Below are positions 1 to 64,000 of a stretch of DNA of 64,000 nt, piece after piece; the first letter of the stretch is position 1, and the number at the start of each line of letters is the position of its first letter. A program made the translations under genes and the position numbers. Source of the stretch: an uncultured Pseudomonadota bacterium (GTDB taxonomy: Bacteria > Babelota > Babeliae > Babelales > RVW-14). The DNA lies in the NCBI GenBank assembly GCA_964493325.1, contig CAZBMD010000001.1:133022-197021 (forward strand), given 5' to 3'. Under the pieces are notes generated by a model. It was not told the origin of the DNA. It did not search any database and was given only the letters and a program-made list of their open reading frames with translations.

Positions 1-7
1 TATTTCT

Positions 8-388
8 TTGGCTATGAACAAAATTCTTTCATTGGATGAAGATCTTGATGGTGATGAGTTGCAAGGTGATAATGATTCTTCGGTTGCAATGCTTGCAGAT
101 GCATCTGATCAGTCGATGGACGATGAATTTCAGGATGATGAGTTGTCTATCGATGAAGATTTGATGCTTGCTATGAATGATGAAGATTTTATGGACGAAA
201 ATAACTTTGATGAAGAGTCTGCTGATGATGAAGATTTGATGCTTGCTCTAAATGACGACCCAGAAAGTCTTGATGAAGAATTTGCATCTCTTGATGATGA
301 GATGCTTGAGACTGAAGAGCCTCTTTTGACGCTTGCTCAAAACGATTCAATTGACGAGCTTGATGAAGAGCTTGAGATTTCTGAATAG
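8..388 (+). CDS. Acidic D/E-rich repeat protein, probably the 3' part of a gene cut by the window edge
   Basis: 126-aa ORF. It starts at TTG 8, but the frame stays open back to nt 2. The sequence is dominated by D/E, with a repeated DEDLMLA[ML]ND motif. A strong intrinsic terminator follows. Confidence 0.5.
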   Translation: MAMNKILSLDEDLDGDELQGDNDSSVAMLADASDQSMDDEFQDDELSIDEDLMLAMNDEDFMDENNFDEESADDEDLMLALNDDPESLDEEFASLDDEMLETEEPLLTLAQNDSIDELDEELEISE

Positions 389-412
389 ACATTAGATTTC
401 TGAATAGACATT
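375..412 (+). repeat. Perfect 19-bp tandem duplication (agatttctgaatagacatt x2) spanning the stop codon of the acidic ORF
   Basis: 375-393 and 394-412 are identical when read directly. Each copy contains TGA/TAG. Confidence 0.9.
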
Positions 413-435
413 TCGACATTAGAATTTTTAAAAAA

Positions 436-477
436 TAGGAGAAGTGGTGTTTTATGCATCACTTCTCCTATTTTTTT
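436..477 (+). terminator. Rho-independent terminator
   Basis: Perfect 11-bp stem taggagaagtg (436-446) / cacttctccta (460-470), 13-nt loop, then T7 (471-477). Confidence 0.85.
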
Positions 478-503
478 GAATAGTTTATACTGACGAGATA
501 GAT

Positions 504-791
504 ATGATTTCAGTTTTTTATTTTTCCAGGATCAGCATGTTTTGCCAGTACTATCAAGCAGTTGTCAATGTAGCCAAGACATGGTTTATTGGTGGCTTTT
601 TTAAAAGCGAAGATTATGTTGCTTTTGAGCGCACAATCAATGGCTCTAGAGACGTCATTGAATTCTTTGTGCCAGAAGATCAAGAACAATTTTTTTTAGA
701 ACTTATGGCTTACTTGCAGCGTAATGGATATGTAGATAGATTTGAAAAAATGCCAAATCGTTTGCAATTTCCAGAGTGCTATAAACAATAA
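504..791 (+). CDS. Hypothetical small protein
   Basis: 95-aa ORF with alternative ATG at 535. I recognise no family. It converges on the ankyrin gene. Confidence 0.35.
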   Translation: MISVFYFSRISMFCQYYQAVVNVAKTWFIGGFFKSEDYVAFERTINGSRDVIEFFVPEDQEQFFLELMAYLQRNGYVDRFEKMPNRLQFPECYKQ

Positions 792-795
792 CAGT

Positions 796-1704
796 CTAAT
801 TTGTAAATTCTTCTTGTAACGCATAATAACAAGCAGCGTCTATCGCATGATTTAAGCGATTTTTGATAAGGTGATTATTGGGTAGCCGTTTTTCTAAAAT
901 TTCTGCAGTTGTTTCACCATAAATATTTTTTGAGCTGTAATCCCAAGTGGGTGTGTAATTAAGTAATAGGTAGGTGATAGATTTGTTTTGCTTCCATAAA
1001 CTTTGCATTAGTGCAGAGTTATTTTCGTCATTGAAAGCAAAAATATTATATCCCGGGCATGCAAGTATAAGCTGAACAATATCTGCATCGTGGTTACGCA
1101 TCGCAATAAAAATTGCTGTATTCAAATTTTGATCGACAATCCAATTTGGATGAATTCCTTGTATGAGTAGTTGATAAACTGCGCTTGAATCACTTTTTAT
1201 TAACGCTTTTTTTAGATTAAGAATATCTTTATAAACTGAGCTTGCAAATAGAGTCAGAATAAAATGGTTGAAATTTTTAATATCAGCAGCGCTAAATCCT
1301 AGGCTATGCATGTGGCGTAAAATAAGGTAAAGATTATTATTAATGAGTGGATTTTTTATGATATACAGGGAATTATTGGAAAATCCGCTTGATTTTAAAA
1401 ATGCAAGAAAAGCTCTGGCATTCTTGTTATTGTTCCTCGATTTTGTCTGAATATTATTCCATGCTTGCGAGTTTATAATTACATGAAAAAGATCTGATGA
1501 AAGGTCTTTGATTCCGTGCTTTGTTTTGTGATAAGTTTTTTTATCGACTTGTATCCATTGAGACAATTTTTTAAGGCTGTCGGTATCTTGTAAGATTTCC
1601 TCCGCTGGGCGGTATGGTGTCCATGTTTGAAAAGCAACAACTGTTTGTGCAAATATAATACTCAATACAAGAGGAAAAACTATTTTTTTTAATGATGAAA
1701 TCAC
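796..1704 (-). CDS. Signal-peptide protein with C-terminal ankyrin-like repeats
   Basis: The hydrophobic N-terminus MISSLKKIVFPLVLSIIFAQTVVA looks like a signal peptide. The C-terminal NTAIFIAMRNHDADIVQLILACPGYNIFAFNDENNSALMQSLWKQNKSITYLLLNY fits two ANK repeats (xxAhxxAxxxxxxxhVxxLLxxxxxxxNxxD). Confidence 0.5.
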   Translation of the reverse strand: MISSLKKIVFPLVLSIIFAQTVVAFQTWTPYRPAEEILQDTDSLKKLSQWIQVDKKTYHKTKHGIKDLSSDLFHVIINSQAWNNIQTKSRNNNKNARAFLAFLKSSGFSNNSLYIIKNPLINNNLYLILRHMHSLGFSAADIKNFNHFILTLFASSVYKDILNLKKALIKSDSSAVYQLLIQGIHPNWIVDQNLNTAIFIAMRNHDADIVQLILACPGYNIFAFNDENNSALMQSLWKQNKSITYLLLNYTPTWDYSSKNIYGETTAEILEKRLPNNHLIKNRLNHAIDAACYYALQEEFTN

Positions 1705-1781
1705 TGACCAGATCCTTTTTTTGATGTTTAATACAATTCATTACATTCTGCAGGTAGAGTGTAATGAATTATATTTTGCAG

Positions 1782-3209
1782 TCAAGAGGCTCTGGTTATG
1801 CGTTCCTGAATTTGATCAAAAGAAAAAACATCAATAATATCATGGACCCCAAGGCCTTCAGTTTTGCCAGTTACAACAAAACGAAGCGGTACAAAAATTT
1901 CTTTAATAGAAAGACCTGCTGTTTTTGCTTGCGTCTTGAGGGTTGTTAAAAATGTTTCTTTAGTGCTTATTTTTGCTGCATTTTGCAAAATTGTCAGGGC
2001 CGCATCTGTTTTTTCTTTTCCAAAAAGTGTATGTAGATGTGTAATCTCTATAGCTGGTATGCGGAAATAAAAACCAATAACATTGACGATATCAAGTAAG
2101 GTTTTAAGTTCGGGTCGGACTTTGGCCACAAGTTGTTCCAGTTGTGCATCATCAAGGTTCGCAGCCTCAGGAACGGCCCCAATCAAAAAGGGTTTTACTC
2201 TTTGTGTAAGGTCAGGTAGTTCAATTCGTTCAATCCATTGCTGATTCACCCAGGTAAGTTTTTCAACATCGTATCGAATGGTTCCGGATGAATGGACTGC
2301 TGCAAAATTAAAGTTGCGAGCAAGTCCATCAAGTGTTTGAATTTCTTCTGCAAACGAGCTGCCAATAATTGCAAGATAATTGCAGACAGCTTCGTGCAAG
2401 TAGCCTGCTTTTTTCAGATCAAGCAGGCTGAATCCAAAATCTCGCTTGGAAAGTTTTTCACCTTTTTCATTGCATAGAATAGGAAGATGCCAAAATATAG
2501 GTTTCTTTGCAGCAAAGGCGTCATACAAAGCAAGTTGCATTGCTGTGTTGGATGTGTGGTCTTCACCGCGAATAACGTGTGAAATTTCCATCAAAAAATC
2601 ATCAACAAAGTTGGCAAAAATAAAGGTGAAAGATCCGTCATCGCGGGTGAGTGCAAAATCAGAAAAATGTTGAGTGTCAAAAGTGATCGTTCCTTTTGCC
2701 ATATCAACCATGTCCAAAAGTTGATTATTGTTAAAGGCAAACCGCCAAATAAATTTTTTTCCAGCGCTCAGCTTGAGTTTTATTTTGTCATCAGAAAAAT
2801 GAAGACAGGTGCGATCATAGCGTGGGGGCTTGTGGGCTGCAATTTGTTCCTGGCGTTTTTTTTCAAGTTCTTCAGGTGAGCAAAAACAGCGGTATGCTCG
2901 ACGCATTTCAATGAGTGTATTTAATTGTTCTTGGTACAGGTGTGTGCGATCGGACTGCAAGTAAGGGCCATAGCTGCCGCCAATATGCGGACCCTCTTGA
3001 TATTTAAGTCCAAGCCATTTTAAATCTTGAATGATGCGTAGCTCTGCTTCTTCAAGATTTCGTTGAGCATCTGTGTCTTCGATGCGTAAAATAAAAGTTC
3101 CTGCGTTCTGACGAGCAAAAAGGTAGTTCATTAGTGATGCGCGAACATTGCCTAGATGCATAAATCCTGTGGGGGATGGCGCAAATCGCACCCGTATATT
3201 TTTTTTCAT
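1782..3209 (-). CDS. gltX: Glutamyl-tRNA synthetase
   Basis: Contains RVRFAPSPTGFMHLGNVRASL (HIGH-type motif), RIEDTD and KLSKRD (KMSKS-type). The ORF extends to 3311, but the ATG at 3209 (MKKNIRVRFAPSPTG) gives the canonical N-terminus. Confidence 0.93.
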   Translation of the reverse strand: MKKNIRVRFAPSPTGFMHLGNVRASLMNYLFARQNAGTFILRIEDTDAQRNLEEAELRIIQDLKWLGLKYQEGPHIGGSYGPYLQSDRTHLYQEQLNTLIEMRRAYRCFCSPEELEKKRQEQIAAHKPPRYDRTCLHFSDDKIKLKLSAGKKFIWRFAFNNNQLLDMVDMAKGTITFDTQHFSDFALTRDDGSFTFIFANFVDDFLMEISHVIRGEDHTSNTAMQLALYDAFAAKKPIFWHLPILCNEKGEKLSKRDFGFSLLDLKKAGYLHEAVCNYLAIIGSSFAEEIQTLDGLARNFNFAAVHSSGTIRYDVEKLTWVNQQWIERIELPDLTQRVKPFLIGAVPEAANLDDAQLEQLVAKVRPELKTLLDIVNVIGFYFRIPAIEITHLHTLFGKEKTDAALTILQNAAKISTKETFLTTLKTQAKTAGLSIKEIFVPLRFVVTGKTEGLGVHDIIDVFSFDQIQERITRAS

Positions 3210-3464
3210 TAGTATGAGCCTTATTTTTTTAGTTGATATCAAAGGGTTCGCGTATTTCAGGGGATCCTTGCTTTGCAGCAATGCTGCGCGGAGATCATGC
3301 ATAATTATCAAGTGCGTCAGGGTTGGCCCTTTTTTTGTAAAGATTTTTTATAATCTCAAAAAAGCTCTTTATAGATTGAATAAATATGCAGCATGGATTT
3401 ATGATACTGGCCCGATGAAATGAGTCAAGGTCTCTGCATGGAAACCTTATCTTTCTTCAAATTG

Positions 3465-3494
3465 CTGACAATGGCACTATCTGCGCGATAGAAT
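3465..3494 (+). promoter_or_regulatory. Candidate sigma-70 promoter for the aldolase gene
   Basis: CTGACA (3465-3470), 18-nt spacer, TAGAAT (3489-3494), about 30 nt upstream of the ORF. Confidence 0.35.
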
Positions 3495-3521
3495 GCTAAA
3501 AATACAAATTGTTATCATTAT

Positions 3522-4472
3522 TTGGAGATGGTCATGGATGCTCCCATTCGTAAAATGCTTGCGCCTCAAGACGTTAAAATTCCTCTGACAGTACCAGACA
3601 GCAAGCGAGAGGTGTATATTAAGAATTATCTTGCGGCAACGCGTCATTCAGGACGATTACTCCTTTTTGCCGGAGATCAAAAAATAGAGCATTTGAATCA
3701 AGATTTTTATGGCAAAGGCATTCCTGTCGACTGCGCAGACCCCGAATATCTTTTTAAGATTGCATCAAAGTCTCGTATCGGTGTTTTTGCTAGTCATCTA
3801 GGACTGATTGCTCGTTACGGAGCTGATTACAAAGGCGTTAATTATCTGATCAAATTAAACGGAAAAACTAATATTGCCTCTTTAGAAATTGATGATCCAA
3901 TTAGTCTTGCATTGACGTCGGTTGAACAGGTCCATGTGTTTTCCCAAAATGCTAAATTACCTATTGTTGGCGTTGGCTATACGGTCTATTTGGGGAGCAG
4001 ATACGAAAATAAAATGCTTGTCGAAGCGTCGCGCATCATTGAGCAGGCGCATGCTCTTGGTTTGCTCGTTGTTTTGTGGATGTATCCTCGAGGCAAAGCA
4101 ATTTCATCTGAGCGTGACGCAGCGCTCATTGCAGGAGCAGCGGGTGTTGGGGTGGCGCTTGGTGCCGATTTTGTAAAAATTAATCCACCAGATGCAAATG
4201 CCGAAGGAGAGAGCGCAGAGCTTTTAAAAGTTGTTGTTCGTGCCGCTGGGCGAACAGGAGTTATTTGCTCGGGAGGCAGCGCCAAGCCTCCACGACAATT
4301 TTTAGAAGAACTTTACCATCAACTGCACATGGGTGGTACCCGTGGAGCGGCTATTGGCAGAAATATTTATCAACGACCCTACAGCGAAGCAATCGCATTT
4401 TGTGAAGCGCTTGCGGCTACCGTTATTGATGATAAAGATGTCGAGGTTGCCGCAGAATTGTTGGAAATTTAG
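3522..4472 (+). CDS. fbaB: Class I fructose-bisphosphate aldolase (FbaB/DhnA, DeoC/LacD aldolase family)
   Basis: By eye it aligns with E. coli FbaB. Matching segments are FAGDQKIEH, LIKLNGKTN, VGYTVYLGS, LVVLWMYPRG, the GADFVKIN lysine region, and SGGSAK...GGTRGAAIGRNIYQR. The start may be ATG 3528 or 3534, with GGAG at 3524. Confidence 0.8.
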   Translation: MEMVMDAPIRKMLAPQDVKIPLTVPDSKREVYIKNYLAATRHSGRLLLFAGDQKIEHLNQDFYGKGIPVDCADPEYLFKIASKSRIGVFASHLGLIARYGADYKGVNYLIKLNGKTNIASLEIDDPISLALTSVEQVHVFSQNAKLPIVGVGYTVYLGSRYENKMLVEASRIIEQAHALGLLVVLWMYPRGKAISSERDAALIAGAAGVGVALGADFVKINPPDANAEGESAELLKVVVRAAGRTGVICSGGSAKPPRQFLEELYHQLHMGGTRGAAIGRNIYQRPYSEAIAFCEALAATVIDDKDVEVAAELLEI

Positions 4473-4487
4473 CTGAAAAGAGGAATT

Positions 4488-5198
4488 ATGCAACTGCGAC
4501 GATTAAAAGAATATGGGCGCTTTTTGAAAAGCCTTTTCAAGACAAACGTACGGCTCTTGTGGGGAATGTGGAAGCTTACCAAGTTGCCGCAACCTGCAAT
4601 TACTGTTTTTGGAGGTTCTCGTGTTGACTTTGATAGCCCTATTGGGATAAAAGCAAAAAAACTTGCGCTTAAATTGGTGAGTGCTGGTTTTTCTATCATC
4701 ACTGGTGGGGGCCCCGGAATTATGGAGGCTGCCAATTATGGGGCTATTGAATATTTGCGCGAATGCGATTTAAGTAGTCCGTTATGTCGAAACCGTATTG
4801 TTTCTGCCGGCATAGGCCTGATTCGTTTGAATATGGAAAAAGCAAATCCTTATGTTCAAGAAAATATAGTAATGGAGCATTTTTTTTCAAGAAAATGGCT
4901 ATTGGTTCGCTACTCAGTGGGGTTTGTTATTTTTCCAGGAGGCTTTGGAACACTTGATGAACTTTTTGAGATCGTAACACTTGTGCAAACCCATCGTATG
5001 AAACAAATGCCCATTATTTTAATTGATAGCGATTACTGGAAGCCTATTATGGAGTGGATTCATCAAAGAGCGTTACGTGAGAATTTGATTACCAAAGAAG
5101 ATCTCAAGATCATCGTGGTAACAGACAGTATCGATGAAGCGTGTGCCATGATTGTTGAGCAATGTACTAGTTGCTTTGAGTCAAAACTGCACACATAA
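4488..5198 (+). CDS. LOG family protein (TIGR00730-type, cytokinin riboside 5'-monophosphate phosphoribohydrolase-like)
   Basis: Motifs VFGGSR, ITGGGPGIMEAANYGA and PGGFGTLDELFE. AGAGGA RBS upstream of the ATG. Confidence 0.85.
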   Translation: MQLRRLKEYGRFLKSLFKTNVRLLWGMWKLTKLPQPAITVFGGSRVDFDSPIGIKAKKLALKLVSAGFSIITGGGPGIMEAANYGAIEYLRECDLSSPLCRNRIVSAGIGLIRLNMEKANPYVQENIVMEHFFSRKWLLVRYSVGFVIFPGGFGTLDELFEIVTLVQTHRMKQMPIILIDSDYWKPIMEWIHQRALRENLITKEDLKIIVVTDSIDEACAMIVEQCTSCFESKLHT

Positions 5199-5204
5199 AT
5201 TTAC

Positions 5205-7658
5205 TTACACTGTTTTTCGGCTCCGTAACTTCATTTTTTCTTTTTGAATCTTAAAACTCTTTTTCTCCTTTTGATGTTCACTTTTGATATCCTTAACTTT
5301 TTTGATAGTTTCAGAAGCCGAAAAATAAGGGTCTTCTTGGATGTTCACAGATTTTGGACGATCAATCCCGGATGTAAAATTATCTATAGGCCTAAAAATG
5401 CCCTGACGCGAATCTTCAAGGCAGTGCTTGATCGATTGTGTTGATGGCTTGAAAAACCAGCGCTCTATTGGATCTTTACTTTGCGCATAGGTATCGTTGC
5501 GCATTACCTGGTATTTTGCGTAATCAAGTTTGAGCTGCGTGTATTCATCTGGTGCGCAAGCAAATTGTGGCTTGATGATGCTGGGTCGGATGAAGACGTA
5601 CAAATTAGCATCAGTTTTTGATTTACTCTTGCTTCTGAATAAATTACCTATGATCGGAATGTCTCCTAAGATAGGCGTTTTATAGACTGTTTCTGATTGG
5701 TTATTTTTAGTAAGACCACCAAGAACAATAACCTCACCGGTAGCCATAGAGACTTTTGTTTTTAAGGTGCGAGTGATTTTTTCTGGTTTCTCAGTTTCAC
5801 TTTCTGCTTTAAATTCATCAATGGTGACCTCTAGTTTAAGGTCCACAAGCCCTTCGATATTTATTTGAGGTGTAATATCTATTTTAGTTGATGCTTTTAC
5901 TTCTTGTCTTTGTACGCGTGATGGCTCGCCCTTGTTCGAAACAAAGTCTCCAGGTACCCGTCGAGTTTGGCCAACATCAATAGTTGTTGTCTGGTAATTA
6001 TTGATTACTACAAATGGCTGTGAGACAACGTGAAAGTTTTTTATTTTATAAACCGCTCTTATTATACTCCAAATATTTTCATTAGCAGGGTCTCCGCCTG
6101 GGAGCGCGCTTCGACCAATGGTCATGAACGATGGTGAGTTGATTCCTGTAAAATTTGATTGAGCAAGGTCTATATAGCGTTTTGCTACAGTCTTAGTTGT
6201 ATCACTGCTTGCTGGTGCAATTTCTCCAGAACTTAAATTTTTGAATTCGATTTCATTTATCCCCATGCCTGGATTGCGCCCCATGATATTAAAAGTTTGA
6301 GCGCCAAGTTCATTGAGTTGATCAATGCCAACATCTATGATCATGACCTCGACAGCAACCTGTGGTTGTGGTTTATCAAGTTTATCAATAAATTTTTCAA
6401 GACGGGCCCAATCATCTCGATTGCAAGCAATGATAAGGCGGTTGCCTCCGCCCCGACCTGAGCTTTCATCTTTAGGTGTTTCGGCTGCAATAGTTACATC
6501 CTCAAAAAATTTATAATCACCAATAACGGTGCTTTTGTCAGATGTTTGGCCCGGTGGGGCTTTAACTAAATTGTCCAAAATAGGCTTGAGCGCTTCGGCT
6601 TTGGCGTAACGAATTTCTTTGATGTGTAATCTTGAGTCTGCATCGCCAATTGGTACATCAATGTATTTTCCAATAAATTCAACAAGTTTATTAATATTTT
6701 TTTCAGTACCAAGCAAGATAAGCATATTTTGTATTGGTTCTGGAATAATGCGCGTATTGGAAGAAAAGTAACTTGCTTCTCTTTGACTGGTAAGAGATGT
6801 AAAACGGATGGTACGCTCGTCTTTATTGGCGCTAATCATTTCTTCAAACATTTTCCCAACGGTTTCAGCATTGGTATGTTTAAGTTTAATAATTTTGATA
6901 GACTCACTCAGTCCTCCGACATCAAGTGCTTTGACAATTTTCATGGCCGCTTTGATATTAAGGCTTTGATCTTTAAGAAAGCACATATTAAGATCGCGAT
7001 TAATCATTACGCCTTTTTCATCAGGCAACATGGTGCGTAAAATTCCTTGAGCAGTTTCCGCTTTTATATTTTTGAAAAAATAAGCATAGCGGATTACAAT
7101 GTCGCTTTGCGGGAGATCTTCAGGCTCTGTTTTAACTCCATTAATTCCAACCGATGAGTATATCGGAAGAACTTCCATACTATTATCTTTGGTAGGAATT
7201 ACGCGATATACACCATTAACAAGCACAATGCTAAATCCGTTTGATTCCATGAGTGTCAATAGAACATTCCAAGCGCGGTCAAGCGTTAAAGGTGTTCTTG
7301 TAGAAATAGAAACTTTGGCTGCTTCTAGGTCTTTGTTAGGTAGAACGTTGATGGATTTTTGTTCTGCAAGGTAATTCAAAATAGTTGAGAGAGAGACATT
7401 TTCAAAATTTAGGAAAATATTAGCTTCTTGCCTGTCATCATTAATGTCGTTTGAGTCTTTGATTGCTTGTAAGGTGCCGACAGTGGGCAGCGGAGGAAGT
7501 GTATTTGTTGGTTGTTGAACCGAAACAGGTGGTGTGTAAAATTGCTGATTTTGATTCTGTTGCCAAGATTGTTGAGCTAGAGTCGAGCAAATAAGAGCTG
7601 TAAGAGCAACAACACATGCAAGAAGTCGTGTTTTGAAACCATGTAAAATTTTCTTCAT
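5205..7658 (-). CDS. gspD: Secretin, GspD-type (paralog 2, distal gene of the operon)
   Basis: Signal peptide. N0-like IFLNFENVSLSTILNYLAEQKSINVL. Secretin core VLGGL...TPILGDIPIIGNLFRSKSKSKTDANLYVFIRPSIIKP. 4-nt overlap with the upstream gene. Confidence 0.88.
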   Translation of the reverse strand: MKKILHGFKTRLLACVVALTALICSTLAQQSWQQNQNQQFYTPPVSVQQPTNTLPPLPTVGTLQAIKDSNDINDDRQEANIFLNFENVSLSTILNYLAEQKSINVLPNKDLEAAKVSISTRTPLTLDRAWNVLLTLMESNGFSIVLVNGVYRVIPTKDNSMEVLPIYSSVGINGVKTEPEDLPQSDIVIRYAYFFKNIKAETAQGILRTMLPDEKGVMINRDLNMCFLKDQSLNIKAAMKIVKALDVGGLSESIKIIKLKHTNAETVGKMFEEMISANKDERTIRFTSLTSQREASYFSSNTRIIPEPIQNMLILLGTEKNINKLVEFIGKYIDVPIGDADSRLHIKEIRYAKAEALKPILDNLVKAPPGQTSDKSTVIGDYKFFEDVTIAAETPKDESSGRGGGNRLIIACNRDDWARLEKFIDKLDKPQPQVAVEVMIIDVGIDQLNELGAQTFNIMGRNPGMGINEIEFKNLSSGEIAPASSDTTKTVAKRYIDLAQSNFTGINSPSFMTIGRSALPGGDPANENIWSIIRAVYKIKNFHVVSQPFVVINNYQTTTIDVGQTRRVPGDFVSNKGEPSRVQRQEVKASTKIDITPQINIEGLVDLKLEVTIDEFKAESETEKPEKITRTLKTKVSMATGEVIVLGGLTKNNQSETVYKTPILGDIPIIGNLFRSKSKSKTDANLYVFIRPSIIKPQFACAPDEYTQLKLDYAKYQVMRNDTYAQSKDPIERWFFKPSTQSIKHCLEDSRQGIFRPIDNFTSGIDRPKSVNIQEDPYFSASETIKKVKDIKSEHQKEKKSFKIQKEKMKLRSRKTV

Positions 7659-8194
7659 ATTTTGTACCTGATTGTTGCAAATTTTAGATCAAAAGAAATG
7701 CGATTAGAAGGCTCATTCCGAACAGTGACCTCTTTGACGTAAATGATCTCTTTTTTATTGAGAGCATCAAGAACGCGAACCAGTTTTTCTGTATTTTGTC
7801 CTTTGAATGTTGCTTTTAGAATAATTTCGGAAATTTTGTCATTAATTTCAACGATAGAGTCGCTCCATCCAAGCTCAGGGGTAATCATCTGTTCTTTGCA
7901 AAATTGCTCAAAATAGATCTTAATATTAAAATCTTTTTCTTTATCAAAAACTTCCAGAAGCCGTTTTTGTTCTTGTTGAAGTACAGCTTCTTGTGCAATA
8001 ATTTCTGCTGACTTTGCACTCAGAGTGCCAATTCTCTTAATTTGATCAACTAGTTCTGCGCTTGAGGAATAGGTGTAGTAAGTGATACCAAGCGCGAGTA
8101 TGCTAACACCCGCAAGGAGAGCAACAAGGTATCTTTGAAACAAAGCTTGATTTAAATTTTGAATAAAGGCGGTTGTTTTGTTCAAAAGTTCCAT
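7655..8194 (-). CDS. GspM/PilO-like bitopic inner-membrane assembly protein
   Basis: 179 aa with a single N-terminal TM (YLVALLAGVSILALGITYYTY), then a coiled-coil and an alpha/beta region. It lies between the GspL-like gene and a secretin. The assignment rests on architecture and context only. Confidence 0.45.
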   Translation of the reverse strand: MELLNKTTAFIQNLNQALFQRYLVALLAGVSILALGITYYTYSSSAELVDQIKRIGTLSAKSAEIIAQEAVLQQEQKRLLEVFDKEKDFNIKIYFEQFCKEQMITPELGWSDSIVEINDKISEIILKATFKGQNTEKLVRVLDALNKKEIIYVKEVTVRNEPSNRISFDLKFATIRYKI

Positions 8195-8197
8195 GGT

Positions 8198-9889
8198 CTA
8201 TTGTTCTTTGTCTTTAGGTTTTAACTTTGTATTAAAACGAATGCTTCGTTCTTCTGCAATAGATTCATCCCACTGGTTTGGCGGCTCTCCGGCAAATGTG
8301 AGTAGTGGAGATATATCAAATCTGGTTTTGAACTCTGTAAATGATTCCCACAATGGCTTGCCTGGTGGTGGTTTAAAGATTCCTTCAATCTCAATGATAG
8401 GAACGCCATGTTCTTTTGTGACTATCGAGACCAATGTGACGTTTACATCAACTTTTTTCTTATCAATAATTTTTGTAAGCTCATCAAGAATTTCATTAGG
8501 CAATAATCGTTCTTTGATAAAAGGTGCCCACAATTCAGTTTTTTCTTGAATGGCTTTTCCAGCTTCTTTGACTAAATTTTGAAGCGTTATTTTTTTTGGC
8601 ATTTTATTAGGAGGAATAATTTTTTTCAGTGGAATCATTTCTTTACTCTCTGTTTTTTCAGCTATTGCTGATAGATGAGCTACTTCAAGATATCCTCTGA
8701 CACTTAAAATTCCTAACCCAAAAATAATTAGCAGTAATGCACAGACAATCTGTTTATTCATGAGTGCATCATGGGTTCGAGCAAATTCTTTGCGTCGTAG
8801 GTTAAAATCATCAAGAATTGGTGATGGAAGAGTGGCGCCAAGTGCCAGCGAAAAAGGACTCCACAGTGCCGGTGGATTTTTGATTGCATTTTTGACTCCT
8901 TTTTCTTGTAAGATTTTTTTGCAATCAAAAGGTTCGCAGGGGATTTGAAGAGCGTTACTTGCAACTTCAGCCATGTGTTTTATTTCTAACCCCTTGCCGA
9001 CAAGAAGAATTTTTTGCACGCCCTGATAATCATTAAGTTTCATGCTAAATGAGTTGAGCGTAAATTGAATATCGTTAAAAAGGCTCATTATATGTCTATT
9101 TGCTGCGATATCAAAGCTTTCGGTTCCATTAAAATTAAGACCAGATGAAAATAGGCGAGCATAGACGTTGCTTATTGGCTCATTAATCTCTTCGCTGATA
9201 TGTTTTGCAAGCGTTGTAATGCCTCGTTGAATATTGCGTGTAAGACGCAACTCTCCGCTGTATAAGAAGGCGATACGCGTTGCGTTGAGCGAGAGATCAA
9301 TAAACGCACACCCGCTGGAAATATTTTTATATTCAGAGATGTTTTGATATAATCCGTACAAAGCAAAAAAATCAACAGAAATACAATTAGGGTCGATGCC
9401 AGCGTCATTGTATAGCGTTAAAACATCCTGAAGATCGCTTTTTCTTATAGCCGCAACAAGCACGTGCGACGTTTGTTGTTCGGTATTTTCTTTGGTTACA
9501 ATAAAATCAATTAAGGCATCATCAATTGCAAATGGCAGCATACTTTCAACTTCATAATCAAGTACCATGCGAATTTTTTCTTGATCAATAAAGGGTATCT
9601 GTAAGCTTTTAAAAATAATAAGCGATGATGGAATACTGATGCATACTTGGTCAAATCGTGGCATCTGAGCTATGCATTTTCTTAAGGCTGCCGTTGTTTT
9701 TTGAGCGATGGTTTCACCTGTTTCAGTTTCAATTGCATATGATGCAAGTGATTCAATTATAGTTCCTCCACGCTTTGCATAGATTAAAGCAGCTTTTATC
9801 TCGTCATCTTGAATGCTCAAACCAAGAATGCGTTGGGCAAGAATACGTTTGTGACGAAATTTTTCAGGTAAAAAAAGCGCAGCAATCAT
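8198..9889 (-). CDS. GspL-like protein (PilM-type actin-like cytoplasmic domain + TM + periplasmic PilN-like domain)
   Basis: The N-terminal ~380 aa follow the PilM/GspL pattern (LGLSIQDDEIKAAL..., VLVAAIRKSDLQDVLTLYNDAGIDPNCISVDFFALYGLY). TM segment IVCALLLIIFGLGILSV. The C-terminal ~160 aa would be periplasmic. Confidence 0.6.
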   Translation of the reverse strand: MIAALFLPEKFRHKRILAQRILGLSIQDDEIKAALIYAKRGGTIIESLASYAIETETGETIAQKTTAALRKCIAQMPRFDQVCISIPSSLIIFKSLQIPFIDQEKIRMVLDYEVESMLPFAIDDALIDFIVTKENTEQQTSHVLVAAIRKSDLQDVLTLYNDAGIDPNCISVDFFALYGLYQNISEYKNISSGCAFIDLSLNATRIAFLYSGELRLTRNIQRGITTLAKHISEEINEPISNVYARLFSSGLNFNGTESFDIAANRHIMSLFNDIQFTLNSFSMKLNDYQGVQKILLVGKGLEIKHMAEVASNALQIPCEPFDCKKILQEKGVKNAIKNPPALWSPFSLALGATLPSPILDDFNLRRKEFARTHDALMNKQIVCALLLIIFGLGILSVRGYLEVAHLSAIAEKTESKEMIPLKKIIPPNKMPKKITLQNLVKEAGKAIQEKTELWAPFIKERLLPNEILDELTKIIDKKKVDVNVTLVSIVTKEHGVPIIEIEGIFKPPPGKPLWESFTEFKTRFDISPLLTFAGEPPNQWDESIAEERSIRFNTKLKPKDKEQ

Positions 9890-12651
9890 ACTGAAACCTT
9901 TCTACCAGCAGTTGATTCTGAGTTATGTGCAGATCTATCTGCTGAGGTCCGTAAAGCTAAGAAATCTTTAAACTGGTTTCGTTGGTTTACAAGATTGTCT
10001 TCTTGCGCTTGATTTTGTGGGGTTATCATATCTTTAAAAAGCTCGCGAGGAGAACTCGTAGGTGATCTATCTATTGGTTTGTTATCTGCGTTGTTGTCTG
10101 TAAGATGTTGATCTGAGAGTAATTGTTTCAGTCGATCTCTTTTTTCTTGAAGAGAATAGTCAAGAGCTTGCTCTTCTGTTAATGCTCCTGTTTGTTGATT
10201 TGGTACACTTTCTTTTGTTGGAATTTGAATAGTAAGTGGCTCGATAAATTGTTGCTCTGTTGCGATGGCTGGTGTCTGCGTTGAGGTATTAGTTTTTTTG
10301 GAGAGAGTTCTATTGCTACCATTGCCTTGCAATAGATTGTCTGATGTTTTCAAAGCCATAAATGGCTGCTCTTGATCTCGTCTTTCATTCTGCTCTTCAA
10401 TGATTTCTTGTCGAATTGTTTGAGATCGATAATACGGATCATTACGAATATCAACGGTTGTTGGTTGATAGCGAGCGTTAGCAAAATCTATTACCTTGTG
10501 AGAGTAGTTTTCCTTGGCAGGATTAAAGAACCAATTGTGAATAGGGTCGTGTGTACGCTTTGTTTCGATAGCTTCTTCAATTCTGTTAGTGGCATCATGC
10601 ATCTTCATTTTTGTGTACATTTGAATACCAGGGATTTGACGTGGCTTAATGATCGTTGGTGCCATAAAAATAAAAATATATTCTTTTTTGACTGTTCGTT
10701 CTTGACTCTTAAATAGCCACCCAAGGATTGGAATGTCGCCAAGTAATGGGGTTTTACTTTTACTTTCATCGACTTTTGTTTTTACAAAACCGCCAAGAAC
10801 CAGTACTTGCCCATCAGCAACCGTGACATTTGTTTTGAGATTTTTTGTATTTCTGATGTTACCTGCAGTATCAACAAAATCTTCGATGGTAACGTTCATA
10901 TCCATACGGATAAGCCCCTCAAGATTTATTTGAGGCTGAACTTGAATACTTGTTTTTACAGGAATTTCAGTAAAACTTTGACGAGCATCGCCCTCTTCTG
11001 CCACCACGCGCTTGGTCTCGCCAACTTCTATTGATGCGCTTGTCTTGTTTGCAACAGTGACAAATGGTTGAGAAAGGAGTGTGGCATTCACTTGGGATTT
11101 GAGCATGCGAAAAACACCCCAAATATTGTCTTTTTTTCCAAAGCTTAAAACAGTTGCTCCTTGGGCAGCTACAAGCTGGTTGAGTAAGCTGCCAAGTAAG
11201 CTGACTGGAGTTGTGTCTGTTGAAGAAACTGGTTCAAGACTAGGATTGCCTGTTAAAGCTGCTGATTGAAAGTCTATGTTGTGTCCAATTTGTCCATGTT
11301 TTTTGTTTCGTAGCATACCTCCAAGGCTTTTGGCATCGTCGACCGAAACGGAGACAATGAGTGTTTCGATGGCGACTTGAGGCTGTGGTTTATCAAGATC
11401 AATAATTGTTTGTTTGAGTAACTTCCAATCTTGTTTATCGGTGGATGAGACTATGAGCCTATTTCCATCTTTATCGACTTGAAACTTCATTGATTTGAAA
11501 TATTTGACGCCTCCTCGCACTGCCCCATATTTGCCTGCTTGTGCTCCAATTGTTGATTCTGGGGCTTGCGTAACTTCTTTTAGGATATCCATGATTTGTT
11601 GAGCATCGGTGTGTTTGAGCTCAAAAATATGAAGAGGAGATTCGGTTCCTTGCAGTTCTGTATCAATGTGTTTAGTAATGAAATCGATAATTTTTTCAAT
11701 TGAAGCATTATTGCCAAGCAGAACAAGAGAGTTTGTTCGTTCTTCAGCGATGATGCGTGTACCGGGTGAAAAATACTCAGAGGTGCCTTCGGATGTTTTG
11801 CCCAGTAGTCGAGCAAGTGGATTCCCTTCTGGCTTCTTGACTAAAAGATCAAGAATTCCTTTGACGTCGGCGGCGTTTGCTCGCTTAAGACGGACAACAG
11901 CAACCGTTTCTTGCATACCCATCTGGTCAAGTTCAAGGAGAAGTCGAGCAGCGGCTTTGATGTTGAGAGACTTGTCGGTGATGATAAACGCATTGGCATC
12001 TTTTTGTTCAACGACGTTATTTGGAGAACTGAGCATACTCAGGAGCAGATCTTTAACGTCAGCTACTTGAATGTTGTTTAAAAAAAGAACGTAACGAATT
12101 TCAAGTTCACTGTTTGGTAGCGTCTCAGGGCCAACATTGATGTAGGCTGGCAGTGCTTGTGTGAGTTTTTTATCACGCGGAATAATTTTATAAATGTCTT
12201 CATTTTCAATAAGCGAAAAACCGGCCATCTCAAGTACACTCAAGAAAATATTCCATGCGCCATCAGCGGTCAATGGGTCTCGAATAGTGAGCGATATCTT
12301 TGCCCCTTCTAAAGTTTTATCGGGGATGATGTTAAGCTTTCTTATCTCTGCCATGTAGTTTATAAAGTTTATCAGGTCAGTGTTTTCAAAATTAAAGAAA
12401 ATGTCTTTTTTTGCCTCACCACGATTTTTTGCATCACCTTGCAAGGTTGATTGATTTTGTTTATTGATGGATTGTGACGCATCAATAATAGGGAGTGGCG
12501 GCAAAGAATTTTGCTGGTCAATAGTATTAGTTAATTCTTGATTTAAATCTGTAAAAGCTGTCCCAGAGGCAATACACATGATTGATAAAAAAAAGATTAT
12601 GCTGCGCGGGTGTTTTTTGGTATTCATACCTTTTTCATCCTTATTAATCAT
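9886..12651 (-). CDS. gspD: Secretin, GspD-type (paralog 1) with ~250-aa C-terminal extension
   Basis: Signal peptide. N0-like IFFNFENTDLINFINYMAEIRKLNII. Secretin core VLVLGGF...TPLLGDIPILGWLFKSQERTVKKEYIFIFMAPTIIKP. The tail is rich in Q/N/S/T. Confidence 0.88.
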   Translation of the reverse strand: MINKDEKGMNTKKHPRSIIFFLSIMCIASGTAFTDLNQELTNTIDQQNSLPPLPIIDASQSINKQNQSTLQGDAKNRGEAKKDIFFNFENTDLINFINYMAEIRKLNIIPDKTLEGAKISLTIRDPLTADGAWNIFLSVLEMAGFSLIENEDIYKIIPRDKKLTQALPAYINVGPETLPNSELEIRYVLFLNNIQVADVKDLLLSMLSSPNNVVEQKDANAFIITDKSLNIKAAARLLLELDQMGMQETVAVVRLKRANAADVKGILDLLVKKPEGNPLARLLGKTSEGTSEYFSPGTRIIAEERTNSLVLLGNNASIEKIIDFITKHIDTELQGTESPLHIFELKHTDAQQIMDILKEVTQAPESTIGAQAGKYGAVRGGVKYFKSMKFQVDKDGNRLIVSSTDKQDWKLLKQTIIDLDKPQPQVAIETLIVSVSVDDAKSLGGMLRNKKHGQIGHNIDFQSAALTGNPSLEPVSSTDTTPVSLLGSLLNQLVAAQGATVLSFGKKDNIWGVFRMLKSQVNATLLSQPFVTVANKTSASIEVGETKRVVAEEGDARQSFTEIPVKTSIQVQPQINLEGLIRMDMNVTIEDFVDTAGNIRNTKNLKTNVTVADGQVLVLGGFVKTKVDESKSKTPLLGDIPILGWLFKSQERTVKKEYIFIFMAPTIIKPRQIPGIQMYTKMKMHDATNRIEEAIETKRTHDPIHNWFFNPAKENYSHKVIDFANARYQPTTVDIRNDPYYRSQTIRQEIIEEQNERRDQEQPFMALKTSDNLLQGNGSNRTLSKKTNTSTQTPAIATEQQFIEPLTIQIPTKESVPNQQTGALTEEQALDYSLQEKRDRLKQLLSDQHLTDNNADNKPIDRSPTSSPRELFKDMITPQNQAQEDNLVNQRNQFKDFLALRTSADRSAHNSESTAGRKVSV

Positions 12652-12654
12652 TTA

Positions 12655-13791
12655 TTATGCCCGTTGACGTTGAGTACGTGTTCGCAAGTTATCCATGAGT
12701 TTTTTGCGAACATCCATCATTGTTTTTTGGCGTACAGGGTTAGGATGTCGTTTCTTGAATTTACGTAAATTGGTTTCTCGTTCTTGTAGCCTACTCATGC
12801 TTTGATCTGATATAACAGTTGGGGTTGATCCTGCAGCAAAATCAAACTGGCTTGCCGAGTCAAAGCGCGTAAATCGATATGTGTGGAACAAGTCGCTTTG
12901 AGCTCGTCGAATTTGCATATTTACAGAATCGCCCTGTCGAACACTTGATAGTGTATCATAAATAGCAAGGCGATTTTTTGGTTCCGCTGTTGCCAGGTTG
13001 TTTACCGCGACAATGATATCATTTTGCTTGAGCCCTAAGAGAGAGCCGATTTCTTGCTCGCCAATTTTTCCAACACGAATTCCAACAGGCGCTCCTTCGT
13101 AAAAAGCCATACCAACCAAGGGCACGCGCTCAATAAAGTTGCCAAGTGAATCAATTTCTTTGGCAAAAGCCTGGTGGTCAACATCAAACGTAAATGAATC
13201 AAGTTGCTTAACTGTTTTTTTGAGTGCTTCAGGAGCTGCAAGATCTAACTTATTGTCTTCTTTTCGCAAAAAAAATGTTTCTTGCTGGCCATTGGCGCGT
13301 AAAAAAATAACTCGGTTACGTGCAATCTTTATAACTTGAGCGTCTTTTATCTTTTCTCCAACGTGATAAAGACCTTCTTTGTTGGTTTCATCAGCGATCA
13401 TTGCAACGTTACGCATTTCATCTGATGATACAATAATTCCTTTAAGGGCGATGCTCAGTGGAGCTACAAATTCCTGTCTTTTTTGCTCAGGAGGTTGGGG
13501 GATAATAGGAGCTCGAAGCTCAGGAACAGGAGTTGTAAAATTCTTTTGTGATGGCTGCGGAATAGGGGGCGGCATTGGAGCAACAAATGTTCCAAAAATA
13601 TCATTTTGATAAATACTTTCAAGGTTGACGATCGAAGCTGCGTCCTTTTTTTTTAAAGGTTCGCTGACAATTGGTTTTTTGATCCGTAGTCGCGGAGCTT
13701 CTTGATGGAGTAGCTGAGTCAAAGACAAAACCACAATAAAAATACTCAGGAGTGAGCTATTTACGATCCATAACTGTTGCTTCATAGTCAA
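12655..13791 (-). CDS. gspC: Type II secretion protein C-like (TM + HR-like domain + PDZ)
   Basis: N-terminal TM (LWIVNSSLLSIFIVVLSL), a Pro-rich linker, HR-like YHVGEKIKDAQVIKIARNRVIFLRANGQQETFFL, and PDZ-like GIRVGKIGEQEIGSLLGLKQNDIIVAVNN. It sits immediately upstream of a secretin. Confidence 0.7.
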   Translation of the reverse strand: MTMKQQLWIVNSSLLSIFIVVLSLTQLLHQEAPRLRIKKPIVSEPLKKKDAASIVNLESIYQNDIFGTFVAPMPPPIPQPSQKNFTTPVPELRAPIIPQPPEQKRQEFVAPLSIALKGIIVSSDEMRNVAMIADETNKEGLYHVGEKIKDAQVIKIARNRVIFLRANGQQETFFLRKEDNKLDLAAPEALKKTVKQLDSFTFDVDHQAFAKEIDSLGNFIERVPLVGMAFYEGAPVGIRVGKIGEQEIGSLLGLKQNDIIVAVNNLATAEPKNRLAIYDTLSSVRQGDSVNMQIRRAQSDLFHTYRFTRFDSASQFDFAAGSTPTVISDQSMSRLQERETNLRKFKKRHPNPVRQKTMMDVRKKLMDNLRTRTQRQRA

Positions 13792-13871
13792 CTTTCCTTG
13801 TTTACAGACTTCGAAGATACTTTTAACGTATCTCTACTGTCAAGTAAACACTACAGGTATTCTTATTTTTT

Positions 13872-14858
13872 TTACGGAGCAGGAATCACACGCAATATTT
13901 TCTGAATAATGGCGTCTGGTGATACATTTTCCGCTTCAGCTTCGTACGTTAAAATAATGCGGTGTCGTAGGACATCGGCTGCAACAGCTTTGACGTCGTC
14001 AGGTATAACAAAGTGACGCTTTTTCAAAAAAGCATAACCTTTTGCTGCCTGCGTTAAGCGGAGACTCGCGCGAGGAGATGCTCCGTATTGAATAAAGTGC
14101 TCAATGTCTTCAAGTCGATGTTCAGTTGGATTTCGTGAGGCGAAAACAATATTCAATATGTAGTCAGTAACTTTGTCATCGATATATATTTCTTTGACCA
14201 GTTGTTGGTCTGCAAGAATGTCCTGAATTTCAATAATTTTATTAATCGTTTGAGGCTTTAAAGCTTTTGCAATAATATCTCGTTCTTCAGCCATCTTAGG
14301 ATACGTGATCAATATTTTAAACATAAACCGATCGACTTGTGCTTCTGGTAGACGATAGGTTCCTTCTTGATCTATAGGATTTTGCGTTGCAAGAACTAAA
14401 AAAGGCTGATCAAGAGGGAATGTCGTATCCCCAATGGTGACTTGATGTTCTTGCATAGCTTCAAGTAGGGCAGATTGTACTTTTGCTGGTGCGCGATTTA
14501 TTTCGTCAGCAAGAATAAGGTTGCTAAAAATAGGACCTTTTTTGGTTTGAAACTCTTGTGTCTTTGGATTGTAAATTAAAGTTCCAATAAGATCTGCAGG
14601 TAATAAATCAGGGGTAAACTGAATCCTTCTAAAATGAAGTCCAATTGCATCAGATATAGATTTAATCAAAGTTGTTTTTGCAAGACCTGGTACGCCTTCC
14701 AAGAGGACGTGTCCATTGCATAATAAGCTGATGAGTATGCGATCGATAATTTGCTCTTGCCCCACAATAACTTTGCGGATCTCGTTTTTGAGATCTTGCC
14801 ATTTTATTGATTTTTCTTTGACAAGTTCTGCGGTGTTGTGAGAAGAAAATTGTTCCAT
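13872..14858 (-). CDS. MoxR-family AAA+ ATPase
   Basis: Walker A LLEGVPGLAKT, Walker B/sensor ILADEINRAPAKVQSALLEAMQE, and the typical ~320-aa MoxR layout. Confidence 0.9.
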   Translation of the reverse strand: MEQFSSHNTAELVKEKSIKWQDLKNEIRKVIVGQEQIIDRILISLLCNGHVLLEGVPGLAKTTLIKSISDAIGLHFRRIQFTPDLLPADLIGTLIYNPKTQEFQTKKGPIFSNLILADEINRAPAKVQSALLEAMQEHQVTIGDTTFPLDQPFLVLATQNPIDQEGTYRLPEAQVDRFMFKILITYPKMAEERDIIAKALKPQTINKIIEIQDILADQQLVKEIYIDDKVTDYILNIVFASRNPTEHRLEDIEHFIQYGASPRASLRLTQAAKGYAFLKKRHFVIPDDVKAVAADVLRHRIILTYEAEAENVSPDAIIQKILRVIPAP

Positions 14859-15109
14859 GCTTGCCCTCTCTTCTATAAATTTGCATTCTAACGAAACTTA
14901 AAGAGCTCGTATGATGACTCTACCTGGCATTCTATCAGATTACAAAAGAAAGTTGAGTTCTATTTTTTGTAATCAGTGATGCATTATTTGAGATGATGGC
15001 TGATCGTTAAAAGATGTTAGTTAATACTTGTTTGAATTAGTTATTTTTATTGGTAACAATAGGTCATGATTTTTGTGAAGATATATAAATCTAACATTCA
15101 GGAATTGGA

Positions 15110-16411
15110 ATGAACAAGCAATTATTAAGTATACTATTTATTTGTTTATTGCAAGTGTCATGTCTCAAATATAGCATCTATGCTGATATATGCTCATTGC
15201 AAGATTTTTCATTTAAAAAATTGTCGAATGAACTTTTGACGGTGAAAATTGATGAAAAAATTCCTGATTATATTAAAGATGAAAACGGAGAGCGGGAGGT
15301 TCCTCTGAGTCTAAAGGCACAATTATATACCTATCTTCCAATATTGGATGTCAAAACTTCTGTAAAAACTTTATATGGACATACTGGTTCAGTTAATTCG
15401 GTAATTCAGCTTAATATTGGGGTTTTTGCAGGATGCCTTGCTTCTGCATCTTATGATCGTACAGTCAGAATATGGAACTCTTTTACAGGTAAATGTTTAC
15501 GTATTCTTAAACACTCATCTGCCGTTAGATCAGTAATGCAGCTTCAACATGGAGATTATGCAGGATATCTTGCCTCTGTTTCTTGGGAACATATAGTTAC
15601 AATTTGGAATCCTTTGTCAGGTAAATGTGTCTGTATACTAAAAGGGCATACTGGCTTCATTCACTCAGTAATCCAGCTGAGTCATGGCGATTTAGCAGAA
15701 TGCCTTATATCTGCATCTTGGGACAATTCGGTTAGGGTTTGGAATCCTTATTCAGGTGAATGTATTCGTGCATTGTCTTATGATGAAGATCGTGAACTTG
15801 ATTTTTGGCCTTCTGTTACGGGTGAGCGTATACGCACGTTAAAGCAGCTTAGACCGGTTAATGCTGCTATTAAGTTAAAGTATGGCGAATATGCAGGACA
15901 TTTTTTGTTTGTTCCGAATGATTGTATTTTGAGAATTTTAGATCCGATTACTGGCAACTATGTACGTTCTTTGGAAAAATATATGTGCGCAGGTAGTGGA
16001 AAAGTGCAATTGAGGAATGGCAATATTGCGGCCGGATTTGTTGATTGTTCAATTAAAGTTAGAGATATATCAGGTGGTCGTGATGAATGTATAAGATCTC
16101 TTAGTGGGCACAGCGATTTTATTACATCATTGATCCAATTAGAAGATGGACGATTAGTATCGACTTCTTGGGGGCATGTCATCAAAATATGGGATATGTA
16201 TCCGCAAGATGTATGCGATCTTTCTTTGGAGCAGTATATCCTTGTTGCTCAGTTGCAGTTTCACAAGAGGAATGGAGATAATATTCAATTGCATGCAGAC
16301 TGGTATGAAGTTTTTAATACGCTACCAGAATATTTTCAGAATCAATACCTTGAGTATTTAGATAATCATTCTTTCAATTTTGCACACAGAAGGTGGTGCG
16401 CTATTTTATAA
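15110..16411 (+). CDS. Signal-peptide WD40 repeat (beta-propeller) protein
   Basis: The N-terminus MNKQLLSILFICLLQVSCLKYSIYA looks like a signal peptide. Repeats of GH[TS]..[VI].S[VL][IM]QL..G..A..L.SAS.D..V.[IV]WN recur about every 44 aa. Confidence 0.8.
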   Translation: MNKQLLSILFICLLQVSCLKYSIYADICSLQDFSFKKLSNELLTVKIDEKIPDYIKDENGEREVPLSLKAQLYTYLPILDVKTSVKTLYGHTGSVNSVIQLNIGVFAGCLASASYDRTVRIWNSFTGKCLRILKHSSAVRSVMQLQHGDYAGYLASVSWEHIVTIWNPLSGKCVCILKGHTGFIHSVIQLSHGDLAECLISASWDNSVRVWNPYSGECIRALSYDEDRELDFWPSVTGERIRTLKQLRPVNAAIKLKYGEYAGHFLFVPNDCILRILDPITGNYVRSLEKYMCAGSGKVQLRNGNIAAGFVDCSIKVRDISGGRDECIRSLSGHSDFITSLIQLEDGRLVSTSWGHVIKIWDMYPQDVCDLSLEQYILVAQLQFHKRNGDNIQLHADWYEVFNTLPEYFQNQYLEYLDNHSFNFAHRRWCAIL

Positions 16412-17207
16412 AACGCTCCTTTTTTTTGAGTCGAATCTTTGGTTTTTTGTGCCTATGAGATTGCTTTTGGTCTAAGTTTTTAGGTGCAAGTATTAGTTCA
16501 TTGATGGCCAATAATGCTTGTTCGCTATCTACAAAATTCTGATTTTTGCTTCCTACATCAATACGTAATTGATTGAATTCTATTTGTAGTTTGTAAGATT
16601 CAAGCTGGTATTGGTTTTTAATGACAGCAATAAGAGCGTGCACTTCGATGGATTTTTTGATGCACGATAGAAACGAGTCAAAAATAAATGTGCGATATTT
16701 TTTACTGTTGGATGACGAGTTATATCTCCAATTTTTAACAGTTTTACACGAAATTTTTGTATCAGACGATGGATGATTTTGTATTTTTGGCTGTTGGTGA
16801 TTATTTTTATTAATTATTTGATACATGATTTTTGCGGCGAGAATAAAGTCGTTTTCAGAGAGACCGTTAATTGAGTGAGTATAGATGATAAGATTGATAG
16901 ATTTGTCAGCTATTTCGAAGTTTGCGTGATGCCCCTCTGTTTCGCAGATAGATGCTATCTTGTCAATAAAATTATACAGCTGCTCGTGAGTGGTGAATGT
17001 GAATTTTTTGAAAATTTTATTGTCATTATCAGCGCGCCATTGGCCTGGTAGTCTTTTGATCAAAGAGTGGATCTGCTTTGATGAAAGTTTTTTGATATTG
17101 TTATTGTGGCACGGTTCACAGTATTGATTATATAAAGAGTTTTTATTCTGCGCAGCCACCGTAAAAGGTATGAACAGCAAAAGCGAGAGACTTATTGAGA
17201 TAAACAT
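16401..17207 (-). CDS. Signal-peptide protein with one canonical and one degenerate pterin-4a-carbinolamine dehydratase (PCD/DCoH) domain
   Basis: Domain 1 is CEPC...LPGQWRADNDNKIFKKFTFTTHEQLYNFIDKIASICETEGHHANFEI...IYTHSINGLSENDFILAAKI. It matches the bacterial PhhB pattern (CEAC...W...F.F..F..A..F...V....E..HHP....TH...GL..ND...A). Domain 2 repeats the layout, but HHP is replaced by NQYQ. Confidence 0.65.
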   Translation of the reverse strand: MFISISLSLLLFIPFTVAAQNKNSLYNQYCEPCHNNNIKKLSSKQIHSLIKRLPGQWRADNDNKIFKKFTFTTHEQLYNFIDKIASICETEGHHANFEIADKSINLIIYTHSINGLSENDFILAAKIMYQIINKNNHQQPKIQNHPSSDTKISCKTVKNWRYNSSSNSKKYRTFIFDSFLSCIKKSIEVHALIAVIKNQYQLESYKLQIEFNQLRIDVGSKNQNFVDSEQALLAINELILAPKNLDQKQSHRHKKPKIRLKKKERFIK

Positions 17208-17380
17208 AATAGTAGCCCTATTTTTTTTAACAGAGATGATTTAACGAAGAGATTATTGCAGAATTATTTTTTTTAAATCAATGAAAAAATTAAAAGAGCT
17301 AAGATGGTAGGCTTGTAGCAAGCTGGGAGATTTTTTTGAGTCTGAAGGGATCGTTAAATCTCTTCAGACTCAGAGTGTGG

Positions 17381-18631
17381 TTAGTGACTTATGCATTCGA
17401 CAAGATCGCGGTTGAGATAATTGTCAACAGCTTCTCTTTCCATCATTTTTTTAAAGAGATGAATAAGTAAAAAGCTCAGTGTGTCTTGCGCATCGATCAT
17501 ATCTTGTGGTGCAATAGCGGCTGAACTGAGGTGATCATTTGGCTTCATATCTGATTTATGTTTTTCGATAAAATCAGCAGACTCATCAGAAAGTGGTTTG
17601 GCTGGTAACTTCCAATATCCGCCAAGATAATTGATAACTGGTGGTTGATTTTGATAGTGATGAATGGTGAAGACAAGCCGCATTGTTCCATCAAATTCCT
17701 GCATATTCCCATTTCCATCTACGTCAACACTAATTGGTTTTGACTCTACAAATTCTTCAACTAAAAATTTATCGTTAGTATCAAATGCCCAGTAGCCGTA
17801 CGTATGATCGATGCCAAAATCGGCGAGCTCTTGAGGGCGAAGTAGGATTTGCTGAAGCATGTTTTCTAAATTGTCTCTTTCAACAATAATGACGCCTCGA
17901 CCTCGGCAAGAATTGATTGGTTTGATAACGAAAAACGATCCACCAATATTGCTGGTAATTTCATTTGCCAGAGCAGGGGTATATTCCTTGGAGCATGTTA
18001 TACATTTTGGTCTAAAACAAGCAGAGAAGTCATCGTCGAACAGCATATTAGTATTGTATTTACTGTTTACATACTTATTGGATATATCTCCAACAAAGCG
18101 TACTTGCGGAAATATTTTTTTAAATTTCTCTATAGATCGATATGGCCTTCCATATCGGACCATAGCAATGGCTTTATAATCTCTGCAGGCTTGAGTTTTT
18201 ATGACACCATCTTCGTTTCGTAGCAATTCTTTAATTTGATTTTTTAAATCAGAAATACCATTTGTTGCGGTACCGCCCATAGAAAAAAAATAGTCCGGCG
18301 CCATATCTTCCCTGTGTTCGACATCGTTCATACGGATGCCCCACATTGGTACGTTAAAGGTTCGAAGATAGTCCCAAAAGTTTTTCCATAACATCTGAGG
18401 GCCATAGAGTTTTTCGTGTCCTTTAAACTTTGAGCGAGGTCCTTCCCCAAATTCAAGAACTTTTATTTCTCCTCGTTCAAGGAATTTCATATCAGCAATA
18501 CAAAAAGCTATATGATCAGGAAGCGGTGTCGCGCCTTGATTTTGTGTAGCTGTGCTATTTGTTTCTGTAATTAACTGAGAAAATATTGATGTGCCTAGAA
18601 ATAACAAAAATAAATAATGCCGATTATTCAT
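17381..18631 (-). CDS. Signal-peptide ATP-grasp-like protein (RimK/tubulin-tyrosine-ligase-like fold, tentative)
   Basis: FFVIKPINSCRGRGVIIV resembles the ATP-grasp phosphate loop. FLVEEFVESKPI...EFDGTMRLVFTI resembles the hinge/central sheet. The N-terminus MNNRHYLFLLFLGTSIFSQ looks like a signal peptide. Confidence 0.4.
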   Translation of the reverse strand: MNNRHYLFLLFLGTSIFSQLITETNSTATQNQGATPLPDHIAFCIADMKFLERGEIKVLEFGEGPRSKFKGHEKLYGPQMLWKNFWDYLRTFNVPMWGIRMNDVEHREDMAPDYFFSMGGTATNGISDLKNQIKELLRNEDGVIKTQACRDYKAIAMVRYGRPYRSIEKFKKIFPQVRFVGDISNKYVNSKYNTNMLFDDDFSACFRPKCITCSKEYTPALANEITSNIGGSFFVIKPINSCRGRGVIIVERDNLENMLQQILLRPQELADFGIDHTYGYWAFDTNDKFLVEEFVESKPISVDVDGNGNMQEFDGTMRLVFTIHHYQNQPPVINYLGGYWKLPAKPLSDESADFIEKHKSDMKPNDHLSSAAIAPQDMIDAQDTLSFLLIHLFKKMMEREAVDNYLNRDLVECISH

Positions 18632-18718
18632 ATTTCAACTCCCCCCTAAAATCTGATTTATTGTATAATAAATCGATTGTTTAACTAAAAATTACCCCTT
18701 GGATTCCAGGCTAACTTA

Positions 18719-18767
18719 AAAGTATTTTAATTTTCAAGAATTACGAATTTGAAAATTAAAATACTTT
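18719..18767 (-). terminator. Perfect 19-bp inverted repeat, likely a terminator of the response-regulator gene (an operator is also possible)
   Basis: aaagtattttaattttcaa (18719-18737) / ttgaaaattaaaatacttt (18749-18767), with an 11-nt spacer. On the minus strand a U-rich TTTTAAGTT follows. Confidence 0.45.
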
Positions 18768-18802
18768 AGGGCTGTGAATTTATGAATAACTAGGGAGATT
18801 AT

Positions 18803-20110
18803 TTAGGATTTTGCGACTAAATTGAGCTTGAATATGCGATCTTTAAGGTCTGGAAGAGATATATTAAGTTGATTACTCATTTGGGAGAGGTCGAAGTGGT
18901 GTTTTTTTAGTAAATGGAGAAAAAACTCTTTTTCAAAACGCTCAGTTGCTTCTTGCAATGAGTCAAATTTTGTAAATAGTTGCTCGTCAACTAAGCATTG
19001 CTCTGATTCGGGAAGCGTTGATTCAACCATAGTTGGGGTAATAATAGTTTCTTCGTAGGTTGTAAGTGCTACGAGTCGTTCAATAATACTTTTGAGCTGA
19101 GTAACGTTTCCAGTCCAAGAGTAGTTTCGTAAAAGGCGCAATCCTCGAGAGCTCATGACTGCTGATTTGCTTTGTTTGTTGTTTGCGTTATCTATGAAAT
19201 ATTCGATAAGAAGAGGGATATCGTAGCGCCTCTTGTTCAGAGGAGCTATTTCAAGAGGGACAATGTTGAGTTTGTAAAAAAGCGTTTTGTTAAAAGATCC
19301 GCTTTGAACAAGTGAAAAAAGCTGCACTGATGTCGAGGCGATTATTTTTATATTGTCAGCGTGCGAACTTATAAAAGATAAAACATATTTCTGATTTTCT
19401 AGTGAAAGTTCATGAATGTTTTTAAAAAATACACAACCTTCTAGGGCTTCTTGAAGCTTATCCTGAATATTGTTGCTGGTGCAATCAATGGTAAGTATGG
19501 GTTTGTTGTTGTATTTGCTTATTGAATGAATATAGCGAGCAAAAAGAGTTTTGCCTGTTCCATGTTGCCCATAGATTAAAATAGGATAGTTAAGTGTTGC
19601 AACATTTCTGATTTGTCTGATCAATTCAAGAAAAAGCGTACTTGCTCCAACAATTCCAAAATCTCTTAGATTATATTCGCTGTTATTAAGAGGGATAAGT
19701 GAAGAGTCAGAGTCTTTTTTTAGAAAAGATAACTTACGTAAGATTTCTTCAAAATTGAGAGGTTTCTCAATAAAATCGCGCGCTCCTCGCTTGACTGCAT
19801 CTACGGCGATAGGAACGGTTCCAAATCCTGAAATGATAATGACTTGTTGTGCTGGATATTCTTGTTTTATACGCTCCAGGATATCAAGCCCATTGATGTT
19901 GGGCATAAAAACATCAAGGAGTACAACGTCGGGAACAAGAGACCCAAGTTTTTCTAGTGTTTTGCTGCCGTCTTGCAGTGTTTCGACGCAAAATCCTTCA
20001 TCTTCTAGAGAATCTTGTAGTGTTTGTAAGATAGCTGGTTCATCATCAACAATAAGAACGAGTGGTTGGTTTGTGGTAGAAAAAGCCGAGTTGCGGGACA
20101 TGGTGGTCAT
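18803..20110 (-). CDS. NtrC-family response regulator (REC + degenerate AAA+ + Fis-type HTH)
   Basis: REC: LIVDDEP, LLDVFMPNINGLD, FIEKPL. AAA+: GQHGTGKT Walker A and GNVTQLKSIIERL (GNVREL-like), but no GAFTGA, and FFKNIHEL stands where hhhhDE belongs. C-terminal HTH. ATGA overlap with mlaF. Confidence 0.75.
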   Translation of the reverse strand: MTTMSRNSAFSTTNQPLVLIVDDEPAILQTLQDSLEDEGFCVETLQDGSKTLEKLGSLVPDVVLLDVFMPNINGLDILERIKQEYPAQQVIIISGFGTVPIAVDAVKRGARDFIEKPLNFEEILRKLSFLKKDSDSSLIPLNNSEYNLRDFGIVGASTLFLELIRQIRNVATLNYPILIYGQHGTGKTLFARYIHSISKYNNKPILTIDCTSNNIQDKLQEALEGCVFFKNIHELSLENQKYVLSFISSHADNIKIIASTSVQLFSLVQSGSFNKTLFYKLNIVPLEIAPLNKRRYDIPLLIEYFIDNANNKQSKSAVMSSRGLRLLRNYSWTGNVTQLKSIIERLVALTTYEETIITPTMVESTLPESEQCLVDEQLFTKFDSLQEATERFEKEFFLHLLKKHHFDLSQMSNQLNISLPDLKDRIFKLNLVAKS

Positions 20111-20865
20111 GGTTGTATAAATCCAATCTGTTTAATTGGGCCTTCAGGAAGGCCGCGAATGAATTGATATATAAATGGATCAGTGCTTTCCCAGATAGAG
20201 CTGGCTGGACCCTTAAAAATTATCTTGCCCTCATGAAGCATTGCGACTTGTGTTGCGTATTTAAATACTTCAATATCATGAGAGATGACGATAGTTGTTA
20301 TTTTTTGTTCGATGTGTGTTTGTTGAATGAGTTCATGAATCAGTCTAACGGTAATGGGATCAAGGCCTGTTGTAGGCTCGTCATAGATGAGGACCTGAGG
20401 ACTGAGCATTAGTGTGCGCGCAAGGCCAACACGTTTTTTCATACCGCCAGATAGTTCATCTGGAAATTTTTCAAGAACATCTTCTGACAGTCCCACACTT
20501 TTGAGCTTTTGAACAACAATCGGTCGAACTTTTTCGGGATCAACGCCTTCTTCAAGAAGAGTAATGCCAACATTTTCAAAAACGTTTAAAGAGTCAAGAA
20601 GGGCTGCAAATTGGAAGACGTAGCCGCATTTTTTAAAAATATTACTCAGTTTTCGTTGGTCAAATGTCGTGATGTCTTGTCCATCAATGATGACTTGTCC
20701 GCTATCTGGTGTGATCAATCCAATGATTTGCTTGAGCAGTACAGATTTACCCTCACCAGATCGACCGATGATAGCGAGAAACTCTCCTTTTTCAATAGAG
20801 AGATCAAGCCCGTCGGTGATTACTTTTGATCCGAATGATTTTCGGAGGCCTTTAATGGTAATCAT
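20107..20865 (-). CDS. mlaF: ABC transporter ATP-binding protein, MlaF-type
   Basis: GRSGEGKSVLLK, LSGGMKKRVGLARTL and LIYDEPTTGLDP. It is paired with an MlaE-type permease. Confidence 0.85.
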   Translation of the reverse strand: MITIKGLRKSFGSKVITDGLDLSIEKGEFLAIIGRSGEGKSVLLKQIIGLITPDSGQVIIDGQDITTFDQRKLSNIFKKCGYVFQFAALLDSLNVFENVGITLLEEGVDPEKVRPIVVQKLKSVGLSEDVLEKFPDELSGGMKKRVGLARTLMLSPQVLIYDEPTTGLDPITVRLIHELIQQTHIEQKITTIVISHDIEVFKYATQVAMLHEGKIIFKGPASSIWESTDPFIYQFIRGLPEGPIKQIGFIQP

Positions 20866-21650
20866 TTTGTAAACATCAATGAAATTAAAATATAGTCAGC
20901 GATAACAACGGTAAGAATAGAATATACCACACTTTGTGTGATCGCAATACCAACGCCTTTAGCCCCACCTCGCGCATAAAAACCTTTGTAGGTGCTGATG
21001 ACGGCAAGAATAAATCCAAAGATGATGGCTTTAAAAAGACCGCTGGTGATATCAGAAATTTCAACGTTTGATATGATTGATTCCATGTAAATTTCTGGAT
21101 TAATATTGAGTACATGAACCGACATAACATAGCCGGCAGTAATCCCAAAAAATGAGCAGAAAACAGAAAGAAATGGAAGAATAAGGGTGCTTGCAACAAT
21201 ACGGGGTACAACAAGGTACTGATTAGTATTGATACAAAGTGTTTGTAGGGCATCTATTTGTTCAGTGATGCGCATGGTGCCAATTTCTGCAGTGATTGCT
21301 GAACCAGCTCGTCCTATTACCATGATAGCACTAAATACTGGGCCAAATTCTCGAGTCATTGATAAAAAAACAATGGGGCCAATGAACTGAGTGGCCCCAA
21401 AACGTTCAAGTCCAATATAACTTTGTAGTGCAATTACAGCGCCAATTGTGATACCTACAAGAAACACAATGCCCAAAGATCCAACACCTATGTAACTCAT
21501 GTGATAAAAAACTTTTTTCAACTTTAGTTTTGTCGTGAAAAGAGTTACTAAGGCGCCGTATGCAAATACTCCTATGTCACCAACTCGATTACAGCTGTCA
21601 AGGAATTTTGCACCAAGATAGTCGACAAATTTTAACATTATGGCAAGCAT
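20862..21650 (-). CDS. mlaE: ABC transporter permease, MlaE-type
   Basis: MTREFGPVFSAIMVIGRAGSAITAEIGTMRITEQIDAL matches the MlaE/YrbE signature region. Confidence 0.85.
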   Translation of the reverse strand: MLAIMLKFVDYLGAKFLDSCNRVGDIGVFAYGALVTLFTTKLKLKKVFYHMSYIGVGSLGIVFLVGITIGAVIALQSYIGLERFGATQFIGPIVFLSMTREFGPVFSAIMVIGRAGSAITAEIGTMRITEQIDALQTLCINTNQYLVVPRIVASTLILPFLSVFCSFFGITAGYVMSVHVLNINPEIYMESIISNVEISDITSGLFKAIIFGFILAVISTYKGFYARGGAKGVGIAITQSVVYSILTVVIADYILISLMFTK

Positions 21651-21689
21651 CGACGTTAATCCTCTTGGTCAGGGAGTAGCGATAGTTTT

Positions 21690-22070
21690 TTAAGCGTCTT
21701 GATTACTGAGGTCTTCTTCTGAAGCCTGTTCATAGTCTTCTTCTGAGCCGTCTGTTGATTTTGTATCAAGTCCGACCAAAGATTTGGTGGGAGTATTTTG
21801 TTTTTGAGAGACAGCAAAGCCTGATAAGCGAGAAGATTGCGCTTCTTTTTTTTTGAGAATGGTTAAGCCGAGTGCTCCCAAAATAAACAAAGTACCCAAG
21901 GTCCATGTCGTTTTTTCAAAGAATCCCTGGCCTCCAGATCCGCCAAAAAGCAACTGGCCGCCGCCGCCAAGGCTGCCCATGCCCATGTCGCCTTTGCCTT
22001 GCTGAATGAGGATGAAAAGCGCTAATAAGAAACTAAGAATAATGAAAAGGGTCATTAATAAAATAAACAT
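21690..22070 (-). CDS. secG: Preprotein translocase subunit SecG with acidic C-terminal tail
   Basis: LIQQGKGDMGMGSLGGGGQLLFGGSGG, two TM segments, and conserved tpiA-secG synteny. Confidence 0.85.
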   Translation of the reverse strand: MFILLMTLFIILSFLLALFILIQQGKGDMGMGSLGGGGQLLFGGSGGQGFFEKTTWTLGTLFILGALGLTILKKKEAQSSRLSGFAVSQKQNTPTKSLVGLDTKSTDGSEEDYEQASEEDLSNQDA

Positions 22071-22127
22071 TTTTCCTCATCGTTGATAAATTTTACAAAA
22101 TACAAATTTTTCTCTTACCTAATCTCT

Positions 22128-22889
22128 TTAAGTATAGTGTACTATTTTTTCTAATTCTTGAAAGTCTAAACTTGTTCGGCCAATTAAAAACCCATTCAGA
22201 AGAGGTATGGCTTTGCATGATGATATGTTTTCAGGGCTTATGCTTCCGCCGTAAATAAGCTTCCACTTTACAAAAGGGGCTATTTTATGAGCTTTTTCGT
22301 GTATCCATGATAAAACAAGTTCGATGTGGTCGCTGGATGCAACTTTTCCGCTTCCTATCGCCCAAACGGGTTCGTAGGCGATACAAATGGTCGGTTTGCT
22401 TGCTTGGTATTTTGTCGCAAGATTAAATAATCCTTCTAATTGATTATGAAGCGTTTCAATGGTTGTTCCATTGGTATATTGTTCGGCTGTTTCGCCAATA
22501 CAGAAAATTGGGGTGATATTGTGATCCAAAAGCTTATCTGCTTTGTGTGTAATAATAGCATCAGTTTCTTTGTTGTGTGTTCGTCTTTCGCTGTGTCCAA
22601 TGATGGCGTACGAACATCCTAGTTGTTGCAGGCTAACTACCGATGTTTGGCCGGTAAAAGCTCCGCGTGTATGTTCAGAACAATCTTGTGAGCCTAGTAT
22701 GATATCGGAATTTTTTAAGATTTGCGCAAGTGGATAGAGGACTTCTGTTGAAGGACACAAAATAATTTGATGAGGGGCATGTGTAGAGAGTTGAATGAGT
22801 GCGTCGTAATTTTTTGAAACAAATGCAAGAGCTTCGTTAAATGAAAACGACATCTTCCAATTAGCGATGTAAAGATGTGCTGACTTCAT
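22128..22889 (-). CDS. tpiA: Triosephosphate isomerase
   Basis: IANWKM, AIIGHSERR, CIGE and YEPVWAIGSG motifs. The ORF extends to 22997, but ATG 22889 with an AAGGA RBS gives the canonical N-terminus. Confidence 0.92.
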   Translation of the reverse strand: MKSAHLYIANWKMSFSFNEALAFVSKNYDALIQLSTHAPHQIILCPSTEVLYPLAQILKNSDIILGSQDCSEHTRGAFTGQTSVVSLQQLGCSYAIIGHSERRTHNKETDAIITHKADKLLDHNITPIFCIGETAEQYTNGTTIETLHNQLEGLFNLATKYQASKPTICIAYEPVWAIGSGKVASSDHIELVLSWIHEKAHKIAPFVKWKLIYGGSISPENISSCKAIPLLNGFLIGRTSLDFQELEKIVHYT

Positions 22890-23132
22890 GATGATCCTTG
22901 AATATGAATTAACAATGAAAAAATATTTTTGAGCATTCAGTATTCTAAAAATATCTATGTATTTTGTGAAGATATATTGCATTCGACAAATGTGCAAGCC
23001 GCTGTAGATTTGCTAAAAAGAGCAATGTGTGTTCTTGACTAAAGCTAAATTTGCCGTAAGATCAAAGCTTGAATTTGAAGCACTTTTCATTAGATAAATC
23101 TTATAAAATTTTACGTGGCACGTTGGTGGATA

Positions 23133-24434
23133 ATGAAGTATCAGCTAAATCGCCTTTGCAGGGTAGTTTTTCTTAGTGTTTTTTTGTGGACACCCTTGCA
23201 ATCAAGTCACAATTCAAGTAGATATTTTCCGTTTCTTGAGCGTATTCAAAACGCTTCTGAACACCAGTATTCACATGTTGATCTGTCTCTTTTTTATACG
23301 ACAGCCCCAACAGCTATTCGACGCGGCGGTGGAACAACTGGTATTCAAGAGCTCTGGGGGAAATACGATCTTAAAGATGTCATTAGCAGTTTACAGGCAG
23401 TTCAAGGTTCATTGCTTACTCCAATTGAAGATGTCACCGGCACAACTGACTTAGTTGGTAAATCTTTACGATTTGACGTGAATAACAAAGTACGTTCACA
23501 TGGTTTGACATTGCAATATGAACAAAAAATTAGTAGCCATGGATTATTTGTTGGGGCCTGGTTACCTGTTATGCGTGTACTTGTGTCGAGCCGATATATT
23601 TTTAACCGCAAGGCGTCAAGTGATGAAATTGCAAATTCAACTCTTTCTGCACAACTACAACAGGCTCAAGATTTGCAGATTGATAAAATTCGCCGCAATG
23701 TTCACGAAGAACTTGGGTTCAAAAATAATTATTGGGATAAAACTGGATTTGGTGATCTTGATTTGTATCTTAAGTGGAGTCATTATCTTGATCATAAATT
23801 ATTGATGAAGAGTATTACGGTTAGTGCGACAGGTGGTATAACTCTTCCAACAGGAGCTCTTTCTGATAAAAACAATCCAATATCAGTGTCGTTTATGGGG
23901 AATGGACATTGTGGATTGTATCTTGATATCATGCCCGAATTTGAACTAAAGCAAGATTGGAAAGTGGGTATTTTATTTGGTGCTACGTATCAATTTAAAA
24001 ACTCCCGAACATTACGTTTGTCTGTTGATGCAGAGCCGACGGTTTTTAGTGCACTTACTGGTCGCGTAGAAATTAATCCGGGTGGAACGCTTAAGTTTTC
24101 TCCTTTCCTAACAATTGAAAATATTGGTGATGGGTGGCACTTTCAGGTCCGTTATACCTATTTAAGACATGCTAAAGATACATGGCGAGATATACGGTTC
24201 GATAAAACTATTCAAAGTTATCTACAAAAGGACTTTAATACAATTAAAGAAAAAGAAGAATTATCATTATGGCGTTCTCATTATGTCTCATTTCAGTTAT
24301 TATATGACTCAGTTAGCGCGATGAAAAAATACTGTATGAAGCCGGCTTTTTATTTGACATACGACATGCCGCTCAATGGAAACGGAATGGCACAAACGCA
24401 TCAGCTGTCGCTGGGTGCGAAATTGCATTTTTAG
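23133..24434 (+). CDS. Putative outer-membrane beta-barrel protein
   Basis: Signal peptide (LCRVVFLSVFLWTPLQSS), alternating amphipathic strands, and a C-terminal ...LSLGAKLHF ending in Phe. The ORF track begins at GTG 23115. Confidence 0.5.
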   Translation: MKYQLNRLCRVVFLSVFLWTPLQSSHNSSRYFPFLERIQNASEHQYSHVDLSLFYTTAPTAIRRGGGTTGIQELWGKYDLKDVISSLQAVQGSLLTPIEDVTGTTDLVGKSLRFDVNNKVRSHGLTLQYEQKISSHGLFVGAWLPVMRVLVSSRYIFNRKASSDEIANSTLSAQLQQAQDLQIDKIRRNVHEELGFKNNYWDKTGFGDLDLYLKWSHYLDHKLLMKSITVSATGGITLPTGALSDKNNPISVSFMGNGHCGLYLDIMPEFELKQDWKVGILFGATYQFKNSRTLRLSVDAEPTVFSALTGRVEINPGGTLKFSPFLTIENIGDGWHFQVRYTYLRHAKDTWRDIRFDKTIQSYLQKDFNTIKEKEELSLWRSHYVSFQLLYDSVSAMKKYCMKPAFYLTYDMPLNGNGMAQTHQLSLGAKLHF

Positions 24435-24445
24435 GGGATAGATTC

Positions 24446-25483
24446 ATGAAATTTTGGCCAGCCACTAAGCTCTTTAGTTTATTCTCAAATGATATGGCTA
24501 TCGATTTGGGAACTGCAAATACCGTTATTTATGTAAAAGACCGTGGGGTTGTTCTTAATCAGCCTTCTGTGGTTGCTGTAAAAAGCTCAACAAATGAGGT
24601 TCTTGCTGCAGGTGATGACGCAAAAAATATGCTTGGTAAAACACCTGAGAGTATTATAGCTTGTAGACCTATGCGAGACGGCGTTATTGCAAATTTTGAG
24701 CTAACCGAAAGTATGTTGCGCTACTTTATTCGTGAAGTCCATCACAATCGTCGCACGCTCGTTCGTCCTCGTATGATCATAGGAGTTCCATCGGGTATAA
24801 CTCAAGTTGAAAAACGAGCTGTTGAAGATTCTGCAAAACAGGCTGGTGCTCGAGAAATTTATACAATCATGGAGCCTATGGCAGCAGCTATTGGAGCAGG
24901 TCTTCCGGTTGCGGAGCCAACAGGAAATATGATTGTTGATATTGGTGGTGGAACAACAGAAGTTGCTATTATATCACTTAAAGATATTGTCTATTGTAAG
25001 TCAGCACGTGTTGGTGGTGACGAAATGGATCGTGCTATTGTGCAGTACGTTAAACGAAAGTACAATTTGCTGATTGGTGAACGAACGGCAGAAGTTATAA
25101 AAATGAACATTGGGACTGCTATGCTTATGGAGCAGGTTAACTATGTTGAGGTCAAGGGCCGTGATTTAGTCACAGGCGTTCCTAAGACTATTAAACTTTC
25201 AGACGCAGAGGTGTTTGAATCTCTTGCAGAACCAATTTCAATTATTATTGATGCAGTGCGTTCTGCTCTTGAAAATGCTCCCCCAGAGCTTTCATCTGAT
25301 TTAGTAGATCGCGGCATTATGCTTGCAGGTGGTGGGTCAGAATTAAAGCATTTGGATACTCTTATTTCTAAAGAAACAGGTCTTCCCGTAAAGAAAGCAG
25401 AAAATCCTCTTTTGTGCGTTGTTCTTGGGGCAGGAAGAGTTCTTGATGAGCTTGACTTGTATCGTGATGCTCTAATGAAATAA
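24446..25483 (+). CDS. mreB: Rod-shape determining protein MreB
   Basis: DLGTANT, IGVPSGITQVEKRAV and VDIGGGTTEVAIISL are the typical actin-like MreB motifs. Confidence 0.95.
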   Translation: MKFWPATKLFSLFSNDMAIDLGTANTVIYVKDRGVVLNQPSVVAVKSSTNEVLAAGDDAKNMLGKTPESIIACRPMRDGVIANFELTESMLRYFIREVHHNRRTLVRPRMIIGVPSGITQVEKRAVEDSAKQAGAREIYTIMEPMAAAIGAGLPVAEPTGNMIVDIGGGTTEVAIISLKDIVYCKSARVGGDEMDRAIVQYVKRKYNLLIGERTAEVIKMNIGTAMLMEQVNYVEVKGRDLVTGVPKTIKLSDAEVFESLAEPISIIIDAVRSALENAPPELSSDLVDRGIMLAGGGSELKHLDTLISKETGLPVKKAENPLLCVVLGAGRVLDELDLYRDALMK

Positions 25484-25508
25484 TTGTTTATCGATAAATA
25501 AAATTATG

Positions 25509-25546
25509 TAAGGGTTGTACTATACAAAGTGCAGCCCTTATTTCAT
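25509..25546. terminator. Bidirectional stem-loop between the convergent mreB and fis-like genes
   Basis: taagggttgtac (25509-25520) pairs with gtgcagccctta (25529-25540): 12 bp with two G-U pairs. It is T-rich on both flanks. Confidence 0.5.
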
Positions 25547-25782
25547 TTAGGAATAAGGTTGAGGTGCTGAATTCTTCTATAGAGCGTGCTGCGACTAATA
25601 CCAAGCATTTTTGCTGTTGCAAGATAATTATACTGATTTTCTTGAAGAACAAGCTCGATAATATGTCGCTCTACTTCTTCCATCACAAGCGAGTAAATAT
25701 TGCCGGGTTCTTTTGTTCCTGTGCCGGTAACCATTTTTTTTATTTCTCGGCGAATAAATTCACCTAAAGATAATGGTGTCAT
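25543..25782 (-). CDS. Fis-family HTH DNA-binding protein
   Basis: 79 aa with C-terminal YNYLATAKMLGISRSTLYRRI (HTH_8/Fis type). ATGA overlap with the upstream gene. Confidence 0.75.
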   Translation of the reverse strand: MTPLSLGEFIRREIKKMVTGTGTKEPGNIYSLVMEEVERHIIELVLQENQYNYLATAKMLGISRSTLYRRIQHLNLIPK

Positions 25783-26780
25783 ATGTTGTAACCTCGATTC
25801 TTGGGAGCGGTCGCTGCGAAGTGTGTTAGATAGAAAATTTCAAATGTGGATGATTGCATACCTCGTTTTATTGCATAATCAAGGTTATAAAGTTTCTGAA
25901 AAAGCGATGAAAGATGTTCTCTGCTATATTTCTGCCAATCTTTTTTTATAAAGGAATAGGGAAGTCTGAAACTTGCTTTTTTTGCATTGATGAAATCTTG
26001 TTTATTCATGAAAGCAATTACTAGTTGAGCTCTCCAGATTTGTTCAGCCCAAAAGCTAATCCAAAAAATAAAAGGGAATTCTTTTTCAACAGAACTCCAC
26101 ACTCTAAAAAATTGTTCGGGGTTATGAGCAAAAAAATATTCAGCAAGAAGCGAGAGAGAGGGAGATTTTCCCATGATTCCAAGAAGATAATTTTCGCCTT
26201 GGGCGATCATTTTGGCACTCAGAAGCTCTAGGTAATGCAAGAGCATGCAAGCGCTGTCTAGTGGGATTGTGGGGGATTCTTTAAAGATTTTTTGAGCCAG
26301 CTCTGCTCGTTTCCCTATAATTTTAATGCCAAAAAAGTCTTGTATTTGTTTAAATACTTCGCTGTTAACTGATTGATCAATCGTGATGGTATCAAAATTT
26401 TTAACAGAAGGGAGTTCTGTCTCATTTGAAATAAAGAAAGAAAGCGTATTTGGTCCGGAGTAGTGGACAAGGTATGACAGTAGTTGTTTATTTGCTTTGG
26501 ATACTTTTTCAGCTTCAATATTTCCGAGCCAATAAAAGGTTGTTGATCCAAGAAAAGACTGCTCTAGTGATGCAATAAGCGTTTGGAGGTCTCCAGATTG
26601 TTGATCAAGTTTTTGGCGCGGAGCTGGTAATATTTTTTTAGCTTCAAGATGATTAAAGAGTGTCTGAAAAAAAAGTGATGGAAATTCTTGACTAGAAAAA
26701 CAAAAGTTTTTTTTATTAGCCCAAAATTCTGAAGATTCTGCTTGTGAGAGGAATGCGCTGAAGTTCATAATGTTATGCAA
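25779..26780 (-). CDS. holA: Probable DNA polymerase III delta subunit
   Basis: 333 aa. It sits directly downstream of an LptE-like lipoprotein gene, matching the conserved lptE-holA synteny. C-terminal LYNLDYAIKRG resembles the HolA C-terminal helix. Sequence similarity is weak by eye. Confidence 0.45.
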   Translation of the reverse strand: MHNIMNFSAFLSQAESSEFWANKKNFCFSSQEFPSLFFQTLFNHLEAKKILPAPRQKLDQQSGDLQTLIASLEQSFLGSTTFYWLGNIEAEKVSKANKQLLSYLVHYSGPNTLSFFISNETELPSVKNFDTITIDQSVNSEVFKQIQDFFGIKIIGKRAELAQKIFKESPTIPLDSACMLLHYLELLSAKMIAQGENYLLGIMGKSPSLSLLAEYFFAHNPEQFFRVWSSVEKEFPFIFWISFWAEQIWRAQLVIAFMNKQDFINAKKASFRLPYSFIKKDWQKYSREHLSSLFQKLYNLDYAIKRGMQSSTFEIFYLTHFAATAPKNRGYNI

Positions 26781-27309
26781 ATCGGTCTAGCAAAATTTTT
26801 CTAAAAAAATGTTCAATAATTGGTGCTACTCGGGTGATCATTACTTTATATTCGTGATTAAGAAAATCACTCATGAGGATAGGGTTTCTGGACTTAGAAA
26901 TCAAGTAAGTATAGGAAAATATTTTTTTTGAAACCAACACATTATTAAAGTCAAAAAGTTCACATGCAAGCTCAAGTTTTATATGAGAATGAAAGAGAAG
27001 AATATCAGGTGAGACTAATTTAGTTGTTGGATCGAGTGATTTTATGGTAACTCGTAAAATATAACCATCTTCTGGGCGATTAACAAGGCGGTATCCTATG
27101 CGCCTAAAATGATGGCACAATGTTTCATAGATGATGGGTCCAACGTTTTCAAAGACGTTTTTATTTCGTGGCAGCTCTATGAGTAGGGGGATTTGTGCAT
27201 TTTTAATATTACAGTGAGACTCAAATTTATTTTGATAGATACATGATGGTGTCATTGTAATAAAGCATGCTAAAATTAGGCCTTTTAATAGAATCATATT
27301 CATGATCAA
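26773..27309 (-). CDS. lptE: Probable LPS-assembly lipoprotein LptE
   Basis: 178 aa with a signal peptide ending ...FITMTPSC (lipobox-like Cys). Size and position upstream of holA fit. Similarity itself is weak. Confidence 0.4.
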   Translation of the reverse strand: MIMNMILLKGLILACFITMTPSCIYQNKFESHCNIKNAQIPLLIELPRNKNVFENVGPIIYETLCHHFRRIGYRLVNRPEDGYILRVTIKSLDPTTKLVSPDILLFHSHIKLELACELFDFNNVLVSKKIFSYTYLISKSRNPILMSDFLNHEYKVMITRVAPIIEHFFRKILLDRFA

Positions 27310-28166
27310 GGGGTGTTTGGCATGCGATTTGCAAGACTGAAAAAAGCCTTTTTAGGCTCTTGTTTTTCAGTTATTCGAATATGTTCTTGTGAATGGGTTT
27401 TTTGCTTTGGTTCCGACTGATTGGTTATTTGTATTGGAAGATTCGTAGAAACTAATTTTTCACACTGTTCAAAAATGTGAGTAATTCCCTCAAGCGTCAT
27501 TGATCGTAGCGTATCAAAGTCTTTCCAGTTGATAGGATTTTTTTCTGCTGTTCCCTGAATTTCGATTAAATTTCCATCTTTTGAAACAACAAAATTAAAA
27601 TCAGCTTCAGCTATGCTATCTTCTTGATATGATAAATCCACATATGGTTTGCCGTTAACAATTCCTGCTGATAGCGCAGCTATTTTGGTGTGAAAAATAT
27701 TGCGAGCTATTATCTTACGGTCAAACCAGCGTTGAGCTGCAAGCTCAAGAGCTAGGCTTGCTGCGGTGATTGCTGCAACGCGTGTTCCGCCATCTGCTTG
27801 AAGAACATCGCAATCTATAACAATAGTCCGTTCTCCAAGAGCACTCAAGTCAATTGATGGACGTAAACAGCGACCAATGAGTCGAGATATTTCAACACTG
27901 CGCGCATTGCGCTGCGCTTGATTTGACTCTCGATTTGTTCGTTGATGTGTTGCTGATGGGAGCATTGCATATTCAGCTGATAACCAGCCAACACGTTGCC
28001 CTTTTAAAAAGTGAGGTACGCCCGGTTGCAGTGTTACAGATGTTTGAATCTTAGTATTGCCGATCTCAAAAAAAATTGAGGCATCGGCATAGCCCAGAAA
28101 ATCAAAGGTTAATTTGATTGGGCGCACTTCGTGTGAAAGGCGCCCATCATGACGATTTAAGTCCAT
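27306..28166 (-). CDS. rph: Ribonuclease PH with ~45-aa C-terminal extension
   Basis: RHDGRLSHEVRPIKL..., YAMLPSATHQRTNRE and CDVLQADGGTRVAAITAASLAL. Confidence 0.9.
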   Translation of the reverse strand: MDLNRHDGRLSHEVRPIKLTFDFLGYADASIFFEIGNTKIQTSVTLQPGVPHFLKGQRVGWLSAEYAMLPSATHQRTNRESNQAQRNARSVEISRLIGRCLRPSIDLSALGERTIVIDCDVLQADGGTRVAAITAASLALELAAQRWFDRKIIARNIFHTKIAALSAGIVNGKPYVDLSYQEDSIAEADFNFVVSKDGNLIEIQGTAEKNPINWKDFDTLRSMTLEGITHIFEQCEKLVSTNLPIQITNQSEPKQKTHSQEHIRITEKQEPKKAFFSLANRMPNTP

Positions 28167-28175
28167 ATTTTAAGT

Positions 28176-30269
28176 CTACTGTTCAAGCTCAGGAGCGACA
28201 AGTCTTACGCGTCCCGTGTCACGATCGTACGCAACAACTTTGACTGTAAGTTTATCGTTCAGTCTGTAGTCTTTTTCTATAGTTCTTTGTTTATTCTTTG
28301 AGATGGTTGAGATGTGCACAAGGCCATCTTTTCCAGCAACGAGCTCAACAAAGATACCAAATTCTGTGAACCGTCTAATTGTGCCAACATATACAGCACC
28401 GACTTCGACTTCTCCGATAAGCGTCTTAATCCAGTTCTCAGCTTCGGCTGCTGAAGCTCCATCTTTGGAATAAATCTTGACAGTTCCATCATCTTCGATA
28501 TCAATTTGAGTGCCTGTTTTTGCAACAATCTCTTTGATGTTTTTACCTGATGGTCCGATAATGGCACCAATTTTATCTTGAGGAACTTTGAATGCAAAGA
28601 CACGAGGAGCTAAGCTCGAAAGTTCGCTACGTGGAGCTTGCATTGTTTTTTTCATTTCATTCAAGATATGCAGTCTACCAATACGTGCTTGTTCAAGTGC
28701 TTTGGTGAGCAATTCTTTAGATAGCCCAACTTTATCTTTGATATCTAGTTGGAAAGCCATAATGCCAGCTTCTGTTCCGGTAACTTTAAAGTCCATCAGA
28801 CCAAGGCCATCTTCCATGCCGAGTATGTCAGTTAGTATGTGGGCGTTTCCAGCTGAGTCGCGGACCATTCCCATTGCAACACCGCTGACCATTGCTGAAA
28901 TAGGTACTCCGGCATCCATGAGACCAAGTGTTGTTGAGCATACTGTAGCCATTGAGGATGAGCCATTTGACTCAAGGACATCGACAACAGATCTAATGGT
29001 ATAAGGAAATTTTTCCTGTGAAGGGAGAACATTTTTAAATGATGTTTCAGCAAGGAAGCCATGGCCAATTTCACGTCTTCCGGTTCCACGCATTGGCTTA
29101 ACTTCGCCGGTAGCAAATGGAGGAAAGTTGTAGTGAAGCATGAATGATCGTTCTTGCACGCCACCAATAAGAGAATCAACTTTCTGAGCATCTTGCCCTG
29201 TTCCAAGAGTAATGCTTGCAAGTGCTTGTGTTTCGCCTCGTTGAAACCATGATGATCCGTGAACGCATGGCAATGTTCTTACTTCCGAAAGAATTTCGCG
29301 TACTTCATCAAATCGTCTGCCGTCAACCCGGACATTCTTTTTGGTCATCAAACTTGGAATAACTTCTTTTAATCGAGAATCCAGTAAGAATAAAAGAACG
29401 GAACTTTGAACAGATCCTGCTTTAATTTCTTCTGCAAAATTTTCTAAAAGTTTGTTTCTCAGGTTATCCATGGCAACGCCACGGTCTTCTTTTGAAGGAG
29501 CAAACACAGTTTCGATTGATGCTTCTGTAGCGAAATCATTTACTTTTTTGGTCCAAAGATCCCAATCTATAGTTGATTGAGCTTCAATTTTTTGAACGTT
29601 AAGTTCCGCTTGGATTTCAAGTTGCCAGTTGATTTGCTGCTTAATAAGTTCGTGAGCTTCGAATAAAAGATCAATCAACTCATTTTCTTTAATATTATTG
29701 CAATGGCCTTCAACCATACAGATGCCGTTTTTTGTTCCGGCAATCACGATAGAGCTGTCTGCAGTTGTTGATTGTTCTTCATAACTAAGATGGAATTTCC
29801 ACTTACCGTCAATTTTTGCTGCTTGAACAGCTCCAACAGGGCCCATAAATGGAATGTTGGAAATAGTAAGAGCTAGCGATGATCCGATAATAGCAAGAAT
29901 ACTTGTTGGGAATTTTCCATCAGATGAATACACGGTTGATAGAAGTTGTAATTCATCAAAATAATTATGAGGAAATAAAGGTCTAATTGGGCGATCGATG
30001 AGACGAGATATAAGCACTTCTGAATCAGAAAGCTTACCTTCCCGTTTCATATAGCCGCCTGGAATTTTACCAGCAGCGGAAGTGCGCTCTCGGTATTCAA
30101 CGGTAAGAGGCAAGAAGCCACCAAAATCTTTGGTGTTTTTTGCGGATACAGCTGTGGACAGAACAATATTGTTTCCGCACCTAATCCATGCGGAGCCGTG
30201 AGCCTGGCGAGCAAACTTGCCTATTTCTACTTCTAGATTGAATTGGGGTAAACTGAACTTTTTGGACAT
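28176..30269 (-). CDS. pnp: Polyribonucleotide nucleotidyltransferase (PNPase)
   Basis: Two RNase PH-like domains followed by KH and S1 (VGAVYVGTIRRFTEFGIFVEL). ATG 30269 with an AGGAAG RBS. The ORF extends to 30326. Confidence 0.95.
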   Translation of the reverse strand: MSKKFSLPQFNLEVEIGKFARQAHGSAWIRCGNNIVLSTAVSAKNTKDFGGFLPLTVEYRERTSAAGKIPGGYMKREGKLSDSEVLISRLIDRPIRPLFPHNYFDELQLLSTVYSSDGKFPTSILAIIGSSLALTISNIPFMGPVGAVQAAKIDGKWKFHLSYEEQSTTADSSIVIAGTKNGICMVEGHCNNIKENELIDLLFEAHELIKQQINWQLEIQAELNVQKIEAQSTIDWDLWTKKVNDFATEASIETVFAPSKEDRGVAMDNLRNKLLENFAEEIKAGSVQSSVLLFLLDSRLKEVIPSLMTKKNVRVDGRRFDEVREILSEVRTLPCVHGSSWFQRGETQALASITLGTGQDAQKVDSLIGGVQERSFMLHYNFPPFATGEVKPMRGTGRREIGHGFLAETSFKNVLPSQEKFPYTIRSVVDVLESNGSSSMATVCSTTLGLMDAGVPISAMVSGVAMGMVRDSAGNAHILTDILGMEDGLGLMDFKVTGTEAGIMAFQLDIKDKVGLSKELLTKALEQARIGRLHILNEMKKTMQAPRSELSSLAPRVFAFKVPQDKIGAIIGPSGKNIKEIVAKTGTQIDIEDDGTVKIYSKDGASAAEAENWIKTLIGEVEVGAVYVGTIRRFTEFGIFVELVAGKDGLVHISTISKNKQRTIEKDYRLNDKLTVKVVAYDRDTGRVRLVAPELEQ

Positions 30270-30339
30270 GACTTCCTCATGAGTAATAGAGTATAATAAC
30301 AAGTTTGCGCTACTATCAACGGCCAATAAGCCCTGATAG

Positions 30340-30612
30340 TTATATCACACCCTGCTCTTTGAGTGAATTCAACAATTGATTATGGCTTGCTAAATTTGTT
30401 CGCTTGAGGTATCTCAGCGCTGTACGTCTTCTTCCTACAAGCAAAAGCAAGCCGCGCTGTGAGTGGAAATCTTTAGGAAATTTCTTTAGGTGCTCCGAAA
30501 TTTGGCGAATTCTTGTTGACCAAAGAGCCACTTGAGCCTCTGTTGAACCAGGATTATTGCCAGACGGGGAGAACGTTTTAATTACGTTTTCTTTTATTTC
30601 TTTAGTTAACAT
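30340..30612 (-). CDS. rpsO: 30S ribosomal protein S15
   Basis: 90 aa with GSTEAQVALWSTRIRQISEHLKKFPKDFHSQRGLLLLVGRRR. rpsO-pnp synteny. Confidence 0.95.
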   Translation of the reverse strand: MLTKEIKENVIKTFSPSGNNPGSTEAQVALWSTRIRQISEHLKKFPKDFHSQRGLLLLVGRRRTALRYLKRTNLASHNQLLNSLKEQGVI

Positions 30613-30678
30613 GTATAAAACTCCGTATACCGTTAGATTGACTGTTTTTATTATATTTTAATTCTAATCTTTAATATA

Positions 30679-30754
30679 TGGTAGGCGCGAGCGGACTCGA
30701 ACCGCTGACCCCTGCTACGTCAAAGCAGTGCTCTACCAACTGAGCTACGCGCCT
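30679..30754 (-). tRNA. tRNA-Val (anticodon GAC)
   Basis: Manual cloverleaf: acceptor AGGCGCG/CGCGCCT, D arm GCTC-AGTTGGTA-GAGC, anticodon loop TTGACGT, T arm AGCGG-TTCGAGT-CCGCT, CCA encoded. Confidence 0.9.
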
Positions 30755-30770
30755 TAATTAAAGACCTCTT

Positions 30771-33700
30771 TTATCTATCCAAAGACACGTTATCAAGGCC
30801 AATTTCCAAGCGTTCTTCGTCTCGAGCTCTTTTCTCTAGTTCAGATATATCTTCACCTAGATGTTTTAGCCTAAACGATGGAACTCCTGTTCCGGCTGGA
30901 ATTAGTTTACCAATTTGCACGTTTTCTTTCAACCCGTACAGATAATCTACTTGGCCAACTAGCGATGCTTCAGTTAACACACGTGTCGTTTCTTGGAACG
31001 ATGCTGCTGAAAAGAAGCTTTCAGTGCCCAAGGATGCCTTGGTAATACCCATTAAAATAGGCTTGGACGTTGCTGGTTTCTTACCTTCTCGAACAAGCAG
31101 TTTATTGATGGTTTGCAAATGAATTTTATCAATGCGATCTCCAACAACAAATCTTGTGTCGCCAGGTTCGGTAATTCTTACCTTGCGTAACATTTGTTTT
31201 ACAATCACTTCGATGTGTTTGTCGCTAATGTCAACGCCTTGTAAGCTGTAGATTTCTTGTATTTCTTTGACTAAGTATTTTTGTACTTCGTCTGGTCCAA
31301 GAATTCTCAAAATATCATGAATATTAGGGACCCCAGAGGTCAAAGCGTCTCCAGCTTTGACAAGTTCGCCATCTTCGACGTTAAGGTGTCTGCTACGTGG
31401 TACGTTGTATTCAAATACTTCGCCATCTTCGGTTGTAACCGTGATACGACGTTGTCCTCTATGTAATCCACCAAAATGAACGGTACCATCAACTTCACTA
31501 GTAACAGCGGTATCTTTTGGAATTCGAGCTTCAAACAATTCTGCAACGCGAGGAAGACCACCGGTGATATCTTTGGTTCGTTTTTCTTCGCGAGGAAGTT
31601 TTGCCAAAGGATCACCCTGTAAAATCTGACTTCCATCTTCTACAATAATAATTGCTCCTGTTGGAAGATAATATCGGCCTTCTTCTCCGCCATCTTTATC
31701 AATAACGGCGATATAAGGTTGACGCTTATCATCACGGCGCTCAAGAATTACTTTACTTGATTGTCCAACAGCTTCGTTATATTGCTCTTGATAGGTTATA
31801 TTTTCAATAAGATCAACAAATTGAATAGTCCCTGTTTTATCAGAGATAATCACTTTGAAAGAATCCCACTCAACAACCTTGGTTCCTTCTTTTACCATGC
31901 TGTTGTCATCTACTAAAATAGATGCACCATATTCAAGTCTGCATTCTTCAAGTTCTCGACCGTCTTCAGATACGATGACAATTTTTGATTTTCGGTTCAT
32001 GACCGTCATGACTCCATGACGATTTTTGACAGCTTGAACTCCGCGGAAGCTTACTTTTCCTGCGCAGCGTACTTTGTAGAAGTTTTGCTCTACAAGACCA
32101 CTTGCGGTACCTCCAACGTGGAAGGTTCTCATGGTTAACTGTGTTCCCGGTTCACCAATCGACTGAGCAGCTATAACACCAACTGCGGTTCCAATATCAA
32201 CAGGAGCAAGTGTGGAGAGATCCATGCCATAACATTTTGCACAGACGCCACGTTTTGCCTGGCATGTTAATACTGAGCGAACAGCAATTTGCGCTACTGC
32301 AGAGTCTTTGATTCTATCAACAAGGGCATGCGTTATTAAATCGCCTTGATTTGCTATAAGTTTGCCAGTAAGGGGATCAACAATATCTTCTGCCGCAACT
32401 CGACCAAATACACGATCTTCAAGTGGTGTAATAATTTCGCCGGATTCTCGAAGATCAGTAATCGAAATAAAGCCAAGAGTACGACAGTCTTCTAGGGTGA
32501 CCATAACGTCTTGAGCAACATCAACAAGTCGCCTTGTTAAGTATCCTGAGTCAGCTGTTTTAAGAGCTGTATCAGCAAGACCCTTACGAGCTCCGCTTGT
32601 TGAAACAAAGTATTCAAAAACATTCAGTCCTTCTTTAAAGTTTGCAAGAACTGGTGTTTCCATAATTTCGCCAGAAGGTTTTGCCATCAAGCCTCGCATA
32701 CCAGCAAGCTGTCTAATTTGTTGGCGAGATCCTCTAGCTCCTGAATCAAGCATCATAAATACAGGATTGAACGGAGTATTGAATTTATCGCCATTTGAAG
32801 ATGCTGAACGATCTTGATCTTCAAGAACTCCAATCATGTCATTAGCTACTTCTTCAGTGGCGCGCGCCCAAATTTGAATAACTTTGCTGTAGCGTTCTCC
32901 GTTAGTAATGGCACCTTCCATGTAAAGCTTTTCTGCTTTTACCACTTCTTTTTTGCCACGAGTAACAATTCCTTCTTTTGTCGCTGGAATAACTAAGTTA
33001 TCCATTGACAGAGAAATTCCGCCATAAGTTGCATAACCAAAGCCAAGACGTTTGATGTTATCAAGTGCAACTACTGTTGCATCTGCGCCAAAAGCGCGAT
33101 GCAAACGAGCAATAAGTTTTACAAGATCTTTTTTCTTTACAGCTTTGTTTACCCATTCAAATTCTGATCCAGCAGGAAGTGATTCATAAAGAATGACGCG
33201 TCCTACAGTGGTTTCTGTGAGCTGTGAATTGGAGAGTCTAACTTTAATGTGAGCTTGGATGTTAACTTTCTCATGCTGATAAGCGTAAATAACTTCAGCA
33301 CTATTAGAGAAAATAAGACCTTCGCCCATGACGTTTTTGCGGCCTTTGGTCATATAATAAAGGCCAAGAACCATATCCTGAGAAGGAACGGAGATAGGTC
33401 GTCCGCTTTGTGGCGTCAAAATATTACGAGTCGAAAGCATCAATTTAATTGCTTCTGCTCGAGATCTTTTGCTCAATAAAACGTGAACAGCCATTTGGTC
33501 ACCGTCAAAGTCTGCGTTAAATGCGGAACAGACCAGAGGGTGAATTTTTATAGCTTTTCCTTCTACAAGAATAGGAAAAAACGCTTGAATACTTAAGCGG
33601 TGAAGTGTTGGCGCACGGTTAAGAAGAACTGGTCTATCTTTTACGACAGATTCCAACGCTTCCCAAACTTCGGACGTCATGTCTTCTACCATCCGTTTTG

Positions 33701-34886
33701 CAACTCTTAAGTTTGGTGCAAGTTCTCGACTTTGTAGCTCAACGTAAACGTATGGCTTAAACAACTCGAGAGCCATAATTTTTGGCAGCCCGCATTGATA
33801 TAATTTAAGTTCTGGATCGACTACAATTACAGATCGTCCTGAATAATCCACTCGTTTACCAAGCAAATTCTGGCGGAATCGACCTTGTTTACCACGAAGC
33901 ATTTCGCTCAATGATTTTAATGGACGTCTGTTAGAACCACGAACGGGCTGTCCTCGTCGACCATTATCGATAAGAGCATCAACAGCTTCTTGAAGCATGC
34001 GTTTTTCATTTTTAATCATAACGTCTGGCGATTCAAGTTCAATCAGACGACGAAGACGAATGTTTCGGTTTAAGACTCGACGATATAAGTCATTAAGGTC
34101 GGAGCTTGCAAAGCGGCCACCTTCTAAAGGAACAAGAGGGCGAAGATCAGGTGGAATAACAGGAAGAACCTCAATAATAATCCACTCTGGTCGAATATTT
34201 GCTTGCAATAAACCTGAAATAACTTTAAATCGTTTTGCTAATCGGTGCTTGATTGCAACCGAAGTTGTTTGTGCATAGTCTTCTTCAACTTTTCGAACTT
34301 CAAAAGCAAGATCGATTGTCGATAGAAGAAGTTTTATAGCTTCAGCGCCCATCCCTGCTTTGAACGTGATATCTTCGTCATTTGAACGAATATAATCATC
34401 ATACTCTTGGCTATTAATGAGGGTTTTTTGTTGATATGGCGAGTTTCCTTGATTGATAACAATATAACTATCAAAGTAAATTACTCGTTCCAAATCACGA
34501 ACTGTCATTCCTAAAATTAAACTTAGATAACTAGGAATCCCTTTAAGGTACCAAATATGACAAACGGGGGAAACCAAGTTAATGTGTCCCATACGTTCTC
34601 TTCGAACGCGGGACTGAATAACTTCAACGCCACATTTTTCACACGTTACACCGCGATGTTTCATGCGTTTATATTTACCGCAATTACATTCCCAGTCTTT
34701 TACAGGACCAAAAATACGAGCGCAAAATAGGCCGTCTCTTTCAGGCTTGAGTGTTCGATAATTAATCGTCTCAATTTTCTTCACTTCTCCGTATGATAGA
34801 GAGCGAATTTTATCAGGAGAAGCAACGCTAATTTTAATCGCATTGAATTGTGTTGTATTAATATACTCGCGAAATCGCTCAAGCAT
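30771..34886 (-). CDS. rpoC: DNA-directed RNA polymerase subunit beta'
   Basis: Zn motif [23 protein letters not shown] and catalytic [12 protein letters not shown] 34886 lies 4 nt after the rpoB stop. The ORF extends to 34931. Confidence 0.97.
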
Positions 34887-34890
34887 TCTA

Positions 34891-39222
<4,332 letters not shown>

Positions 39223-39292
39223 TCACCCGCTCCTAACCGTAAACGCACCTAATACTAAATTGCACACCGCATATGTCTTTTTGAAAACAAAG

Positions 39293-39337
39293 GGGACCCG
39301 TCTTGAATCTTTTAATTATTAATTCAAGACGGCTCCC
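39293..39337 (-). terminator. rplL-rpoB intergenic stem-loop (attenuator/terminator)
   Basis: 16-bp stem with one mismatch (39293-39308 / 39322-39337) and a 13-nt loop. On the minus strand CTTTGTTTTC follows. The position matches the known E. coli rplL-rpoB attenuator. Confidence 0.6.
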
Positions 39338-39366
39338 AATATTTCATGAACTAAATCGCAAAAGAA

Positions 39367-39738
39367 TTAGCTTAATTCTACTTTTGCGCCAGCTTCTTCA
39401 AGTGTTTTTTTGATTTTGTTAGCTTCGTCTTTAGGCGCTGCTTCAGAAACAACAAATGGAGTGTTTTCAACTGCATTCTTTGCATCACCAAGTGATAGAG
39501 ATGATACTGTTCTGATAGCTTTGATTACCTTGATTTTGTCTGAACCAGACTCTTTCAATGTTACCTTGAATTCATTTTTTTCTTCTGCTACAGCGGCAGG
39601 AGCAGCACCAGCAGCTACAGGGGCGGCTGATACAGGAGCTGCTGCAGAGACACCAAATTTTTCTTCAAGCGCTTTAACGAGCTCTGCAAGCTCCATTACA
39701 GACATTTTGCTTATTTCATCAACGAACTTTGATGACAT
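39367..39738 (-). CDS. rplL: 50S ribosomal protein L7/L12
   Basis: Ala/Pro hinge [18 protein letters not shown] and C-terminal domain KIKVIKAIR...LGDAK. Confidence 0.96.
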
Positions 39739-39866
39739 GTGAGACTCCCTTAGACAAAAAAGTGAACGAACAATTTTTCAATTACAACAATAAATTATGC
39801 GGCAATAATCAAGTACTAATCCTTGACTTTACAAACATGTCTTTTGCATCGTACCATATAAACGAT

Positions 39867-40388
39867 TTACTGACTATTTTTTTCAGCAATTCGATTAAGA
39901 GTATACAACAAACGTACAATTAGTAAATTTAAGACGCGTGCTAAACTAGAAACAGGGGCTTGCATTGTACCCAAAAGTTGGGCCAAGAGCACTTCTTTAG
40001 TAGGAAGTGAGGCAAGAAACTCTACTTCTTCTTTTCGCAGTTTTTTTGACTCTAAAAAACCTGAAACTACTTTCAAAAAAGCATGTTTTTTTGAAAAATT
40101 TACAAGATGTTTAGCAACAAGCGAAGGATCCTTTTGAGAGAAAACAAGTCCAACCTGATCATGAAAATCAGAAGTAAAAGGCTCAATTCCTTCAAGGTCT
40201 TTCGCTGCTATTTTCATCAAAGTTGCTTTAGTCACTTTAAAATGACCACCATCTTGCCGAAGATCTTGTCGAAGATTTTTCATTGCAGAGACGGTCATTC
40301 CCTTGTAATTTACCAAAAAAGTAGCATGAGATTCTGATAGCATTTTTTTTATGTCAGCAATGATAGCTGCTTTTTCCTGACGGTTCAT
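39867..40388 (-). CDS. rplJ: 50S ribosomal protein L10
   Basis: 173 aa starting MNRQEKAAIIADIKK...FLVNYKGMTV. rplJ-rplL order. Confidence 0.93.
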   Translation of the reverse strand: MNRQEKAAIIADIKKMLSESHATFLVNYKGMTVSAMKNLRQDLRQDGGHFKVTKATLMKIAAKDLEGIEPFTSDFHDQVGLVFSQKDPSLVAKHLVNFSKKHAFLKVVSGFLESKKLRKEEVEFLASLPTKEVLLAQLLGTMQAPVSSLARVLNLLIVRLLYTLNRIAEKNSQ

Positions 40389-40402
40389 CGCATATTCCTC
40401 TG

Positions 40403-41110
40403 CTATACAATCTCATCTTGATTAATGGTTACGCCAACTCCCATTGTCGAAGAGATGGATACCTTTCTGATAAATTTACCCTTAGCCGTTGCTGGCTTGC
40501 TTGATTGAATTGACTTTAGCAATGCACTCAAGTTTTCGAGTAATTTATCTGCACCAAAGGAAACTTTTCCAAAGGGAGCATGAACAACGCCGCCTTTATC
40601 ATTTCTAAAAGAAACGCGGCCTTTTTTCAAGTCAGATACGATACTTGCAACATCAAAGGTTACAGTACCAACTTTTTTGTTTGGCAATAAACCTCGAGGT
40701 CCAAGAATCTTGGCGACCTTTCCAACCAAACCCATTAGGTCAGGAGTGGCAACTGCGGCATCAAAATCAGCCCAGCCGCCTTCGATTTTCTCGATCAAAT
40801 CTTCAACTCCTACATAGTCGGCGCCAGCTTTACGTGCTGCATCTTCGTAATCGCCTTTGGCAAAAACTAGCACGCGTACTTGCTTACCGATACCATGAGG
40901 TAGAAGAACTGATCCTCGAACGGTCTGTTCACCTTTGGATGCATCAATACCAAGGATTACATCAACGTCAACTGTTTCATCGAATTTTACGTGAGCATTT
41001 TTAACTACAAATTCAAGAGCAGACTTAGTAGAAGTAATGCTTGTAGCTGCTAACTTTTCTTTTACACTTACGTGTTTTTTCCCTATATGACTCATGTTGT
41101 GTCCATTCAA
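40403..41110 (-). CDS. rplA: 50S ribosomal protein L1
   Basis: KFDETVDVDVILGID, VRGSVLLPHGIGK and GPRGLLPN. Alternative ATG at 41095. Confidence 0.95.
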   Translation of the reverse strand: MNGHNMSHIGKKHVSVKEKLAATSITSTKSALEFVVKNAHVKFDETVDVDVILGIDASKGEQTVRGSVLLPHGIGKQVRVLVFAKGDYEDAARKAGADYVGVEDLIEKIEGGWADFDAAVATPDLMGLVGKVAKILGPRGLLPNKKVGTVTFDVASIVSDLKKGRVSFRNDKGGVVHAPFGKVSFGADKLLENLSALLKSIQSSKPATAKGKFIRKVSISSTMGVGVTINQDEIV

Positions 41111-41116
41111 AAAATA

Positions 41117-41542
41117 CTAATCAACAACAGCAAGACCCATACTTCTTGCGCTACCAGCAACAATCTTCTTTGCTGCGTCCATATCAAGTGCGTTCAGATC
41201 TGGCATTTTTATTTTTGCAATTTCTTCAATGTCTTTCCATTGAATAGTTCCAGCCACATCTTTGCCCGGATTCTTCGCTCCTTTTTGAATATTTGCTTTT
41301 TTACGCAAGAGTTCAGAAACAGGAGGAGTTTTTAAGACAAAATCGAACGTTTTATCTGTATAAATAGTAATTAAAACAGGAACTGTTTCGCCTTTTCGGC
41401 TTGCGGATGCTGCGTTGAATTTCTTACAGAAATCCATCAAATTGACTTGATGCTGACCCAAAGTCGAACCTACAGGAGGAGCTGGTGTTGCTGCGGCTCC
41501 TTTTAGCTGCATCTTAACAGTACATTTTATTTTTTTAGACAT
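41117..41542 (-). CDS. rplK: 50S ribosomal protein L11
   Basis: KMQLKGAAATPAPPVGSTLGQHQVNLMDFCKKFN. Confidence 0.96.
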   Translation of the reverse strand: MSKKIKCTVKMQLKGAAATPAPPVGSTLGQHQVNLMDFCKKFNAASASRKGETVPVLITIYTDKTFDFVLKTPPVSELLRKKANIQKGAKNPGKDVAGTIQWKDIEEIAKIKMPDLNALDMDAAKKIVAGSARSMGLAVVD

Positions 41543-41563
41543 GTTATATCACCTAATAAACGC

Positions 41564-42115
41564 TTACTTTTTGACTTGATCAAAACCTAATTCTACTGGA
41601 GTTAATCTACCGAAAATACTGACCATAACAGTGAGTCGTTCTCGATCTTCGTCAACTTTATCAACAAGACCAACGAACCCGGAGAAGGGGCCGTTTGAAA
41701 TGTGAACCTCATTTCCAACAACAAACGAAGTTTTTTCACTAAGCGCAGAAAGCTTGCCCGACATTTGCGAAAAAATACGATCAATTTCTTTTTCCGACAA
41801 TGGGGCTGGACTTTCTCCACCCAAGAAGCGTGTGACTCGTGGATTGGAAGAGACAAGTCTGAATGTTTCTCCAGTCATTTCCATGTTAATAAAAAGATAA
41901 CCTGGAAAAATTTTTTCTTTCTTTTCCTTATTTTCGGAGAAAAAGCTTGCAGCTTCACCGGTAGGAATTAAAATTTCACCGAATTGGTCTTCAAGACCTT
42001 CTTCGACAAATCTTTTTTCGAGGTCTACTTTTATAATATCCTCAAAGCCGGTGTAAACCTGTACTACATACCAACGTTTCATCGTGCAACCACAACTTCC
42101 ACAATTATTCGACAA
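41564..42115 (-). CDS. nusG: Transcription termination/antitermination factor NusG
   Basis: KRWYVVQVYTGFE, FPGYLFI, and KOW GNEVHISNGPFSGFVGLV. Likely start ATG 42082. Confidence 0.93.
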   Translation of the reverse strand: MSNNCGSCGCTMKRWYVVQVYTGFEDIIKVDLEKRFVEEGLEDQFGEILIPTGEAASFFSENKEKKEKIFPGYLFINMEMTGETFRLVSSNPRVTRFLGGESPAPLSEKEIDRIFSQMSGKLSALSEKTSFVVGNEVHISNGPFSGFVGLVDKVDEDRERLTVMVSIFGRLTPVELGFDQVKK

Positions 42116-42125
42116 TTAACCATAT

Positions 42126-42329
42126 CTAGCTGATGAACCTTTGAATGACGTAGCTAAACGAAGCATCCATGCCACCTAAAATAACCGCAAATACAAAAAC
42201 AAGAATGCAAACAATAGTGACAGAGCCAATAAGCTCATCTTTGCTAGGCCACGTAGTTTTTTTTATTTCAACCTTAACTTCATGAAAGAAGTTCTTAAGT
42301 GAACTAAAAACGTTATTAACTTTGCTCAT
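42126..42329 (-). CDS. secE: Preprotein translocase subunit SecE
   Basis: FFHEVKVEIKKTTWPSKDELIGSVTIVCILVFVFAVILG. ATG 42329. The longer ORF to 42386 runs into tRNA-Trp. Confidence 0.88.
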   Translation of the reverse strand: MSKVNNVFSSLKNFFHEVKVEIKKTTWPSKDELIGSVTIVCILVFVFAVILGGMDASFSYVIQRFIS

Positions 42330-42356
42330 GTACGTACTTTCCTTTGTGCTTGGGCC

Positions 42357-42433
42357 TGGCAGGCCAGGAGGGATTCGAACCCCCAACCCACGGATTTGGA
42401 GTCCGTTGCTCTACCAGTTCGAGCTACTGGCCC
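42357..42433 (-). tRNA. tRNA-Trp (anticodon CCA)
   Basis: Manual fold: D arm GCTC-GAACTGGTA-GAGC, anticodon stem ACGGA/TCCGT with loop CTCCAAA, T loop TTCGAAT, CCA encoded. Confidence 0.88.
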
Positions 42434-42442
42434 TTATCGTAA

Positions 42443-42601
42443 TTATTTTGTTTCTTTATGCGTCGCGTGTTTGCGGCATTTGGCACAGTACTTATTGATA
42501 GCAAGTTTACCGAAAGCTCTTTTTTTCGAAACACGTTTGCTATAATTTCTCATGCCGCATCCTTCACACTCAAGATGCATAATTGTGCGATTCTTTGCCA
42601 T
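42443..42601 (-). CDS. rpmG: 50S ribosomal protein L33 (not in the ORF track, 52 aa)
   Basis: My translation of the minus strand is MAKNRTIMHLECEGCGMRNYSKRVSKKRAFGKLAINKYCAKCRKHATHKETK*. It has the L33 CxxC...CxxC layout and the typical position upstream of secE. Confidence 0.85.
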   Translation of the reverse strand: MAKNRTIMHLECEGCGMRNYSKRVSKKRAFGKLAINKYCAKCRKHATHKETK

Positions 42602-42633
42602 AATTAAACCTTTGTATCGTTAAACAATAAAAC

Positions 42634-42709
42634 TGGAGCCCGCGACCGGACTCGAACCGGTGACCTCTCCCTTACCAAGGAAGTGCTCTGCCAACTGAGC
42701 TACGTGGGC
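42634..42709 (-). tRNA. tRNA-Thr (anticodon GGT)
   Basis: Manual fold: D arm GCTC-AGTTGGCA-GAGC, anticodon loop TTGGTAA, T arm ACCGG-TTCGAGT-CCGGT, CCA encoded. One A-C mismatch in the acceptor stem. Confidence 0.85.
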
Positions 42710-42787
42710 GCTGTTTTATTTTTCTATCCGCACTTAAATGCTTTCAGTCCCAATCACTCGCGTGTCTAAATACGGCGATCTCTTTAC

Positions 42788-42863
42788 TGGAGCTGGCAAC
42801 TGGATTCGAACCAGCGACCTGCTGATTACAAATCAGCTGCTCTACCAACTGAGCTATGCCAGC
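42788..42863 (-). tRNA. tRNA-Thr (anticodon TGT)
   Basis: Manual fold: GCTGGCA acceptor, anticodon stem GCTGA/TCAGC with loop TTTGTAA, T loop TTCGAAT, CCA encoded. Confidence 0.88.
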
Positions 42864-42871
42864 AGACCATT

Positions 42872-42947
42872 TGGAGCGGGAAACGGGGCTCGAACCCGCA
42901 ACCTACAGCTTGGAAGGCTGTCGCTCTACCAATTGAGCTATTCCCGC
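42872..42947 (-). tRNA. tRNA-Gly (anticodon TCC)
   Basis: Manual fold: GCGGGAA acceptor, anticodon stem ACAGC/GCTGT with loop CTTCCAA, T loop TTCGAGC, CCA encoded. Confidence 0.88.
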
Positions 42948-43067
42948 AGTCAATATCAAGTATTTTATGTACGCAGGAAATGACACGTCTTGAGAGTATA
43001 TAAAACTTTTAGACAAGTGCCAATTTGTGCGCATATTTTTTTATAAATAATGCTTTTTTGCTTTAAA

Positions 43068-43152
43068 TGGTGGGGAGGACAGGATTCGAACCTGTGAAGG
43101 CTGTGCCAACGGATTTACAGTCCGTCCCCTTTGACCGCTCGGGAACCTCCCC
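43068..43152 (-). tRNA. tRNA-Tyr (anticodon GTA), long variable arm
   Basis: Manual fold: GGGGAGG acceptor, anticodon loop CTGTAAA, long extra arm, T loop TTCGAAT, CCA encoded. 85 nt. Confidence 0.88.
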
Positions 43153-43269
43153 ATTTAGCTTAATTTTTAGGTTAAGCTTTTCAAAAAGAGCAACTCTTAA
43201 TAATGACACTAGAATAGATTTTTTATCAAAGATTTCAACTTTTTTTAAAAAAAGGCTTAGGTTTTAATT

Positions 43270-43707
43270 TTATAACGATAGAATTCGCTGATTAAGATTA
43301 GTTTCATCATAGGATAAGTGAAGTATTTGCACCTTTGATTTTAGAGAGTTTTTATTAAGCAAAGGGCTTATTATATCGGGCCATTCAATGAATATGAATG
43401 CATTTGGCTGCGTCAAATATTCGTCGAAACCAGCTGCCAAGAATTCATCAAGCCCAGAAATGCGATAAAGATCAAAATGATAAAAATTTGTATGATTGTT
43501 GCTCTTGTAGTTGTTAACATAGCTAAATGTTGGACTGGAGACTGTTTCCATAACTCCAGATTGACGTAGTATCTCTTTAATAATGGTCGTTTTGCCCACG
43601 CCCATTGGTCCGTCAAAAAGAAGAATTGATTTTGATTGAAAGAGTGGCAATATAGTTGATTTGACGATATTTGTGATTGTTTTTTCAGTGTACAAAAGAT
43701 CCATCAT
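43270..43707 (-). CDS. tsaE: tRNA t6A37 biosynthesis ATPase TsaE (YjeE)
   Basis: LFDGPMGVGKTT P-loop, SPTFSYVNNY and YHFDLYRI. Confidence 0.88.
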   Translation of the reverse strand: MMDLLYTEKTITNIVKSTILPLFQSKSILLFDGPMGVGKTTIIKEILRQSGVMETVSSPTFSYVNNYKSNNHTNFYHFDLYRISGLDEFLAAGFDEYLTQPNAFIFIEWPDIISPLLNKNSLKSKVQILHLSYDETNLNQRILSL

Positions 43708-43719
43708 AGCCTTTGATTA

Positions 43720-44367
43720 TTATTTTAATTTTTTTAGCGTAGCGTAAAGTTTTTTTTCTTTTTTTGATAGGGCCAGGCTGCAGCCTTTATTTTTTTTTGC
43801 AGATGCTAGAGAATTATCTTTTTGTGGAAGAGTTATAGATGCTTCTTCCATCAATAAATCAACATCTAAAGGTTTATTGAATTTTTCAAGAATATCGCAT
43901 GTAAGTTCGTCATATTTAATGGCATCGCTTTGTAGAGTCATTGCTTGTTTTTCAGTATCTGCAAGATACTGGGGATCATTAAGAATACTATTTTGCATGA
44001 TACTATAAAATTCGAAAACATCCATGGAAGATGTTCCATGCCGTGTGCATTCTTGAATAAGTTTGCGGTCTTTGGTAACAACAAGGATGTTAAGTTCTTT
44101 ATGTTTTTCGGCATACTCTATGATCCATTCATCGGCAGAGCTTTTTTGGCCAGAAAAAATAATCGATACGCCTTGCTTAACTTCGCGGCTGGCATGGCTA
44201 AAAGGGCCAGCGTCAAAAACAAGAATGACGTCTTTAAGATCTTTTTTCTTTTTAGCTTTGTAAGAGCTAAGAAGCTTGATAAGGTGTTGTTTCTGCGCAT
44301 CTGGTGTGCGTTTATGTTGAGGCATTATTTGCCGCAAAAGATTATAGCCATCAATAAGCACAACCAT
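43720..44367 (-). CDS. YacP/Rae1-like NYN-domain ribonuclease
   Basis: MVVLIDGYNLL, VILVFDA, IIFSGQKSSADEWIIE and VVTKDRKL align by eye with B. subtilis YacP. Confidence 0.7.
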   Translation of the reverse strand: MVVLIDGYNLLRQIMPQHKRTPDAQKQHLIKLLSSYKAKKKKDLKDVILVFDAGPFSHASREVKQGVSIIFSGQKSSADEWIIEYAEKHKELNILVVTKDRKLIQECTRHGTSSMDVFEFYSIMQNSILNDPQYLADTEKQAMTLQSDAIKYDELTCDILEKFNKPLDVDLLMEEASITLPQKDNSLASAKKNKGCSLALSKKEKKLYATLKKLK

Positions 44368-44486
44368 ATATTTTTTTAGACTCCAAGAAATGAGAACCTG
44401 TTTTATCTGATTTATAAGACAGTTTAATGTATAAGCTCATTGTAAAAAAACAAATTATACATTAAGGTAAGGTTATAGCGATAAGA

Positions 44487-45428
44487 ATGCTTTTTGTGCC
44501 TTCATGGAGGGAAGTTGTGTCTCACCTTGTTCAGTTGAAACAACAAATCAAATCAATTCAAACGACAAAAAAAATTACTCATGCAATCCGTCTTGTTTCT
44601 ATGTCGCTTTATTCTAAGCTTGAAAAACAAAACACGCCGCTTAAATATTATCAGCGTAAAGTTCAAAAAAATTTTATGCAATTGATAGAAGCTCTTCCTT
44701 CATGGAAGGACTCAGTTTTGTTTCCTCAAGACATTCAAGATTTATCTCCACTTATTGTTATCATTGCCACATCAAAAGGCTTGTGCGGGAGCTTGAATTC
44801 CAATATGTTTCGCTACATTAAACAATCTTTATTTTTGGAGCCTAATCAGCGCCCACAGATTATAGCTATTGGCCAAAAAGCAATTAAATATGCAAAAGAG
44901 CAAACTTTTGGAGAGTTGGTTTGTACCTATGGAGAGCTTTCATCTAGTCATTTTATTGCGATAGCAGATGATTTAATGGAAAAAATTTTTTGTGCGACAT
45001 CGCCATACTCATCAGTGACTTTTTTTAGCAATGAATTTTGTTCTTTTTTCCTCCAAAAACCTAAAAAAAATTCACTGATTCCTGTAATGGTTGAGAAGCC
45101 TTTGTCTGCACAAGCTGTACACTCTGATAACTTGTCTCATGCAGAGCAAGATAATGATTTATTGTTCAGCGAAGGGGATTTTATATGGGAACAGCCAGGA
45201 GACCAAATTGCTCATTATTTTGCAAAAATGTACATTCGTAGCAGCATCATGAATATTCTTTTGCAGGCGCTTATATCAGAGCATGCAGCTCGCTTTATAG
45301 CTATGGATAATTCTTTTGCAAATGCAGAAAAAATTCTTGATAAGCTTGTTCTGCAATTTAATAAAATGCGTCAAACATTGATTACAAGAGAGGTTGCAGA
45401 ATTAACTGCAAACCTACCAAATCGATAG
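44487..45428 (+). CDS. atpG: F-type ATP synthase gamma subunit (stand-alone)
   Basis: N-terminal helix LKQQIKSIQTTKKITHAIRLVSMS, central SKGLCGSLNSN, and C-terminal helix SEHAARFIAMDNSFANA...LQFNKMRQTLITREVAELTA. Confidence 0.85.
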   Translation: MLFVPSWREVVSHLVQLKQQIKSIQTTKKITHAIRLVSMSLYSKLEKQNTPLKYYQRKVQKNFMQLIEALPSWKDSVLFPQDIQDLSPLIVIIATSKGLCGSLNSNMFRYIKQSLFLEPNQRPQIIAIGQKAIKYAKEQTFGELVCTYGELSSSHFIAIADDLMEKIFCATSPYSSVTFFSNEFCSFFLQKPKKNSLIPVMVEKPLSAQAVHSDNLSHAEQDNDLLFSEGDFIWEQPGDQIAHYFAKMYIRSSIMNILLQALISEHAARFIAMDNSFANAEKILDKLVLQFNKMRQTLITREVAELTANLPNR

Positions 45429-45437
45429 CATAACTAG

Positions 45438-46733
45438 CTATTCTATCACCTGTATGGTTGCCCCAAGTTGCTGCAATTTGTTTTCAAAACGGTCATAGCC
45501 TCGCTTCCAGTGATGAAGTCCGGTGATCTTTGTTTGTCCGTATGCACGAAGACCAGCAAGAACAAGTCCGCATGAGGCCCGAATATCACTTGCAATCACT
45601 TCGCACCCGTAGAGAGCTTCTACCCCTCTAATGGTTGCACGTGCGCCCTGCACCGAAATTTGAGCACCCATTTTGCCTAATTCTTGTGCATGGATGAGTC
45701 TATTTTCAAATACCGTTTCTTCAACAAGCGAAGTTCCGTCAGCAAGGCAGAGAGCTGTCATCATTGGTGCTTGCAGATCAGTAGGAAATCCTGGATAAGG
45801 ACCTGTTTTAAAATTAATGGCTTTTGGCCTTTGTGTTGCGATAAGTTTAATGCCGCTAAATAAATGATTGTCTGTGTCGAGTGATGTTATGATTTGGTGG
45901 CCCATTTCGCGCAATTTCTCGAGAAAAATGTCCATGTGATCTGGGCGTGCTTCAGGAAGGTGTATAGTTCCTCCGGTTATGCTAGCAGCAAGGAGCAGGG
46001 CCCCTGCTTCAAGGCGGTCTGGGATGATGCTATGATTAATTGGGCGGAGTGTATGACCTCCAATAATTTTAATGGTAGCGCCATTTTCTGATGAAATATG
46101 AGCTCCCATTTTTTTTAAAACATCAATCAAATCGATTACTTCAGGCTCTAGCGCTGCATTAATGATGATTGTTTCGCCATGAAAATGGGTAGCAAACATC
46201 ATGATATTTTCAGTTGCCCCAACACTGGGGTATTCAAAAATAATACGAGCATGCGATGGTTTATTGGAAGAATCTTTCCTCGAAGCGCTTAATTTGCCAT
46301 GAGCCGTATCAAAGGTAACTCCCATTTTACTAAACCCTTGGAGGTGGTAGTCAATCGGGCGAGCTCCAATTAAGCAGCCTCCAGGAAGTGCAACTATTGC
46401 CTTGCCAAAGCGTGCAAGCAGCGGTCCCATAACCAAAATTGATGCGCGCATTTTATTCATAATTTCAGGACTGACTTCATAGCGATTAATGCGTGATGTA
46501 TCGACGATGAGTTTTTTATGTGCAACATTAAAATCGATTGATGCACCAAGTTGCTCAAGAAGTCGTATCATTTGCCATACGTCTGCAGAGTCTGGGACAT
46601 TGGTGAGCGTGGATACTCCATCGGTCAAAATAAGCGAAGCAATGATGACAAGGACTGCATTTTTTGCTCCCACAAGAGAGATTTGTCCTGATAGCTCGGT
46701 TGATTGTTCAAGTAGTAGATATCCATTAGTCAT
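45438..46733 (-). CDS. murA: UDP-N-acetylglucosamine 1-carboxyvinyltransferase
   Basis: GAKNAVLVIIASLIL, LPGGCLIGARPID (active-site Cys loop) and FPTDLQAPMM. ATG 46733. The ORF extends to 46799. Confidence 0.93.
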   Translation of the reverse strand: MTNGYLLLEQSTELSGQISLVGAKNAVLVIIASLILTDGVSTLTNVPDSADVWQMIRLLEQLGASIDFNVAHKKLIVDTSRINRYEVSPEIMNKMRASILVMGPLLARFGKAIVALPGGCLIGARPIDYHLQGFSKMGVTFDTAHGKLSASRKDSSNKPSHARIIFEYPSVGATENIMMFATHFHGETIIINAALEPEVIDLIDVLKKMGAHISSENGATIKIIGGHTLRPINHSIIPDRLEAGALLLAASITGGTIHLPEARPDHMDIFLEKLREMGHQIITSLDTDNHLFSGIKLIATQRPKAINFKTGPYPGFPTDLQAPMMTALCLADGTSLVEETVFENRLIHAQELGKMGAQISVQGARATIRGVEALYGCEVIASDIRASCGLVLAGLRAYGQTKITGLHHWKRGYDRFENKLQQLGATIQVIE

Positions 46734-46844
46734 AATTTTCTCAAAATCAAAAGGGTGAAAAGGTATTTCGGTTTTTTTTGTTTTTGATAATATCAGCAAA
46801 ATGAATTTATTGAATATAACTCCTATTAATTATTGAAGAATATT

Positions 46845-47633
46845 ATGCAAAAGAAAAAAATTATATGTATCATTCCAGCTCGACTACAAGCTTCTCGATT
46901 TCCAGGGAAAATGCTCACAACGCTTGGTAACAAGCCGCTTCTTGAATGGGTTTGGCAGGCAGCAACAAGAGTGCCTCTTTTTGATGAGGTTTTGTTTGCC
47001 GTTGATAGCCCGCTCATTGGAGACCTGGTAAGCTCTTTTGGTGCTCGTTTTGTTATGACTGCAGAATCGTGTGCAAATGGAACCGAGCGTCTTATCGAGG
47101 TTATGCAGCGCGGCCTTGCTCAAGCAGATATCTGGGTTAATTGGCAGGGCGATGAGCCGTTTATCTCAAAAAACATGATCGAAGAACTTTTGCAAAGTTG
47201 TCATACGCTTGATGCTGATATTTGGACGTTAAAAAAACAGATAACCAATTCTGCAGAGCTGACCGCGCCAAATATTGCAAAGATAGTATGTGACAAAGAT
47301 GGTTATACGTTATTTTGCACACGAAGCATGATTCCATTTTTTCGAGACGAAAGTGATTTGCAGGCAATTGTACAAAAAAAATTGCACTTCAAACATATTG
47401 GTCTGTATGCCTTTACCACAGATGCGTTACGTAAAATTACAGCAGGAGTTGTTTGTCCATTTGAAGATGCTGAAAAACTTGAGGGCCTTAAGTTTTTGTA
47501 CAATGGACTTAGGATGAAGGCGTACGAGACTTCATATGAAGTTTTTGGAATAGATACTCCTGAAGATCTAGCTCGTGCCGAACGAGCTGTGCAATCGCTG
47601 AAAAAAACTACAGAGTCAACGGCTTCTTTTTGA
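46845..47633 (+). CDS. kdsB: 3-deoxy-manno-octulosonate cytidylyltransferase (CMP-KDO synthetase)
   Basis: IIPARLQASRFPGKML, VNWQGDEPF and GIDTPEDL. ATG 46845. The ORF track starts at TTG 46833. Confidence 0.9.
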   Translation: MQKKKIICIIPARLQASRFPGKMLTTLGNKPLLEWVWQAATRVPLFDEVLFAVDSPLIGDLVSSFGARFVMTAESCANGTERLIEVMQRGLAQADIWVNWQGDEPFISKNMIEELLQSCHTLDADIWTLKKQITNSAELTAPNIAKIVCDKDGYTLFCTRSMIPFFRDESDLQAIVQKKLHFKHIGLYAFTTDALRKITAGVVCPFEDAEKLEGLKFLYNGLRMKAYETSYEVFGIDTPEDLARAERAVQSLKKTTESTASF

Positions 47634-47651
47634 GTGCTAAAAAATATAGTT

Positions 47652-47700
47652 ATTGCGTGCTATTAATTTCAGTTAATAACACGCAATGGAGTTTTCTTAT
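47652..47700 (+). terminator. Stem-loop terminator after kdsB
   Basis: attgcgtgctattaa (47652-47666) pairs with ttaataacacgcaat (47673-47687): 15 bp with one mismatch and a 6-nt loop. T-rich ggagttttcttattttt follows. Confidence 0.55.
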
Positions 47701-47837
47701 TTTTATGGACAATTGACTTTGTCGATTCATGGCCATCTTGACATATTTGCCTGTGCTGGGCTAGAATCTCCTCTGGCGTTAAAGCTTTTTTTATTCAGAG
47801 AATATATTTTATTCGGTATTCAGATTATTCTTCTATC

Positions 47838-49175
47838 TTGAAAAGATGTTCTATGATTCATGCTTTCGATTTGCTGGAACGAATTCTCCAGGTGCGCTTT
47901 GTATCTTCAGTGCTTGTTTTATGTATTAGTTTTTTTTCTGTTTCATCGGTTGCCTTTGGTCGTGCGCCAAATGGCATTCAACCTATTTTGGATTTTGGAA
48001 AAAAAGTAGAACATGCACGACAAGAGTTGCTCGATGTTTATTATGATCAAGTCAAGCAGGGTTTGTTTACTGATGCATCCTACGTTAACAGCCTTGTTGT
48101 TGACGTGGACCTTGAAAATGATGCTGAGCAAAATGTTGTAATCTTGCTTCGATTAATTAATTGGCTAGAACAAAAAAATGACCGCAATAGCGAATTTCTT
48201 TTGAATAAAATAGGACGCTTATATTTTTTGGAGCTCCATCAATTTCTTTCGAGTCTTGATATTCATAATCCAGAGGTAAGCTCTTTGATTGGCCATTTTC
48301 ATGATATTTGTATGCTTCAGCTCGAGACCCCAACAGGTACTATCTATCCGTTTAGAACAAGTATTGCAAAAATGTCGCTTTCAATCTTTATGATTAATCA
48401 TTCTCATTTGCCTTATCAGCAGCGTAAGGAGTCTATTTTCTATGCACTTGAGCAAGTGAAAAAAGAACTGATAGGTATAAACCATAGTCTTGGCTATCGC
48501 GGTGTACAGGATTCTTCTATTCAGTCGCTGATTTATTTGATGGGAAGATTTGCTATTCAAGAGCCTCTGATACCAAAGCGCTTTTTGGGTAAAATTGTAG
48601 GTTGGTCTGTTGTTATAGTGCTTGGTATGGGGACTATTTATTGGGCATTAAATGCTGATTGGACTCGTTATGGAGAAAAACTGCGTAAAGAAATTGTTAA
48701 GCCAATAACGAGTAAAATTATTGTTGATATTATTAACGGTGTTCTTGATGATGCGACAATTCTTTCAGAAAAAGCTGCTGATGAGCAAGCTAATGAAAAT
48801 GGCGAAAATAATCAAAATAAAAAAACAATTCGCGAGACCATAGAAAAAGATATTAAACCAAAAATGAAAGAGATGATTGGCCTTAAAGAAGAGGTTAAAA
48901 AAACTCGAGAATCTATCGAAAAAGCATGGGCTGATGTAGACGGAAAAGACTTTGTGGCTAAAGGTGTAAAAAATACTGTTGTGGGTGTAGCCAAGGGTGT
49001 TGCTTGGGAGATTCCTAAGGCAGTCATATGGAGTGGCCCTAAGGCGGTTTTTTGGGATTCATGGCATAAAGAGCAAGCTCAAAAGGATCCTTTAGTTCAG
49101 GAAAATAATCAACTTCCCGCTAACCCCCCTCTTCGACAGGTGAATGCTCCAGAGCCTTTGCAGAACAATGGCTAA
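47838..49175 (+). CDS. Hypothetical membrane protein (N-terminal signal/anchor, central TM, Lys/Glu-rich C-terminal region)
   Basis: 445-aa ORF with hydrophobic segments VLVLCISFFSVSSVAFG and IVGWSVVIVLGMGTIYWAL. I recognise no family. The start is uncertain (TTG 47838 or ATG 47853). Confidence 0.5.
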   Translation: MKRCSMIHAFDLLERILQVRFVSSVLVLCISFFSVSSVAFGRAPNGIQPILDFGKKVEHARQELLDVYYDQVKQGLFTDASYVNSLVVDVDLENDAEQNVVILLRLINWLEQKNDRNSEFLLNKIGRLYFLELHQFLSSLDIHNPEVSSLIGHFHDICMLQLETPTGTIYPFRTSIAKMSLSIFMINHSHLPYQQRKESIFYALEQVKKELIGINHSLGYRGVQDSSIQSLIYLMGRFAIQEPLIPKRFLGKIVGWSVVIVLGMGTIYWALNADWTRYGEKLRKEIVKPITSKIIVDIINGVLDDATILSEKAADEQANENGENNQNKKTIRETIEKDIKPKMKEMIGLKEEVKKTRESIEKAWADVDGKDFVAKGVKNTVVGVAKGVAWEIPKAVIWSGPKAVFWDSWHKEQAQKDPLVQENNQLPANPPLRQVNAPEPLQNNG

Positions 49176-49316
49176 TCACAGGAACGAGCCTTTTATGGTG
49201 ATGACGCGTATTTTTCTCTAGCAAAAAAGAATTTTCTCAGGCTTCTACCATGATTTTCGGAGCCTGATATACTAGGTCAAGGTTACTGGAAAATTCTTTT
49301 TTTAGGTGAGGTGCTT

Positions 49317-49976
49317 ATGAAGATTGCGCAAAATACAGGTGCTCCGATGGGTCGATTGGAAGTAATTTGTGGTTCAATGTTTTCGGGTAAAACTGAAGAG
49401 CTAATGAGACGACTTAGAAGAGCAGAGTATGCTCGCCAGCACGTAATTACTATTAAGCATCACATTGATAAACGTAAAAATCAGGTTCCAACGTGTATTG
49501 TTTCACACGAAGGACGTGAGCGATTTGCTTTTACGGTTGGTGATAATTCAGTATCCATTGATAAAATTCTTGAGCTTGCCAATCGTAATATTGATGTGGT
49601 TGGTATTGACGAGATTCAATTTTTTTCTCCAGAAATTATCGATGTTATTTGTAAATTGGTTGATACAGGCAAGCGAGTGATTGTTGCTGGGCTTGATTTA
49701 GATTTTCGTGGTGAGCCGTTTGGTATTATGCCTATCCTTCTGTCTATTGCAGACGAGGTTGCTAAGTATAAAGCTATTTGTGTTCACTGTGGCAAAGACG
49801 CTCATTTTACCCAGCGTTTGATTAACGGAGCTCCTGCTCGTTACGATGATCCTGTTATTTTGGTTGGCGCTGCGGAGCTGTATGAAGCTCGCTGCCGTAG
49901 TTGTTTTACAATAGACAAGCAAGCTCATTTTCAGTTGCCATTTTTACAAGCGTCTCGAGTTTCAACAGCAGGCTAA
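49317..49976 (+). CDS. tdk: Thymidine kinase
   Basis: GSMFSGKTEEL P-loop, GIDEIQFF, and Zn-ribbon CVHCGKDA...CRSC. AGGTGAGG RBS before ATG 49317. Confidence 0.92.
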   Translation: MKIAQNTGAPMGRLEVICGSMFSGKTEELMRRLRRAEYARQHVITIKHHIDKRKNQVPTCIVSHEGRERFAFTVGDNSVSIDKILELANRNIDVVGIDEIQFFSPEIIDVICKLVDTGKRVIVAGLDLDFRGEPFGIMPILLSIADEVAKYKAICVHCGKDAHFTQRLINGAPARYDDPVILVGAAELYEARCRSCFTIDKQAHFQLPFLQASRVSTAG

Positions 49977-49979
49977 TTT

Positions 49980-51332
49980 GTGGCAAAAAATAAAGTTTTT
50001 TTTAGCTGTACCAATTGTGCGCATCAATCAATAAAATGGCTTGGTTGTTGTCCTTCGTGCAACGAATGGAACAGCTTTGTTGAAGCTCAAGAGGTTGAGT
50101 CTTTTTTGCCGACTAAAAACCAACCTAAAGCTGCTCAATCAAAACTTTATAAAATAGAAGACATTGATGTGCACATGCAAACGCGCATGACCTCAGGCAT
50201 CAAAGAGTGGGATCGAGTGCTTGGTGGTGGTGTGCTGCCCGGATCTTTTATTATTTTAACTGGTGATCCTGGGATTGGAAAATCAACACTGCTTTTGCAG
50301 GTGGCAAACCAGCTTGCACACAACTACCGCGTTGTTTACTTTTCATCCGAAGAGTCTTTACAGCAGGTTAAAAACAGAGCCTTGCGTCTTCATGTTGATG
50401 CAGAGCATTTATCTTTTTCTGATCAATCTAATCTTGATTCAATAATTGCTACCGCACAAACAGTTAAGCCAGATCTTTTAATTCTTGATTCAATTCAAAA
50501 TTGCCACTTATCACCCGAGTCGCATGCTGTTCCAGGAACAATTGCGCAACTTCGAGAAGCAGGCTTTTTGCTCATGCGGCTTGCAAAAGAAAATAATATC
50601 GCAGTTTTAATTACTGGTCATATTACTAAAGATGGCCACATGGCAGGCCCTAAGGTTTTGGAACACATGGTTGATGCCGTCTTTTATTTGCAGGGTGAAG
50701 ATCGCTGGCAGACGCGTATTTTGCGGTCGGTAAAAAATCGATTTGGAACGATTAATGAAGTTGGTTTTTTTGAGATGCAAGAGGGCGGCCTTGAAGAAAT
50801 TTCGAATATTAATCAGCAACTTTTGAGCGAAGCTTCGCTTGCTCCAGGATCTGCACTTGTTTGTTGCATCGAAGGATCGCGCCCGCTTTTACTCGAACTT
50901 CAGGCGCTGTGCGTGCAATCAAAATTTGGTATTCCACAACGTGTTGTAACAGGTGTTGATCCAAAACGCGTCGTGCTTATTGCTGCGATTTTAGAGAAAT
51001 ACCTTCACGTTAAATTCAGTATGCATGATATCTTTTTCAAGGTGAGTGGCGGCTTTAAAATTAAAGAAAGCTCATCAGACCTTGGGATAGCGCTTGCATT
51101 GCTTTCTAGCTATTTTCAAATTCCTCTACCTGACAAGGCTGTAGCAATAGCAGAGATAAGCCTTACCGGGCAAATTAAGCCAACCAATCAGATTGGCATG
51201 TGCATCAAAGAAGCTGAAAAATTTGGGCTTTCTAACATTTTAGTTGCACAAGCACAACAGGTTAAAAGTTCTTGTAAGGTTTTATCGTTCAAAAACGTTT
51301 ACGAATTATTTAATCTTTTTCCTCAGGAATAA
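49980..51332 (+). CDS. radA: DNA repair protein RadA/Sms
   Basis: Zn finger FSCTNCAHQSIKWLGCCPSCNEWNSF, GDPGIGKSTLLLQ, KNRFG, and a Lon-like C-terminal domain. Confidence 0.93.
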   Translation: MAKNKVFFSCTNCAHQSIKWLGCCPSCNEWNSFVEAQEVESFLPTKNQPKAAQSKLYKIEDIDVHMQTRMTSGIKEWDRVLGGGVLPGSFIILTGDPGIGKSTLLLQVANQLAHNYRVVYFSSEESLQQVKNRALRLHVDAEHLSFSDQSNLDSIIATAQTVKPDLLILDSIQNCHLSPESHAVPGTIAQLREAGFLLMRLAKENNIAVLITGHITKDGHMAGPKVLEHMVDAVFYLQGEDRWQTRILRSVKNRFGTINEVGFFEMQEGGLEEISNINQQLLSEASLAPGSALVCCIEGSRPLLLELQALCVQSKFGIPQRVVTGVDPKRVVLIAAILEKYLHVKFSMHDIFFKVSGGFKIKESSSDLGIALALLSSYFQIPLPDKAVAIAEISLTGQIKPTNQIGMCIKEAEKFGLSNILVAQAQQVKSSCKVLSFKNVYELFNLFPQE

Positions 51333-51415
51333 ACAGAATATTATTTTTAGCATATGTATCCAAGAATAATTATTTTTATCTATATCATAACTATAAACAC
51401 TTTACGCATTTTTTT

Positions 51416-51967
51416 GTGGTATTAGTAGGAGTTGAAATGAGCTACAGAGTTATTCATCATTGTGGTGACAAAGACTTATTAATTGAAAAGTTAAAAGAAA
51501 TTGCAGACGAACTCAAAAACAACGAATATAAAGATGACTTTGATTTTGATGAAGGCGAGTGGGAGCGTGCTGTTGATTCAGTGGTAAACGGTGACTTCTC
51601 TGACCGAGGACTAGCATCCCTTGTTTTACACCTTGCAATAAATACGAGTTTTCCAGCAATTTCTGAAGATTGTGGAATAAGTTCCTACGAAGCTCTTGCA
51701 GATAGAACTTCAGGCAAACTTGCCAAAACATTGCGAATGTTTGTAGATGGCAGGAATTTTTCTACAGGTAATTCGGGGTTTGGGTTTGGTGATGAAATAA
51801 ATTGTGGGTATTTAACCTCGGATGAAGTTAGAGAATTCTTAGAATTACTTAAAGCGTATACTCCAGGCAGTACAGATGAGGATGAGAAAGAATTTGTTGA
51901 TATTCTGATTGATACGTTCTCAGAGCTTGTTGAGAAAAATTCTGGAGACCTATTCGTTATGAGTTGA
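51416..51967 (+). CDS. Hypothetical acidic cytoplasmic protein
   Basis: 183-aa ORF with probable ATG at 51437 (MSYRVIHH). No signal peptide and no confident family. Confidence 0.45.
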   Translation: MVLVGVEMSYRVIHHCGDKDLLIEKLKEIADELKNNEYKDDFDFDEGEWERAVDSVVNGDFSDRGLASLVLHLAINTSFPAISEDCGISSYEALADRTSGKLAKTLRMFVDGRNFSTGNSGFGFGDEINCGYLTSDEVREFLELLKAYTPGSTDEDEKEFVDILIDTFSELVEKNSGDLFVMS

Positions 51968-52118
51968 AAGCTTGCGTCACGATGGTTTTACGAGCATCAA
52001 TTTTGATCTATGACAGTCCTAATGCATCTATGAATGTTATCCCGGACTTAATCCGGGATAACATTGTGCAACCGTTTTTTGTTAGACATTTTTTATTTTA
52101 TGTTGCTTTAGTATGGGT

Positions 52119-53540
52119 CTATTTTGGGGATGTAATTTTTTCCACCAAGAACATAGCTCCAAGACTCATTGCATACCCTGGAAACATAGACGGAACTGAT
52201 GTATTAAAGTAGGTCCAGAGCCCAGCTGTGATGCCTCCTGAAAGCATGCCGACAATAGCTGTATTTCTGTGACAAGCTTTCGTGTACAGAGATACGATGA
52301 GCAGTGGTCCAAATGAGCTACCAAGGCCAGCCCAAGCATAATAAACCAAATTGTAAATGCTGTCAGAAGTAAATATCGCAATGCCGTACGCCAGCGAACA
52401 TAAAAGGACAAGGCTGATGCGGGAGTAGTGGGTAAGCATTTGTGACAGTCTTTTTTCGTTAATACCTTTTTTTGCTAAAAATATCTTACGACAAAAATCT
52501 TCGGTAATCACCGATGCCGAAACAAAAATCTGTGCACCCATGACATTGATTGCTGCAGCAATAACCGCGCAAGAAACGAATGCTGCAAAAAATGGGCTGA
52601 AAAGATTTTGTACCATCTCAACAAAAATGAGCTCAGGTTTTGCAAGACCGTGTTGAAAAAATGCTAGACCAACCACAGCGACAAGACTTGCTGCGGTTAA
52701 AATAAGAATTTGCCAAGAAATACCTATCCATTTTGCCTTAACAATTTTGTTGGGATCATCGATGGCCATGAATTTGGTAAGCAAATGAGGGAGTCCGCAA
52801 TAGCCAAGGCCCCAACCGGCAGCAGGAAATACGATATCTCTGATTGTCGAAAGAGAAAAAGATGGAAAAAGGCTTAGCGAAATGTTACGCGCATCAGCCG
52901 CCGCAACGATGCTGCCAAAGCCTCCAACTTTGACCAAAGCAAGCAGTGGAACTATCAGCAAGACTGACAGTAAAAAGAGCCCTTGAAATAAATCAATCCA
53001 CACCATGGTGGTAAAACCACCAATAAGGGTATAGCAGACAACCATGATTCCAAGAGAGATGCCGATAAAATAGTTGATACCAAGGACTGCTTCAAAAAGT
53101 CTTCCTACTCCGACTAAAATAGCAGAAATGTAGTACGTAAAAAATATCAAGCACAAGCAAGCAGCAATGATTCTGATAGCGCCAGATGTATCACCAAATC
53201 GTTTTTCAAAGAATGACGAGATGGTTAGACTTTGATATTTTTCGGTTGCTACTCGGAGTTTTTTTGCAATAAAATGCCAATTTAAAAACATAAAAATAGT
53301 AAGGCCGATTGCTGTCCAGCACTCCATCAATCCTTTGCTGTAAACCATTGCTGGGTAGCCCATAAAGAGCCAATCACTCATTTCGCTGGCATGAGCTGAA
53401 ATGCCTGTTACTAAATAGTTAGTTGATCGGCCACCTAACGTAAAATCAGATGATTTTTTATTAAGTATGTATACGGAAACTGAGATACTAACAAGAATAA
53501 AAAAATAGCATAAAAATGCTGAAAATACCGTAATATCCAA
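52119..53540 (-). CDS. Sodium:solute symporter family transporter (PutP-like)
   Basis: TLGGRSTNYLVTGISAHASEMSDWLFMGYPAMVY matches the SSF/PutP N-terminal signature. Multiple TM helices. Confidence 0.82.
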   Translation of the reverse strand: MDITVFSAFLCYFFILVSISVSVYILNKKSSDFTLGGRSTNYLVTGISAHASEMSDWLFMGYPAMVYSKGLMECWTAIGLTIFMFLNWHFIAKKLRVATEKYQSLTISSFFEKRFGDTSGAIRIIAACLCLIFFTYYISAILVGVGRLFEAVLGINYFIGISLGIMVVCYTLIGGFTTMVWIDLFQGLFLLSVLLIVPLLALVKVGGFGSIVAAADARNISLSLFPSFSLSTIRDIVFPAAGWGLGYCGLPHLLTKFMAIDDPNKIVKAKWIGISWQILILTAASLVAVVGLAFFQHGLAKPELIFVEMVQNLFSPFFAAFVSCAVIAAAINVMGAQIFVSASVITEDFCRKIFLAKKGINEKRLSQMLTHYSRISLVLLCSLAYGIAIFTSDSIYNLVYYAWAGLGSSFGPLLIVSLYTKACHRNTAIVGMLSGGITAGLWTYFNTSVPSMFPGYAMSLGAMFLVEKITSPK

Positions 53541-53698
53541 GGTTTTCCCCTTAAAGGTTCAAAGATTTTACTGTCTTTACAGACAGCTTGTCTGAATACA
53601 AAATTGAAATAAGTGTAGTACAAAAGAACCCCTAGCGGGGAGAAACTCGATAGAAAAACGGCTTATAAGAGCGAATTGCATAACTCATAAGCTTAATC

Positions 53699-55600
53699 CT
53701 ACTCAACCGTGACAGATTTTGCTAAATTGCGTGGTTTATCAATAGGTCTGCCAAGTTCTCGTGTAATCTGATAGACAAAAAATTGCATCAATCCAGTCAT
53801 TGCCAGAGGACCGAGAAGCGGAGTGACTCGTGGGATGATAAATGCGTGATCAGCAACCGAAATAAGTTCGGTTTGACCCTCAAAAGCAAAGACGACTAAG
53901 TGACCATTACGAGATTTTATTTCGTGAGCATTAGATACGATTTTGTGGTAAATCAGCTCATCAAGCACAGAAAATAGCACAGCTGGGGTTTTTTCATCAA
54001 TCAAGGCGATTGGCCCATGTTTGAGCTCTCCGGCTGGATAGCACTGAGAAAAAATGTAAGAAATTTCTTTAAGCTTAAGAGCGGCTTCCATTGCGAATGG
54101 GTAGCTGACATGTCTTCCCAAGAAGATGAAACGATCGAATTGAGAATATTTTTTTGCAAGCGTTTGAGTGATCTCAAGCTTATAGGTGTCAATTGCTGAC
54201 TCAAGGACCTCTGCGCAAACATACAGATCTTCTTCTGCGCGTTGCATTTCTGCAAGTGTAATAGTTCCACGCTCGAATGCTACTTTGTGCGCGAGCCAAT
54301 AGAGCGTTGCCAGTTGTGTTGAAAAAGCTTTGGTAGAAGCGACTGAAATCTCAGGGCCTGCTTGCATTGGTAAAAACCCAGTTGCTTCGCGAACCATGGT
54401 GCTTGATGCAATATTGGTGATTGCCATTGTTGGGATATCAAACGAATTTATAAGGCGAAGCGCCTCAAGTGTATCTGCCGTTTCTCCCGATTGAGAAACC
54501 ATAATATACAAACTATTTGTTTCGGGAAAAAAGGGCATGTACCTAAATTCGGAGGCCAGATAAACTTTTGTTGGAATTTTGCATACCGTCTCAAAAAAGA
54601 ACTGAGCGATACGTGTTGCATGCCACGACGTTCCTGCTGCAACAAGATTGAGGTATTTAAGGCCTCTAATTTGTTCTTTGGTAAGCCCAATCTGGCGCCA
54701 CATACAATCATTATAATCTCGATCAACTGTTGAGTTGTGAGAATCAAGAGGATCGGGGTTGCTGCTGCCAATGACTTTACAAAAAGAAATGGTACGCAGG
54801 ATCGCTTTTTTTTGCTCGTAAATTTCTTTGAGCATGTAGTGCTCGAAGTCCTGTTTGCCAATTTCAGTATATTTTGCCTCTATATGTTGTGTTACCTGCG
54901 GGAGAGTGGCCCCCTCAAAGCTTACAAGATCAATCCAATCTTTTTTTACAAATGCGATGCTTTCATCAGGCATAAATAATGCCGTATCTGTTTTATCTGA
55001 AAATGCTAAAAAGTCAGAGGCTACAAACATCTCATTTTGCCCGATACCGATAATCATCGGAGATCTGCGTCTTATGAGAATAAGCGTATCAGGGTAATCT
55101 TCGTGAAGAAAAATAAGAGAAAAAGCGCCTGTAATTTGTTTCACAAATTCAAGCGCAGCTTTTTTTAAATCACCATGTGTAGATACAAGTGAACTAAAGA
55201 GGTGAGCAACAACTTCAGTATCAGTGGTTGATGAAAAATCATGACCTTGAGCGATAAGACGATCTTTTAAAATTTCATATCGCTCAACAATGCCATTGTG
55301 TACAACGGCAAGACTTTTTCGACAGTTGAAGTGCGGGTGTGCATTGCGTTGATCAACTACACCGTGAGTTGCCCACCGTGTATGACCAATTCCAGTCGTG
55401 CCATCAAATTTGATAGCCTCACTCATCCGAGAGATAAGTGAAACGCCACCAGCTTCTTTGTGATAAGAAAGATGCCCATGCTTTGTATCAACACAGACAA
55501 ATCCGGCAGAATCATATCCACGATACTCAAGTCGCGAAAGACCTTCTAGCACAGACTGACGACAAGGCTTGGTGCCTACATACCCAACAATTCCACACAT
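53699..55600 (-). CDS. glmS: Glutamine--fructose-6-phosphate aminotransferase
   Basis: MCGIVGYVG N-terminal nucleophile, two SIS domains, and C-terminal ...KPRNLAKSVTVE. Confidence 0.96.
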   Translation of the reverse strand: MCGIVGYVGTKPCRQSVLEGLSRLEYRGYDSAGFVCVDTKHGHLSYHKEAGGVSLISRMSEAIKFDGTTGIGHTRWATHGVVDQRNAHPHFNCRKSLAVVHNGIVERYEILKDRLIAQGHDFSSTTDTEVVAHLFSSLVSTHGDLKKAALEFVKQITGAFSLIFLHEDYPDTLILIRRRSPMIIGIGQNEMFVASDFLAFSDKTDTALFMPDESIAFVKKDWIDLVSFEGATLPQVTQHIEAKYTEIGKQDFEHYMLKEIYEQKKAILRTISFCKVIGSSNPDPLDSHNSTVDRDYNDCMWRQIGLTKEQIRGLKYLNLVAAGTSWHATRIAQFFFETVCKIPTKVYLASEFRYMPFFPETNSLYIMVSQSGETADTLEALRLINSFDIPTMAITNIASSTMVREATGFLPMQAGPEISVASTKAFSTQLATLYWLAHKVAFERGTITLAEMQRAEEDLYVCAEVLESAIDTYKLEITQTLAKKYSQFDRFIFLGRHVSYPFAMEAALKLKEISYIFSQCYPAGELKHGPIALIDEKTPAVLFSVLDELIYHKIVSNAHEIKSRNGHLVVFAFEGQTELISVADHAFIIPRVTPLLGPLAMTGLMQFFVYQITRELGRPIDKPRNLAKSVTVE

Positions 55601-55644
55601 GTGATCTTCTTTTCAGAAAAATTAAGATTCGTAATAACGAAGTA

Positions 55645-55670
55645 ACAAAAAAGCAGGTATAAAAATACCT
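55645..55670 (-). terminator. Weak stem-loop terminator after rpsI
   Basis: On the minus strand: AGGTAT-TTTT-ATACCT, followed by GCTTTTTTG. Confidence 0.35.
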
Positions 55671-55682
55671 AGTTGTAAGCGA

Positions 55683-56087
55683 CTATCGTTTAACGAATTG
55701 GAATTTCCTACGCGCAGCTTTTTGGCCGTATTTCTTACGTTCCTTGATGCGATCATCAACTGTAAGAAGTCCATTTTGTTTCAGTAAAGGCTTTAGATTT
55801 TCATCTAAGGAAAGAAGAGCTCGAGCAATTCCGAGCTTGATAGCATCGGCTTGTCCTGCTAGTCCGCCGCCCTGAACGTTTGCCATAACATCAACAGTTT
55901 TGTCGGTACCCGTCAATTTAAGAGGGATTTCCAACAAGCTGCGGTTGACATCGGTGTCAAAATATTCTTGAGAGGTTCGGCCGTTGACTTCAATTTTTCC
56001 AGCGCCTTGGCTTAGAAAAACGCGTGCAACAGATGACTTGCGGCGTCCAACGCCGCGATAATTAAGAGATTTGCTTGGTTTTTTCAT
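55683..56087 (-). CDS. rpsI: 30S ribosomal protein S9
   Basis: GVGRRKSSVARVFL and GGGLAGQADAIKLGIARAL, with a C-terminal ...RRKFQFVKR. Confidence 0.95.
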   Translation of the reverse strand: MKKPSKSLNYRGVGRRKSSVARVFLSQGAGKIEVNGRTSQEYFDTDVNRSLLEIPLKLTGTDKTVDVMANVQGGGLAGQADAIKLGIARALLSLDENLKPLLKQNGLLTVDDRIKERKKYGQKAARRKFQFVKR

Positions 56088-56158
56088 AGCTTTTTTAACC
56101 TGAAAAGTATCGTTTATTAGAACATTTAGTGAACAAAAAGCATCAATCGGTACAAGAG

Positions 56159-56187
56159 ATCTTACAGAACCAACACGAATTTGTCAA
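56159..56187 (-). promoter_or_regulatory. Candidate sigma-70 promoter for rpsI
   Basis: On the minus strand: TTGACA (56187-56182), 17-nt spacer, TAAGAT (56164-56159), about 70 nt upstream of the rpsI ATG. Confidence 0.5.
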
Positions 56188-56240
56188 AAAGTGTCTAAAA
56201 CAAACGAAAATCTTGTTTTCGACATTTTTTTGAAGGTTTC

Positions 56241-56315
56241 TGGAGCCGATGATCGGAGTTGAACCGACGGCCTACTGATTACGAATCAGTTGCTCTACCA
56301 CTGAGCTACATCGGC
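56241..56315 (-). tRNA. tRNA-Thr (anticodon CGT)
   Basis: Manual fold: GCCGATG acceptor, D arm GCTC-AGTGGTA-GAGC, anticodon stem ACTGA/TCAGT with loop TTCGTAA, T loop TTCAACT, CCA encoded. Confidence 0.85.
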
Positions 56316-56382
56316 AAATGTGTCATTTTTTTGTACATGACTTCAGTTACTATAAACAAAAAACGAAGAATTGTTGAGAAAA

Positions 56383-56727
56383 TTATTGCTCAAAATCTTC
56401 TTGGCATACAATGCATCGTGCTGCATAGGGGAATGTTTCAAGTCGACGTTCGGAAATGTTCTCTGAACAATCAATGCAGAGGCCGTATTCACCTTTATTT
56501 AGCCGCGCAAGAGCTTCATCAATAAGACGAATTTCGTCAATTTCTGATTGTTGAAGAGAGTTTTGGAGTTTTTCCATCGACAGAGACAGCGCCTCGTCTC
56601 CACTATCTTGAACTTGCCCGTCAGAAACTTTTTCATGCGAGTGGATAGCGAGCTGATTATTCATCTCATCTTTTCTCGCGAGCAAATTGTTTTTAATTTT
56701 TTCAAGAACTTCTATTCTTTGTTTCAC
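56383..56727 (-). CDS. dksA: DksA/TraR-family C4 zinc-finger protein
   Basis: Coiled-coil N-terminal part, then CIDCSENISERRLETFPYAARCIVCQE. Confidence 0.85.
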   Translation of the reverse strand: MKQRIEVLEKIKNNLLARKDEMNNQLAIHSHEKVSDGQVQDSGDEALSLSMEKLQNSLQQSEIDEIRLIDEALARLNKGEYGLCIDCSENISERRLETFPYAARCIVCQEDFEQ

Positions 56728-57196
56728 TGCTCACCTTTCTCGTCCGTCTTATTTTTTTAAAGAATGTCTGCAAAAGCTCAATGCTTTGCTTTTCTTCAAC
56801 GCCACCTTCAATGACAAAACTTTTTTTATATAAAGGAATCTGCTGGGCTCCAAGAGAGAGCGCGCCAAATAAATGAGACTGAGCTCCGTAGATTACTCCT
56901 TCTAATCTGCTGAGCTGAATGAGACCTAGGCACATCAGACAAGGCTCAAGAGTAACATAGATAAAGCAACCAATCAATCTCCAATTACCAACAGCCTTGC
57001 AGGCACGGGCTATAGCCTGTGTTTCTGCGTGAGCGAGCTGGCTTTTTTTGGCTTCCATTTGGTTGTATGCACGTGCAATAATGAAGCCTTCTTTGTTAAC
57101 GATTACGGCCCCAATAGGCACCTCGTCTCGTCTTAGGGAAACACGTGCTTGCATCAATGCTTTTTGCATGAAAAATTTTTTAGTTTCTTGAGTCAT
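56702..57196 (-). CDS. tadA: tRNA-specific adenosine deaminase
   Basis: HAETQAIARAC and TLEPCLMCLG (the CDA zinc motifs H-A-E and PC..C). ATG 57196. The ORF extends to GTG 57235. The 3' end overlaps the dksA start. Confidence 0.88.
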   Translation of the reverse strand: MTQETKKFFMQKALMQARVSLRRDEVPIGAVIVNKEGFIIARAYNQMEAKKSQLAHAETQAIARACKAVGNWRLIGCFIYVTLEPCLMCLGLIQLSRLEGVIYGAQSHLFGALSLGAQQIPLYKKSFVIEGGVEEKQSIELLQTFFKKIRRTRKVSSETKNRSS

Positions 57197-57384
57197 GGTA
57201 GCAGTATTTTGAGCTGGTAAAATAAATGAATTCACAAACTGTCACTAGTATAAACGGTTTTTAATCAAGAGAGTCAAGTGTGGATGAAATTCAAATAGAT
57301 GATGCTGTTTGCTATAAGAAAGTTTTTATTCGGTAAAAAAAAGTAACAATGAATGTTGGGCTTGATTAGAGGGGTTGGATTTAA

Positions 57385-57413
57385 TTGACTGATTTTTATA
57401 TTTTTTTTAAAAT
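57385..57413 (+). promoter_or_regulatory. Candidate sigma-70 promoter for the USP-like gene array
   Basis: TTGACT (57385-57390), 17-nt spacer, TAAAAT (57408-57413), about 80 nt upstream of ATG 57493. Confidence 0.5.
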
Positions 57414-57492
57414 ACGGCTGCTATTTATAAAGCTTACCTCATCGCAATTATTTCACATTTAACATTAATAAAGCCTAGGGTTAGCAGGGTTC

Positions 57493-64000: not shown

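Follow-up and report, generated by a model that had tools for sequence, protein, structure and literature searches.

The closest described system belongs to the same phylum as the DNA studied here, Candidatus Dependentiae (TM6/Babeliales), a parasitic phylum, and concerns the same genes. The names borne by D1 homologs and by the related loci place the DNA in this phylum. All TM6 genomes were reported to carry "two copies" of gspD with pilQ absent, and it was proposed that one gspD copy may replace PilQ (Yeoh et al. 2016, PMC4776705); related sources on the doubled gspD without pilQ in TM6/Dependentiae are Deeg et al. 2019 (PMC6561590) and Pagnier et al. 2015 (PMC4378268). These published accounts give copy numbers only. 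Here, we report a stretch of 64 kb (the window) in which a single operon holds both copies, placed on either side of the only PilM/L-like and M-like genes and beside the only GspC. We add an estimate of the age of the duplication and, from profile matches and a structural model, the finding that both copies keep the full GspD architecture. A sequence-only reading of this DNA had implied that the two secretins were new, which does not hold, as the doubled gspD was already published for TM6 in 2015-16.

Five ORFs form a single operon-like block on the minus strand (13791-5205) in the order C-D1-L-M-D2, D1 and D2 being the secretins, and every coordinate in the sequence-only reading was matched exactly. 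Two junctions are ATGA overlaps, which that reading had listed and which are seen directly in the sequence letters: at 9886-9889 the L-like gene start overlaps the D1 stop, and at 7655-7658 the D2 start overlaps the M-like gene stop. The remaining two junctions are 3-nt gaps, also read from the sequence. The two N0 peptides that it quoted are both present, the first from the downstream secretin and the second from the upstream one. Within the type IV filament machinery of Candidatus Dependentiae (type II secretion/type IV pilus family), the block is the conserved envelope module. Its synteny was compared in 27 related genome loci and in the closed 1.45 Mb genome CP064957.1; loci L014/L016 and L020 come from the UASB124 and UASB340 genomes of the Yeoh et al. 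study. The order C-D1-L-M-D2 is identical in CP064957.1 and the 27 loci wherever the contig extends far enough, even in L027 and L028, in which the L-like protein is only 29-30% identical, and the D1/L-like ATGA overlap is kept in 19 of 23 loci. The dual-secretin operon is a solid, phylum-standard feature that was partly known before. As to whether the arrangement was already described as standard in the clade, a possibility that the sequence-only reading had left room for, it is indeed standard for the phylum, but we did not find the gene order described in the published accounts.

The first gene (12655..13791, minus strand) encodes a GspC-like protein of 378 aa as the longest ORF, with an N-terminal transmembrane helix, an HR region (111-175) and a PDZ-like region (~236-301). 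Its PF11356 T2SSC match scores 38.7 bits, over the 27-bit cutoff; NF041515 GspC_delta (E = 1e-22) and TIGR01713 (E = 2e-15) are both under their curated cutoffs, and there are weak PDB matches to the GspC HR domains 2lnv and 7oio. The GspC start may be an internal ATG at 13785. GspC orthologs were found in every related locus whose contig reaches that position. Directly upstream and co-oriented lies a MoxR-type AAA+ ATPase gene (13872..14858, minus strand; PF07726 AAA_3, E = 1.7e-65), which adjoins GspC in most related loci and is missing in L020, L022 and L023, where a response regulator adjoins GspC. In the 80-bp MoxR-GspC gap, a consensus scan gave a sigma-70-like match, TTGACA-18-TATCTT (13814..13843, minus strand, 10/12 matches), possibly the operon promoter; in this AT-rich DNA such matches occur at close to chance level, which makes the evidence weak. 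Neither upstream gap contains a sigma-54 consensus.

Between the two secretins lie a PilM-type/GspL-like fusion (8198..9889, minus strand) and a divergent GspM-like protein (7655..8194, minus strand). The L-like protein (563 aa) has a PilM-type cytoplasmic actin-like domain, a transmembrane helix (~381-401) and a periplasmic domain of ~160 aa, i.e., a GspL-like architecture, equivalent to a PilM-PilN fusion. Both PF11104 PilM_2 (77 bits) and PF05134 T2SSL (46.7 bits) are over cutoff, and on NCBIfam TIGR01175 pilM (E = 2e-21) and the Amuc_1101 family (E = 3e-17) precede TIGR01709 gspL (E = 2e-5). The only PDB structures matched are those of PilM (3jc8 first, at 2.9e-13, followed by 2ych and 5eox), and the periplasmic domain is weakly assigned (PilN in 1/24 orthologs, GspL_C in 1/24). 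The protein labelled "GspL-like" in the sequence-only reading is nearer to PilM of type IV pili than it is to GspL. The M-like protein (179 aa) seemingly consists of an N-terminal transmembrane helix, a coiled-coil helix and a C-terminal alpha/beta domain, according to a low-confidence, single-sequence AF2 model that is unreliable (pLDDT 47.6). The sequence of the window has no match in Pfam or NCBIfam, and hhalign detected no similarity to E. coli GspM or HofO. Its family is small (219 representatives among 1.84 billion), and T2SSM (PF04612) is by far the most recurrent match among its members (18/121, best E = 1.3e-4), with T2SSM_b in three more; the protein is weakly assigned as GspM-like on these profile matches.

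The upstream secretin D1 (9886..12651, minus strand) is 921 aa long; a signal peptide and a variable P-rich linker precede N0-N1-N2-N3 and the secretin barrel, after which come a conserved, S-domain-like C-terminal extension (~681-760) and a long low-complexity tail. In D2 (5205..7658, minus strand; 817 aa), a P/Q-rich linker lies between the signal peptide and N0-N1-N2-N3, and the barrel is followed by S-domain-like helices and a short K-rich tail. Pfam recognizes N0, Secretin_N and Secretin in each of the two. The D1 start may be an internal ATG, Met9 (~12627). On NCBIfam, the best match of D1 is TIGR02517 GspD at 297 bits (cutoff 351) versus 145 bits for PilQ, and D2 scores 281 bits versus 149 bits for the same two. 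PDB sequence matches from N0 through the barrel are to GspD only for both secretins, the best being V. cholerae GspD 5wq8 for D1 (E = 1.5e-45, spanning N0 to barrel) and ETEC GspD 5zdh for D2 (3e-33). Foldseek with the D2 model returned T2SS GspD/PulD/EpsD as all of its top seven matches (1e-36 to 1e-28), with PilQ at 1e-21. Profile, PDB and Foldseek matches all favour the GspD class, and PilQ, T3SS secretin and pIV were rejected for both paralogs. That two true GspD-class paralogs bracket the L-like and M-like genes, as the sequence-only reading had it, is supported by these matches. Neither D1 nor D2 has a lipobox, and no pilotin-like gene was found among the scanned flanking genes.

Both secretins look functional, judging from the full predicted architecture and the gate-hinge glycine. 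The gate-hinge position, V. cholerae G453, was located by comparing the 5wq8 and 5wq9 alignments; the aligned glycine is invariant in D2, D1 and 108 D1 homologs, as are many barrel glycines and prolines in both secretins. The AF2 model of D2 (110-sequence alignment; mean pLDDT 71, N0 ~90) contains four N domains, a complete barrel and C-terminal S-like helices. This bears on the reading, listed as one of three options in the sequence-only reading, that D2 (or D1) is a non-channel derivative, such as a scaffold in the periplasm, an assembly factor or a duplicate in decay. D2 has the higher rate of evolution (mean within-family identity 47% versus 56% for D1), Pfam detects just one clear Secretin_N stretch in D2 versus three in D1, and genes are split in two MAGs, D2 in one and D1 in the other. 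Against this, D1 and D2 are full-length with signal peptides throughout the phylum sample, and D2 reaches 124 bits with the Secretin domain of Pfam, versus 119 for D1. We consider a non-channel derivative very improbable, as no domain is missing from D2 and its gate-hinge glycine is preserved.

D1 and D2 are collinear across 768 residues (33% identity, E = 1e-136) and have the C-terminal extension and a pre-N0 motif in common. Their identity is highest in N0 (0.42-0.46) and lowest (0.22-0.24) at D1 residues 441-560, corresponding to E. coli GspD residues 363-482; the counterpart in D2 (~459-512) is the lowest-confidence barrel part of the AF2 model. This pattern may reflect shared docking through N0 and a divergent pore (barrel, lip and gate region). 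The D1 and D2 trees are congruent and the D1 orthologs form one clade (bootstrap 87-100%); D2 of L027/L028 is placed at 27% bootstrap. The paralogs are probably ancient and vertically inherited, with a duplication that appears older than the sampled radiation, though a duplication in the stem lineage is not proven because the tree has two outgroups only. Rate covariation between D1 and D2 is the strongest among all pairs (r = 0.89-0.95); above the housekeeping background, GspC and the L-like protein are tied about equally to D1 and D2 (r = 0.61-0.74; 12 genomes, a weak signal). The D1-D2 covariation would fit a co-assembly of D1 and D2 in one hetero-oligomeric ring, mixed or alternating, for a single machine, as would the constant presence of both genes within one tight operon across the phylum, the collinear architecture with its common motifs, and the single C, L and M partners. 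The covariation may, however, come merely from homology, and at 33% identity, with barrel, lip and gate most diverged, a regular lateral beta-barrel interface is unlikely. The matched PDB secretin entries are listed as rings in which one sequence is present in 12-15 copies; no heteromeric secretin is known to us, and none turned up in a literature search. The published gene counts for the ATPase and platform, two each, fit two channels. A mixed ring is in our opinion clearly unlikely.

The genes for the motor, platform, pilins and peptidase are unlinked to the operon in every sampled genome: E, F, G-K and O are absent from the operon and from 10 kb around it in all 28 loci. The sequence-only reading had remarked on the lack of nearby ATPase, platform and pseudopilin genes, and this extends to the whole window, where tblastn with the E. 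coli K-12 set and Pfam on the larger ORFs found no GspE/F/G-K/O or HofB-type gene and no frame contains a prepilin motif. In a COG table for two other published Dependentiae genomes, Babela/TM6SC1, rather than the present one, the copy numbers are PulD 3/2, PulE 2/2, PulF 2/2, PilM 1/1, PulO 1/1 and PilT 0/0, and for Babela the table also has several pilin classes, namely PulG, PilV and PilE (Pagnier et al. 2015, PMC4378268). One of the PulF genes is an orphan, located apart from any E or G gene.

We infer, with a probability of roughly 0.45, that the operon provides two separate gated channels on one shared C-L-M platform, serving two motor/platform pairs, one for secretion (D1) and one for a pilus-like fibre (D2). 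Of the three options in the sequence-only reading, that of two alternative channels on one platform is the best fit. Each secretin would form its own gated homo-oligomeric outer-membrane channel, and both would dock via their closely similar N0 onto the single GspC (HR domain) and the L/M platform, while the two channels would serve the two different motor/platform pairs suggested by the two PulE and two PulF of the published genomes. D1 would export folded Sec-delivered effectors, and D2 would be the conduit for a non-retractile pilus-like fibre, in the role of the PilQ substitute that Yeoh et al. suggested (PMC4776705). This pairing is drawn from gene position only: D1 adjoins gspC as in gsp operons, and D2 follows pilM/N-like and O/M-like genes, the pilQ position of pilMNOPQ. 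Counting against D2 as a PilQ substitute, it is GspD and not PilQ by sequence and fold; counting against a pilus role, no pili were observed on Babela (Yeoh et al. 2016, PMC4776705). Co-transcription and the D1-D2 covariation suit a heteromer equally well.

D1 and D2 could also be alternative channels of the same type II machine with no pilus, and would differ in the range of substrates, the size of the pore or the life stage (the stages meant being the extracellular particle and the intracellular replicative form). Both are GspD-class and diverge most in the barrel, lip and gate region, and signal-peptide repertoires in Dependentiae are very large (44% of Chromulinavorax CDS). A strong sigma-70-like match within the L-like gene, near chance level, could express D2 separately, and XphA/XqhA of P. 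aeruginosa is reportedly a precedent. The missing pili of Babela (PMC4776705) and the unlisted PilT (PMC4378268) agree with such channels; the doubled PulE and PulF of Babela, together with its several pilin classes, suggest two filament systems instead, and the PilM-type L-like protein and the pilQ position of D2 also speak against them. We regard this alternative as somewhat unlikely.

Compared with the canonical type II secretion operon (gspC-O of E. coli K-12, Pul of Klebsiella, Eps of Vibrio), the Dependentiae operon likewise has an HR/PDZ GspC directly before an N0-N3/barrel/S-like GspD, a bitopic L-type protein whose cytoplasmic domain is actin-like, and a small bitopic M-like protein. 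It differs in having two secretins, no E, F, G-K or O, an L-like protein that is PilM-type by sequence, matches that all fall under the NCBIfam equivalog cutoffs, and secretins without a lipobox or a pilotin-like gene among the scanned flanking genes. With pilMNOPQ (Myxococcus, Pseudomonas, Thermus; hofMNOPQ in E. coli) it shares a PilM-type gene, whose cytoplasmic domain matches the PilM structures, followed by bitopic N/O-like genes and then a secretin. Here, however, PilM is fused with the N-like part, there is a single O/M-like gene and no PilP gene, the homologous HR domain is carried by GspC, and the gene in the pilQ position encodes a GspD-class secretin that has four N domains, an AMIN domain not being detected; PilT is absent in the published relatives (PMC4378268).

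Like the Akkermansia Amuc_1098-1102 pilus-like cluster (NF045709, NF042912), the operon encodes a long PilM-like protein extending past the PilM domain (residues 20-407 against the Amuc_1101 family, E = 2.6e-17, 63 bits versus a cutoff of 650), but the match of the secretin to Amuc_1098 is confined to the C-terminal ~70 residues. P. aeruginosa XphA/XqhA is said to be an alternative GspC/GspD pair working with the Xcp platform, XqhA reportedly having its own GspC homolog and being unlinked to the xcp operon. It offers a precedent for a second GspD-type secretin on one inner-membrane T2SS platform, unlike Dependentiae in that here a single GspC is co-transcribed with both secretins. A functional analogy, that of a platform shared by several filament or export tasks, may be drawn from two accounts: one T4P machinery of Thermus thermophilus reportedly makes two kinds of pili (PMC13039148), and in a cyanobacterium a component of pilus biogenesis reportedly affects the exoproteome (PMC8092324). 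In Dependentiae, the duplicated part is the outer-membrane channel itself.

Dependentiae are obligate parasites that live inside protists and are widespread. Here, we report that an operon on the minus strand of the window is a Dependentiae-standard hybrid of type II secretion system (T2SS) and type IV pilus envelope modules in which GspD is duplicated. In the six-frame ORF list, five consecutive minus-strand ORFs lie just where the sequence-only reading had placed two GspD-type secretins bracketing GspL/GspM-like genes: GspC (12655-13791; PF11356; GspC_delta, 1e-22), the upstream secretin D1 (9886-12651; N0, three Secretin_N stretches and Secretin), a PilM_2/T2SSL protein recognized by Pfam and NCBIfam, here called L-like (8198-9889), an M-like protein without Pfam or NCBIfam match (7655-8194), and the downstream secretin D2 (5205-7658; N0, Secretin_N and Secretin). 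At 9886-9889 and 7655-7658, the sequence shows stop and start codons overlapping as ATGA, and the other two junctions are 3-nt gaps, including the one that separates the GspC gene from D1 downstream of it. A LOG-family gene converges on the operon 6 nt from its end, and the upstream neighbor, at a distance of 80 nt, is a MoxR AAA+ gene. The claimed absence of the motor (E), platform (F) and pseudopilin (G-K) genes is borne out, as tblastn with the E. coli K-12 set found no homolog of them or of the peptidase (O) anywhere in the 64-kb window, the larger ORFs of which are housekeeping genes instead (Pfam); no prepilin cleavage motif was found in any frame of the window. The dual-secretin feature is real and was correctly described, and the remainder of a complete T2SS, i.e., E, F, G-K and O, is not encoded with C, D, L and M here.

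Some regulatory signals and neighboring genes were also looked at. The best sigma-70-like match of the region, TTGATA-16-TATAAT (9087-9114, minus strand; 11/12), falls within the L-like gene, some 0.9 kb before the M-like/D2 pair begins, and could be an internal promoter; sigma-70-like matches are near chance level in the region (39 found vs 27.6 expected). A search of the gaps that precede GspC and MoxR gave no sigma-54 promoter consensus, and a terminator scan gave results at chance level. Many bacteria carry tuf between tRNA-Thr and tRNA-Trp. The window has a tRNA cluster at 42357-43152 (minus strand; Tyr, Gly, Thr, Thr, then Trp) upstream of ORFs at 30771-39222 that are named rpoB/rpoC from their size, and no ORF in the tRNA-Thr/tRNA-Trp gap fits a tuf gene. 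Three tandem paralogous ORFs of 394, 411 and 465 amino acids at 57493-61359 (plus strand) match PF00443, ubiquitin C-terminal hydrolase (6e-9, 1.5e-4 and 1.1e-4), and are candidates for eukaryote-like deubiquitinases, a kind expected among effectors of intracellular parasites.

Both secretins are matched by the GspD profile TIGR02517 over profile positions 1-593 of 600 (D1, 297 bits; D2, 281 bits), in each case under the curated equivalog cutoff of 351.35 bits, and they are best classed by profile as divergent members of the GspD class, not equivalogs. The PilQ profile (TIGR02515; cutoff, 284 bits) reaches 145 bits for D1 and 149 bits for D2 on the C-terminal part alone, SctC reaches 98 and 93 bits, and MshL and HofQ also stay below the GspD scores; Pfam/NCBIfam gave no match to an AMIN domain in D1 or D2. 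The best PDB sequence matches run from N0 to the barrel of T2SS GspD (5wq8 at 1.5e-45 for D1; 5zdh at 3e-33 for D2), and those to PilQ, pIV and InvG cover the barrel alone at about 1e-15 or weaker. An AlphaFold 2 (AF2) model of D2 built from a 110-sequence alignment (mean pLDDT of 71, N0 about 90) has four N domains, a complete barrel (433-695) and C-terminal helices (703-762), and the seven structures that Foldseek ranks highest for it are PulD, GspD or EpsD without exception (1e-36 to 1e-28). Profile scores and PDB ranking for both paralogs, and Foldseek for D2, agree that they are GspD-type, as had been claimed, and no membership of either one in another secretin class was found, i.e., PilQ, T3SS secretin and pIV identities are ruled out.

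The alignment of D1 with D2 extends along both proteins (768 residues at 33% identity, E = 1e-136) and takes in the pre-N0 motif LPPLP and the post-barrel extension DPI..WFF.P ... DPYY/F, and both carry an SPI-type signal peptide and a variable proline-rich linker ahead of N0. A lipoprotein reading was rejected because neither has a conserved lipobox cysteine. Past the post-barrel extension, D1 has a low-complexity, Q/N/E/S/T-rich tail of about 160 amino acids (window 9886-10400), which varies widely in length among orthologs (777-1118 amino acids for the whole protein), and D2 ends with a short lysine-rich tail. The gate residue G453 of Vibrio cholerae (5wq8 vs the gate mutant G453A, 5wq9) aligns with the glycine of VG(E/Q)T(K/R)RV, and this gate-hinge glycine is invariant in D2, D1 and 108 D1 homologs of the 110-sequence alignment. 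That one paralog is a non-channel derivative is, next to a D2 model with its complete barrel and this invariant hinge, hardly to be expected.

The arrangement is not peculiar to this genome. Where D1 homologs bear names, these are Candidatus Babeliales, Dependentiae or TM6, and the closed 1.45-Mb Dependentiae genome CP064957.1 has the order MoxR, T2SSC, secretin, PilM_2/T2SSL, a 155-amino acid protein, secretin, and then convergent LOG and DeoC. A scan with the L-like protein, taking one genome per species, gave 27 loci, all from Dependentiae-type MAGs, among which are UASB124 and UASB340 from the study of Yeoh et al., and the C-D1-L-M-D2 order is identical in each one whose contig is long enough. 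The two most divergent loci (L027 and L028), in which the L-like protein is 29-30% identical, keep the order as well. In 19 of 23 loci, D1 and the L-like gene still overlap by 4 nt, the remaining gaps being mostly 1-30 nt. With the order and the overlap so conserved, C-D1-L-M-D2 is the standard arrangement of the phylum. In none of 28 related loci did tblastn with E. coli queries find E, F, G-K or O genes up to about 10 kb away from the operon. A scan of viral contigs did not find the operon. Neither D1 nor D2 is outright missing in any sampled lineage, and an artefact or a pseudogene is ruled out by the conservation across loci together with the invariant residues. The D2 gene is split into two ORFs in one MAG and the D1 gene in another (L026:12278-14700 and L027:7729-10000), which may reflect a frameshift, an error of assembly or a true pseudogene. 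Copies of D1, L-like, M-like and D2 at 90% identity or more were also seen together on a contig of 1,353,103 bp that JGI/IMG and Logan contain and that is probably the closed genome of this species or of a sister species; the JGI names there are "general secretion pathway protein D" for both secretins, "Tfp pilus assembly PilM family ATPase" for the L-like protein and "hypothetical" for the M-like one.

The surroundings are conserved too, usually TIM-SecG-MlaE-MlaF-response regulator-MoxR upstream and LOG-DeoC downstream. In the window, MoxR (13872-14858) and an NtrC/PilR-like response regulator with a sigma-54 interaction domain (18803-20110), both on the minus strand, are the co-oriented upstream neighbors that are conserved phylum-wide (related loci L001-L028). 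Most related loci have the regulator next to MoxR; here, a WD40 protein, a 268-amino acid pterin-4a-carbinolamine-dehydratase-like protein and a 416-amino acid ORF without Pfam match lie between them (15110-18631), which looks like an insertion into the conserved block.

The phylogeny of the two secretins was built by neighbor joining (684 trimmed columns, 200 bootstraps), with no outgroups other than E. coli GspD and HofQ. The Dependentiae secretins all fall into one group (96.5% bootstrap), the upstream copies form one clade including the deep-branching L028 (87%; 100% without it), and the core downstream copies form a separate clade (100%); the downstream copies of L027 and L028 are placed with 27% support. 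The branching orders within the D1 and D2 clades are congruent, and mean identities are 56% within D1, 47% within D2, 33% between D1 and D2 and 24% to E. coli GspD. With two outgroups only, the tree points to a duplication older than the sampled radiation, i.e., an ancient one, with both copies probably inherited vertically under constraint, and it rules out a recent or lineage-specific duplication, the choice between the two having been left to a phylogeny by the sequence-only reading.

The partner proteins are mixed in their affinities. GspC matches PF11356 on the HR part at 38.7 bits (cutoff, 27), has PDZ-type matches at residues 236-301 and misses the NCBIfam equivalog cutoffs (81 vs 150 bits); with HR and PDZ-like regions and a gene that adjoins gspD, it fits the GspC class. 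The L-like protein (563 amino acids) has a PilM-type, actin-like cytoplasmic domain, then a transmembrane helix, and then a periplasmic domain of about 160 amino acids. It matches PF11104 (PilM) at 77 bits (cutoff, 27; profile positions 1-303 of 340), TIGR01175 (pilM) at 76 bits (cutoff, 133), and in the PDB only PilM, from Myxococcus, Thermus and Pseudomonas (3jc8 at 2.9e-13, then 2ych and 5eox), GspL/EpsL structures giving no match at E <= 1. PF05134 is reached at 46.7 bits (cutoff, 25.5) but over profile positions 16-138 of 231 only, TIGR01709 (gspL) at 23.8 bits is below its cutoff of 65, and GspL_C was matched by just 1 of 24 orthologs. The L-like protein seemingly combines GspL-like architecture with PilM-like sequence and would be in effect a PilM-PilN fusion, differing from canonical PilM by the fused transmembrane helix and periplasmic part.

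The M-like protein (179 amino acids) comes from a small family that has 219 representatives in a set of 1.84 billion proteins. The window protein itself matches none of the GspM/PilO profiles (PF04612, PF10741 and PF04350). Of the Pfam families that its relatives match, T2SSM (PF04612) recurs by far the most often, in 18 of 121 members with a best E of 1.3e-4, and T2SSM_b was matched by 3, all of these matches being weak; we therefore name the protein putatively "divergent GspM-like". Neither its family profile, run against the PDB, nor hhalign with E. coli GspM and HofO gave a positive result, the single-sequence AF2 model was unusable (pLDDT 47.6), and a search with the concatenated alignment of M-like and the L C-terminal part returned only two proteins.

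Pagnier et al. 2015 (PMC4378268) reported T2SS as the only secretion system of Babela, and Yeoh et al. 2016 (PMC4776705) listed T2SS components and possibly type IV pilus components among TM6 core genes, reported two gspD copies and no pilQ in all TM6 genomes, suggested that one copy takes the place of PilQ, and spoke of "an open question". The COG table of PMC4378268 gives, for Babela and TM6SC1, respectively, PulD 3 and 2, PulE/PilB 2 and 2, PulF 2 and 2, PulG 3 and 0, PilV 2 and 0, PilE 1 and 1, PulO 1 and 1, PilM 1 and 1, and PilT 0 and 0. One of the two Dependentiae PulF/PilC-type genes, i.e., Babela gene 448 (PMC4378268 supplement) and its counterparts in L032-L034 (Babela and two relatives), stands alone, always preceded by a small YggU/PF1765-like (COG1872) gene and at a long distance from ATPase and pilin genes, so that the filament genes are scattered. 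The Babela PulF query from the same supplement found only its own orphan orthologs, and no ATPase gene neighbors the one annotated in Babela as "PilB N-terminal domain". Two further matches (L035 and L037) were set aside, being pilus clusters probably from other phyla. As to whether the arrangement was already described as standard in the clade, the doubled gspD has been public since 2015-16, but no description of the operon order itself was found in the literature. New here are the logic of the operon, how old the duplication is, evidence for both copies being intact, and a positional hypothesis that can be tested, gspC-gspD plus pilM/N-O-"Q".

In known T2SSs, N0 is the domain that binds GspC-HR. 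The similarity between D1 and D2 is highest in N0 (0.42-0.46 identity) and lowest in D1 residues 441-560, aligned to E. coli GspD 363-482 (0.22-0.24); this same stretch is the fastest-evolving part of D2, where the segment is poorly modelled by AF2. The gene order gspC-gspD, pilM/N, O/M-like, secretin puts D2 in the pilQ position. In the published counts, two secretins go with two E and two F genes, but PilM and the peptidase are single, and GspC and the L-like protein covary in rate, beyond the housekeeping background, about equally with D1 and D2 (r = 0.61-0.74, 12-13 genomes). The N0 similarity, pilQ position, copy numbers and rate covariation together favor a reading to which we tentatively give a probability of about 0.45: D1 and D2 would each form their own gated homo-oligomeric pore, both would dock on a single C-L-M platform, D1 would be used for T2SS-type export of effectors that Sec delivers, and D2 would serve a non-retractile pilus-like fibre. 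Less likely is the reading that D1 and D2 are alternative pores for one T2SS.

The strongest rate covariation among those linked is that between D1 and D2 themselves (r = 0.89-0.95, 12-13 genomes), which speaks for co-assembly of the two into a single hetero-oligomeric secretin ring but may merely reflect homology, and we regard such a ring as improbable. A literature search found no paper on heteromeric secretins. To our knowledge none has been known before, and a D1/D2 ring would be the first. In a variant close to this ring, likewise improbable, one GspC-L-M platform would physically carry two different secretin pores next to each other and would alternate between secretion and the assembly of a fibre.

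A T2SS-type apparatus is the only dedicated secretion system reported for Dependentiae, and they have very large signal-peptide repertoires (Deeg et al. 2019, PMC6561590); therefore, the operon is probably the exit gate for their host-manipulation proteins. If it is true that the two pores share a platform, as in the reading we favor, or mix in one ring, this would change the view of secretin-platform specificity and stoichiometry. Among the type IV filament machines compared, a phylum-wide, co-transcribed pair of full-length secretins with a single docking set is unusual.
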